DNA of 64,000 nucleotides from Leptogorgia sarmentosa (Eukaryota): NCBI GenBank assembly GCA_964658305.1, contig OZ210885.1, forward strand, positions 10,912,001 to 10,976,000. The letters run 5' to 3'. Positions 1-64,000 of the stretch are shown here, piece by piece. The notes below the pieces were generated by a model that searched no databases, was not told the DNA's origin, and saw only the letters and a list, made by a program, of their open reading frames with translations. The position numbers and the translations under genes were made by a program. The first letter of the stretch is position 1, and each line of letters begins with the position of its first letter.

Positions 1-262
1 TTTTCATAAAGCCAGTTAAAATTGAAGAACAGTTTATGTAGTTCATCAAATTGTTCGGAGGAGTGGAGGTGATAGGTCAGGTACTTGAAATAATAATCCT
101 TGTTGCCTTCAAATTTTCCCCAATCACCGTTCTCGGAATGACCACGAAGTGCCTTCACGAACAATCTTTGGACAGAACTTAGTTTGCCTCCTAGTTTTGC
201 GCGTGCAAAACCCATAAGGAGATCGTGGAGACGGTAGTTCTTCTTTCCATGGATATCAGATC
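1..262 (-). CDS. Gene A exon: MHD-type motif and APAF1-like helical domain (runs off the window edge)
   Basis: Acceptor tttcag at 263-265. Translates GSDIHGKKNYRLHDLLMGFA...DYYFKYLTYHLHSS...LFFNFNWL, colinear with gene B exon 62428-62850. Not in the ORF track because it has no ATG. Confidence 0.9.
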
Positions 263-1664
263 CTGAAAATTATCGTTATAAGGCGAATTTCAATTAAGTG
301 CAAAATTTGGTTAGCGATCGCTTTCTTTTGAAATGCTTGCAATCACCCAAAGTTAATGAGAATCGTTGACTGTTTGTATTTCAAAATGAAGCGTTCGCTA
401 AAAGTCGATCCCGCGCCATTTCGCACTGAATTAAATTCTGCCATTAGAGAACATAGTCACGTATGGTGATTCGAAACGTTTTAGTACATGACAGTAGAGC
501 ATTCTGGGACTGCAGTCAGGCTATAGTACAAAAATTTTTTAGACTTAGCATACCCCAGGGCGATGGAAGTATTTTGCATTCAATTCGATTTGTTACTCAT
601 CTAGGAATGTCAGTGGAAAACACTAAAAATATTGGGCAAATGAACGGGCAAATTTGGCTTGCCCACATATGAGTCAACATATGATTATAGCTGAAAATTA
701 ATTTCCTTAAGCTTGTTTGACATTGGTTTGATTAAATGTTCAGCCTAACAACGTGTTGGCAGTAAATATACAGCTTTCGCAAAAGGAGCTGTAGTAAAAA
801 AATATTTCACAAACTTCTCGTCATTTTCTTGAATTTCATTTGATTATGGTGCAGGAAGCACCAGACAAATTTAGCGATCACAAAATGTTTAAGAAGACAA
901 CAAGCACAAAGATATCATCATAGTTGGAAACAGCGTGCTGAAAATAGTATGAAAGCAAAGTTTGAAGAATAAAGATTAAATAAAATAAAAATGGGGAAAT
1001 TGTGCCCATGCAAATTTGGCACAATTTACATACCATTTATAACGCAGAAGTGATTTAATTATCTTATTTACTGAGACCGAGGGAAACATTGTGTTTTGTG
1101 GCCCTGAGACTACCGTTGAATGGCGGTTGAGGGGCCACAAAACACAATGTTTCTCGAGGTTTAGCGTTTTGTTGTATAGTTTAGAGTCAAAATATGAATG
1201 AATTCACCGGTTTAATACTGGAGTTAACTTTGAAACCAAAAAAAACAGACATTGAATGGGACGCCTTACGCCGTACATGTTCGATAAATTTCAAAACATC
1301 GTACAATTGAATGAACTTGAACGCATGCGCATTGTGCCCATTTAATTGTTGCCCGGTCAATAATTTTTTGATTTTTGACCGGTTGGCGAACATGACGTTA
1401 TATGGACCGGCACGTGATACGGTTTTGTCCAATCAGCAAACAGGAAAATTGAACTTCGACACCAACTATATAACAATACCCATTATCGTCTGAAATGGAT
1501 ATAATTCTGTTCGCACTGATACAATGTACACACAATGAGCGAACTGTGTCTGGCAATGATATTCCCATTTTATGATATTTCTTCAGTTATAGTAATTTTT
1601 ACACGCTGTTTCCAACTGTAGCGATATATTTTTGTCTATTATTATGCACCCTGCCTTCATTTAC

Positions 1665-2307
1665 CTTTTTGAATCATCGACTTCTTTTCAAGCTCATCAA
1701 GTATACCCCTTGCTTCACGATCTTTACAAGAAGTTCTCCCGGCTACTTTGGAAGACCAAAACAGCTCAAGAATGTCTGATGGTACATCCGTATCTTCTGG
1801 AAATAAAGCGAAATCTAGAAACTTTTCTCGTATTTCTTCGTCCAAATGTTGAAAGCTGGCGTTAATGGCTGTTAAGACGTTATCGTAAGGATAAGCGTTG
1901 GCAGGATATATTGACCGTAATTTTACGAAGTCTGCTGTTTTTAGGTCATTTAAAACGTCCTCCCAGTCTTGTTCATCGCGAGTGTCAGCTAAACTTGAAC
2001 CCACTAGGGACAGAGCTAGCGGTAGGTCGCCACAATGGTTTAACAGTTCCTCTATAATTTGCCGCATGTTTGAACTAAACTTAGACTGCTCGTCCCCGGT
2101 GACTCGGGCAGTTTGATACAAGAGCTTGTAAGAATCATCCCGTTTTAAAAATTTGAGTGTGTACAAAGCAGAACCTTGTAAACCGCGCACAACTTCCGAA
2201 TCTCTGGTAGTTATTAATAATTGACATTTTCCAGAGAGATGATCAAACACAGAAGCGTGGTTTACATTCCAAACATCATCAAGAATCACCAAGCAATCTT
2301 TGTCACT
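1665..2307 (-). CDS. Gene A exon: NB-ARC second half (Walker B, RNBS-B, GLPL, winged helix)
   Basis: CLVILDDVW, LLITTRD, GDLPLALSLVGS, FLDFALFPED motifs; cag acceptor and G|GTAAA donor. Confidence 0.92.
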
Positions 2308-2504
2308 CTGCAATACATAGAAATCTACGTTATCGTCGCATCAGTTGATGCTTTTCGAGTTGTTTACTGAAAGGGTAAAATTAATTGCGGCAAAGCAGGA
2401 GCAGAGTAAACATGGCTTCTGAATCAGAAGGACGACCCTCACCAACTTTCATAACAGAAACGTGGTAAAAGAATCGGGATCAATGAAAGTTTATGCTGGA
2501 AAAT

Positions 2505-3060
2505 AGAAATACGTATATGCAGCAACCCCTCGCCTTTTTTTAGAAGTTGCAAAAAAATGCAACTATATATTTGGAACATGAAGTTGTTTCATGGCAACGC
2601 GATCCGCAATTCATATTTCTGTATTTTTCTGAAAACAGTCAAAATATTAGCTTTTATATCTTTGTTTTATTAGCGCTTTTTTTAATTTGGAGAACCATTA
2701 ATTGTTATTCGTACGATAGTAGGACTAATATAAACTTGAATTTGCTGCGAAATACTGCATTTATTTGCATGAAACTTCCATTTAAATATTCAAGTCAGTC
2801 TTTGATATCAAACAATTTCCAGCCAGTGTTCGCTCGTGTTCTTTTGGGATAAAATTTGTAAATATTTTGTGAAGTTTTGCTTTTAAAAACATGAACTTAT
2901 ACTCTGGAATTAAATCGTGAGTAGATTAAATGCGGCTACGGCGACCTTAAATCTTACAGCGCAGATCTTGTCTTTGTTTTCTCCTTTCCAAAGGCTTTAA
3001 AAAACTTCGGCTCTTCATGATTGTCCGCCATATTTTTGAGATCAGTGATGACCATTCACG
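2505..3060. repeat. Interspersed repeat with an inverted copy at ~39470-40160
   Basis: Shared segments tatatgcagcaacc, aattcatatttctgtatttttctgaaaaca and agatcttgtctttgtttt. Confidence 0.75.
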
Positions 3061-3211
3061 ATAGCCCAAAACGGCGGCCCCGAATCTGAGCCCTACATAC
3101 TCCGCTACGCTGCCGTTTACGGGGATAGCCCTATGGGTATCTTTTGAGAACGGTTTTCTTGTTACATCGTGGCAACCAGTATTGTATAAACCCTGGGAAA
3201 TGCGTACATAC

Positions 3212-3549
3212 CGTATTTGCTTTTATCCAACCTTGCGCGGCGCGGATATCAGGGAACGTCATTTCTCCACCAATGTCTTTTATGAGGAGGTTAATCAGTG
3301 CTAGACAGTCTGGAGTTTCTCCAATGTCAAGCCATATTACCTCACGAGATTCTTTGGCAGCCCAAGCGACAGCCAGAGCTAAGATGGTCTTACCCAGACC
3401 TCCCATACCACGGATACCAACGACGTCGCCCCCGCGATTCCCAACCACACCAACTCTATTATTTCCATCCGCAAGTAACCTTAATATCTCGTTCACTTCT
3501 GACGGTCTCTCCACCATGTCACGAGGTAGACTGCGCAAACCATGGGCAA
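3212..3549 (-). CDS. Gene A exon: NB-ARC first half (P-loop)
   Basis: VGIRGMGGLGKT Walker A and VIWLDIG; tag acceptor (phase 1) and ACG|GTATGT donor, same boundaries as gene B. Confidence 0.92.
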
Positions 3550-3673
3550 CTAACATATAAAATAAGAATTGATGCTGTATTAGTAGACCCACTTTTGTGT
3601 GCGTAACGAATCGACAATTAATTACATATATAGCTGGCACACCCATTTGCTAACGCTGTATCGTGTCATTCTA

Positions 3674-3853
3674 CAGGTTGTCCCAAAAAAACGCTACCAT
3701 TGAAAATAATCTCTTGTTAGAATTACAATGCCTCGCACTATAAGTTGGCTTAGCGCAAGGGTGCATAAACTATTGAAAATTTCTTAATAGCTACTAAAAT
3801 TGTTGTTATAGATTATTTTGAATGGCAGCGTTTTATTGTGCGGGGACCCCCTG
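3674..3853. mobile_element. Tc1/mariner-type MITE
   Basis: ta-CAGGTTGTCCC...GGGACCCCCTG inverted ends; a related left end occurs near 34007. Confidence 0.6.
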
Positions 3854-4155
3854 TGTTCCTGGGACAAAATCACGACCACGCCGTAGAGATTTTTCGCAAT
3901 GTATTATTAATACATTCTATAGTAAAGTGATTAGATTGGATTAGAAATGATTCAAAATGACTAAATTTGTACCCAGACCAATAGATTTCTATTTACCTGA
4001 AGAGTGGATTTCTACAGCTTTACAAATACGACACAAACTGACAATCACACTTTACTATCAACTCATAGACTCAACTCGTCTATTTGTTCCCTGTTCTCTG
4101 TCACATTCAAACTGACATCCTGTTCTTCTTATCGCCAATCAACCATTACATAAAT

Positions 4156-5130
4156 ATAGGATATTACACGGTTGCGAGAAGATATAGAGGATATTACACA
4201 GCGGTGCGAAGATATTAATTTTATCTTCGAGTGGTGAAAGCAATATTTTACGAATGAGCGTAGGGGAATGATCATATAAAATATCATTTCACCATGAGAA
4301 GATAAAACTCATATCTTCAAACCGCCGTGTAATTTTCTTTTTATTATATAGTCGTAAAAGCCAGTCGGCAATATTAATTAATTTTGGATCGATAATGCTA
4401 AATTTTTCAACGAAATACATCAAATTATCCAAATTCAAAGAATACCTGGGCATAATTTTAGTCTTTTGTTGTAGTATTTTCATTTTATCGAAAAAATTTG
4501 TTCCATGGAACAAAGACAAAATTTGGTTCGCCACTCTTAGACGAACGTCGCCATTTTGAAAACAAATTTATTGGCGGGAAATGATCACGTGATCGATATC
4601 TTCACTAGTGAAGATATGGAAAATATCTCACTGTGTATTTTTCAGTATCTCACTGTGTACTATATAATAAATGGATTTTATGTTCTCGTGGCAAGAATAA
4701 TATCTCATGAGTGAGCGCATCCATATCTTCGAGCGAACCGTGTAATGTTCTGTTTATTATTTGGACTTATTCAGAGTGACACAAATACACAACAACTATC
4801 CTTTTATTGCAAACATGCAGTGTAAAACACGACAATTAATGGCTTTAAAATTAGCCTTTAGTAAATATAGATTATAAAATACCGCTTTATTGTAGTTTAT
4901 TGTAGTATTGTAGCTTTATTGTTCGTCGCAAAACGTACTAATATCGTCTTCGCTTGAATTCACAAACCTTGAAGTTGAAGCCATTTGTAAACAGCGAAAA
5001 AGGCGGGAAGGTTATGTCACCCCTAAGCGTGACATACGGAAAATACGCGCACCGTATCCCGGATGTAGTGGCGTATGAGTTCTACGAGTGTTTTAGTTCC
5101 CAATAAAATACCGCTGTCCATATAATAATT
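4156..5130. mobile_element. Hairpin-ended (Crypton-like) element with a related element nested at 4186-4670
   Basis: Outer parts nearly identical to 42713-43245; the inner element has its own ~150-bp hairpin and TATAATAA end. Confidence 0.8.
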
Positions 5131-5785
5131 ATAGTTTTCTGCATGCGCATCAGTTATACAAATCATGGCCGGCGTAATCAAGTTAATAATCAACGGTTAA
5201 TTAAAGTAAATGTAAATGTAGGCTGTCCATAACAACCTGTATGTATTTAAAAGGCGTTGCGTTTAAAAATGCACATTCTCTATAATTGTCTCAAACTGGC
5301 TACTTTTTCTCATAATCATATAGAGGGTAAATTTAATAAAACCTGATTGACTAAATCTTCAGCATTTTTCAATTACGGCTTCCTCGCATTATTTGTCGTG
5401 TGTGAAATCGTCAAATTAAATTAGCTTAAAAGTAATTTGGTAAATATTTAAGAAAATTCTGTAATTTGCCTGTGCCAAAACACTGCATGCGAAATCTCTT
5501 GGATTACATACACGCCATTTTTCCAACTTTTTGCGTTGTACACCTGTGCTAATTTAGAAACGATAAACTGGAGAATATTACGCAGACCATCTTACTGATG
5601 GACCAAATATTGACTGAAATGCCTAAAATACTAAACGTCCAACTGATATTCTAATACAACTGCTTAATTCATACATAAAATTAAGTGGCTTCCCAACAGA
5701 TCCGAATATACTTCTACAATTACTTTCGCTGGCTAATTTGTGGCGCGTAGTCTCACTGTAATATGTTTTTTCAACAATTTGATAC

Positions 5786-6713
5786 CTTTTTTTGGCGAAT
5801 AATTTCTTTGTTTCTCATAATGATTTTCCGTCATGTTGACATTTTGCTGTAAACTCTCAATTTTGTCAGCATGGCTTTGCAGCTCCTTTGAATGATGTTC
5901 AAATTTTGCCGAGTGTTGTTCAAGTTCCTTTGAGTGTTCTCCAAGTTCCTTTGAATGATGATCAAATTTTGCCGAGTGTTGTTCAAGTTCCTTTGAGTGT
6001 TCTCCAAGTTCCTTTGACTGATGATCAAATTTTGCCGAGTGTTGTTCAAGTTCCTTTGAGTGATGATCAAATTTTGCAGAGTGTTGTTCAAGTTCCTTTG
6101 AGTGTTCTCCGAGTTCCTTTGAATGATGATCAAATTTTGCCGAGTGTTGTTCAAGTTCCTTTGAGTGTTCTCCAAGTTCCTTTGATTGATGTTCAAATTT
6201 TGCCGAGTGTTCTTCAAGTTCCTTCGAGTGTTCTCCAAGTTCCTTTGAATGATGATCAAATTTTTCCGAGTATTGTTCAAGTTCCTTTGAGTGTTCTCCA
6301 AGTTGCTTTGAATGTTCTCCAAGTTCCTTTGACTGATGATCAAATTTTGCCGAGTGTTGTTCAAGTTCCTTTGAATGTTCTCCAAGTTCCTTTGACTGAT
6401 GATCAAATTTTGCCGAGTGTTGTTCAAGTTCCTTTGAATGTTCTCCAAGTTCCTTCGACTGATGATCAAATTTTGCTGAGTGTTGGTCCAGTTCCTTTGA
6501 GTGTTCTCCAAGTTCCTTTGACTGATGATCAAATTTTCCCGAGTGTTGTTCCAGTTCCTTCGAGTGTTGTTCAAGTTTCTTTGAATGTTCTCCAAGTTCC
6601 TTCGATTGATGGACAAGTTTTTCCGAGTTTTTCGCGACACGTTTTTCAACGTTTTCAATTCTGCAGACCAGTTTTGAATGGATGTTGTCAAGTTTCTCTA
6701 CCGCGGCATTCAT
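5786..6713 (-). CDS. Gene A exon: expanded His-rich coiled coil
   Basis: cag|ATG acceptor and AAA G|GTATC donor in phase with the next exon. N-terminal EKLDNI matches gene B exon 58545-58740. Confidence 0.85.
5853..6608 (-). repeat. Coding minisatellite: 21-nt unit with 63-nt higher-order unit, about 35 heptads
   Basis: Repeating QSKELGE/HSKELEQ/HSAKFDH read directly from the translation. Confidence 0.95.
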
Positions 6714-7429
6714 CTGCAGAGATACAAGTAAAGAGTTATAAATATTTCAGTTTATATTAAATATACATGATAAACATTAAATATTAAAATATCTAAAGAT
6801 ATACAAATTATGCTTAATTCAGAGAACAATACATGTATAAATGCGCGAATTTTTCTGGTCAGCATTAGAAATGAAATTATATTTCAAAGCATCATGCAAT
6901 ATTCTTTTTAGAAATATTGCCCCATTGTCCCACAATGTGCTCCAAAAATGCAACCAAAGTAGCCGGAGGAACTTCGTGCAGCCGTCGTGAAGGAAGACGT
7001 ATACTGGATGAGCTCGATTAGAAGTCGATTATTCATAAAGGTAAATGAAGGCAAGGTGCATTATAATGGACACTGTTAAGTCAGCGATATTTAGCTATCA
7101 CATCTTAAATTGCCATAAAAAGAAGCAGAAAGTTCTATAATTAAAAAATTTATATGCTTTTGGAACTTATTGATCGATTATAAAGCAAATTCAACAGTTA
7201 CGGGATAAAATAAATATAAAACGGGCCATATGTCGACAAAATTTACATTCATATATGAATGTAAGCGGAAGTATTATAGCCAATCAAAGCGTTAGCATAA
7301 AAAAGGATTTCAAAATTCTCTTCAAAAAGGTATAATTCAAGTTTCGTTTTACTTCAGCTTCGGATTCAAATTCGAAAGGCATGTTATAAGCATTGCCGCC
7401 ATTAGGTTTTCGTTTTTTGGGATGCCGTA

Positions 7430-7549
7430 GGCCTAGTTCAGACGTCGTACATTTCATGTGCCAAACCTAATGTTAACGAGCTAAGTTCTTTGTTTGAGTT
7501 CAATTGGATTGGGCTCGGCACATCAAAAGTTCGACGTCTCAACTAGGTC
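7430..7549. mobile_element. Short palindromic MITE
   Basis: GGCCTAGTTCAGACGTCG...CGACGTCTCAACTAGGTC inverted arms. Confidence 0.75.
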
Positions 7550-10067
7550 TCACTCCACAAAAAAAAACAAAGAATATGTCCAGTTTGGATTTGTATTGAA
7601 TAAAACAATGTTCCTGTAGTTATAAAGCAGTGGCTTGTAAAATACTGCATGGCATAATTTCAACAAATAAACTACTAACATGACCTCATGCATAAACACG
7701 TCAGAAGGGTAGATACGTACTTACAATTCTGGGCTTAGTAGTAAAAGCAGGAATCTTTGAAAACGAATGAACGTTTCCGTCCCGACCACCAGAACCAGAA
7801 TTCCATGCACGATAACCTCTTGTGACGTCATACATAAGGTCTACTGAAATTTGATATGCAGGTTTGCTAGTTTTTAAACTTTTCAGAAATTTGTAGTTCA
7901 ACGTGTGAGCCTCAATATCAATTTCGCAAGGAAAAAGTAATAGTTATATATTAAAATTTAGGTTTACCTCTTGCCTATGAGAATGCCCCAAAATACATAT
8001 ATGTTATTTACCAACTGGGAGGTCCGTACGTTTTTGAGACCGAGACAAAATATTTTCCAGTACGGACCCACCTAAATGGTAAATAACTTTTTTTTTCCTC
8101 GATGTTATGATAAAATTCGTCAAAAATTCCAGTGTTGCGAACTAGATTTTGAGATCAGTTTGTTTGTTTACTTTGCTACTCTATCGCAAGTAAACAACCA
8201 AGACGAAGTGAGAAAAAACACTTCAATATTGACCCATTTGCTTCAATATTGACGACGCATTTCCACTCAACATTACGATGAAAAAGGTAAACTTATTGAA
8301 ATTATTTATTTTCCCGTTTGTTTCACGATACAAACATGGTTAAAATACGCTTTAGACACCGAAATATTTCGCCGAGAATGTTTTGTTTTGTTCATACTGA
8401 TGAGACTTTGTTGATACTTATGAGTTTTTGTCGCTGTAAATACCCCGTAAAATATCCCTTAGCATAATAAAATGAACTTTCATGTATTCTTTATCGCCTA
8501 AATTCGTTTTGAATGTTTTAAAAAGCGGCCATTCAATTTTAAAAAACAAAAACATTGACGATATTTCTATCTACGAGAATATGAGCAGCCCGTACCGTAG
8601 GATACGGACCGCTCGGCAACCAATCAGAATGCTCTATTTAGGTTACGGACCGGAAAAAAATGAATTTTTTTATTTTCGTCGAATAAACCATAAGCTCCGA
8701 CACAATTTCGCCCGATAGTTATAAGTTTATTCAGACCATCCCGTGGAAGCTAGATTTGCTTTGGTTAAGGCTAGTCCTATAGGGCTAGATTTTTCCTAAA
8801 AGAATTTTATATTAGTATTTATCAGTAATTGTATGTAGTATGTTTTATTTTTCGCTACACGCTTCGTCCAAGTATTCTATTGCAAACGTGTCCCCAAAAA
8901 AGTATGCACATGTTTGACTTGCAACGTTTAACGGGTAAAACAAAACTCAGAAAAACAGCATTACCGAAAAAAAGCACAGATTGCGTTCCACGCTTAAAAT
9001 TTGTACTCGCTCGCATTTGAAACTGCATGTCTTATATTAATTTTAACAGCGTCTTCCTACTTATTTAATGGCTGTTAAATTAAACATCAAAAGTTCCTCA
9101 AACCTTTGTGGCGTCCAAATCGCAGTTTTTGATACAACGGCAAAGTTCAGCTACACTTTCTGCAATTAGTTTTGCGTGACGACCATCAACAAGAATGTCT
9201 GGAAATAATGAAGAAAATTTATCTTGAGTATCACAAACACTATAAATCTACCGCTGCTAATGCGCGTAGTACCAAGGATACATGAAAAAGCATGCCCTGC
9301 TGTCCATACAAATTATTTGATAAGCATGGTCTGCTGTCGTTATTAGCAAACTTCAATATGCGGCCAGTGTAGTAGATAGAGGATAACAACATCAGCAAGC
9401 AGCACATGTCATACCCACTACCTAAACGATACAAACAGGTTTGGACGTTTTGAGTAAAGAAGATTTTCCGTCGGGAATGAACCAATTACATTATAGACAA
9501 TTTTTTTAAAAAATTTCGAAATAGTACAATTCAGAGCAACAGCGTTAAAGAGCATCCCAAATTTAGTAAAATTGTAAGTTTGGTTGAGAAATGTTGTAAA
9601 ATACGGAAAATATGACCCTGTAATGTTTTCAAATTTTGTATATTTTAGTATTACCCATACAAAATTGATATCCCTATCGAGAAAAGGCCATCAATTTTGC
9701 GTGCGTAAAAGACAAAAGAATTGGCAATATTGAGTTAAACATTCGCTTTTTTATTTGACTTTGAATGATTGAAGTTTTGAACACAAATTTCGAACTGGAA
9801 GTCTAGTCAACAATTTTGATTTTATGCATATGATAGCATATACTAGTTGTACAATAGTGTATATGATGTTGAATACGGTCTTAAATGCATTTGTCAAGGC
9901 TTTTAATTTCTGCACTTATATGAAGGTCTAATGTAATGTAATTGTAATTCAAAAGATCATATTTACAATTGCATTGAATTGTGTGGTAGTATATGAATCA
10001 AATTGGATAATAATAATGATAAATGAATAATTAAAGAAATTTTTTCCACACATGGGAGTTTTCTTAC

Positions 10068-10084
10068 AGAAGATCAAAAATGAT
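10068..10084 (-). CDS. Gene A 17-nt linker microexon with in-frame TGA (10074-10076)
   Basis: gcgcag|ATCATTTTTGATCTTCT|gtaaga; paralog of 54271-54287, which has TTA at this codon. Confidence 0.6.
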
Positions 10085-10141
10085 CTGCGCGAAACATAAA
10101 GACATGGTGAGATTCCGGCAATAATGCTAATAATACAGTAC

Positions 10142-10752
10142 CTGTTTTATTCCAGAAATCTAGTTCATCACAAATTATTTTTTTGTCAGCTGTTGGTAAA
10201 TTTAACAATTTGACCAAAGATTCCATTCCTTGAAACGAGGCATTAAACATATGTACTGTCCATTCAGAGATGTTACAATGAGCCCATGGGTTTCTGATGT
10301 CCGACCGAACTTTGTTTGCTTCAACTGCAGCACCAGAAGATACAAAAGGAGCTGCCTCACCCATAATAGTCAAAAGTGCTGACATATCCATGGTCTCGTC
10401 AAATCCAGTGCAATGTGCCATAAACTCCTTGAGGAATAGTTTCGCCAGCGACAGAGGATCTTTAACAGCATAATCATAGGCGGAAGCCAGCTTATGGATT
10501 TTGTTGTTGTTGATGTTCTTATACTGTAGCTTCTGTTTAGAAGGGGGTAACTTATTCTTGTGCTTTGCGAAATCTTGTTTTTGAATTTCATTAGGTGGTT
10601 GGCATAAAGAATGATACCACTTCCCAAGTTCAGTGGCGATAACTTTCCTCAATGCAGGTGCAAGAACTTTGGTAAAGGCAATGCCAACTAAAACCCAACG
10701 TTGTTCTTTCTCCGATATCTCTTTGCTGCTATTCGGTAGAGAATGCGCTGAT
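10142..10752 (-). CDS. Gene A exon: DZIP3-like HEPN domain (no ATG at exon start)
   Basis: EKEQRWVLVGIAFTKVLAPALR...RSDIRNPWAH (RxxxxH); ACA G|GTACTG donor; putative acceptor at 10753-10754. Confidence 0.75.
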
Positions 10753-13700
10753 CTATCAATTTGATATAAAAAATGAGGATTTAGAATTATAACAGCGAAA
10801 GCATAATTGTGTAGTCAATATACAGGCGAAATGATCCTCAAAGATCTGATCGCTTTAAAATTATTTGAAAGTGGAATTTTCCATCAAAAATGGAATGGTA
10901 TGGAATCATTCAGTAACAACTGGCTTGGATCATAAAAATCATCCAGTAACCTTACGTTGTCTAAATTCATCACAAATACATTATAACTGATTTAGCAACA
11001 GAACAATGATACACTGTTGGCCGCATTTACTGATTCAGCCCCCTCCCCTCGTAGCATCCAATGCCCCAAACATTGTCGTAAAAATTGAAATTCCAGAGAT
11101 GCTTTCCGTCGTTGTGCGCGGTGAGTTAGGGACTTCTTAAATCACATGCATTATTGCATTAGTTATCTAGCTAACTTTCTTATCCATGAGAATAACTGCA
11201 AACAATGATGAACAACAGATATATTGCTACAATCAGATAACTTTTGTTTAAAGACTGTAAGGATATCAGTCGACTACAAAGTTTCGCACATCAGAAGCTG
11301 GCATTTATTGCACAGAATGGTGACGTTTATATAGCATCAATGCATCGTAGCCGTGAAAATATAAATAGTGATGAGCGTGTGTGAAATGTGTAGAGAGGCG
11401 TAAATTAAGACAAAAGACACAGTATATAGTTCAAACCTTTGGATTCGATTCCCCATGGTTTTATCTCATTCAACTAACGCCTCAACAGAAACCTGAAACG
11501 ATAATAAATGCTAGATTGACGTAGAGAAGCACAGAAAAACGGCTATGGCTTGAAGCACGAGACATCTTCATTCACTTAGTGTATTTTTAAATATGTAGGA
11601 AGTCTGGGTAGGGGAAAACATTATTATCAAGCAGGATAAGTTCTACTTTCCAACTAAGCTAAATGATACAATAAGATTCGACGTTCCGGACGTCGATCGT
11701 TCGCAAAGAATTAGCGTAGAGGCTGGGCAAAAGCTACGTGAATATATAAAAACAATACGCGACTAAATGAAAACCATGATCAATGTAGATTTGTAGAAAA
11801 CAAGGTGTAGCGGGGCAAATCATACTATATTTTATCTACAATGTTAAAGATAGGTACGCGAAGTATACATTTATCTGCGCAAAATTTAAAAATGCCGCAT
11901 TGGCTAACGAGGCGAGTGGGGAGAGCAGGGAGGGCGGCAGCCCCCGCCCAACCCAAGATTGGAAAAGGTTGATTTTTGGGGGGCGCACGAGCTTGGCTCA
12001 TTTTTGTTATTGTAGGAAAGTTATTAATCGCTAATAACGATACGATCTCCTGTTTTCGGCTTACGTTCAAAAAATCTGGATTTCTACAATTGAGACTCTG
12101 AAATGGCCGTTTTAGGCGATTTAGAGATCCTAAATGTTCTTGTGGCGTTAATTCGCCCCCCCCCTCCAATATTGAAATTAAACGATCCTATGTACATGCA
12201 TAAATGTTTAATGATCCCCAAATTCAGGCAAGACTCAAGAAAGAGATATATTTGAAATGCTTTCAGTGTTTGCTAAAGTAATAATAAAGTCACACCAGCT
12301 GCACCACAGGACATTCTGTGTATAAACTACATGAAGCTGAAGCAAGTTGCTGTTTAAGCTTCGGGAATATTGTTGCAAAGTGCAAAGTAATGCATGTTGG
12401 GTTTCATGCAAAAAAACAGTACATGATTTCTGTACAACAGAAATGATTTCTGTCACAATAATAAGACGTCTGAACGACCAATGAAAGCTTACCCTATGAC
12501 GTATAATATCAAAATGTTTTTCGCCTGACATGAATTCGTATGTTTATACTAGCGGACAATGCAACTCAACTTATTTTTAATCCGTCATGAATTTAAAATC
12601 ATTCGGTTTTATTTTCCCTCTTCTTAGTAAAAATAATTATCATATGAATGGAAAATTAAAGACAGTTCGTATATTAAATTTCGCAAAGATTTTGGCAGTT
12701 AAATACCCATCACAGTGAAGTACATGTTACCGTGATTTTCAGGCATAGGTCATGCGGGAAAGAGTTTGGTAGATATACGCGCGACAATTTTAAAACTAAA
12801 GCACATATATATTACATTCCTTTAAACAACCCGATAGTTCGTTTACTTGCATGCTGTCAGTCAATTTAATCTCAGTCTTTGTTTTATGGTAGACACAATC
12901 TATCAACTGTTACAGACTGAAATGTTGCCAATCATATACTATAGTTTTTAATGAAACTTGTAAACAAACTTGCGTGAGGTATACACTGCTAGTATTGAAG
13001 TTTGCTTTCCTTAGTTTGCTCTGAAGACTTCGTCGCAAGCTAATTAGTCAAGAACAGTAAATTTGCTAACAGCGCTACAGACTGAGCGTTGCTAAGTTGC
13101 AGTTATATCGCTGAAAACCTGAAAGCAATAAAGGTCCACCTGTTGTTTGGTCCCTGGTTATTGCATGCTCAAGTCTGTATTGAATAAGCCCGAAGTGAGG
13201 ATGGAGGCTGCTTTGTTTGGCAATGCTCAATTCAATTTAGGATTTTCAACAAATCGTGCCAAGTAGCGCTGTATGCATGACATGTCAGCGATTGAACACG
13301 CACCAGTCATATGTATGTTCACCTTGATATAACCACCCAAGAATCAGTACAGATAGTAACGAAAAGCTTTAAAGCATTTATTAAAAAATGATTCATGACC
13401 TCAGCTTTTATAAAAAGATCCAAATCTTGTCTAGTTTTATCAGTATCTTGTCTGAATAAATTAAGTTTAATTTACAAACAAGCGCTCTTGCATGACAAAT
13501 ATCTTAGATAAACTAAGTGGTGATATGAGGAGTTTATGTGCAAAACAAGGCTCACGAGATCACAGATAATTAAAAGTAAGAGCGACATAGAACACCCTCA
13601 CATAACCTGAGACGATATTACACGAATGGTAGAAGCGTAAAGGCATGTTTGTTTGTCATTGTGTTGCAACGTCATCAGATGGATATTGTGCTTTCAAAGG

Positions 13701-16700
13701 AAATTTGTAATATAGCATTCTGTATCGTTATTGTGCAAACTGGAAATAGTCTCAAAACTTTTATTATTACTCACCAAATGTTGAATTCGCAATAATGTTA
13801 AAAGGGCAAACGCTTCTGTATTCAACTTGTCGTCACATATCGAGAACGTTCCAGCAATTGTGTTTGCGGGTTTCACTTGAATAATGCTGGGTCGAAGAAC
13901 AATATAACAGGAAGACACTCATGTCACAAGTTGCGTGGGAGCAAAGAGCAGCAATGATTACTTCAGGTTGAACAGAATTAGATTTAGAGATTATTCAATT
14001 GTATAATATTAGTTGGATTTAATATTTAGCTCTTATTCAAAAGCGATGTCTGAACGACCAATAGAAATACTTATGAAGTAAAATACCAAAATATGGTTCG
14101 TTTTTGATGAGTTCGTAGCTTTACAGAAACGCACAATACGACACAACTTGTGTTGTCACTAAGTGAAATTGTTTTTAATCCGTCATGAATTTAAAATCAT
14201 CGGGTGGCATTGTCCCTGTTCTTGGGAAATATAATATATGAATGTAAAATTAAAGCCAGTTCGCATATGAAATTTCGCAAAGATTTTGACAGTTCAATAC
14301 CAAGGATCACAGTGAAGTAGATGTTACCGTGATTTTCAAGCATAAGTCGTGTGTTACAGAGGGAAAGAGTTTTGTAGATATACACGTGAGAATATTAAAA
14401 CGAAAGCACATATCCTACATTCCTTTGAAGAACCCCACAGTTTGTTTTTTGAAATATTTTTAATATCTCCACTGCACGACAAGTTGCTTTGGGTTCATTT
14501 CAATTTGTCTATCACCTCACAGTAATAGACAAATCTGATTGGTCGAAACAGAATCGATAAATCTCGTATCTTTTTGTGAGCGTGAGCTCCAACAGGATAC
14601 GGATTTTTCCCCCGGCAATTTATTCAAAATGGCGCCCAACAACAATATATCGGGAACGCAAATTTCTAATCTGCCGACAGTCGAGCACCTCAATAATAGT
14701 CGAACACCTCATTCACTCGTATTCAGCAACTCAACAGCGCTTAACACTAACCCAAACCCTATTCCTAACCCTAACTTTAAACATTGACAAAATAAAATGC
14801 GTATTTTGAAAAAAATAGTTGAAAAATTATTATTATGCTTATTTCTAATGCCACTGCTGTTCATGTAATACAGTGAGGTGTCCGACCATCTTGGAGGTGT
14901 CCGACCGTCGACGGAATCGAAATAAGCATCGGGGACTATTATAAGTATGTCATAAACGTTTATGTTAATTTGTATGCACTTTAGCTTTAATTTTCTCAGT
15001 TTAGATGAAGTTATAATTTTGAAAATTGAACTCATAAACATGGCTCGCTTTTTAAGCCATTTCAAGGGCAGTGTAGTCGAGTTTTATCAGATCCCCTCCT
15101 ACGTTTGCTTTATATAAAATAACTGATACTTGAATATTTGTGATGTCCTCGCAGAGTGCGACAAATATATGTAAATGATGACAAATAAGAATAAAACATG
15201 ATATTGTCAGTTTGAAAAACAAACTAAAGCAATAACATGATAAATAATCACCTTTGTCGACGCTCAGTTCAATTTGGTGAATCTTGACGATATTTTAAAA
15301 TACAACCATCAATTCACACAACAATATTGCGCTTCGTTCCCTCATCTGCAAGACAGGAAAATTCTATTGAAACCAAGCTAATTAATCATCTTTATTTTTC
15401 TATACATAATATACCTTGAATAACAAGATTGTTCTAGATTTAAGTGATTTAAAATGACCAACAGTGTTTCAATACACCATGCAGGGAAGGCTTTTGTTGT
15501 GTTTCCGCCACTTTTATAACTATTTTAATTATGTCAAGTTCATTAATAATCCCCTACCGTTAAAAGGTTGACACAAATATGATTAAGTCTAACATTGTTC
15601 ATGTACTTTTGTATAGAACATGCATATACCCATTATATTGGCATAGAGCGAACGAATAGCAATAGAATTATGTTGTCGCACATCCATAGGACAATGTGCT
15701 GAATGTTGGATCTTATTTAGTACTCTTCGGATGCAGTTTAGCTTGAGTTATGGAAGGAATACAGTAATAAACCACAGAACAATTAATTCAATAAATTCAC
15801 CAAAATAGTATTTCCCTGGATGAACTTTCACATTCGAGTTAAATAACTCTTCAATCCGCAGTATACCTATAGCTATATTTTTTTTATTTTCGTAAATTAT
15901 TTGTTGATAATGATTTCACCAGATTTAGTAATCACACCATTCAAATAATAATACCCAGACACAAAGCGACGTTTGATTATGCTTTCGCCTTTCACAATTC
16001 TCATTTTTATTGCATCCGACAGAACTGGATAGGGTTAGAGCTTGGGTTAGCTAGGGTTAGAGCTAGGAAGAGGTTCTGATTAGGTTGAAACGACAACCAC
16101 GACTATGCTGAAATATGATCACAAAGATGACGCACCATGCATTGCTTGGATAATTATATCACACAATTCAAAGAATGCTCTTGAAAAAACTCTGTGAGTA
16201 AGAAACCTTGTCGCCTCAATAAATACTCTTTCGAAAATCGAAACCAGAGCAAGATATATTGCGGGTACGGCCATATGCATTATGTTTTAATTTGCAATAC
16301 CAAATCTGATATGCATGAATTGATTTGGCGCTGTAGAACAACACACATTTAATTGATTAAATTTAGCTTCAATAATTGACATTTGACAACATTAACATGG
16401 GAATGTCTTGAAAATTTGCTTATTTGAGTTATTTCAATTTATGTGTAATTTGGGAGAAATGGCTTTGTAATTAGCTACTTCTGATCACAATTAGTAGCAT
16501 TCATACTATCTTACACGTAATGAATACTGTAAATATATTATTGTAATGACAACTTATATTGCCTTTTATATTTCAATATTTGATTGTATCTTTTCACTAC
16601 TTCATGTAAATAGTTCTAATATATTTGTTTTAGCAATTACGATACTTATCATATCCCATATCATATAGCTATAAATGATTCTCGTGATACCTAGGCACCT

Positions 16701-17656
16701 TACCTAAAAGTCCAATAGGAATTCCAAAGGTCCCTAGCACGTTATTACTTTGTAAATAATGTAAATCATTTTGTATTTTTATCGTTTTGTGGGCAAATAA
16801 AACTTCACACTTCAAATACACTAAAATTGTATTACGCCTCTACATTGAATTAATCAAATAATCACATTTTTAAAATACTTCCATGATAGCAAAACACAAA
16901 GGGAGTTGTCATTTTTTCCCGCCTCTTCAAACTCCATTTTTGTGGCATCAGTTAGATCTGAATTAGGAACATGTTCTGATCAGATTTAAACCAGAACATT
17001 TACCATTGAACATTTACCATAATTATTATATTGAAATATGATTGAGAAAAATTATGGAGTATTTCTTTAGTACAGGATTTCCAAGCATGTCTACGTATTT
17101 ACAAAATGCTCACAGTGTGCGGTATAGCTGAAGCTAAATCACTGTGAAAAGATATGAAAACTTTGAATTGCGCGACTAATTTATAAATACGTACTCTTTA
17201 AAAAGTGAATATCTTACAAACTCGGATCACAAAATGTATCGATACAAATAAAGACTGCATGTACATCGATATTTAATAACATACAGACTTTACATATTCT
17301 CAATTACGAATATTTATACCTTTTAAATCGCTTGCTTCAATTCCGTTAATCTAAACCAATAGAGCTTTAAAATCAAGGAACACTCCGTGTTAATACTTCG
17401 ATTTTATACTCGATCAACATAGAGACAAAAATATATCTCACTGGCATCAAACTGTCTGATGTTCACAGGGTTCTGTGATAATTTAAATATATAATTTGCT
17501 TTGCAATAACAATATTGTTCCGGTGTGTTTGAGTGAATAATAGCATACCATGTATCATGCAGTGAGTTTTTTAACCTGCAATTTCTTTAGATATCCTCTA
17601 CAGATATACGTAGGTCGGCACAAGCCATGGAGTGCGATTGTGGCTTCATATACTGG

Positions 17657-17832
17657 CAGGGGCTGCGGAAGCACCTCAAAATTGGGGGGGGGGGGGGAAG
17701 CACAATCCGAAAAGGGCAGAGATGCAAAAGGGCACTTACCTTTCAAAAAAGGGCCACATTGACCCTTTGAACAAAAAGTGGGGGGGGGGGGCAAATGCCC
17801 CCAATGCCCCCCCCCCGGTTCCGCGGCCCCTG
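17657..17832. mobile_element. hAT-type MITE
   Basis: TIR CAGGGGCTGCGGAA / TTCCGCGGCCCCTG; perfect 8-bp TSD TATACTGG. Confidence 0.9.
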
Positions 17833-18655
17833 TATACTGGAATTTTCCGAGCAATTCTGAACTGAATATTTATCATGTCTTACTATTCGCTCAACACCAG
17901 AATTCTTAACCATGCTCGAAAGGATAAAATCCTCCACCTGGACCCTCAATTTAAAGTCATGTAACATTTATCATTGATCGGAAGGTTTGGAAGTATACTA
18001 TTTGATCTGTTTTTTCAATATCTTTACATCAAAAATTGATGTAAATCTTGGTTATAAGCATATTATATGGGAGCAAAAAAATTAGCTCAGAATAAATAAA
18101 ATTGATATTATACTTCTACGATCATCGCATCTGACGCTGTTTACATTTGATATTTTGTATTGCTCAAAATCAGCAAAGACGAAGCGTTAAGACTACAATG
18201 TGAACATAGATTACGAAATCAGAATATTGAAGGTTTAAGAATCGAGAATTTTTTGCGATGCGAAGATCTAAATTTGCCTTACATTTCTCGGCGGTAAATA
18301 TACTATGACAACGGACACGGCGGTCAAGATTTCCACTTTTTACAAAATTTAGTAGCGAAATACTTTTGCAGCAACTCACGAGATCATCACATTTGCGTTG
18401 CAATGACCATTTCTTTCCTGTTGGAAACGACACCCCCATAGATTATGAAAATTCGAATTCCTAAATATGATGGAAACGACATTACTTTCCTTGAAATTAG
18501 TTTCGAAATGAAATCATCGACAATGCCATAAGGGGAGATAAGGAACAGCGTATGTGCATTATCCGATTGAGGACGAACCTACCACATGCGAAAAATATCG
18601 ACCCCCCCCCCCCCCCCCCAATACGTCGTACGTTCGTCGGCACATTAAACTTGTT

Positions 18656-20596
18656 GTCAGCCGGCTGAGTGTGTAGCTAATAGGTGGCTAGAGAAAACTT
18701 GTAATTTGTGAAAGCATTGTATGTCGGATCGAGAACGTCAAGATCTGAAATATATGCTCTAACCTGTTCGAAAAATCTAGCGAAACTAGCCTAGAGCGCA
18801 GCTTCTGGTTACAAATCGTTAATATTCATGAAATGCTATTAGAAGGCTAAGATTAGTGTTGAGGCACCCTCAATTAATATTCATAATTTATTATAATTAG
18901 AGTGCATGTCGATAAATAGGGTCAGCGTTGTTTGGGGAAGACGGATTGAACTTTGCGCCCTCGAAGGAACAAGTTGCATACTGCTCTTATTATTTTTTTT
19001 TGCTTCATAACACTACATGTACCTCGACATTTGGTAAGCTTGATATTTGTTATTTGTTATGCGTTATTAGCTGTGTTTGTCGTATATTAGTGTGCAGGTC
19101 CTTATGTTATGTGTATTTTGTAATGCCTTAGGCGGTAATATAACGTGCTGTAATTTTATTGCTAGAATAAAACCAATTCAAGGATTGTGTAAAATTCAGT
19201 CGAGTTCCTCGAGTCCACAAGAGTACTGGCCTAGCCTGTACATAGTTTTATTCAAATCTTGTTGGTTTATATCGCGAGAGATTGCTGGCGATGCAGGTAT
19301 GATCTTTCACAGTGTTATTATATATGGTGGCGTGTTGAATTTCGAGCTGTCTTCTGTTTAACATTTGGTAAATCAAATTCACACACTAGAGGAACATTTC
19401 AAATTATGGACTCGTCTAAGAGGTCAAGAGCTGGGTTTCTCGCAGCAGTTACCCGAGTTCGCTGCCAAATTGAAGCCCTTTTGATGAACACAGACAACGC
19501 GCAGACAGTTCAAATCCTAAACGAGCGTTATATAGAAGCATGGCGAAAGTTCGAAGATTCCCACATGAGTTATATTTCGTTGCTTACCCCAGGTAGCGCG
19601 GCGTTTAATCAAGCAGTTGAACAATTTAGTCAATTAAGTGAAGAAAAAATTACACTGTTGCAACGTGTCACAGTCTACCTCCATAGTTATACAGTAACCC
19701 ATTCAAATCATGTACCCGAAGCCAGCACGAGAAATTCTGTTGAAAGGGAACGTGGATATGCCGAAAGTGTAACTTCACGCAGGTCAAGTGTCTCGAAAAC
19801 GTCAGATCTCTCTTCAAGATCGTCGGTAAAAGAAAAACGGATTCAAGCAGCGAAAGCAAATTTGGCTTTACGTCTAGCTGAGGAAGAACAACGTCGAGTG
19901 ATTGAAGGAGAGCTCAGACTTCATGAAATAGAAAAGAAACAGAGAGAGCTGGCAAGACAACAAAAATTTGAGGAAGAACAACTCGAAAGGTCTCGAAGAC
20001 TAGAATCATTGAAGCAAGAGACTGATAGGAAGCTAGCAGAAGTACGCCAAAAGCCTGTTCTAACGACGTTAGAAGCACAACTGGAAGAAAATATTGATGA
20101 TAATAAAATTATTGACATGGACTTGGTCTCGATGATGAAGACGAGATTTATGAACAGCAAACAGAGGACATACCATTAACATATCTTTATGAAGACGAAA
20201 TTCCACCCCCATATATAGAAGATCCTAATTCAATCCAAAAATCCTTTCAGCATGACTACTCTTACCCTGTTTTCACTCCACCAAACGAAGTTAACCCAGC
20301 ATTTTCATCGGCGACGGACATTAACGTAAGAAACCCGAAAGACTACAAAGAGAAGATTATACCAGACTTTTCTGTGACCAGAACAAATCCTCCGCATTCA
20401 TGGAAGTTGCCAGCTTCTTCGCGATCGGAACCAGAAGTTACGACCAAAGCACAAATTCCCAGTAACATCGTACCACAACCCAGAACGTTATTGTATCAGC
20501 CTTCAATGTATTCCCACAATTTCCAACTGCCACCAAAAAGGCATCCTGTTCCCAAAGTTCCATCACCAACATGGTCTCTATGTAGCAGTCCATATT
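18656..20596 (+). mobile_element. Truncated BEL/Pao-like LTR retrotransposon (probable 5' LTR plus gag N-terminus; boundaries approximate)
   Basis: ORF 19259-20179 (from MDSSKRSRAGFLAAVTR) has a helical region, Ser/Arg tract and coiled coil typical of BEL/Pao gag starts; upstream TATA-like and AATAAA (19166) signals. Confidence 0.6.
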
Positions 20597-20992
20597 AGGG
20601 AATTTAAGATGTTGACAACGGACTACTGCTACGGACTACGGTTGAATGCTTGTTTTCGTATATTGCTTAAGCAATGAGACAAATCATTTACATATCCACT
20701 GGAGTATACTTTTCACCGTAGTGACTTGACTACGACAGGAAAATCATATTATTGTGTTGTATAAAAGCACGGTAAAACGTAACGACAGAACTGACCACGC
20801 AACGTGTACGTGGTGGAAAATATTTCTATATACAACTGATAGAATTCAAAGTTAAAACCTACAAAACACAAAATACTGAGCACTTGAAATGAATTTGTCT
20901 GGATATATGTAAATCCAGCTCAGTGATGTAAACAAATGAACAAAAATATTTCAAACGTAGTCGGTAGTCCGTCGTCAGGATCTTAAACTCCA
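20597..20992. mobile_element. MITE, probably PIF/Harbinger type, at the truncation point of the LTR element
   Basis: Inverted ends GGGAATTTAAGATGTTGACAACGGACTAC / GTAGTCCGTCGTCAGGATCTTAAACTCC. Confidence 0.7.
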
Positions 20993-21132
20993 TATTAGCA
21001 TCGACACCGTTGAAGTGCTATTCCTTATTCCCGTTGCATGTGGCATTGGCAAAAAATCAAATTTTGGGCGAAAAATGGTATCCATTATTGTTAATTTGTT
21101 ATATTTTTTCCCGAAAGTTTTCAATAGTGTCA

Positions 21133-21138
21133 GTCTCT

Positions 21139-21182
<44 letters not shown>

Positions 21183-21206
21183 TTGGTTCGAGTCCAACCA
21201 GGGACG
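21133..21206 (+). tRNA. tRNA-Asn(GTT)
   Basis: GTCTCTGTGGCGCAATCGG...TTCGG CT GTT AA CCGAA...GGTTCGAGTCC...GGGACG cloverleaf. Confidence 0.95.
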
Positions 21207-21316
21207 TGTTTCGTGTGAAGTTATTCAAACGTCAAATGTAGCCGAATTTTTTGCACGGGGTTTTCTAAGGATTTAGGAAAGCTTTCAAAAAAGAGAACAT
21301 CTTAGTTGGTTTAGTT

Positions 21317-21388
21317 GGGCTTGCACGGGAATCGAACCCGTGACCTCTCGCACCCAAAGCGAGAATCATCTCACTAGACCAGCAGGCC
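21317..21388 (-). tRNA. tRNA-Pro(TGG)
   Basis: Reverse complement GGCCTGCTGGTCTAGTG...CTCGC TT TGG GT GCGAG...GGTTCGATTCC. Confidence 0.9.
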
Positions 21389-21505
21389 ACTGATTATATC
21401 AAGTTGTTCTCTAATGTACTTTGTACTGCTGAAGAAAAACATGCCGGATTAATTAATGTAATATCTCAGCCCTTCCAAAACATTTTCCAATCTTGTAGCG
21501 AATTT

Positions 21506-21577
21506 GCCGTGATCGTACAGTGGTTAGTACATTGCGTTGTGGCCGCAATAACCCAGGTTCGAATCCTGGTCACGGTA
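21506..21577 (+). tRNA. tRNA-His(GTG)
   Basis: GCCGTGATCGTACAGTGG...TTGCG TT GTG GC CGCAA...GGTTCGAATCCTGGTCACGGTA. Confidence 0.95.
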
Positions 21578-23054
21578 TCTATTTCAAACACCAAAAATTA
21601 TTGTAATCATCATTGTGGGCATCGTCACCGTTGAAATACCTTTTCTTATTCCCATTGGATGTGGCCTTGGATTACACACTATGAGGAACATACTTTATGG
21701 ATAGTATTAAAATGTTGTGTTAACTTTCGCTCATTACCCGCCTCGCAAGTAAACTTGTATTCCTGTTTGTGTTATATAACAGAGAAGGGTCCATACATAA
21801 TGTTACATTCTATCATTTTCTAACACTGTTGGTCAGTCAGTTAAAATAAGAGTTGTAGACCAATGTCTTTTGTCCAGTTGCACATAAACCATGGAGAATA
21901 ATTGGATGGGATTTTTTCCTGTTTACATAGACCTGTGGGTGCTCATGTGGTGCAACAATTGCATTGTGTGTTCCGTCAATAGCTCCAAGAACATTTTTAC
22001 ATTTTCTTGCAGTGGTAGATAAATAAACGTCTTCTTAAGACTTAAGAGAGTGCAAAACAACGTGAAAAACTTGACTTCTGCAACGCAAAACTGACGAGTC
22101 GGTTATATTGAAGGGGTCGCTTATTCTGTGGTCTGTGGATAGTATCTTGGCGGGCAATATGGCATATGGTTACGAGTAACTTTTTTGTGGTGATATACTA
22201 GGTCTTTCTCTTTCAACGTTTGGTGTTAATTCTTTCGCTAATTTTTGCAAAATTATTTCAAAAGTCCTTCGAGAAATTCTGAAAAACCTTTGGAAGTCAT
22301 CTAATAGTATGTTGGGAATAGTCTCTTCCGCATAGCCACCAAATTTTCTTCGGTCCTCACGAACTCTTATAAAACAACAATTTTTCTAACAAAAATTTTT
22401 GTTTGACTTTGAGTCTGCAAAACTGTTTTGCAATAAAACTATTATGCGCTTGCAAAAAAACTATCAAAGATGCATAAAGAAAGTCGTAACAGCAATCATA
22501 TATTCAAAAAAAAACACAGTTATCAGTGGCAGTTATGGTGTCTTCTTCTAACTCCGAAAATAAAATCGGCAAAATTTGCTGCCCCTCCATTACATTGAAA
22601 ATTTGCCTGTGATTAGGTGCCGTTCTAGAAGGCACACTCCATTTCAGGCATTTCGCGATCCAGAACACAGTATGCACTCCATTACACAAAATTCCAGAAC
22701 AGTGTTCTGATTGTTCCAGAACAGTAAGTGGAGCAGCCCCCATGTGTCTATGGGAATCTATAACCTTCGTTTTTATCCGAGGCATGGTATTCAACTTTGA
22801 AATACACCAAGCGAGGTATTCAACTTTGAAATATCCCGCTCGAATTTCCCGTTCTTTATTGCTCGTATAAATTAAAGATGGCGGAAACTGTTGGGGGGAG
22901 TTTAGTTTTTGTATTTTTGTTCGGTATAATATAATAGTTATCAGTTACATATGCATCTCGGGGTATTCGAGAAAAATTACCCTTCGGGATGAAATATCCC
23001 TCGGGTTTCGCCCTTGGGGTAATGTTTTTCTCCTGGCAGGTATATAACTGATAT

Positions 23055-23408
23055 TATTATACATTGTAGATGGTAAAAGTAATCTGATTGGCTAAGAGCA
23101 TACAGTTAAATCGCGCAATCACGCAACCCACAGGAAATCCAGTTATCTGCTTGCAGATAACTAATTAGGTACAAAATGAGGCTGTTTTCAGTATGGTTTC
23201 ATAAATAAAGTTTTTCATGCGTTAATACTTGGTTTATTATTCTTCAGATGTATAATAAAACAATTATTGAATTCGGTTTTTGTGATATGCAAAATTGTCA
23301 AGGTCTCGGTAAACGTTATCAGCCTCGCCTTCGGCTCGGCTGATAACGCTTACCTCGACCTTGATAATTCCGCATATGGCAAAAACCTCATCCAATAATT
23401 GTTAAATA
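23055..23408. mobile_element. Hairpin-ended element (same family as 49389-49830); related copies at 1062-1478, 7998-8660, 22760-23055, 23410-23660, 25385-25790
   Basis: CTGATTGG near one end, TGTATAATAAAACAATTATTG, then a ~145-bp palindrome. Confidence 0.75.
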
Positions 23409-23808
23409 TTGTACCTCACTATTACATTGTCCAATCAAAAGCTCACATTTGCACCACGTGTCCATAATTTTTTTTAGCGAATACCATGCCATGGGAACTT
23501 TATACGCTAGATTTTTCTCCGGGGCATGGTATTCGACTTTGAAATACCCCGCTCGTTATTGCATGCATAAATTAAAGATGGCGGAAGCTGTAGGGGAAGA
23601 GGAAGTCCCTCTGGGTAATTGTTTCTCGAATACCCCTCGTTCCAGGTATATAACTGATAAAAAATTACATGATTCTTGCATGCATATCATGTAACAGTGG
23701 GAAACAGGCACTCGGAACATAGTAATGACATAATAAATAAGTGTAAGGACACACCTCCTTAATGATTGATATTTATATTTGACATTTAGTAACGATATAC
23801 TCGGAAAT

Positions 23809-24286
23809 CAGGGGCGTAAATATGGGGGGGGTATGGGGGGTATGGGGGGTATGGGGGGATATGGCGGGTATGGGGGGGGGTATGGGGGGTATAGGGGGGG
23901 TGGCCAGGCACTGGCCAGTCGGTCTCAAAATACGTACAACAGGTCTCAAAATTACGCAATTTTAGGATTAAATGCGTTGCTGAGCGAAGACCGACATATT
24001 ATCTCGAGACCGGCTGCATTCATAGCTATAAATTATAAAAAGCAAAGTGATTACTAATGCAATTTACAAATGGTGTTATGCGGACAGGCGTTTCAACATC
24101 TTCCTTCTAACAGATAACATGCTCTCATAAAGCTGGAAATGCGATTTCCGAAACCCAAATTTCAAAATTTTCCCGGGGAGCATGCCGCCAGACCTCTCTG
24201 GTTTCTTGTGCCTCGATGCTCCTATCGGTCTCCGTTATGATTTACAACCCCCCCCCCCCCAAACAAAATCGATATCTAGGCCCTTG
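23809..24286. mobile_element. hAT-type MITE with internal GGGGGTAT microsatellite
   Basis: CAGGGGCGTA...TAGGCCCTTG ends; 8-bp TSD TCGGAAAT/TCGGAGAT. Confidence 0.7.
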
Positions 24287-24842
24287 TCGGAGATAAAAAT
24301 AAGTATTGAAGTTGAATTATTTACTTAAACGTGCGAGCGAATAAATAAGATTATTATAGTAATGTTCAGCTATGTGATACACTCTTGGAATACCAATGAA
24401 AATGTTCCCCCGCCAAAAAAGCCAAATGCGAACGGAATTCAGTACTAAAAGTGTGATATTCATCAGGTTGGTGCATGCTTTAAAATCGCGCTATAAGCAA
24501 ATATTGGTCGACTCTGGATTTGATTTCTGTGTTATTTACTCAAAGTCAACTCAGTTCCTTTGCCAAATTGCTAGAAGGTTACAATCCAATAATAATCATT
24601 TTCAACTTCGAAGAATTTCAACTTTTCAAATGAACAAATGCCTCGACCAATATTGAAATACTACAATTATATCTGAGGTTATATCAATGGCAAGCAGCTG
24701 TTTAAATATGTGTTGAGTCAGCTTATTTGGTTTGTACGTCATGTAGATCGATGCTGCACCAGCAACAATCAACTTGCTAGTTCAAAACTAAGTTTCAGTT
24801 AAAGTGTTATAAGTTATAACCACGAATGAATAAATTGAAATA

Positions 24843-25186
24843 TTATAATCCAGTTTCCTCCTGTCTTACACATGTATCAATATCATGATTTAGATGAGCG
24901 TAGCAACGATCATCATATATTTCCCCACCAGACCTATTGAGGCTCGAATAGAATTGTTCATCGCTCACTTCCTCGTATATGCTGGCGTCAAATCGTTCAG
25001 GATTGTCCGCATTTTCCAAGTTGTTTCCAGTATCAGTAGTTTCCTCCCCTCTCTTAGTGTTTTGCGATTTGAAACAAATTCGATGAACCAAATAAGGAAT
25101 GAAAACCAACAAAATGACCAGCAGAATAGCTGAGGTTGCAACAATTCCAACAAAATACTTTCCAGAAACGTCATTTTCATCTGTAC
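24843..25186 (-). CDS. Receptor terminal exon: TM helix and short Tyr-motif cytoplasmic tail
   Basis: FVGIVATSAILLVILLVFIPYLV hydrophobic run; tail motifs SIYEEV, FYSSL, CYAHL; stop at 24843-24845. Confidence 0.8.
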
Positions 25187-26072
25187 CTATGTATGATGTG
25201 ACAAAATAGAACTATGTTGGTGGCATATAATTAAATGAAAAATACTTTTTTTTCGTAACTCCATATCTAATATGATTTGTTTGTTATGAACGACATTGTG
25301 GTTGAATGAGATGCTTGCTTAATACTCGAGCATCTGCACGTAATGTATTACATGTTTCAGGAAAGAGTTGTTGTAAGAAAGTATGAATATAATTTTTATT
25401 TAAAAAAAAAACTCAAGAGTTTTGATTGGTTAAGAGCAGTAGGTGAACGCGTCATATCTGTTCTGTAAAACACATATACGACATTATGACGTAATTATGT
25501 CGTATATTGAAATTTATGTGACATTATGACGTCGACAAATTTATGCTGCTTATGTAAAAACGGCGAAAAATACAAGTTCTTGTTTACAATGCAACCATTT
25601 CCACTAAGTAAAGAAACAAATGAATAATAAAACAATTATCAAATTCGGTTCTTGTAGGAACAGTAATGTATATGCGCTATAGAAATGTTATTATTATTAT
25701 TATATGTTGAATTATCAAACTTCGGCCTTAATAATTCTCATATCCAGATATCCTACTCGACCTCATTCAACATATAATTGTTTAATATTAAGTACATTAT
25801 AACACAGAGGGGGAATATACTGAGAACCTGAACAAATTACCATTTCCATTTTCTTTTTACCCAATTGTAACTTGGAAAACATTAAAGTCGATACTTATCA
25901 AACTAGAATTTTAAATTCATTGTTTTCGTTAATTTTTCAAAATATAGCTATACGAAATCTGGAAGTTGAATTAAAAGACCAATAGTGAAAGTTTTAGAAA
26001 AAAACTACAATTATTTATTCTATTGGTCTTGATTGAAAAAGCAGTATAAAAATTATTCGCCATGTACAGCAC

Positions 26073-26935
26073 CTGTTTCTTCACTTGTTTTGGCAGTAGA
26101 ACTCCAGTCTGTAGAGTAGTAATCGTGCTATAGGAATAAAGTTGAGAAATAATTAATTTAGTTTTTCGTTTTGTAGTATACTAGTACAGAATATTTCATG
26201 AATGTATACTGATTTGTTTCACTTTCATTTTACGTACAGAAAAATATTTCAGTGACAAAGTGACCACTAAATTACAATTAATCAGTTTCCATTGGCGAAT
26301 TGAAGCCATCCCCAATTGCCATAAGTATTTCACGAAAGGCAATTATACCTCTTCATTTATAACAATCCTTTGAAAAATTTTGTAGCTGGTACCAGGTTCC
26401 AACGGTCCATTATAATAATAACTCGTTGTGCGTGAAGTTGGATAATTCTGCCATCACCAAGTATAAAAGTGCTCTCACCAACACCGCTGGATGTAAATAC
26501 TGCAGCGATATATGGTTTTGGCTTTGTTTTATTTTGCATCCTGGAAAAATTCAATAAATCGATCTCGTCGTAGTTGTCGGATGAGACAGTCTCTTGATCC
26601 TCTGTTAATTTCAACGCCACTACGTAAAAATATCTATTAAAAAAATTGCATCTGTAGAACACAACTACCGAATAGGTCATCAATGTGAATAATTCAGTTG
26701 AAAGACCCATATGCGATAATCAATTTATTTAGCTATTTGAAAATTTCCTGATTTTTGATGTGAAATTGGTTTGTTTTGAATCTTTCAGGTGAACAATAAA
26801 ACAATTATTGAGTTACGTCTTAGATCGTGCTCAACCTCATTCAATGATTTTTAACTACTTACAGAAATGGTTTTGTTGGTATTTCCAGTGAAAATGTAAG
26901 GCTCTTGGATGTTTGATCTAAATGCTGCGGTGGAC
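26073..26935 (-). CDS. Receptor exons: RPTP-type membrane-proximal stalk, frameshifted near 26447
   Basis: YFYVVAL...PYIAAVF...FILGDG continues in a shifted frame as YYNGPLEPGTSYKIFQR; next exon YYSTDWS. Confidence 0.75.
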
Positions 26936-27680
26936 CTGCAAGAATGTACAGTGGGACCCTGTTATTGTATCACCATTCGACCAGAATATTTTAGTCGTAT
27001 TAACAGGGTTGTATTAATTAACGAGAGACGATATTAAATTACAGTACAGATATTGTATAATGAGGTCATGTAGAAGAGGTTATCGTTCAGTCACAAAAAA
27101 GCTCACAGAAATCCAAGTGCTTCTGTCTGAGTGACAAATCATGATGAATACAGATTGTGAATAAAACATTAACGTCTACAGAACATATATATAAACATTA
27201 TAGATCGAGGTCTAACGGTTGTAGCCACTTTTTTGTGCGCATGTTCCGCAAGTTACTAGATACGTCATCTCATTGAATGACGACCTGATGACGACTAAAT
27301 TTAAACTTGCCGAGCATGCGCAGTTGATCTTTCTTGCCAGGTCGCATCGAAAAAATGTGGGCCCGTTATTTACCCCCATGTGACGAAATTTCTGTAAAAT
27401 AAAAAACCCCGTCTTATGCGAATATTTTACATCAAAACGAAGTAGAAGTTTAATGAAAATCGTGTGACATATATATTCTGCAAATTAAAAAATTGTCAAT
27501 AAAAAGCAGGTTGAAAACTGATATATTTTCGCCATTACAATGATAGCTGTTTCCTCATTTTTAAAAAACATTCTGAATAATTGCCATGTTGTTGTTATAA
27601 CAATGGCACAGTTGCTACGGACCGATTGTCAACCAATCAGAATAGAGAATTTTGAAAAGCCATATAATAATAATACTTAC

Positions 27681-27971
27681 TTCCATTCGTAAAGAATCCT
27701 CTGCTTTAACTATAGTTTCCAACTCCGACTGTAGTGCTTGCAAGAACACGAACATAATATTTTGTTGATGTATTTAAATTCCTGACAAGCCAATCAGTTT
27801 TCATTGTGTTAAACGTCTGAAAGCAAGGAGCATTTTCTAAATGCGATATACACGCTGTATAACTTGCAATCACGCCATTTCTCATGGTTTTCTCAGGAGG
27901 CTGCCAGGTGATAAACAATGATGTTGCACTTCGTGCTATTGTTCTGATGCTCAATGGAGTACCGCTTGGAG
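27681..27971 (-). CDS. Receptor exon: fibronectin type III with premature TAA at 27706-27708
   Basis: APSGTP...SLFITWQPP..RNGVI..Y...TKYYVRVLAST.VGVGNYS*SRGFFTNG|gtaag. Confidence 0.85.
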
Positions 27972-28812
27972 CTAAAAATGTAATCATGAAAACAATTGCA
28001 TGGGTAATGAATAAATTATACGTATATGTTTTAAAATATTTTTAAATTTCATTCATTGTATTTCTCAGGACAAAAACTAGAAACAGTCCTGTACTCAATG
28101 CAATGTATGTGATATAATTGATCGGGGTCGTTCGGCTTGAATGTTGTGTAGCCAGCTGTAAATAGTTAAACTTAATTAAATTAATTATTTAATTAATAGT
28201 TAAACTAAAACATCGATTAAATGTGTAGTTCTATTGAAGTTGTCATGTTTTGACAGAAAAGATCACTTTGTTCGTAGTCTATCGTCAGGGACGCCGAGAG
28301 AAATCGCGGTGCCCGGGGCAAACTTTCCTCTAGGGACCCTATGACGATTTTTTTCACAACAGCGGAAAATACAAATGTAATACCAAGGCATTGCCAATAG
28401 CCCGTTTGGTGAGGGAATGTTTTAGTTAAACACCCTGGCGGTGTGAACCACTTAGGGAGAGACATTTTATTGTTCATATATTTTACTACGAAGCCATTTG
28501 GCTGTACCACCATGGTTGGCACCGAGGCAAGAGATTTTTGACATTTAGGACCTTTAGATCGCCGGAAACAGCCATTTCAGAATCTTAATTTCACCTTTTT
28601 TAGTAGGTTCTTTCAGTTGCACGAAAGGAGTGTTTCTTTAACATAACGTGTTCGTTAACTTTATGGGCCCGTGATAGATTTGGGGCATTATCTAAGTCTG
28701 GACCCCGGGGTAAGTTACCTTCTTTTTGTCCAACCGCATGGTCTAAATGGACCACCATGCCCTTCCGCCATTTTAATCTGAACGCTCTTTAAACAGTTCT
28801 TGCATCACTCAC

Positions 28813-29103
28813 CTTCCTCATGCGTAGAAAACGATGTAATAGCAGATTCTTCACTAAACCCACGAGAATTTCCAGCAGTTACTGATATCTCGTATGCAGT
28901 AAACGGAGTGAGATTATTTATTTGAAATTCATTCCCTTTTTTTGTGGTAATATCACGAAATCGCGAGTTATTTTTCTTCAGTTTTATCCAGAATTTTGAT
29001 ATATTAAATATTCCTTTGTTTTGGGGATCTATCCAAGATATTCTAACGCTTCTGGACGTGATATTACTGACGCTGAGGTTTTTAGGTTTGTCTGGAAACA
29101 CAG
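28813..29103 (-). CDS. Receptor exon: fibronectin type III
   Basis: PDKPKNLSVSNITSRSVRISW...NLTPFTAYEISVTAGN. Confidence 0.9.
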
Positions 29104-29699
29104 CTAGAGAAGAAAGAACAAATTCTACAATTGGAATTGTATTAATTTTGTCTGGAAAACATTAGATAGCAACAAAAATTATTTGTTTAATAAAGCGAGA
29201 ACATTATTTAAGAGTTTTCAATTGATGCAATTTTATTTGAAGAAAAATGAAACCCGTAGGAATATTTTTCCCGGTAGACAAATTTTATTCGCTACTACAC
29301 AGCCAGCGAAACTGATATGTACATACACGTACACTATATTTATTGTACAGCTTAGTACTATCTGCTATAGAACTAGGTGCCATGGTTTCGAAAATAATTG
29401 GAGAATGTAGTTAGGAACATAGTTAGGAACAGCTACAGAGGCATGACAAGCTTCGCCTGGCAAAAGTGGGCTCCTCTTGAAAATTCAGCAAACAAAAAAA
29501 TTAAAACTACTTTAAATCATAACTTGTGCATTTTTTTTGGGTCCTCACAAATTAACAAATTTCACGACAAAATTTGAAGAAGTTGATAACTAATGTAGAT
29601 TTAAGACTGTGAAACCTGTCTTCTCTATACGGAAATTTAGCGTTCATACATCTTCGAAATTTTCCCGCTCAAGGAAATCGTCAACCATAACCCTCAACA

Positions 29700-29861
29700 C
29701 AGTGCCGTAGCCAGAACGATAATTGGCGGGGGGGGGGGGGGGGGGCATATTCATATATTTATGTTCTGCGTTATTAATTTCTCTTCAAATCGATTGTTTT
29801 TATGGTATGTGAACACGAAAATATACATATGCCCCCTATTATCGTTCTGGCTACGTTCATG
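29700..29861. mobile_element. hAT-type MITE
   Basis: CAGTGCCGTAGCCAGAACGATAA / TTATCGTTCTGGCTACGTTCATG; 8-bp TSD CCTCAACA. Confidence 0.85.
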
Positions 29862-29864
29862 CCT

Positions 29865-30100
29865 CAACAATAAACATTATCCTCAGACATAGTACTTAAC
29901 GATAATCCTCAACCATAATACTCAACAACTATCATCAACCACCATTAAACCTCAACCATTATCCTGAAGCATTATCATCAGCCATCATTCTCAACCATTA
30001 TCCTAGCCTCAACCATGACATCAATCAAAATCCTCAACCATCATCCCCAACCATCATCGTCAGCAATGATCCTCAACCATATTCCTCAATCATAATCTTC
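29865..30100. repeat. Degenerate ~13-bp tandem repeat (CCTCAACCATCAT-like)
   Basis: Recurring tcaaccat cores. Confidence 0.7.
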
Positions 30101-30800
30101 AATAAGATTCGCCCTCCCCTATTTTCAGTCATGCCCATCGGTAAAATGAAAATATTTCAAAGCCCATGTTGTAGTCGTGCCCTTCCCCCCACCATAGGTT
30201 ATTTCTGGCCCACTTAGCCAAAAATTCTAATTAGGCCTCTGATTAATAGCTATCGTTTAAAATAAAAAATATTCATAACGTTAACGAATGTTAACATAAT
30301 CAATAAGGGGGAGGCGTCAATAATAGATTTGTAAATCCATAACCTGTCGAGTTATAACTGGTGAAAGTTATTTTTGGGAGATAGTATTTAACATTGTTTG
30401 CTCAAATTAAAGTACATATTGTTTAGCAAAGAAATCCGTGCGTAAAAATCGTCCAGTCTGGAGATTTCAACAGCGCGATAGTTTCTAGGTTTACCAATTT
30501 TAATTATATCTGTTTTAGAAATTTCTCTGGTTCGCCTATACCGAACGTGTATATTGCAGGGCCGTAGCTAGAGCGTTAAATGAGGGGGTTGTTGTTGTTG
30601 CATATTCATATACTCGTGTTCTGCCCGACAGATTTCTTTTGAAATCTGTTGTTTTTCATTTAATTTTAAAAGAAGAGCTGCAAAATATGCAAAATATGAA
30701 AAACCAATAAACCGGCAAAACACAAAAGAGCCGCATTATATTTGAAGATTAGATTCTCTTCTCGTATCCACCCTGGGAGCATTCTGTCAGTTCAACTTAC

Positions 30801-32326
30801 TTTTACCCCTGAAGTCAACTATCATACATGATTCGCCTACATGGGTTAATGGAATGAGTCGTAAAGCTCTTGTTGTCACATCAATAAATTGCTCAGCTGC
30901 TCGATTGAAAGCATTTTTGTTTCCCTGAAATATCTATAAGTAGAAAGACAAATGATAAGTAGCCACAATACATTACTAGTTATTAAATTCGCTAAAGTGA
31001 ATAGAAGACATAGAATATCTGTTTTAATATAAATTGTAGCCAAGCAAAAAAATAGTGAAAATTAATTTAGTGGACTTTTTACTATGGTTTTGTAATTAGC
31101 GCTTTTATTCAGTATAAGTTCAAAGCATACCATTAAAAGTTGATAAATGAACCTTGGGGCTTCTGTCGAATTTAGTAGTCTACTCATCTGATCATTTACC
31201 TGAACCGAAATATCTCGATTTACTTGAAAACCGCTTCATTCAGAAGTTTGGAAATAACAGTTATATTTCCCAAACATAACCTGTTTTCCACAAATTTGTT
31301 TTAGCAACAAATCATTTTAGGTTATGCAGTTCACTCCAAAATTTGAAACAATTACTTTAATTCTTCGAATTGTTTGCATCGTGAAGACAACATTTATAAC
31401 GTTTGTAGTTTATTATCGCAACACTTTCGAATCGTAAGCCCGGATCTCCATCAGTGCCAATGATATCTGACTATAAATTAAGCAACAAACAGATGTGAAA
31501 GTCCTATTCATTCACACGGTTTTGGAAATGACGTCAGCCTCCGAAAACCACGTGACCAGGAAATGAATGGGAGTTTCACATCTGTATATGTAGTAGCTTA
31601 ATTTATGGTGAGATATTATTGGCACTGATGAAGATCTGGACTTACCGATTGAAAGCTTTTCGATCATAAAATTACGTGGTGTAAACTACAAACGTTAGAA
31701 ATAATTACAATATTACATGAAGCATTATAAACCATTCAGTTGCTGGACATGAATTGTGCTGCCTTTCGTTGATATGAACAAATATCAAAGTAAACATTTA
31801 GACTTAATATAGCTAAAAGCAAGGAAGAGCTTTTCAGTTTTCACTCAATTTTATGTTCGAATATCATCGACCGTTTTATGTTGTCTCTATCTTTTATATC
31901 TTATATTTTAACTTCCACTCCAATTAAAAAAATTCTCAATATTTTGGAAGTCAGGATAGTAGCCCACAGACTCTCCCCACGGCTCCACGGGCTCACACCT
32001 GAAATGGTCTTCCTCATTTTGGATGCGAGATATATTTTTTCTCACCTTGGGCAGTGTTTTCCAGTTTTTCAAATCAATGGTATAATTCAGTTTGTATGTG
32101 GCCACCCATTTTTTGCTTTTGCTGTCACCATATGTGACTAAGTAATCGAGACGGTAGCTTCTTCCTAAATCTACTTGAAGAAAATGTTTTCCAACAGGAG
32201 CACACCAGGAACTACCACTAGATATTCTTGCATCAGAAGCAGAATGTCTTTTTGAAGAGGCAGAAGCACTGAACAACGAATCTGGAAATTTGTGTTTGTT
32301 ATGTAGCAATAGTTCGGACGAAATAC
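30801..32326 (-). CDS. Receptor exons 32046-32326 and 30801-30933: F5/8 type C (discoidin) domain
   Basis: FSASAS...ARI...SWCAP...FLQVDLG...WVATYKLNY..W joined to IFQGNKN...RALRLIPL..CMIVDFRG. Confidence 0.85.
31397..31698. repeat. ~300-bp imperfect palindrome with a hammerhead-like core in each arm
   Basis: TAACGTTTGTAGTTTA...TAAACTACAAACGTTA ends; CTGATGAAGATC...GATTGAAAGCTTT in the right arm. Confidence 0.7.
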
Positions 32327-33308
32327 CTAGAATATAGAAAGATTTTTTGAGGACTTGATTTATCTTATAAATCAAATTTTCCAATAACGTCAATAATTGT
32401 AACATATATGAGCGGAAAATAAATTATCTTTGAACAGTAAAAATAAAAATCCATTAGGTATGAGGGTAAAATTGGCAAAGACATTATACCAGAATTGATA
32501 AAGTGCTCTAAGTTCTAGAAATATTTTATGTCTTTACGGTTATTACTAACAGGTACGAGGTTAATATTGTACAATAATATATGTGCGGTAGTTTAATTGC
32601 CCGATTAAACATATGGGCAAGTGTTTGACTGGACAATATACAGTTTATTCAAACCCAAAACATTAAACGTCCAACTATGAGCGCGATGCACCGTGGAAAA
32701 ACATGGACTGGTTTTGGATAAGGATAACTAACTATTGAAAGCCCATAGAGTGAATAGAGCAATAAGCGAAAACTTGTGCTTTCGATGAAGTGTTTACAGA
32801 GTTAAAATTAAATAAAACCATTTCTCTATATTTGCTAAATTCGAATGCTAAGCACAACGGTCAAACCCCGTTCAGACGAACAAGTTTTCCTTGACAATTT
32901 TCTTGACAAGTTCATTGGCTCATGTGTGTTAGGAACAAATTTTATTTTTGCTAATGAATTTAGTTGTCAAGTTTTGAGGGGCCTTTACAGATCAAATTTC
33001 AGACCTTGTTGATAAGCTGGCATGCCTTGCCTTTGAACAAGACTATTTGTCATACTCACTAGCAAACAAACGTGATGTGCTATTATAACGATTACTCTTA
33101 CGCTTTATACAACATACGCCTTTGGAGGCCGATACATTGTGACTTGTGGTGTATGGATTTTTGTGGGTTATTGGACAGTAGATACTGCAGAAGGCTATAA
33201 AAATGCCGTGGATCATTATAATAATTATCCTCAATCCATGATTAGTGTGAGCAGGATTGTGAGGGTCGTGAATATAGTTGTATAATGAAATTTCTCTATT
33301 CAAAAGTT

Positions 33309-33458
33309 CAGTGGCGGCAGAAGATCGATAATTTGGGGGGCTCATATTCATAATATTCGTATTCACAGACCATGAAAACAATTTCAAAAGAAATTAGTAA
33401 TCCAGAACACGAATATACGATTATGAGCACCCCATTTATCGATCGTCTGCCGCCAATG
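33309..33458. mobile_element. hAT-type MITE related to 29700-29861
   Basis: CAGTGGCGGCAGAAGATCGATAA / TTATCGATCGTCTGCCGCCAATG; TSD CAAAAGTT/CAAAAGTC. Confidence 0.85.
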
Positions 33459-33562
33459 CAAAAGTCAATGTAAAATGGGAAAGGTCGATCAGACTGATCA
33501 TGATTGTGACGTATAGTGAATAGAATACTATCTTCATATTACAGGATGGTATCTGTACTTAC

Positions 33563-33862
33563 ATTCTATATATGATAACTTGGGACAACTTTTGCTGTTC
33601 GCAATGCTTACTGGGCACTGGGATACATATTCTTCATATCCATTGCAATACAAATAGTAAGACAATGCTAGACCTGTGGCTCCAATTGGAAGAGGTACAC
33701 CAACAACGGAATACACTTTCTGGTATCCCAGTTGACGACAAATAGAAATTACGTTGACTTTGTTCACATACGCGAAACAAACGTTCTTCGTCTGCTTATC
33801 GACAGTTATTTGTAAAAGTCCTTTGTAAGGTACAGATGAATATGATAGGAATACATCTTCAA
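33563..33862 (-). CDS. Receptor exon: SRCR-like domain
   Basis: GLLQI...VC...ICRQLGY...LYCNGYEEYVSQC...C pattern. Confidence 0.8.
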
Positions 33863-34609
33863 CTGCAAAAGACAACAGGGAAATTGCTATTCGTTATTTA
33901 CCAAAGGCGCACAAAGCTGGATAATTGGGTTACGGGGAACATATTCATATATTAGCATTTCGGACAATTAATATTTTCTCTGTTGTTCTCACAGACTGTT
34001 AACATACAGGGTGTCCAAAAAATGAACGCAACGAGTATTAAAAATTATCTATTGTAATCATTCCAATAGCCTAATACAAACCTGAATGTGCGCTTTGGAA
34101 AGATATTTTAATTTGTGAAAATGACTAGACTTAATGACCTTAATATAATTATGCACCTGTCAATATTTTGCACTCTTTACACTTGCAGGGGATGGCCAAA
34201 AAAGTAGCATATGCTAAAATGTAGTCGCCTTGGCAAATAAGAGCCTTCCTTCAGAAATATGTGTAAAACCCATTGATTTGTACATGAGAAACCCAATGTA
34301 GATAAATTACATTACTATGTCGTAACGCAATACGCGTGTCTACAGACATGAGAAATACCACAAGCACTGAATGATAAATTTCTCTTGAAAAAGTTCAGTT
34401 CAGAAGAGGCAAAAAATTGTAAAAGATTCCCAGTAGAGATACTGTTTGTACCAAGATGGAGAGGAAGACAAAAGAAAGCAAGAACAAAGGAGCAAAAGCA
34501 AGGAATTTGAAGAAGTTTCCACGAAATCATGACCGTTTTATAGCTCCGCAAACTAAAATAGACACCTACTAAAAAAGGATTATTTTAAGACTAAAGACAT
34601 AGTACATAC

Positions 34610-34912
34610 CACAATATTCTATGTAAGAATTTTTTGCATCAACACATTGATATTCAAAGTGAAGATAATTCGATAATCCTGGACATGGATCTCCCGGGAT
34701 TAATTTCTCATCCACAGTTACGCTACATTCATGTTCACCATCACATTTTCTCTTAACAACACATGTGACATCAACTTCACAAATATAATCATCGCTTGAA
34801 CCACATTTCTTAGTGACTGGCAGTCCACGATAAGATGCGAATTTAACCACCATGTACTGATCTTTAGGACAATTGGCATTCGCCACCATTTCACCATGAC
34901 ACGTCACTGAGC
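34610..34912 (-). CDS. Receptor exon: SUEL/galactose-rhamnose-binding lectin domain
   Basis: CHGE...CP...ASYRG...KRKCDGEHECSV...GDPCPGLSNYLHFEYQC cysteine pattern. Confidence 0.85.
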
Positions 34913-35030
34913 CTTAGGAAAGAATTTGAATTTCGCATTGTTAAAGGTAAAATGCAAAAAAAGCGCATAGCAATGATTCGAGGCCTATTTCCCACCTATC
35001 TTTTTTTTCCTGGTTTTTTCATGTATTTTT

Positions 35031-35553
35031 TCAGCCGTTGAACAAAGACCTCAACGGGTAGTACCCAATATTTCTCAATTGAGAACACGGGTAATGCCCA
35101 CGCTGGACTATCGCCTAAGCTTGCTGGTTCGCGTTTCAGTATTTCTCTTGATATAGTTATATTAGTGTTAGATATAAACCATTTTTCTATATACTAAGAA
35201 TTTCCTTAATCCCAACCCAAACCCTAGAATCCTAACCCTGACCATTGTGGTCACATATAATAAATATTGAGGAAAAAAAAGTTTTCATCACTAACGCTGA
35301 AAAAATGTGCCGAACTGGGGCTTGAACTATAGAACTGCAACGCACCCACCGCGTGCCTTACCACTTGAGCTACATCGAGCTCGCTGCTCACCACTCTGGC
35401 CTGGATAAATGCATATGATTATAGACCCGGGCAATTACTGTTCATAATTTACCAGGACAGGCTACTTAGACGATAGTCCAGCGTGGGCATTACCCATGTT
35501 CTCAATTGAGAAATGTCGGGTACTACCCGTTGAGGTCTTTGTTTAACGGGTGA
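35031..35553. mobile_element. Long-TIR (~85 bp) element carrying a tRNA-like Pol III cassette
   Basis: 35035-35120 is the inverted complement of 35464-35549; internal A/B-box sequence on the minus strand. Confidence 0.85.
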
Positions 35554-36059
35554 TTTTTTTTTCCCACTCTTCAATACATATACTTTTATACGTGTTTAGT
35601 TTTACAATTTTTAGTGTAAAAAAAATCCTTCGAAGAAACCAGGCTTTGAAGAAAAACAATAAATCAGCGAAAATGAAAATAATTATAGTTACTAAACTTC
35701 TTTTTACATTATAGTCGTTCGTGCAAAATGTCTATTCCAGTGGTGACTGGGAAGAATATGTTCCACGCATTTTAATCTCTTAATTTTCACGCATCTACGT
35801 AGAGTTAGACGAAATAAAACAATTAATTGGAAGAGAAAAAGTTTTAACTCTGCTCCTTACCGTTCAAACTATTCAGATCTGATTAAAATTTTCTCGGGAA
35901 GGAATTTCCTATGATAAGTTAAGTTGTCTAACATGCGAAGTATTATTATAATTTTAGTCACCAGTTTGGGTACAACTAGTCCGCCAATCGTTTACATGTT
36001 TTCACAGAGCACGAAACTGTACACTGTAGTAGTGTTTATTGCCTTCTGCAAAAACTTAC

Positions 36060-36545
36060 CGAAACGAAAAAGACGTTTCCATCCTATTTGCCACAATCCA
36101 ATGTAAAGTGATATCCCATATATTCTATCAAGTGTGTAACTATATGTATCCCTTGCGAACCACATTTCAAATGAACCGCTATGTTTCCCTTTATAGTAGA
36201 CTGATAATCCTCCATCAGGGGTCTGTGTTATAGCACGATAGATACTCTCGTTAGGTTTCTGAGCACAAGCATTCGTGTCCAAACTGACTGAGTCCACGAA
36301 GAGATAAAACATATCAAGATTATAACCAGAACCATTTCTGTTAAAAGCAGCGACGCAACCCTGTCTCTTCAAGTTCAACATTGCACCATTATCCCGAAAC
36401 CGAAACTGAGCTGATGGATCAAGGCAGCTGTTGTCCGAAAATTCCAGAAATGACAAATTTCCCCAACTTCCGCTTGATTGTATTTTACCTGTGTCTCTAA
36501 TACATTTCCATTTGTGTGTCTGCTTCACAAAGAAACAAAATGTAC
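36060..36545 (-). CDS. Receptor exon: possible ricin-B/beta-trefoil-like domain
   Basis: Open exon with CLDPSAQFRFRDNGAMLNLKRQGCV; ttttag acceptor and G|GTAAG donor. Confidence 0.55.
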
Positions 36546-37441
36546 CTAAAAAGTTATATAAAAAGGCCCCTGTTGTACTCTTAATACAATTATCTGGGCA
36601 TAGGCAGTTTCACTGGCATGTATGTAGGAAGATATATAGATTTTATAAAATTAATGCTGATAGCTAATTTCTACTTTTACCATTTGGGAATGATTTGGTT
36701 GTCGATAAATTGCGACGCCGACGCGAAAGCCTATACGATAGATTGCCGTTCGTACGTTACACATAGCACCCCTGCATAGCTCTCGCTGATTGATTCTGAA
36801 TTGCATTGCAATGATTTATTTTAACATGCATTTCCAATTTTGCCCAAATTTCGTTATGATCAAGGCTTCAATTAACGTCGGGAGCATTTTTGTTTGTAGA
36901 GGGCCTGACAAGATAATCTCGAGTTCGTTTTATAGTCAATCAGCCCACAAAAATGGCTGCCCGAATAAGAATCAATTTCTGTATTCACTCAATTAAGCCT
37001 TCGTTATTCTTTATGGAACTAGCTGAAATTCCTTAATTATGTTTGGTCATGGCAACTATGCAAGGGCGTCAATTCGTTCCAAAAAGTGGGGGGGAGGGAC
37101 CATAAGCGTACGGGCTACATTTTTTCAGAGAGGGGGCAGAAAGATATTTGCCCGAATTTGAGGGTAATGAGTGTCACGGGGCGCCACCATGGTTGGCGCC
37201 GAGCGAGAAATTTTTGAACTTTTACAACCTCTGGATTGTCGGAAAAGGCGATTTCTAACTCCACTTTCTTGGTACAGTCGTTCAGGTGAACGACTGGAGG
37301 ATTGTTGACATTATTTGAATTTTTTGGGGGGCAATTGCGCCCCTTGTCCCCCCGCCTCGTACGCCTATGGGGGGACAAAAATCTGTCTGTTGTAAAATAG
37401 TAATTGGAAATTTGAAACATCATGAATGATAAGTGGTCATC

Positions 37442-37735
37442 ATGGCGGATGGACATTTATTTGAGAGCTCTGATACAAATTATAATGGAGCTGATATCAG
37501 TTGGAATTTCCTCAAAATACAAGATTATGTGGTGTCTAAGAGTATTACCTACGATGGTAAACGAATAAGTTGGTGCGATAGCTTCGAAACTCTGCAAGAA
37601 TTTATTAAAGTTGCACTTGGTTTTGAGGGTAAGTGGCGTTCATAGGGAGGCAGTTCAAAGAGATTTGTCGCGTACACTTATGACTTTGTCGCTATTTGGT
37701 ACCCTGGCAAACTGAACACCTTATCATTAAGTGGC
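37442..37735 (+). mobile_element. Probable LINE ORF1 5' relic
   Basis: ISWCDSFETLQEFIKVALGFEGKWRS*GGSSKRF...WYPGKLNTL with an internal stop; resembles ORF1 starts of cnidarian CR1/L2-type elements. Confidence 0.45.
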
Positions 37736-37756
37736 ACCGTAAATCTCTTCGAACCG

Positions 37757-37955
37757 TAATTACAGAAAATTGCACTGTGGTAACAGAAAATTACACTGTG
37801 ATTACACAAAATTGCACTGTGATAACAGAAAATTGTACTCTAATTACAGAAAGTTGCAGTGTGATTACACAAATTTGGACTATGATTAAAGAAAATTGCA
37901 CTGTGATTACACAAAATTGCACTGTGATTAAACACAATTGGACTGTGATTTGGGA
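37757..37955. repeat. 21-bp minisatellite (GATTACACAAAATTGCACTGT, about 9-10 copies)
   Basis: Directly visible tandem units. Confidence 0.9.
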
Positions 37956-38694
37956 TTAACTGCACTGAAGTGAACACGCTCGAGTAATTCTTTTATGTAT
38001 ATTATCAAGAAAAAAAGACGCAAAAGATTCGCTACCAACCCCAGTTGGCTCGATACCTATGTCTATGGACTTGCACAACAAAGATGAGGGCATACTTTTA
38101 TGAAATCCCAAGAGTAACGAATGAAAACACACGCCTGTTAAACACGCCACAGTAAATTCCGCAAAATTACAGTTATTTTGTTTTTAGTATTAAAAATCTT
38201 TTCGGTGTTTGTCTATCGCTTACATTGCTGTTTAAAACTCTACCTCTCCAACCGCAATGATTCCGGGAATTATTGAAATACCAATTTTATATTCTTATTT
38301 TTTTCACTACGTATATACCGCACGAATTAAAGACAAACACCATTGATATCCTAATAAAATGACCATTCGAACGGTGGGTCGTGTGCTAGTTAAAACACAA
38401 CACAAAAAAAAATATTAAAGATTGATCGTCGGAAACGTGTGGCAATTACCATTATATATCTGGGCAAAACCGAGTCCAATATCTTGAAATCCATGTCCTT
38501 ATTTCTCCTTGAAGCCGCATATAGTCATGAAACCTGTGTTATGTTCTTTTTATTTTGCGTATTTCGTGTTATTTGCACAAACAATAACATTTCTACAAGA
38601 TTTTTTGTAATTGTGGGAAATTTCCGCACGCGCACGGCATTTACCAAAAACAGGATAAATCACAACAACGGTAACTCCAAATAACGTAAATATT

Positions 38695-39030
38695 TTGATT
38701 CAACGTTTCGACTTTATTTAGTCATCATCAGCAATGGTTATATTACATGTGCATGCGTTATATATACTCTACGTCATTTAATATCTAATTAGAAGAAAAC
38801 CGATAGTTCTCTAGATGCTTTTGTCCCATGATTGAGTTCCTGTTTTTGTCGATGAATGACGAGTGCTTCGTTAATTATAAACAGCAGATTTGACCAATGC
38901 TTAGCCCTGTCTATGATGTTGCAATTGTTCAGTAGGAAGGCTGTTAGGTTAAATTGGTCAGTGTTGGGTTCGCCTGTGTTCAGTTGTAATAGATTTATCA
39001 GATAGTTAAATTGTTCGCAAGTGCTCATTT
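38695..39030 (-). mobile_element. Penelope-like retroelement 3' relic: GIY-YIG C-terminus plus minimal hammerhead core
   Basis: NIIDRAKHWSNLLF..EALVIHRQKQELNHGTKASRELSVF, followed by CTGATGA-T-GACT(aaataa)AGTC-GAAACGTT. Confidence 0.7.
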
Positions 39031-42000
39031 GCAAAGATAAATCTGGTTGCGCAATAGTCTGAAACACGTGGAAAACATGCAATATCGGGTATTCGTATAT
39101 TTTTCGTTTTTATATAAAAACACGGCCGGTTCTCGAAGACTTTTTTACCTATAGCATTGTAAAAAGGTAGAAACAATAATTTTCTACGGCGATTTCATTG
39201 ATACTACTGTAGAACTGAAGATCAGTGTTTGCACAGTTATGATTGGACTAAAGGTTGAAAATATGCATCTAATTAGTATTCCGGGTCACATTTTTCTGCC
39301 ATGTATATTTTAATGGCCTCAAGACAATACATTTTCCTTGTCCCCGAGCCACGGCGCGAAGCGCCGTCCGGGCGTTAGCCCGGGGCGAGGGTAATAATTC
39401 TGCATGGCGGATCCAAAGTTGCTCGATTTGGCCGCCATTTTGGGTCAAGGTGTAAGAGCAAAATGTGTAAGGGTGGTCATCACTGATCTCAAAATTATGG
39501 TGGACTATCATGAAGAGCCAAAGCTTTTTAGAGCTTTTTGGTCCTTTGGAAAGGCGAAAACAAAGACAAGATCTACGCTGTAAGACTTGAAAAGCCTTCT
39601 CAGAAGATATAAAACGCTGAGAAAAGGGAACAAGCGACTACGGATTGAAACACAAGATAAGTTCGTCAATATCTTGTCAGCAGTGAACTTTTGTTTTGCG
39701 TATTTACTATATATACAGTCTACTGTTTGTATGAAAGGTCGCCGTAGCCGCATTCAATCTATTCACGGCTCAATTCCAGAGCATCAGTTTATCATTTTAA
39801 AGGCAAGACTTCGCAAAATATTTTCAAACTTTTCCCGAAAAGAACACGAGCGAACATTGGCTGGAAATTATTTCATGTCAAAGACTGACTTAATTAAACC
39901 GTTTTATGCAAATAAATGTAGTATTTCGCACCAAATTCAAATTTATATTACTCCTAATAACGTACGGTTAACAAATGGATCTCCAAATTAAAAAAAAGCC
40001 AATAAAACAAAGATAAAAGCTGATATTTTGATTGTTTTCAGAAAAATACAGAAATATGAATTTCCGATCGTGTTGCCATGACAACAACCTCAGGCGGCCT
40101 TCGAAGTACTTCATGTTCCAAAAATATAGTTGCATTAATTGGTCAGTAAGGCGAGAGGTTGCTGCATATATGTATTTCTAGTATTACATTGTATATGAAC
40201 ATTGCTTAGATATATAAAGTTTTTTAAGCTGAACAAAAAGAGTGTATTTTGACCTTATTGGGTGCGTAAAACCAGAGATACGGCCAATTATAGTTATGCG
40301 ACATATCACAATATTAATATGATGTTGGAGAGAGGGGATTATAATTATTAAAGAGAAACTTGTAAATGTATATGTAAAACCTCTCAGAACGCGGGAAATA
40401 TGCGTGCGTTAGATTAAACATTTTCGAATCAGCTCACGGTTTACCAACTAACATATAGCCTTAACATGATTAGTTGTCATTAAAGTATGCAATATCATCT
40501 GTAATTTGAGAGAAACACAACCCATGAAGATTTATTATTTACTTGGTACTGTAGAAAAGGGGTCAACTATGATAAAACAAAACTATAATACCTTTTACCA
40601 GCAAGGAAACGATAGTCAATATGACGAAATAGAGATATTTGTTAGGCATCTTCTTTGCTTACCAACAAACGAAAGACGAAATGAAACGTGGCATTAAGTG
40701 GGTGGTAAAAATGGCTTCTTAAGTGCTTAATCCTTTCAATATAATTGGCCTTTTTTGGATACTAATTATAAGCCAGAGGAGAAATGTTATGATCATAATA
40801 TATCAATTAACCTGCGTTTGTATTGAGTTTCATAATGCACTGGTTTCACTTTTGATATCTAGAATATCAGTCTAGCCACAGGCGCTACAGTATGAAAGCA
40901 ACTATAAAGGTAACAGGAACGCGACTGAGCGAAGTGGATCTTTCAGTGAAAATGAGAAAATTTTTAATCAGCATTTATGAATAATTCGCCAAACACTCAA
41001 AGACAAATAAGGGAAAACAAAGAACTCTGTTAAAGTTTGTCCAAACGAAATATGCGTCTCAAGTGTAAGTTAATGACAAATAAAGACAAAGATAAAAAGG
41101 TCAAGTTATTCTTTGCTTTCGAACATTCATATTAAAGCTCATTCATAATAAACTACATATTCGAAATATCTATCTACTCAGGTAAACTTTGTGACATATA
41201 GACATTTAAAGTTTGCCAATTTTCTATTATTGTTGCATTACGCATGCAAAAGTGATAATCAGATCTCCAATAATTTCAACTTCACTTCAGAGAAGATCGC
41301 CCCTCCATCGGAAAAAATTCTAACATCGAATCTCTGTTGCATTCGCATCGCTTCGAATATAACTATTATAACGAAATATGAAAATTGGCGCATTTAAATT
41401 GAAACCTCTTCAAAAACAATGTGGGTGCGGTTGTTCTCGAACGCAATTAATTAAATTGGTCGCTAAAAAATGACAAAGAATTTAGTATGACCAGAATGCA
41501 AATGCGGTATTTAACGTAAACATTGCCATTTAAGACAAAGCGTTCTTTTAAAGTAAACATTGCCATTTAAGACAAAGCGTTCTTTTAAAAACATTTCATT
41601 TGATGTTATCTTATAGCAACTTAGCTTTTCTTAGGTGCCAATGCTGAAGTACAGAGACAGAAACTTCGTGATTGAATTAGCAAAGTGTTCGTAATATAAC
41701 AGCAAATTTGAGTACTCGTTCGTTTGGAGAATATTTTTCATGACTGATACACAATCTATACTTTTGAGCCTGAACTACATAAGAGGATAAACATGGACTC
41801 AGAGCTAAAGTGTTCGATTGTAGATCGCTAATCAGTGGTTCAGATCAGCCCTGAAAATGTTATCACAAAATTTGATATCAGTCAAGATCATCGTAATGTT
41901 CAGGTGCATGGATTAGGACATTCAGCATTATAGTTGGGTTAATTGCTAAGTTCTGGCGCACAAATTGATCCGGAACCAAAACGACAAAAAAAAACATTTG

Positions 42001-42712
42001 CTCTCCTCTCTCTCTCTCTCTCTGGTGCGACTTCCATAATCTCTCACAATGAGTAGCGCAAGGTTTTCTTGCCATAAAATACGCTATTTCTCCCTTGTCA
42101 TTACACGATCATTTCACTTTCCACGTACGCTTCGACAATCTTATAATAATGATAATAATAATTGCAATTTTAAATTGCCCAATGTGGACGTAGATGTTCT
42201 CGAACAGTCATCGATTATAATTGTCACTAAAATGACAAAGAATTTACTGTGAAGAGATGCAAATACTGTTTCTAATGTAAACATTGCCCTTTAAAACCAA
42301 GAGTTCTTTCAAAATATTTCATTTTATTTCGCCATCGTCTGTTAAAACTGTTTTATGATGGTCTGCTCTTTGTGTCTGTATAACTTTGGACAGGTACTCA
42401 GCAGTTTCACGTCCATTAAAAAACTATAAATGCAGGAAAAAAATGTTAAAGTGGAACTTGCCAAATAAAGCTTGTTGATGCAAATGAGGCTAGACAAAAC
42501 GAATTTAGTATGCTGTTCGTCAGAAGTGAATTTAAACTTGTAGTGAATTTATAACCCGAGATTAACAACAGAAGAGTGATTTCTATAAAGAAAACTTTCT
42601 TGGAACCGGCACCCTATACAAGTCAGAGTCGATTCTAATTCGCACACATAATCAATGTCTGATGCATGGTAAATACATGCTGCTCCTTGCTCCCACGCAA
42701 CTCGTGACATAT

Positions 42713-43245
42713 ATATATATAGGATATTACACGGTTGCGAGAAGATATGGATTTTATGTTCGAGTGGCAAGAACAATATCTCACGAGTGAGCGCAGCGAA
42801 CGAGTGAGATATTGTTCTTGCAACGAGAACATAAAATCCATATCTTCGAGCGAACCGTGTAATGTTCTGTTTATTATATGGACTTATTCAGAGTGACACA
42901 AATACACAACAACTACTCTTTTAATGAAAACATGCAGTCTAAAACACGACAATTAATGGCTTTAAAATTAGCCTTTACTAAATATAGATTATAAAATACC
43001 GCATTATTGTAGTTTATTGTAGTATTGTAGCTTTATTGTTCTTCGCAAAACGTACTAATATCGTCTTGGCTTAAATTCACAAACCTTGAAGTAGAAGCCA
43101 TTTGTAAACAGCGAAAAAGGCGGGAAGGTTATGTCACCCCTAAGCGTGACATACGGAAAATACGCGCACCGTATCCCGGATGTAGTGGCGTATGAGTTCT
43201 ACGAGTGTTTTAGTTCCCAATAAAATACCGCTGTCCATATAATAA
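42713..43245. mobile_element. Hairpin-ended (Crypton-like) element inserted in tandem unit 1
   Basis: Absent from units 2 and 3; palindrome 42722-42867; TTATTATATGGAC/GTCCATATAATAA inverted pair. Confidence 0.85.
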
Positions 43246-46200
43246 GACTAAGTTATATTATTCTTCGACCCAGCACCATTCAAGTGAAACCCACAAACGC
43301 AAAAGCTGGAGCGTTCTCAATATGTGACGACATTTATTTACGTCGTAGAAGTTCAATACAGAAGCTTTTAACATCTTTGCGAATTCAACATTCGGTGAGT
43401 ACTATAAAAATTTTTGAAACTATTTCCAGTTTGTACAATAACGTTAGGAATTGCAATATTACAAATTTCCTTTCAAAGCACAATATCCATCTGATGACGT
43501 TGCAACACAATGACAAACAAACATGTCTTTACGCTTCTACCATTCGTGTAATATCGTCTCAGGTTATGTGAGGGTGTTCTATGTCGCTCTTCACTTTTAA
43601 TTATCTGTGATCTCGTGAGCCTTGTATTGCACATAAACTCCACAAATCACCACTTAGTTTATCTAAGATATTTGTCATGCAAGAGCACTTGTTTGTAAAT
43701 TGAACTTAATTTATTCAGACAAGATACTGATAAAACTAGACAAGATTTGGATCTTTTAATAAAAGCTGAGGTCATGAATCATTATTTATTAAATGCTTTA
43801 AAGCTTTTCATTACGATCTGTACTGATTCTTGGGTGGTTATATCATCGTGAACATACATATGACTGGTGCGTGTTCAATCGTTGACATGTCATGCATACA
43901 GCGCTACTTGGCACGATTTGTTGAAAATCCTAAATTGAATTGAGCATTGCCAAACAAAGCAGCCTCCATCCTCACTTCGGGCTTATTCAATACAGACTTG
44001 AGCATGCAATAACCAGGGACCAAACAAAGAAATTATTATATTAAAGAGAACCTTGTAAATGTATATGTAAAACCTCTCAGAACGCGGGAAATATGCGTGC
44101 GTTAGATTAAACATTTTCAGCTCGCGGTTTACCAACTAACATATAAATATAGCCTAAACATGATTAGTTGTCCTTAAAGTCTGCAATATTATCTGTAATT
44201 TGAGAGAAACACAACCCATGAAGATTTATTATTTACCTGGTAGCGTAGAAAAGGGGGTCAACTACGATAAAACAAAACTATAATACCTTTTAGAGCAAGG
44301 AAACGATAGTCAATGTGACGAAATAAAGATATTTGTTAGGCATCTTCTTTGCTTACCAACAAACGAAAGACGAAATGAAACGTGGCATTAAGTGGGTGGT
44401 GAAAATATCTTCTGAAGTGCTTAATTCTTTCAATATAATTGGGCTTTTTCGGATACAATCACTAATATGAGCCAGAGGAGAAATGTTATGATCATAATAT
44501 ATCAATTAACCTGCGTTTGTACTATGACTGCATGGCACATCATTCTACAGATGGCTATAACAATTACTATTTTGCAGTAGTTTAATTGCTAAATATTTTT
44601 TGTGCATAATGAAGGCCAACCTTTACGTTCGTCTTACAACTCAAGTTGTTCGATTGTCCAAACGAATTATGCGTATCAAGTATAAGTTAATAACAAATAA
44701 AGACAAAGATAAAAAGGTCAAGTTATTTTTTGCTTTCGAACATTCATATTAAAACTCATTCATAATAAACTAGATATTCGAAATATCTATCTACTCAGGT
44801 AAACTTCGTGACATAAAGACATTTAAAGTTTGCGAATTTTCTATTATTGTTGGATTACGCATGCAAAAGTGATCATCAGATCTCCAATAATTTCAACCTC
44901 ACTTCAGAGAAGATCGCCCCTCCATCGGAAAAAATTCTAACATCGAATCTCTGTTGCATTCGCATCGCTTGGAATATAACTATTATAACGAAATATGAAA
45001 ATTGGCGCATTTAAATTGAAACCTCTTCAAAAACAATGTGGGTGCGGTTGTTCTCGAACGCAATTAATTAAATTGGTCGCTAAAAAATGACAAAGAATTT
45101 AGTATGACCAGAATGCAAATGCGGTATTCAACGTAAACATTGCCATTTAAGACAAAGCGTTCTTTTAAAAACATTTCATTTGATGTTATCTTATAGCAAC
45201 TCAGCTTTTCTTATGTGCCAATGCTGAAGTACAGAGACAGAAACTTTGTGATTGAATTAGCAAAGTGTTCGTAATATAACAGCAAATTTGAGTACTCGTT
45301 CGTTTGGAGAATATTTTTCATGACTGATACACATTCTATACTTTTGAGCCTGAACTACATAAGAGGATAAACATGGACTCAGAGCTAAAGTGTTCGACTG
45401 TAGATCGCTAATCAGTGGTTCAGATCAGCCCTGAAAATGTTATCACAAAATTTGATATCAGTCAAGATCATCGTAATGTTCAGGTGCATGGATTAGGACT
45501 TTCATCATCATTAGTTGGGTTAATTGCTAAGTTCTGACGCACAAATTGATCCGGAACCAAAACGACAAAAAACAACATTTGCTCTCCTCTCTCTCTCTCT
45601 CTCTCTGGTGTGACTTCCATAATCTCTCACAATGAGTAGCGCAAGGTTCTCTTGCCATAAAATACGCTATTTCTCCCTTGTCATTATACGATCATTTCAC
45701 TTTCCACGTACGCTTCGAAAATCTTATAATAATGATAATAATAATTGCAATTTTAAATGGCCCAATGTGGACGTAGATGTTCTCGAACAGTCATCGATTA
45801 TATTTGTCACTAAAAATGACAAAGAATTTACTGTGAAGAGAATGCAAATACTGTTTCTAATGTAAACATTGCCCTTTAAAACAAAGAGTTCTTTCAAAAT
45901 ATTTCATTTTATTTCGCCATCGTCTGTTAAAACTGTTTTATGATGCTCTGCTCTTTGTATCTGTATAACTTTGGACAGGTACTCAGCAGTTTCACGTCCA
46001 TTAAAAAACTATAAATGCAGGAAAAAAATGTTAAAATGGAACTTAAGCCAAATAAAGCTTGTTGATGCAAATGAGGCTAGACAAAACGAATTTAGTATGC
46101 TGTTCGTCAGAAGTGAATTTAAACTTGTAGTGAATTTATAACCCGAGATTAACAACAGAGTGATTTCTATAAAGAAAACTTTTTTGGAACCGGCACCCTA

Positions 46201-49200
46201 TACAAGTCAGAGTCGATTCTAATTCGCACACATAATCAATGTCTGATGCATGGTAAATACATGCTGCTCCTTGCTCCCACGCAACTCGTGAAATATGACT
46301 AAGTTATATTATTCTTCGACCCAGCACCATTCAAGTGAAACCCACAAACGCAAAAGCTGGAGCGTTCTCAATATGCGACGACATTTATTTACGTCGTAGA
46401 AGTTTAATACAGAAGCTTTTATCATCTTTGCGAATTCAACATTCGGTGAGTACTATAAAAATTTTTCAAACTATTTCCAGCTTGCACAATAACGTTAGGA
46501 AATGCAATATTACAAAATTCCTTTCAAAGCACAATATCTATCTGATGACGTTGCAACACAATGACAAACAAACATGCCTTTACGCTTCTACCATTCGTGT
46601 AATATCGTTTCAGGTTATGTGAGGGTGTTCTATGTCGCTCTTACTTTAATTATCTGTGATCTCGTGAGCATTGTATTGCACATAAACTCCTCATATCACC
46701 ACTTAGTTTATCTAAGATATTTGTCATGCAAGAGCGCTTGTTTGTAAATTAAACTTAATTTATTCAGACAAGATACTGATGAAACTAGACAAGATTTGGA
46801 TCTTTTAATAAAAGCTGAGATCATGAATCAGTATTTAATAAATGCTTTAAAGCTTTTCATTGCGATCTGTACTGATTCTTGGGTGGTTAATCATCGTGAA
46901 CATACATATGACTGGTGCGTATTCAATCGCTGACATGTCATGCATACAGCGCTACTTAATTGGGACGATTTGTTGAAAATCCTAAAATGAATTGAGCATT
47001 GCCAAATAAAGCAGCCTCCATCCTCTCTTCGGGCTTATTCAATACAGACTTTAGCATGCAATAACCAGGGACGAAACAAAGAAATTATTATATTAAAGAG
47101 AACCTTGTAAATGTATATGTAAAACCTCTCAGAACGCAGGAAATATGCGTGCGTTAGATTAAACATTTTCAGCTCGCGGTTTACCAACTAAAAAAACATA
47201 TAAATATAGCCTTAACATGATTAGTTGTCCTTAAAGTCTGCATATTATCTGCAATTTAAGAGAAACGCAACCCATGAAGATTTATTATTTACCTGGTAGC
47301 GTAGAAAAGGGGTCAACTATGATAAAACAAAACTATAATACCTTTTAGAGCAAGGAAACGATAGTCAATGTGACGAAATAAAGATATTTGTTAGGCATCT
47401 TCTTTGCTTACCAACAAACGAAAGACGAAATGAAACGTGGCATTAAGTGGGTGGTAAAAATAGCTTCTGAAGTGCTTAATTCTCTCAATATAATTGGCCT
47501 TTTTTGGATACAATCACTAATATGAGCCAGAGGAGAAATGTTATGATCATAATATATCAATTAACCTGCGTTTGTACTCTGACTGCATGGCACATCATTC
47601 TACAGATGGCTATAACAATTACTATTTTGCAGTAGATTAATTGCTAAATAATTTTTTGTGTATAATGCAGGCCAGCCTTTACGTTTGTCTTACGACTCAA
47701 GTTGTTCGATTGTCCAAACGAATTATATGCGTATCAAGTGTAAGTTAATAATAAATAAAGACAAAGATAAAAAGGTCAAGTTATTTTTTGCCGTCGAACA
47801 TTCATATTAAAACTCATTCATAATAAACTAGATATTCGAAATATCTATCTACTCAGGTAAACTTCGTGACATAAAGACATTTAAAGTTTGCGAATTTTCC
47901 ATTATTGTTGCATTACGGATGCAAAAGTGATAATCAGATCTCCAATAATTTCAACCTCACTTTAGAGAAGATCGCCCCTCCATCGGAAAAAATGCTAACA
48001 TCGAATCTCTGTTGCATTCGCATCGCTTCGAATATAACTATTATAACGAAATATGAAAATTGGCGCATTTAAATTGAAACCTCTTCAAAAACAATGTGGG
48101 TGCGGTTGTTCTCGAACGTAATTAATTAAATTGGTCGCTAAAAAATGACAAAGAATTTAGTATGACCAGAATGCAAATGCGGTATTTAACGTAAACATTG
48201 CCATTTAAGACAAAGCGTTCTTTTAAAAACATTTCATTTGATGTTATCTTATAGCAACTTAGCTTTTCTTAGGTGTCAATGCTGAAGTACAGAGACAGAA
48301 ACTTTGTGATTGAATTAGCAAAGTGTTCGTAATATAACAGCAAATTTGAGTACTCGTTCGTTTGGAGAATACTTTTCATGACTGATGCACAATCTATACT
48401 TTTGAGCCTGAACTACATAAGAGAATAAACATGGACTCAGAGCTAAAGTGTTCGACTGTAGATCGCTAATCGGTGGTTCAGATCGGCCCTGAAAATGTTA
48501 TCACAAAATTTGATATCAGTCAAGATCATCGTAATGTTCAGGTGCATGGATTAGGACATTCAGCATTATAGTTGGGTTAATTGCTAAGTTCTGACGCACA
48601 AATTGATCCGGAACCAAAACGACAAAAAAACATTTGCTCTCCTCTGACTCTCTCTCTCTCTCTCTGGTGTGACTTCCATAATCTCTCACAATGAGTAGCG
48701 CAAGGTTTTTTTGCCATGAAATACGCTATTCCTCCCTTGTCATTATACGATCATTTCACTTTCCACGTACGCTTCGAAAATCTTATAATAATGATAATAA
48801 TAATTGCAATTTTAAATTGCCCAATGTGGACGTAGATGTTCTCGAACAGTCATCGATTATATTTGTCACTAAAAATGACAAAGAATTTACTGTGAAGAGA
48901 ATGCAAATACTGTTTCTAATGTAAACATTGCCCTTTAAAACAAAGAGTTCTTTCAAAATATTTCATTTTATTTCGCCATCGTCTGTTAAAACTGTTTTAT
49001 GATGGTCTGCTCTTTGTGTCTGTATCCAACCTTTGTTGTATAACTTTGGACAGGTACTCAGCAGTTTCACGTCCATTGAAAAACTATAAATGCAGGAAAA
49101 AATTGTTAAAGTGGAACTTGCCAAATAAAGCTTGTTGATGCAAAAGAGGCTAGACAAAATGAATTTAGTAGGCTGTTCGTCAGAAGTGAATTTAAACTTA

Positions 49201-49388
49201 TAGTGAATTTATAACCCGAGATTAACAACAAAAGAGTGATTTCTATAAAGAAAACTTTTTTGGAACCGGCACCCAATACAAGTCTGAGTCGATTCTAATT
49301 CGCACTCATATTCAATGTCTGATGCATGGTAAATACATGCTGCTCCTTGCTCCCACGCAATTCGTGACATATGACTAAGTTATATTAT

Positions 49389-49830
49389 TATACATTTAAT
49401 ATTTATTCTCGTTCCTGATTGGTCAGAAAGCACCGGCTAATTCTCAGTATTCGGCATTTCGATGACGTCATCAGCGTCCAATAATTATTTTTTTGGATCG
49501 AACTTGCATCCAAAAAAAAAATTATTGGACTCTCTCGTGCCCAAGCCCTAGCGCTTTCAAAAGCTTGAAGCTAAAAGCGCGCGAAAAAAACAAACAAACA
49601 ATGGCCAGCAGCAGATTTTGCTTCGCTGAATGAAAGTGAACTCTCCAAATTACCGTGTCTTTTAAATGTATAATAAAACAATTATTGGATTCGGCTTTCG
49701 CATGATATCAAGAATTATTCAGACCTCGGTCAATGTTATCCGCCTCAGCTTCGCTTCGGCAGATAACATTGACCTCGGTCTGAATAATTCTTGATATCAT
49801 GCTCAGCCTCATCCAATAATTGTTTATTAT
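49389..49830. mobile_element. Hairpin-ended (Crypton-like) element inserted in tandem unit 3
   Basis: Absent from units 1 and 2; TATTAT direct repeat at both ends; palindrome ~49676-49824. Confidence 0.85.
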
Positions 49831-52800
49831 TCTTCGACCCAGCACCATTCAAGTTGAAACCCACAAACACAATTGCTGGAACGTTCTCGATATGTGACGA
49901 CATGTATTTTAGTCGTAAAAGTTTAATACAGAAGCTTTTGTCCTTTTAACATCTTTGCGAATTTAACATTTGGTGAGTACTATAAAAAGTTTTGAAACTA
50001 TTTCCAGTTTGCACAACAACGTAACAAAATCCCATATAGCAAATTCCCTTTCAAAGCACAATATCCATCTGATGACGTCGCAACACAATGACAAACAAAC
50101 ATGCCTTTACGCTTCTACCATTAGTGTAATATCGTTTCAGGTTATGTGAGGGTGTTCTATGTCGCTCTTACTTTTAATTATCTGTGATCTCGTGAGCCTT
50201 GTATTGCACATAAACTGCTCATATCACCACTTAGTTTATCTAAGATATTTGTCATGCAAGAGCGCTTGTACATGTTTGTAAATTAAACTTGATTTATTCA
50301 GACAAGATACTGATAAAACTAGACAAGATTTGGATCTTTTAATAAAAGCTGGGGTCATAAATCATTATTTATTAAATGCTTTAAAGCTTTTCATTACTAT
50401 CTGTACTGATTCTTGGGTGGTTATACCATCGTGAACATACATGTGACTGATGCGTGTTCAATCGCTGACATGTCATGCATACAGCGCTACTTGGCACGAT
50501 TTGTTGAAAATCCTAAATTGAATTGAGCATTGCCAAACAAAGCAGGCTCCATCCTCACTTCGGGCTTATTCAATACAGACTTGAGCATGCAATAACCAGG
50601 GACCAAACAACAGGTGGACCTTTATTGCTCTCAGGTTTTCAGCGATATAACTGCAACTTAGGAACGCTCAGTCTGTAGCGCTGTTAGAAAATTTACTGTT
50701 CTTGACTAATTAGGTTGTGACTTGTGACGAAGTCTTCAAAGCAAACTAAGGAAAGCAAACTTCAATACTAGCAGTGTTTGCCTCACGCAAGTTTGTTTAC
50801 AAGTTTCATAAAAAAACTATAGTATATGATTGGCAACATTTCAGTATCGGTAAAAGTAGATAGATTGCGTCTAACATAAAACGAAGACTCAGATTAAATT
50901 GACTGACAGCATGCAAGTAAGCGAACTATGGGGTTGTTTAAAGGAATATAAGATATATGTGCTTTAGTTTTAAAATTGTCACGTGTATATCTACCCAACT
51001 CTTTCCGACATGACTTATGTTTGAAAATCACGGTAACATCTACTACATTGTGATGGGTATTTAACTGCCAAAATCTTTGCGAAATTTAATATACGAACTG
51101 TCTTTAATTTTTCATTCATATGATAATTATATTTCCTAAGAAGAGGGAAAATAAAACCGAATGATTTTAAATTCATGACGGATTAAAAATAAGTTGAGTT
51201 GCATTGTGCCCTGGTGTAAAGTTACGAACTCATCTCAGGCGAAAATCATTTTGATATTTTCCTTCATAGGGTAAACTTGTATTGGTCGTTCAGACGTCTT
51301 ATTATTGTGACAGAAATCATTTCAATGTACTGTTTTGTTGCATGAAACCCAACATGCATTACTTTGCACTTTGCAACAATATTCCCGAAGCTTAAACAGC
51401 AACTTGCTTCAGCTTCAGGTAGTTTATACACAGAATGTCTTGTGGTGAGAAGAATTCATCAAATTTATTGTCACTGAATCATTTTACCGAGTAGTGTGTA
51501 AGGAAATATTCAATATGCGGCGCGCCAGTGCGGGAAGCGGATCACAACAGCAAACTCCAGAAAGGGTTTTGCAATTGCTCACTACCTAAACGATGCAATT
51601 AATAAGTTTCAATATTTGGAGCGAACGCCTTTTGTCGGAGTTCATCGTTTAATTTAGGTATAGTCTGACGAATAATAGCATCAAGAGCACCGGAAAATCC
51701 ACTCACCAAGGATTGTATTTTAGCAAAAGTTCAACTAAGAGCCTTTGTCCCAAAAGTCGAATCTGCGTATTGTTTTAGTATTGATCAACTGTCACCATAG
51801 AAAGCAAGTAATTCATTGCTTCATTGGAATCAGAGTTGAAACATATATAAAATATTCCGCTACATGCAAACGCATGTTGACATGCAATGTCTCGACCTTA
51901 ACGATCTTGAATGTTTCACAACGACCGTAGTGCAGTTTCATATTGTATTTTAGAAGATTTACCCAAATTTGCATAAACTTTAGCCTGAAATGAGCGCCGA
52001 AAAAAAACAACTGTGCTATCAGTTATATTTATAACCTTTATTTAACCTTTTATTTAAAATAACTTTATCATTGCGGCTCTCTGCTCCCACGTAAAATGTC
52101 ACATATGACTGTCTTGCTGAGTTGGAAACAGAATTGCTCGAACGTTCGCGATATATGACGGCGTTGAGTATTGTGACAGAAAATGAATACAGAATCGCTT
52201 TCTCTTTCAAAAGTCATTTTAACACTCGGTGACTCTACGAAAATGTTTCGAAATTATTTCAAGTTTGCAGAGTAACTTTATAAAATGTCTCATTGCAAAT
52301 TCCTTTCAAAGTACGATATCATGCGTCTGCAACAAAATGCCAAATAAACGTGCACTTGGAGTATGTCTCTCTTACTTTATCTGTGATTTCGTGAACACAT
52401 AAACACCTCACACACCACTTAGTTTATTTAAGCAATTCGTCATGCAAAAGCGTTTGTTTGTATGTTGTAGTGTTGTAGACTTCAATTTTCAATTAAAAAG
52501 CTTTTCATGACTATCTGCAGTGTATTCTTGGGGTTATTATATCATGGAGACGTATGACTCCGGCGAATGTTCAGTCATTGGCATGTCATGCATTAGAAAT
52601 GTACGTCTAATTTTTACTGAAAATCTTAAATTGAACTGAGCTTATTCAGACTTGAACATGCAATGACCAGAGAGCCAAACAACACGCAGACGGACCTTAA
52701 TTGCATTGTAATTTGACAAATTACAGTCTGTATCCCAAATTTCCTGCTCTTAATTTTGATTAGATTTAGACGAGGCCTTTAAATTCATACGAAAGCAAGC

Positions 52801-53623
52801 TTCATTACTGGTAGTGTGTACCATCACAATTGGTTATTCAATTATTGCAAGATTAAGAATATTTGACTGATAGCATGGAAGTACTGTAAATGCTCGCAAT
52901 TTTTATTGCCCAAAAACCTAGAATAGAATATTAATAGAATAGAATAATCAGAATAGAATATTAATTTCCTTCACATCATCGTCACCTTGACAACCGTGTT
53001 GTTAAAAACGCCCCCTGCGTGAGTTCTCTGTTATCCTCGATTAACCGCCGCACTGTAATTGCGAAGGTGCGACGTTTATTAAATTCATTATTCCCTATAT
53101 CTGTAGGCTATGTATAAATATACATATGCGTATTTCCGGATTGACATTATGTGTAAAAAATACAATGTTTTACTTAAATCTAGCATAGACGATTGTCTAT
53201 GATCTAAGTGACTTTAAAGCGATTATTCTATATTATTTAGAGTGACACAGCTTGAATGACACAAATAACGAAAGAAATATATTTGATCGTCGTCAGTTTA
53301 CAACTATGCATAATATGCTCTCGCAATACTGAACAACTGCGAGGCCACGAAGCCGAATATTTGCAGACAGCGTTGAGTGGTCAATACTTTCCACTTGCCT
53401 TACAAATTGAATAAATCTTGCATGTCTGATTTTTCAAAACTGGGTTACTCATACAGTATTTTCAAAGGACATACCAGTCTTTTCAAAGAAACTTCTACTT
53501 TCACAAATTTGTAAAACATTAAAATGTCAGAAAGTAATCATGTCTGCACTGTTTATAAAAGCTTTGTGCTTTGGTAGCTAAAATTGTAACACCATTATTC
53601 TATGTTTACTTCATAGAACGATA

Positions 53624-54209
53624 ATGATATCAGTGGAAGAACAACATTGGGTTTTAGTTGGCATTGCCTTTACCAAAGTTCTTGCACCTGCATTGAGGAA
53701 CGTTGTCGCCACTGAACTTGGGAAGTGGTATCATTCTTTATGCCAACCACCTGATGAAATTCACATGCAAGATTTTGCAGCATACAAAAAGAAGAAATTA
53801 CCCCCTTCCACCCATAACCTACAATATCAAAACATTAACAATAACATTATCCACAAGCCTACTAAATCAGCTTATGATTATGCTGTTAAAGATCCTGTCT
53901 CGTTGGCGAAACTATTCGTCACGGACTTTATGGCACATTTCACTGGATTTGATGAAACCATGGATATGTCAGCACTTTTGACTATTATCGGCAAGGCAGC
54001 TCCTTTTGTATCTTCTGGCGCTGCAGCTGAAGCAAACAAAGTTCGGTCGGACATCAGAAACCCATGGGCTCATTGTAACATCTCTGAATGGACGCTACAT
54101 ATGTTCAATGACTCGTTTCAAGCAATGGAATCTTTGGTCAAAATATTAAATTTACCAGCAGTTGACGAAAAAATAATTTGTGATGAACTAGATTTCTGGA
54201 ATAAAACAG
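53624..54209 (+). CDS. Gene B first coding exon: DZIP3-like HEPN domain
   Basis: ATG at 53624; EEQHWVLVGIAFTKVLAPALR...RSDIRNPWAH; ACA G|GTACTG donor. Confidence 0.8.
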
Positions 54210-54270
54210 GTACTGTATTATTAGCATTATTGCCGGAATTTCATCATGCCTTTAAATATGTTTTGCGCAG

Positions 54271-54287
54271 ATCATTTTTTATCTCCG
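54271..54287 (+). CDS. Gene B 17-nt linker microexon (DHFLSP)
   Basis: gcgcag|ATCATTTTTTATCTCCG|gtaaga; converts the phase-1 HEPN donor to the phase-0 acceptor of the next exon. Confidence 0.65.
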
Positions 54288-57200
54288 GTAAGAAAACTCC
54301 CATGTGTTGAAAGAATTTCTCTTATTATTCATTTATTATCATTATTATTATTATCCAATTTTATTCATATATTACCATATATACAATTCAATGCGATTCT
54401 CAATACGATCAATCGTTGAAATTATATGGGGTCGAACAGGTAAAAAAAATTAAATTCTCCAATAGTGTAGCTATACTTTGAAACTTTACATAGAAATCTA
54501 GTGTTGAATTGGTGACTGTGATTTATTTTTAGACCTTCATATAAGTGCAGAAGTTAAATGCCTTTAATACTGTATACAACATGATATACAGTATAGTACA
54601 ACTAATATATGCTGACATATGAATAAAATCAAAATTTTGACATGAATTAGACTTCGTAAATCGTACTAATTCCAGTTGGACATTTGTGTTCAAAACTTCA
54701 ATCATTCAAAAGTCGGGAATGTTTAACGCAATTTTGGCAATTTTTTCATTTTAGTATTAGGCACGCAAAATTGATAGACTTTTCTCGTTAAGGATATAAA
54801 TGCATGGGTAATACTAAAATATACAAAATTTTAAAACTTTACAGGGTCATATTTTTCGCATTTTAAAACATTTCTCAACCAGACTTTACAGTTTTACTAA
54901 CTTTGTGATACTCTTTAACGCTGTTGCTCTGGATTGTACTATTTCGAAATTTTTGTATGTCTATCATGCAAAAAATCTACTTTACTCAAAACGTCCAACC
55001 TATTTGCATTGTTTAGGTAGTGGGTAGGACATGTGCTGCTTGCTGATGTTGTTATCCCTTATCTACTACACTGGCCGCATATTGAAGTTTGCTAATAGCG
55101 ACAGCAGACCATGCTTATCAAATAGTTTGTATGGACAGCAGGGCATGCTTTTTCATGTATCCTTCGTGCTACGCGCATTAGCAGCGATATATTTATAGTG
55201 TTTGTGATACTGAAGATAAATTTTCTTTATTATTTCCAGACATTCTTGTTGATGGTCGTGACGCAAAACTAATTGCAGAAAGTGTAGCTGAACTTTGCCG
55301 TTGTATCAAAAACTACGATTTGGACGCCACAAAGGTTTGAGGAACTTTTGATATTTCATTTAACAGTCGTTGAATAAGTAGGAAGACGCAGTTCAAATTA
55401 ATATGACATGTTTCAAATGCGAGCGAGTGCAAATTTTCAGCGTGGGAACGCAATATGTGCTTTTTTTCGATAATGCTGTTTTTATGAGTTTTGCTTTACC
55501 CGTTAAACGTTACAAGTCAAACATGTGCATACTTTTTTGCGGAGACGTTTGCAATAGAACACTTAGAACGAAGCGTGTACCGATGAATAAAACACACTAC
55601 ATATCAATTACTGATAAATACTATATTATAAATATCCCATTAAGCAAAACAACTGAGCCATTCTCATAGGCAAGAGATAAAACTAAATTTTGATAGATCA
55701 CAATTATTTTTCCTTGCAAAATTGCTATTCCAACGTTGAACTACAAATTTCTGGAAAGTTTAGAAACTAGGAAACTTGCATGTCAAATTTCAATAGACCT
55801 TATGTCTTATGTCACAAGTACAGGTGGGAAATTTGTCGCTGACCAAAAAATCGCGGGCACAAGCGAAGCACATTCCAAAACATGGCAGAAAGTAAACAAA
55901 CAACTGTTTTAGATGACGATTTTTGTTTTTTTATTCAAATGATGTCTAACTTAGTGCTTAATCTTTTAAAATCGATCATGAATTCCTTGTTTTGCGATGA
56001 TTTTTTTTTGCAATCGAGTGCGTGAATATGGCGTCATTAACACAGGGGCAAATGAGTGGCAAATACCGCAAATGTCGAGATGTGGCTTGCTTAAACCGTA
56101 ATCAACGAGGAAAACGTGATATGAGAATGAAAATGAAAGTTGAATGAAAGTTGACTTTTTTCTTTCTCAAATTTCCCATAATTTGTTTGTTAGTGTAACT
56201 TGTGCGATTTATACTCGAAGTACTAGCTCGCGAAATTTGGCGAATTTTGAAAATTTGTGAATTCAAAATAGCTTGACTGTGAACTGTATTTTTTTAAACA
56301 GAGCCCGTGGCCTCAATTTCAAATATAGCTAAATGAAAACAAACACTTCTTTGGCGTTTAGTGATACCAAACCTATCAACAGGAAAATAGGGCCTCATGA
56401 TGCTTTAGTTAAGTGTTTGAGACCCACTTGATTCACACGTGTTGTGGTCAAATTCTGGCCAAGAATCAAAGGCCCAAAAGTGAATTTACATCATCAAATC
56501 TGCTTTGAGGAAGGTCTAGTTTAAAAATATAGCTTTTAATTTAGATTTCCTGAGCATAATTCGGTTAGAAATGAAATTTTTTTGTATTTGATGAGATTCA
56601 AAATTATTTGTATATTCAAGCCAGGCTTCAGTGTAATTATAATGATAACCGGAAATGAACTGAAGATATTTCAAAAACTGGCCGTGGCCTCACGATAAAA
56701 CATTCCAAAAATATTCTCCACTTCATGTATTTTATTGTGATTGTACTTTAATTGTAAGCATCAAAATAGGGCCTTGAACAGGCCGGGGGCTCATATTCAG
56801 CCTTCAGTAGAAGTGAAATCCCACGCTTCATCACAAGAGTTATTTTGCTCCGCCATGATTTGTGCTCTGTCGCTGATATTTAAACCTTTACGACATAAGT
56901 ATTGTCATCCTCGTTACGAATTACGATGCGAACATTTCACACAAAATTCTAATTATTGCAGATTAACTTGTGACTGTAAACAGTAGCTAGAAGTATGCCA
57001 TTCAGAATCGACAGAAGACGAATTTTAGCTCGTATTCGACTTTACATCTGTGTCGACCAAACATTGGAATATTTCGTCCTCACAGTGAGGTAAAAATTAT
57101 TCGATGGCAATTCGAAAATGTTGAGAAAAAAGGGCCAATTTATAAGAGAGGAAAAATAGGTACGCATGTGGGTAGCCCGTAAAAGATCGGCGAAGCAATT

Positions 57201-57822
57201 TTCCCTTTCTCAAAAATCCTAACCATTAAAGTCAGGAAAATATTGATAAAGCTCAGACGGTTAAGCACACGGGCGTGCGTCGCAGTTCAAACAAACCAAG
57301 TCCACAGAGTTTCCGTCTTCTCTCTTCAGCTAGCCACAATGCGTAGTTTCTGTCCCGAGGATTCTTGACTTTCTCAGTAATTGCCTTCAAGTTCTCCTAC
57401 AGTAATCCTATTCAATTTGGGAATTAACTGCCTAAGCGACTGGCTTCGGTTTCTCGCCCTTGCTGGGCGAGAGTTGCATATAACTCCATCGTTTATCGAC
57501 TAAGAGTTTTATTTTCAGTTTGGCAAAGCACTCCAAGTATAGAACGACTGTCTTTAAACTTCAGGACATCAGACCGCAGTTGATTCTTTTCAGTTTTGGA
57601 GCTTAGTTCACCCCACGCTAGTTACTCTTCGTCACCTTTTTTTCATTCAAGAACTAACAATTTTACTTTACTCATCTCGCCTAAGATTCATTGTTTTCAG
57701 TCACCTCGATACACGCTTTCAATTCCAACTAATTCTTCTCGAATCCTTGTGTGGCCCTGCCCTCTTTACTTGTCAGGTCGTCTTCGGCTCATATATATTG
57801 TCTCATCTTAATCTCTAATCTA

Positions 57823-58425
57823 ATATATATGAAAAAATTTCTCGATTCTGATTGGCTGAAAACAGTGCAATTTTAAGGAAATACAGTGCCAAAAAAGGAA
57901 ATTCATGTTAATGTCCTATGATTGGCTGAGATTACAAAGCTATCCAATCAGATTAAGTCATTTCTGGCGAACAATAACAAAATATGAAATTATTCGAGGA
58001 TGAAAAAATGGCTGCCTTTTTGAGTAGATTTTTTTGGCAACAGACAAATGATAGAGGGGCTTAAAAATAGTTCGAAAAATGAAAATACCAGGAAAGATAT
58101 CTATTCTTGTGGTTGATTGTGCGGATAAAATGGTGCATTGAAAAGGAAATACAGCGCGAGTACAAAATATTCCGCAGCAGGTGTTAGATTATATATTTTG
58201 CTCGATTTTTTTTATGCTGAACGAAAACTGTGAATTAAAAAAGAAACGACATGAATATGAAGCAGACAGCTTGAAAGTGATATTAACAGCAGTCGATGTT
58301 GACAACTTTCTTATAATACGAGACAGAGATTTCTCTTCGTTCAAGCAAGTGCTCGGTGGACAAGCATCACTCGTGCATGTTTTTCCAAATTGCACTCGAA
58401 ACCATACAATTGCTCATACTAATAA
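57823..58425 (+). mobile_element. Crypton-like element relic with decayed coding fragment
   Basis: CTGATTGG start; ATG at 58008; fragments LKNSSKNENTRK and ELKKKRHEYEADSLKVILTAVD resemble DUF3504-associated tyrosine-recombinase N-termini; right half of a terminal hairpin present. Confidence 0.55.
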
Positions 58426-58544
58426 CGTTAGATTATAACTATTATTACATCACACACCTTAAGCCGCTTTGTGAAGTTGAGAGTGATTTCAAATTTGTTT
58501 CAGCCCGTAAATTGAATATTACTAAATCAATTTTATCTATTCAG

Positions 58545-58740
58545 ATAAATCCAGTGATGGAGAAACTCGATAACATACAATCCACAATGCTTCACAAAAT
58601 TAAAGAGGTTGAAAGTTCTGCAGCTGAGAAACTTGAACATCATTCAATGGAGCTTAAACGTCTGGCGGAGAAAACAGATGAAATCGAATGTCGTCAGAAA
58701 AAGCCGAGGACGGAGCATTCAGATTTTGCAGAGAAAAAAG
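58545..58740 (+). CDS. Gene B exon: short coiled coil
   Basis: ttcag|ATA AAT CCA GTG ATG GAG AAA CTC GAT AAC...AAA G|GTAG; homologous to gene A 5786-6713 but with a single KLEHHSMEL unit. Confidence 0.8.
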
Positions 58741-59199
58741 GTAGTGTTTCAATTAACTTGGAAGATGGGAAACTATTTATGCAGAATATATTATGCAGGA
58801 AAATTTGCAGAGTATCAGGCAGCCATTCAATTTTCAAAATTTGTCCCCCACGAACCTTCCCGGTCTTCAACGTTCTTTTTCTAAGAATTTCTTGTAGGAA
58901 AATATCTCGTTAGAGTAAACGGCAACAGGAATGCAATATGTCTTCTAACACTTCCCAGATTTAGTGGGAATCCGAAAGCATTGGCAGTGCAGTACGCGCT
59001 GTCGCACTCATCATCACTAAAAATGAATTTTAATGTTGGGCGGGTTAACTGCGTAGGTCACAACCAAATAAAAAACGCTCGTGAAAAGTTGACGCAGCTC
59101 AATTGCGACAAGAATGCTTAAATGTTGCTGATAGTAGTTAAATGCTTCTTCTTTTGATTTGTGTCCTAAAATGCTTCATTAATAGGAGATTCAGTATAG

Positions 59200-59480
59200 C
59201 CGATGTTAAAAGCCAAGTTGTCAAGTTGCGAACTGTGGTAGAAAATGTAAAATCTTCTGAAAATTAGCTAAATTTGTCTTTAAAGGAAAGATTGACTAGC
59301 TTATTCGAAAATTTCAAGAAGGGACCAGACAATGGTTCTTTGACGACTTTGAAAAATGGCTTCGCGATACGAAATCGAGAGTTATGATCCAAAAAAAAAG
59401 GAAAATTATGTGACTTGTATGAAGAGACTGGCCAGCTTGCTGGCTGCCACTTCTGTGACTTTAGAGGCTCTGATTGCCGA
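59200..59480 (+). pseudogene. Decayed NACHT-type (NPHP3_N/AAA_16-like) NTPase exon relic in a gene B intron
   Basis: Reads LAKFVFKGKID*LIRKFQEGTRQWFFDDFEKWLRDTKSRVMI, then KLCDLYEETGQLAGCHFCDF; the P-loop segment expected between them is missing. Confidence 0.7.
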
Positions 59481-60163
59481 TATGTCACTATTCGTTTGCA
59501 CTACTTTCAAAAAATCCATGCTGTAAATGATGTTTATAGCTTTATTCTATAGCATGATTTGAAAGCTTCAACTGAAATGGACGCTGCGCGATATATTCAA
59601 TGACACGTCGGCTGTCCAGAAGCCGAATCATACCCTAGAATGTCTAATTCTTATTTGTATAGGTGCATATTGGCATGGTTTCGAATGCAATTTCGATATA
59701 GTATATGCACACGAGTGACCTCGATGATTAGGAATGGTAGTTTGATATTACATATCTTTATATCACCACTGCACCCAGTGGACAGCACTTCAAAATCATA
59801 CCGTACTCCAAGTTCTCTCACCCTGCAGTACAGGTGGTGAGGAAAGACTGTACCAATTAGCACCTTCTGCGCGCACGCATAAACGACCAAATAGGAACGG
59901 CCACAAACTTCTCATCAATAATTGTAATGCACACTACAAATTGCTTTTCTTGGGAAAGTTTAAATAAAGTTTAGACTCACTTCAATAACAATTCACTGCA
60001 AACTGTAGCAAGAGATTTTAATGCCAGAGCGACGTAAAATATTTAACGAAATTAATGTTCAAAGTTGAAATTGTGCAAATATGCATTCTGGTATACACAA
60101 TTATTTGAAGCATGCAGCAGAGTGATTTCAAAATTATCATCTGTATTTTATTCGATATTCTAG

Positions 60164-60495
60164 TTCCGTATGGATTACGCAATCTACCTGCTCACATGGT
60201 GGAAAGGCCATCAGAAGTAACCGAGATATTGGAGTTACTCAAGCAGGGAAATAAAGTGGGTGTTGTTGGACGTCATGGTGGCGACGTTGGTATCCGTGGA
60301 ATGGGAGGCCTCGGTAAGACGGTGTTAGCCCAAGCTGTTGCCTGGGAAGTCTCAAAATCTCGTCAAGTTGTCTGGCTTGACATTGGTCAAACACCTGATC
60401 GCTTGAAACTGATTAACACCCTCGTCAGAGTCCTTGGTGGACATGTGTCGTTCAGTGATATTGTTGCGGCGCAATCTTGGTTAAGAAAATACACG
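60164..60495 (+). CDS. Gene B exon: NB-ARC first half (P-loop)
   Basis: VGIRGMGGLGKT Walker A; ctag acceptor and ACG|GTATGT donor. Confidence 0.92.
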
Positions 60496-61344
60496 GTATG
60501 TATGCTGTGCTATATTTGATGTTTGTGATAGGGCTATTTTCAAGGTATAGGGACGATTTTTAATGGGATGTAGCTCGAGTAGGCAAGTTGCAGTAATACG
60601 GCAAAATAATATCCAGTACAGCGTTGGTAAACGTAAATTAAAGCGACGTTAAAGATAGAAGTCTGATGTTAGATGGACGTTATAGCTAGAATAGTGGCAA
60701 TTCTTCCAAGTCTTTTCTTTCACACGACCACTTGCCCAGGCGGTAAGCTTTATTACTTGTCTTTAATTTTTAAAATAAATTTAACATTTTAACTCGGCTT
60801 CGCCTCGTTCAGTATTGAAAATTTCTCGTGCGTTGTACAGCCAGCTCGTGTAAGTATTTGTAAACAAAGCACAATTCTTAACTTGTACATTCTTGTGAAA
60901 CGAAAACAATATATACTTGCATACGACTGATGTGGCTTGACTGATGGTCGAAATATTTGCTTCATATTGCCTCCGGGTCTATAAATGATAAATATTACCT
61001 CTACTTTCTCAGTTCTTTAAAAAACTTCATTCATATCATGCATTGGCAGTTGGGACTCTTTTACACTGCAATTTTTGCAGCTATTTCTAGTGCGAGTTTT
61101 ATTATTTCCGCTTTGATAGAGGTGAAAGACTAAACCAGTTGCGGAAGTCAGAATTAATAAAATCAGAACACTCGTCATAAATCCACCTACGAACATGTGC
61201 CTCATATATCAGAAAGGCCAGAAAATGCCACTAAAAAATTGCAAGCGAGCCTTTGAAGGCCTTGGCCAGTAAGAGTTGTAAATTTTCCGACCTTTGAATG
61301 CAGTTAACATACGGTTTCTTAGCTAGTTTTCAACTCATTTTTAG

Positions 61345-61984
61345 ATGGATAAAGATTGTTTGGTTGTTGTTGATGATGTTTGGAAGGTGGACGACGCTGC
61401 TGTATTCAATTGCTTATCTGGCAAATGCCAATTACTAATAACAACTAGAGATGCTACTGTTCTCTGCGGTTCGGGAATTACCAAGTACGAACTTGTTATT
61501 ATGCCACAAGATAAATCCCGAGGGCTGTTGTATCAGAGCGCTGGGATACGTCCAGAAGAACAGTTAACGCCAAACTTACGGCGAATTATTGCAGACCTGT
61601 TAGAGCAGTGTCGAGGTTTACCCCTGGCTCTGTCACTGGTGGGTTCAAATTTAACGGGCACTCGTGCGGAACAAGACTGGGAGGATGTTTTAGATGATCT
61701 TAAAAATGCTGACCTGGAGAGAATTCGTTCATTATTTCCCAAAGTCGATTATCCTTATGATAACCTCTTAGCAGTCATTGATGTGAGCTATCAACGCCTA
61801 GACGAAAGTGTACGCGAGATGTTTCTTTATTTGGCTATATTTCCAGAGGATACAGATATACCGTCAGATGTACTCGAGCTGCTGTGGTGTTCGATACAGA
61901 ACCAGAATGGAAAAACTTCGCGCAAACCTCAGAAACACAAAGATATACTTGCTGTGCTCGAGAGAAAGTCGCTGATCTTAAAAG
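61345..61984 (+). CDS. Gene B exon: NB-ARC second half
   Basis: CLVVVDDVW, LLITTRD, RGLPLAL, LAIFPED; ttttag acceptor and AAA G|GTAC donor. Confidence 0.92.
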
Positions 61985-62427
61985 GTACAGTTTTATCTTT
62001 TAACGGTTTTGATCTGCACATCCTCCTAAAAATTTTTATCTTCAGTGCCAAGTTCACTTTGCAGTATTGTCATTAGTAACGAAAATTTACAACAGTCAGT
62101 GAACCAGTAATACAGGTTGCAAAGTGGATCAACTGGATTTTTTGATGTTTTGTAATAATAAGGCGAATCATGTAAATTAAAAAATATTGTTTGCTTTTTA
62201 GGAATTAGGAGTTTTACCAAGACTACCTTAAGTCTATGTGTCTTTTTGCAGATATTGCATTATTCTTGGCTCGTTATAGCCAATAATTATTCTTATTGTG
62301 ACTAAGCCATTTCGTATTTACGAAAACCTGATAGCACAACTCCTTCTATACTACTCAACGGCGATTTTGAGATTTCAAAAATTGTCCGCCTCTAGTACAG
62401 ATTTCCTAACACTTCGATCAATTTCAG

Positions 62428-62850
62428 GGCCTGAACTCCACGGAAAGAAAAGCTATCGTGTCCATGACTTGCTTTTGGATTTTGCCCAGACAAAACTTCA
62501 AGACATGGGTACACTAAATGATGTTCAGGATAAGTTCGTAAAGACACTTTGTGGCCTGTGCGTGGATGGTGAATGGAATGATAATTCAACTACCTGCCAA
62601 AAAGACTATTATTTCAAGTACCTACCCTATCACATTTATTCTTCGGGACGACATGGTGAACTACTCCAGTTGCTGTTTGATGTACACTGGCTCAAACAAA
62701 AAGCGAAACACGTCAGCGTATTCTCTGTAATATCAGATTTTCGTTTTGTGGACACAGAATCGGAGGAAATCCAACTTCTCAAATCCTCGTTAATGTTCTC
62801 TGCCGATGTCATCAACGAAAACCCAGATTCAATCTGTCCTCAACTCCTAG
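62428..62850 (+). CDS. Gene B exon: MHD-type motif and APAF1-like helical domain (gene continues beyond the window)
   Basis: YRVHDLLLDF, YYFKYLPYH, LLFDVHWLKQK, ICPQLLG; tttcag acceptor and CTA G|GTAA donor. Confidence 0.9.
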
Positions 62851-64000
62851 GTAATTCAAATAATGAACTTTAATTTATCTCATTCTTCTATGATTTGTTT
62901 AAGTTGCCTCACTATTTAGTGCAAAGTTTCGAAGAAATTTTGCATTATTTTGATGAGTGGGGAAAATTCACATCAGTAATTCATTCATAGTGTAAACTCG
63001 GGGGGGGGGGGGGGGCATGGGGGTGCTTCCCAATATCTTGCCATGTACAAACTCCATAATTGACTGATATCCTTACAAATATTATGCAATTGCATGTAGT
63101 TATAAATCGTTGATCATCATGGTTTGCAGTTACTGTAATGAATAGAAAAGTAAGCTAGGTGAGTAATGTCACTAATGTGACGTAAGAAGCCCACAAGTTA
63201 GAGTACACAATGCCGGAAAGCCCCTCCGGAATTTCAATTTTTGCAAAAATTGCAAACTCAGCGTTCATTCGGGGCATTAAAATTTCTACACAACATGGCG
63301 AACGCTTAGAGTGGGGCCGTCAATCAGTGAAGTGGTTAACGATGTTTGACTACCACAAGGCCACAAAATGTAAACGCTGTAATTACAGCAAATGTAATCG
63401 TCACATTACGTGCGTCTACGCATGACGTAGTACCTCGTATAGCACGTGTAAAGCATGCTTTGGGTAATTCAATGTGATTGGCTCACTAAATATGGAAGTA
63501 CACTCAGTTGAGTAAGATGCCAAAGATCATTATAAACAGCCAGAACACGTGCACAACACGCTGCGTGTATTGAAAATAATTAGCTGGATGATCGATCGTA
63601 TCAATGTGGCTGTCGCACAACGTCATATGAATTCGTGCCAACACACAAGGAGTTGTTCGTATACGATCGAAGAAAATGAAGTGCAAAACTTGCGACATTT
63701 CTGAAAACCTCTTGACTCGTCAGAGGGCTGACTTTAAAAGTAAAAGACGAGGAGATAACCAACGTGTTGTCGCCACTCGCTTCCCTTGCCAGCCAGCCTC
63801 ATGTAATCGAGAAACTATGCTAACTTATCTGAAATGATGAAAAATTTATATATGAAACAATTACGCTTATGAGACGCTTACTTGTATGAATCAAAGTGCA
63901 GATGACCTTGGGAATGTGTCAAGAGTATTCAAAAGCAACATCCGATGCTAGTTTACAGCTAAGTAACAATGATTATAATACGAATATAAAAGGTGAACTT

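Follow-up and report, generated by a model that had tools for sequence, protein, structure and literature searches.

A candidate HEPN-headed, APAF1-type NB-ARC receptor in the octocoral Leptogorgia sarmentosa

APAF1 switches between ADP- and ATP-bound states and assembles into a ring, the active site of HEPN RNases is a composite of two HEPN domains, and the nuclease domain of human SAMD9 and SAMD9L is Schlafen-like. That APAF1 paralogues swap heads has already been described for Nematostella and amphioxus (PMC2246300). Fusions of HEPN domains to STAND NTPases have been published from coral, cnidarian and mollusc sequences (PMC3710099, PMC10236652, PMC8260672, PMC9646362); in cnidarians, CXorf38-type HEPN domains occur fused with NACHT NTPases and with DEATH domains, and RNA degradation is the proposed output (PMC3710099), and many HEPN-NACHT and HEPN-NB-ARC genes are described from corals, where HEPN-NACHT-WD40 and HEPN-NB-ARC-TPR rows are tabulated (PMC10236652). 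Corals and bivalves are described as having dozens to hundreds of HEPN-STAND genes, for which published work puts forward an RNase output; we found no test of this proposal in corals or bivalves in the literature. A STAND nuclease that works in an animal is known in human SAMD9 (PMC10246899), and HEPN is listed among the effectors of bNACHT proteins in bacteria (PMC13581612, 10.1101/2022.07.19.500537).

The gene described here, gene B, lies in a window of 64,000 nucleotides (the whole stretch of DNA that was analysed) and had been read as an animal HEPN-coiled coil-NB-ARC receptor with an intact RNase motif. Related proteins are already in print, namely cnidarian HEPN-NACHT fusions (PMC3710099), coral HEPN-NACHT/NB-ARC genes (PMC10236652) and the SAMD9 STAND nuclease (PMC10246899). 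Gene B shares with the CXorf38 branch of Swt1-like HEPNs an intact Rx4H motif, an N after the R and an insert within the HEPN domain, and differs from it in an insert that lacks the conserved Zn-ribbon cysteines, in having no dsRBD, and in its NTPase, an APAF1-type NB-ARC followed by HD2 and, in relatives, by WD40 repeats (PMC3710099); the terms 'APAF1' and 'AP-ATPase' do not occur in the main text of that source. With the DZIP3-like HEPN-NACHT/NB-ARC receptors of corals and bivalves it shares a tripartite HEPN-STAND-repeat layout (with the repeats as found in its relatives), tandem expansion, an Rx4-6H motif and a proposed RNase effector (PMC10236652, PMC8260672, PMC9646362), but its HEPN belongs to another family and has no DZIP3 match. 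HEPN stands on none of the seven 'APAF' rows of a five-coral domain table (PMC10236652), a weak negative because that table includes no octocoral and would miss a head invisible to Pfam. Like APAF1 and its DED-, DD- and TIR-headed paralogues in Nematostella and amphioxus, gene B combines an NB-ARC with an xHD-bearing winged helix and HD2, to which its relatives add WD40, whereas the heads of that family as described are all protein-interaction domains and that of gene B is a probable enzyme (PMC2246300). Its best functional analogue may be human SAMD9/SAMD9L, animal STAND proteins with their own N-terminal RNase effector, auto-inhibited and activated by infection (PMC10246899); nuclease domain, STAND class and sensor all differ, and the likeness drawn here is one of predicted function. 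As in bacterial Avs and bNACHT proteins and in the protease-headed Apaf-1 orthologues of cyanobacteria (PMC13581612, 10.1101/2022.07.19.500537), an enzyme would replace the adaptor on a STAND switch; unlike Avs and bNACHT genes, gene B has introns and both of its modules nest among animal genes.

Gene B consists of six exons on the forward strand (53624-62850) with GT-AG borders throughout, and its spliced frame of 757 codons contains no stop, bearing out the original prediction of a single frame that carries RNPWAH, Walker A, Walker B, GLPL and VHD motifs. Exon 1 (53624-54209, residues 1-195) encodes the HEPN head and is joined to 55240 in runs X4, X5 and X6. Exon 2 (55240-55334), a helical linker with a homologous stretch in the relative P0001, has both flanking junctions in X4-X6, and exon 3 (58545-58740), a likely coiled-coil linker, has junctions in the runs. 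The coiled coil of exons 2-3 is called from inspection of the sequence and from the corresponding stretch of the paralogue gene A, which carries heptad repeats. Exon 4 (60164-60495; NB-ARC E 2.4e-06) holds the N-terminal part of the NB-ARC, exon 5 (61345-61984; NB-ARC E 5.2e-18) its Walker B, sensor-1 and GLPL motifs and the start of the winged helix, each with junctions, and exon 6 (62428-62850), joined from 61984, the VHD and APAF1 helical domain 2. All five predicted introns are removed at the exact GT..AG sites in contigs of X4 and X5 at 90% likeness, at which intron skipping is absent from X1 and X2; at 96% likeness, over the stretch ending at 60600, skipping of introns 1-3 is seen in X4, X5 and X6 but not in X3. 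X4, X5 and X6, three samples from one study, are taken as RNA, without a record saying so, because of these junctions and the concentration of depth in exons. The gene model and its junctions are thus established and splicing leads from exon 1 in the direction of the NB-ARC exons, as had been anticipated, though no single contig or read in the runs examined bridges the two.

Judged by sequence, exons 4-6 form an APAF1-type NB-ARC/winged-helix/HD2 module in which the motifs are intact: Walker A GMGGLGKT (residues 338-345, 60298-60321), Walker B LVVVDDVW (409-416, 61360-61383), sensor-1 LITTRD with its TTR (434-439), GLPL (494-497, 61615-61626) and an MHD-type VHD (628-630, 62460-62468). The best PDB match of exon 5 is APAF1 (1z6t, E 3e-16), with plant NLRs behind, APAF1 accounts for all six PDB matches of exon 6 at E up to 0.1, and exon 6 matches APAF1_C well above the cut-off (E 2.8e-10; 40.7 bits against 22.8), in agreement with the predicted APAF1-type NB-ARC. 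A canonical CARD-headed APAF1 orthologue was rejected, the head being a HEPN-like domain and exons 1-3 giving no CARD match. The expectation of a CARD at this position needs correcting for this chassis, whose nearest relatives are anthozoan paralogues with DED or death-like heads, in an NB-ARC tree that does not knowingly include canonical CARD-APAF1; next come prokaryotic NB-ARC-WD40 proteins at about 30-34% identity.

Exon 1 alone has no Pfam match at E up to 1, and no solved HEPN is matched by sequence, whether by exon 1 or by the profiles A1 and A3 built from its relatives. Of the 73 A3 relatives, 26 match DUF4559, which we take to be CXorf38 (best E 3.9e-09), and 20 HEPN_Swt1 (best E 9.7e-07), both at E up to 0.01, while HEPN_Swt1 is matched by 80 of the 115 close relatives in A1 at E up to 0.1. 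Two relatives that align with exon 1, P0365 (E 7e-26) and P0320 (E 2e-37), exceed the DUF4559 cut-off, and the matched stretch contains RNDW[GA]H. The predicted active-site motif of gene B, RNPWAH (54056-54073; R145-N146-x-W-A-H150), is retained almost without exception, R145, N146 and H150 each being kept in 114 of the 115 rows of A1. In the AF2 model of exon 1 (pLDDT 93.7; helices 4-39, 115-124, 133-150, 158-174 and 179-194) the helix 133-150 stops at H150 and is followed by a loop and then the helix 158-174; D114, upstream of the motif, is invariant in A1. This agrees with the described HEPN layout, in which the motif closes a helix into a loop with an acidic residue upstream (PMC3710099). 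An insert of about 50 Cys-poor residues follows helix 1. From these matches, the conservation of the motif and its place on the helix, exon 1 is very probably a Swt1/CXorf38-like HEPN with an intact catalytic-type motif, as predicted, and the accompanying label 'DZIP3-like' has to be dropped: DZIP3-like HEPN (PF18738) is absent among the best 25 of 27 families for the 115 A1 members, and its one occurrence among the 73 A3 relatives falls in P0257, apart from the head domain and further downstream (residues 248-308). The subfamily is large (554 clusters at 50% identity) and mostly missed by Pfam, so surveys of coral immune receptors are likely to count such genes as headless.

The reading that we favour, with a probability of roughly 0.55, is that the product of gene B is a ligand-gated, oligomerisation-activated RNase receptor. 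The protein would probably be auto-inhibited at rest; binding of a ligand by a WD40 tail like that of its relatives is predicted to trigger oligomerisation, which would bring HEPN heads together and allow RNA to be cut without calling in cell-death proteases. The outcome, by analogy with known families, may be caspase-independent, for example translation shut-off or death of the infected cell. The same join of head to chassis recurs in two other transcript-like proteins, P0001 and P0139. A HEPN fold could instead bind RNA or dock proteins, the oligomer recruiting a partner as the replaced DED did and cutting no RNA; this would suit the head's occupation of a former death-fold adaptor's place, the basic and strongly conserved insert (residues 40-90), and the listing as inactive of the solved Swt1 HEPN domains, among them the closest solved fold to exon 1, the Swt1 C-terminal HEPN (PMC3710099). 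We consider it unlikely, as inactive HEPNs usually lack the motif and the same source lists activity as predicted for the CXorf38 branch (PMC3710099), yet R and H are both retained in 97 of 105 diverse motif-spanning segments, and RN with H in 92 (52 of 157 segments, which do not span the motif, were omitted). At a median identity of 37%, the best-conserved columns of these segments include R, N, W and H, but L97, N72, N74 and L119, which are structural positions, are conserved equally to R and H, so that conservation alone cannot single out catalysis. No RNase test of CXorf38 was found among the titles and abstract openings of the literature on it.

Trees suggest an exon swap in octocorals, in which a HEPN-STAND-TPR family supplied the HEPN head that displaced the death-fold (DED-type) head of an anthozoan APAF1-like paralogue; the HEPN-linker module would have taken its place at the phase-1 intron before exon 4. 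Among 37 long relatives the HEPN family precedes nSTAND3 in 16, NB-ARC in 8, NACHT in 7 and NPHP3_N in 3, as expected of a mobile effector, and since gene B has introns and both modules nest among animal genes, it was likely built in an animal and not transferred whole. The window also contains gene A, an inverted paralogue on the reverse strand (1-10752; exons 10752-10142, 9198-9104, 6713-5786, 3549-3212, 2307-1665 and 262-1), with the six-exon layout of gene B, an open frame of 958 residues without stops, for which no start codon was located, and RNPWAH intact. Its coiled-coil exon, exon 3, is enlarged by heptad repeats that match many coiled-coil families, and contig ends read into it in X4 and X6. 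The contig over exons 1-2 is common to both genes. Comparing the two gives a dN/dS of 0.40 for exon 1 (Fisher p 0.003) and of 0.26-0.34 for exons 4-6, and their coding sequence is under purifying selection. The HEPN module, with a pS of 0.19 against 0.46-0.59 for the chassis, has been exchanged between the paralogues faster than the chassis diverges. Such exchange, and the presence in octocorals of DED-headed paralogues whose chassis are 62-64% identical to that of gene B, would fit a HEPN that serves as an integrated decoy or sensor, bound by pathogen inhibitors of HEPN-STANDs and signalling to caspases through hetero-oligomers with the DED paralogues. This seems distinctly improbable, given that the domain occupies the N-terminal effector slot, that P0139 keeps its full WD40 sensor, as judged from its sequence and precomputed domains, and that the catalytic motif is unrelaxed in four APAF1-type copies.

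For the favoured receptor reading the ligand-binding tail would lie further downstream. P0001 (1205 aa, 4084-nt contig) and P0139 (1709 aa, 5604-nt contig), which look like transcripts because introns are absent from their contigs, have the architecture of gene B followed by WD40 repeats. Exon 6 ends in a phase-1 donor, so gene B extends past the window end, and this donor is the exact point at which both relatives run on into WD40; the WD40 exons of gene B are therefore placed, provisionally, beyond the window. The suggested search for downstream WD40 exons thus succeeded in the relatives and not in gene B itself, for which tblastn finds no exon between 62850 and 64000. That gap, and a minor splice joining 58740 with 59286 (depth 5 against 296, and confined to X5) that yields a 296-residue head-only product, might indicate a CED-4-like protein that lacks WD40, terminates shortly past helical domain 2 and depends for its control on an inhibitor or on its expression rather than on a ligand, but the coincidence of the exon 6 donor with the WD40 continuation and the occurrence of introns of 3 kb within gene B make this very improbable.

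The proposed Pfam, AlphaFold and Foldseek checks of the head gave a mixed answer, the AF2 helices placing the motif as in HEPN and no direct match being returned by Pfam or, at E up to 0.001, by Foldseek. The best-covered of the leading fold matches in VIA is the yeast Swt1 C-terminal domain (4pqz; Z 7.9, rmsd 3.3, 118 of 136 residues aligned), a score level with acyl-CoA dehydrogenase bundles (Z up to 8.3) and in the range usual for helical bundles. HepT, sacsin HEPN and Csm6 are among the matches listed, and Z is 7.0 for 7ae2, 6.2 for 3o10 and 6.0 for 4rgp, against non-HEPN bundles up to Z 8.3; the search is compatible with HEPN and not decisive. That the head is an unrelated bundle with RxxxxH by chance would account for the missing direct Pfam, PDB-sequence and Foldseek matches and the level VIA scores, but it is very improbable beside transitive matches above the DUF4559 cut-off that include the motif, the HEPN_Swt1 matches of close relatives and the fitting motif position.

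More broadly, and at somewhat less than even odds, octocorals may have made of the apoptosome scaffold a 'nuclease-some' that works without caspases: an APAF1-type wheel, gated by WD40, in which CXorf38-type HEPN spokes pair into active RNases, with the HEPN-linker exons a mobile cassette still swapped between STAND chassis. If so, gene B would carry the first enzymatic head that we could find in the literature on an animal APAF1-type chassis, and an animal apoptosome scaffold that recruited caspases would, through one exon swap, have become an effector in its own right, as bacterial Avs/bNACHT proteins and SAMD9 achieve with other parts. It would also offer a switchable system for showing that CXorf38-type HEPN domains, human ones included, are RNases; the chassis is the best-understood STAND, in which auto-activating and P-loop mutations are easily placed, so the RNase proposal is directly testable.

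Intron 3 of gene B contains a decayed piece of an NPHP3_N-type NACHT exon (59288-59380, forward strand), frameshifted and missing its Walker A, which is the window's best match to a profile built on two sequences (P0346 and P0350) and scores 13.2 bits against a maximum of 3.5 in 150 shuffles; the minor X5 splice to 59286 is further evidence for it. Together with the intact inverted paralogue and the recently exchanged HEPN module, this relic points to shuffling that is still going on.

Gene B, which carries an RNPWAH motif in its N-terminal head, comprises six coding exons on the + strand (53624-54209, 55240-55334, 58545-58740, 60164-60495, 61345-61984 and 62428-62850), in a window whose composition is eukaryotic (GC 33-40%). 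Splice sites were picked by eye and then checked by script; the exon borders follow GT-AG throughout, with phases 1, 0, 1, 0, 1, 1, and the spliced frame runs for 757 codons with no stop, as the original prediction had proposed. In contigs from sequencing runs X4 and X5, all five introns are removed precisely at the predicted sites, while contigs from X1 and X2 skip none of the gene B introns and cover them evenly. At 96% likeness, the three introns within the stretch examined are skipped in X4, X5 and X6, and not in X3. Runs X4-X6 belong to one study, and their RNA nature is deduced from the junctions and from exon-concentrated depth, no run being recorded as RNA. Individual contigs of these runs are short: exon 1 and exon 4 never lie on the same one, and the contig over exons 1-2 is common to the paralogue. 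The join between head and NB-ARC therefore rests on the chain of junctions and on two related proteins, P0001 (1205 aa, 4084-nt contig) and P0139 (1709 aa, 5604-nt contig), in each of which a single frame includes head and NB-ARC and the contig is short and transcript-like. Two 5′ loose ends of run contigs have no match within the window, so the 5′ untranslated exon is not placed; by eye, both carry an in-frame stop ahead of the ATG at 53624. A pseudogene is ruled out by the open frame, the exact splicing and a dN/dS below 0.5: gene B is a real gene and is apparently expressed.

Expression-like splicing, intact motifs and purifying selection are shown for gene B. On activation, APAF1 undergoes nucleotide exchange and ring formation, and the RNase activity of HEPN domains requires a dimer. 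(The word 'dimer' is absent from PMC3710099.) By analogy, the reading that we favour, at a probability of roughly 0.55, is a ligand-switched ring in which paired HEPN heads would cleave RNA independently of caspases. At rest, the WHD, HD2 and WD40 would keep an ADP-bound closed state; ligand would trigger nucleotide exchange and then ring formation, the flexible helical linker would let the heads pair to form a composite site, and the cutting of RNA would halt translation or kill the cell, with no need of caspases. That the head is instead a non-catalytic binding module is unlikely, and is the best placed of the alternatives. Among 157 aligned segments from 150 listed representatives of the head family, 105 reach across the motif, and arginine and histidine are both kept in 97 of these (median identity to exon 1 37%); some structural positions of the head are conserved as strongly as these two residues.

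Gene A, the inverted paralogue with the same six-exon layout, shares 85-88% DNA identity with gene B over exon 1, exon 2 and much of the intron between them (53626-55623 versus 10719-8813), and 68-73% over the NB-ARC exons; the two genes differ at synonymous sites by 0.19 in exon 1 and by 0.46-0.59 in exons 4-6. Recent gene conversion or an exchange of modules could account for the similarity of the head regions, and module shuffling seems to be still going on. Between the paralogues, dN/dS is 0.40 in exon 1 and 0.26-0.34 in exons 4-6. At a loose end in X6 (54209), exon 1-like sequence (96% likeness or more) continues into another exon 2, which points to a third paralogue with a HEPN head elsewhere in the species. 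That the HEPN acts as an integrated decoy is an explanation that we regard as improbable.

The part encoded by exons 4-6 (here termed the chassis) is of the proposed APAF1 type. Pfam places NB-ARC on exons 4 and 5 and, above cut-off, the APAF1 helical domain on exon 6; the best PDB match of exon 5 is APAF1 (E 3e-16), with plant NLRs behind, and exon 6 matches APAF1 only. The Walker A, Walker B, GLPL and VHD motifs foreseen are all intact, as is the sensor-1 arginine. In P0001 and P0139, WD40 repeats come next after the chassis, and gene B exon 6 closes with a donor exactly where these proteins run on into WD40; a further exon was not found between 62850 and 64000. There is little probability in gene B being a form that lacks WD40. 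The closest named relatives of gene B are from Dendronephthya and Xenia, which makes an octocoral its likely source. A HEPN head is present on two of the 120 chassis relatives listed, out of 583 found, and the closest others listed (53-64% identity) bear death-fold heads: that of P0138 is a DED by Pfam, those of P0136, P0137, P0140 and P0143 are DED-like and those of P0141-P0142 death-like, as labelled by eye. In several of these relatives, the head stops just ahead of the sequence that opens gene B exon 4. Identity as a canonical CARD-APAF1 is rejected.

Assignment of the head relies on its relatives. Exon 1 has neither a Pfam match nor a PDB match by sequence, and either alignment of its relatives (A1 and A3), used as the query, likewise brings up no HEPN in the PDB. 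The relatives comprise 138 of near length and 15 longer, and a profile search with the family finds 554 clusters at 50% identity. HEPN_Swt1 is matched by 80 of 115 members at E up to 0.1 and by 20 of 73 at E up to 0.01; for DUF4559, which we take to be the CXorf38 family, the counts are 39/115 and 26/73 at the same thresholds. In two relatives, a region that includes RNDW[GA]H scores above the DUF4559 cut-off; their alignments to exon 1 have E values of 7e-26 and 2e-37. CXorf38 is placed among Swt1-like HEPN domains in PMC3710099. A DZIP3-like identity of the head is rejected: the lone DZIP3-HEPN match among the relatives sits on a separate stretch, outside this domain. An AF2 model of exon 1 is confident and helical (pLDDT 93.7), with helix 1, an insert of ~50 residues and helices at 115-124, 133-150 and 158-174; H150 lies at a helix end, the position stated for Rx4-6H in PMC3710099. 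Foldseek against PDB and viral structures gives no match at E up to 0.001. A wide VIA search returns the yeast Swt1 HEPN (Z 7.9, rmsd 3.3, 118/136 aligned) on a par with bundles of acyl-CoA dehydrogenase (Z 8.3, 94 aligned), and HepT, sacsin HEPN and Csm6 lower; in a second run every Z stays below 8 (MOB1, bromodomains, Csm6 6.4, AbiF 5.3). Residues 88-195 folded without an alignment reach pLDDT 45.9, and that model was discarded. The modelled fold is compatible with HEPN, without deciding it; taken with the family matches, the head is very probably a HEPN domain, and a non-HEPN bundle, for all its level VIA scores, is the least probable account. Elsewhere, the same HEPN family adjoins a DZIP3-HEPN in P0257, lies close to the C-terminus of the long proteins P0285 and P0305, and forms a degenerate tandem pair in P0259. 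The last was dropped as a natural HEPN dyad, because the motifs of both HEPN-like stretches are degenerate.

How head and chassis came together was approached with two quick trees. The chassis tree (41 rows, SH-aLRT only, midpoint root, canonical CARD-APAF1 left out) places the four HEPN forms within an 11-row clade (100), together with proteins of Dendronephthya and Xenia; the heads on the earlier branches of this clade are DED-like or death-like. Within it, gene B is joined to P0139 (99) and P0001 (92), and gene A is unresolved beside the DED protein P0138; the tree therefore does not establish that the HEPN forms arose only once. In the HEPN tree (39 rows), the heads of gene A, gene B, P0001 and P0139 fall inside a 23-row clade (99) whose remaining full-length members are of the TPR type, with the P0139 head apart from the other three. 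Both trees fit a history in which a DED-type APAF1-like chassis took up a HEPN-linker cassette in octocorals, the direction being read from nesting in the trees only. Whole-gene transfer from bacteria is rejected, as both modules nest among animal sequences. Behind this HEPN family, 37 long representatives carry nSTAND3 (16), NB-ARC (8), NACHT (7) or NPHP3_N (3), and ankyrin in 14; WD40 is not among the 25 of 59 families listed for them. Roc/COR matches in 2 of the 37 may be P0285 and P0305. The usual form in octocorals and Mytilus is HEPN-STAND-TPR-beta-helix-MYND.

Published work describes cnidarian CXorf38-type HEPN fused to NACHT and DEATH, with RNA degradation proposed (PMC3710099); DZIP3-HEPN with NACHT-WD40 and with NB-ARC-TPR (PMC10236652); expanded HEPN-NACHT proteins, 83 in Dendronephthya, with Rx4-6H intact in pearl oyster (PMC8260672, PMC9646362); APAF1 paralogues with DED, DD and TIR heads (PMC2246300); SAMD9, an animal STAND with intrinsic tRNase (PMC10246899); and bacterial STANDs with enzymatic heads, including Apaf-1 orthologues with protease (PMC13581612, 10.1101/2022.07.19.500537). 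In the 12 of 17 supplement files of PMC10236652 searched, with 25 of 200 WD40 places examined, none of seven APAF rows carries HEPN. The literature searched, whose coverage largely omits subscription papers, neither reports an APAF1-type chassis with a HEPN head nor puts any animal HEPN-STAND to a functional test. This agrees with the earlier view that HEPN-STAND fusions are known from sequence and that the HEPN-APAF1 form is not known to have been characterised. Gene B is made of known parts in a new combination, with a clear and testable mechanism.

Intron 3 of gene B contains a broken NPHP3_N-type NACHT exon (59186-59500, best part 59288-59380), which scores 13.2 bits with a two-sequence profile, where 150 shuffles reach no more than 3.5. 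This relic resembles the NACHT downstream of this HEPN in the Xenia protein P0346 and is absent from gene A; two of its pieces have no Pfam match when taken alone, and the flanking pieces are presumably parts of the same NACHT exon. A rare splice (X5 only, depth 5) enters the relic in frame at 59286 and reaches a stop after 296 residues, which gives a HEPN-linker product lacking NB-ARC.

Gene A (10752-1, minus strand) is intact, with 958 open codons, and has no ATG at the position that matches the gene B start. Its coiled-coil exon (6713-5786) has grown to ~310 residues via 7- and 14-residue repeats, a shorter form of which is carried by P0001, so the spacing from HEPN to NB-ARC differs by >200 residues among paralogues. 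Between the two HEPN genes, domain matches to SUEL lectin, SRCR, F5/8 type C and two FN3 mark the exons of what is likely a receptor-type gene (24843-36609, minus strand). Tandem repeats of ~3 kb at 95% identity (41037-51447) have inverted relatives close to gene A (12302-13909) and are likely transposon-derived. By eye, the long ORF pieces at 19235-20677 (+ strand) resemble a disrupted gag region of a retrotransposon, and they have no Pfam match at E up to 0.001; several short palindromic elements are also present in the window.
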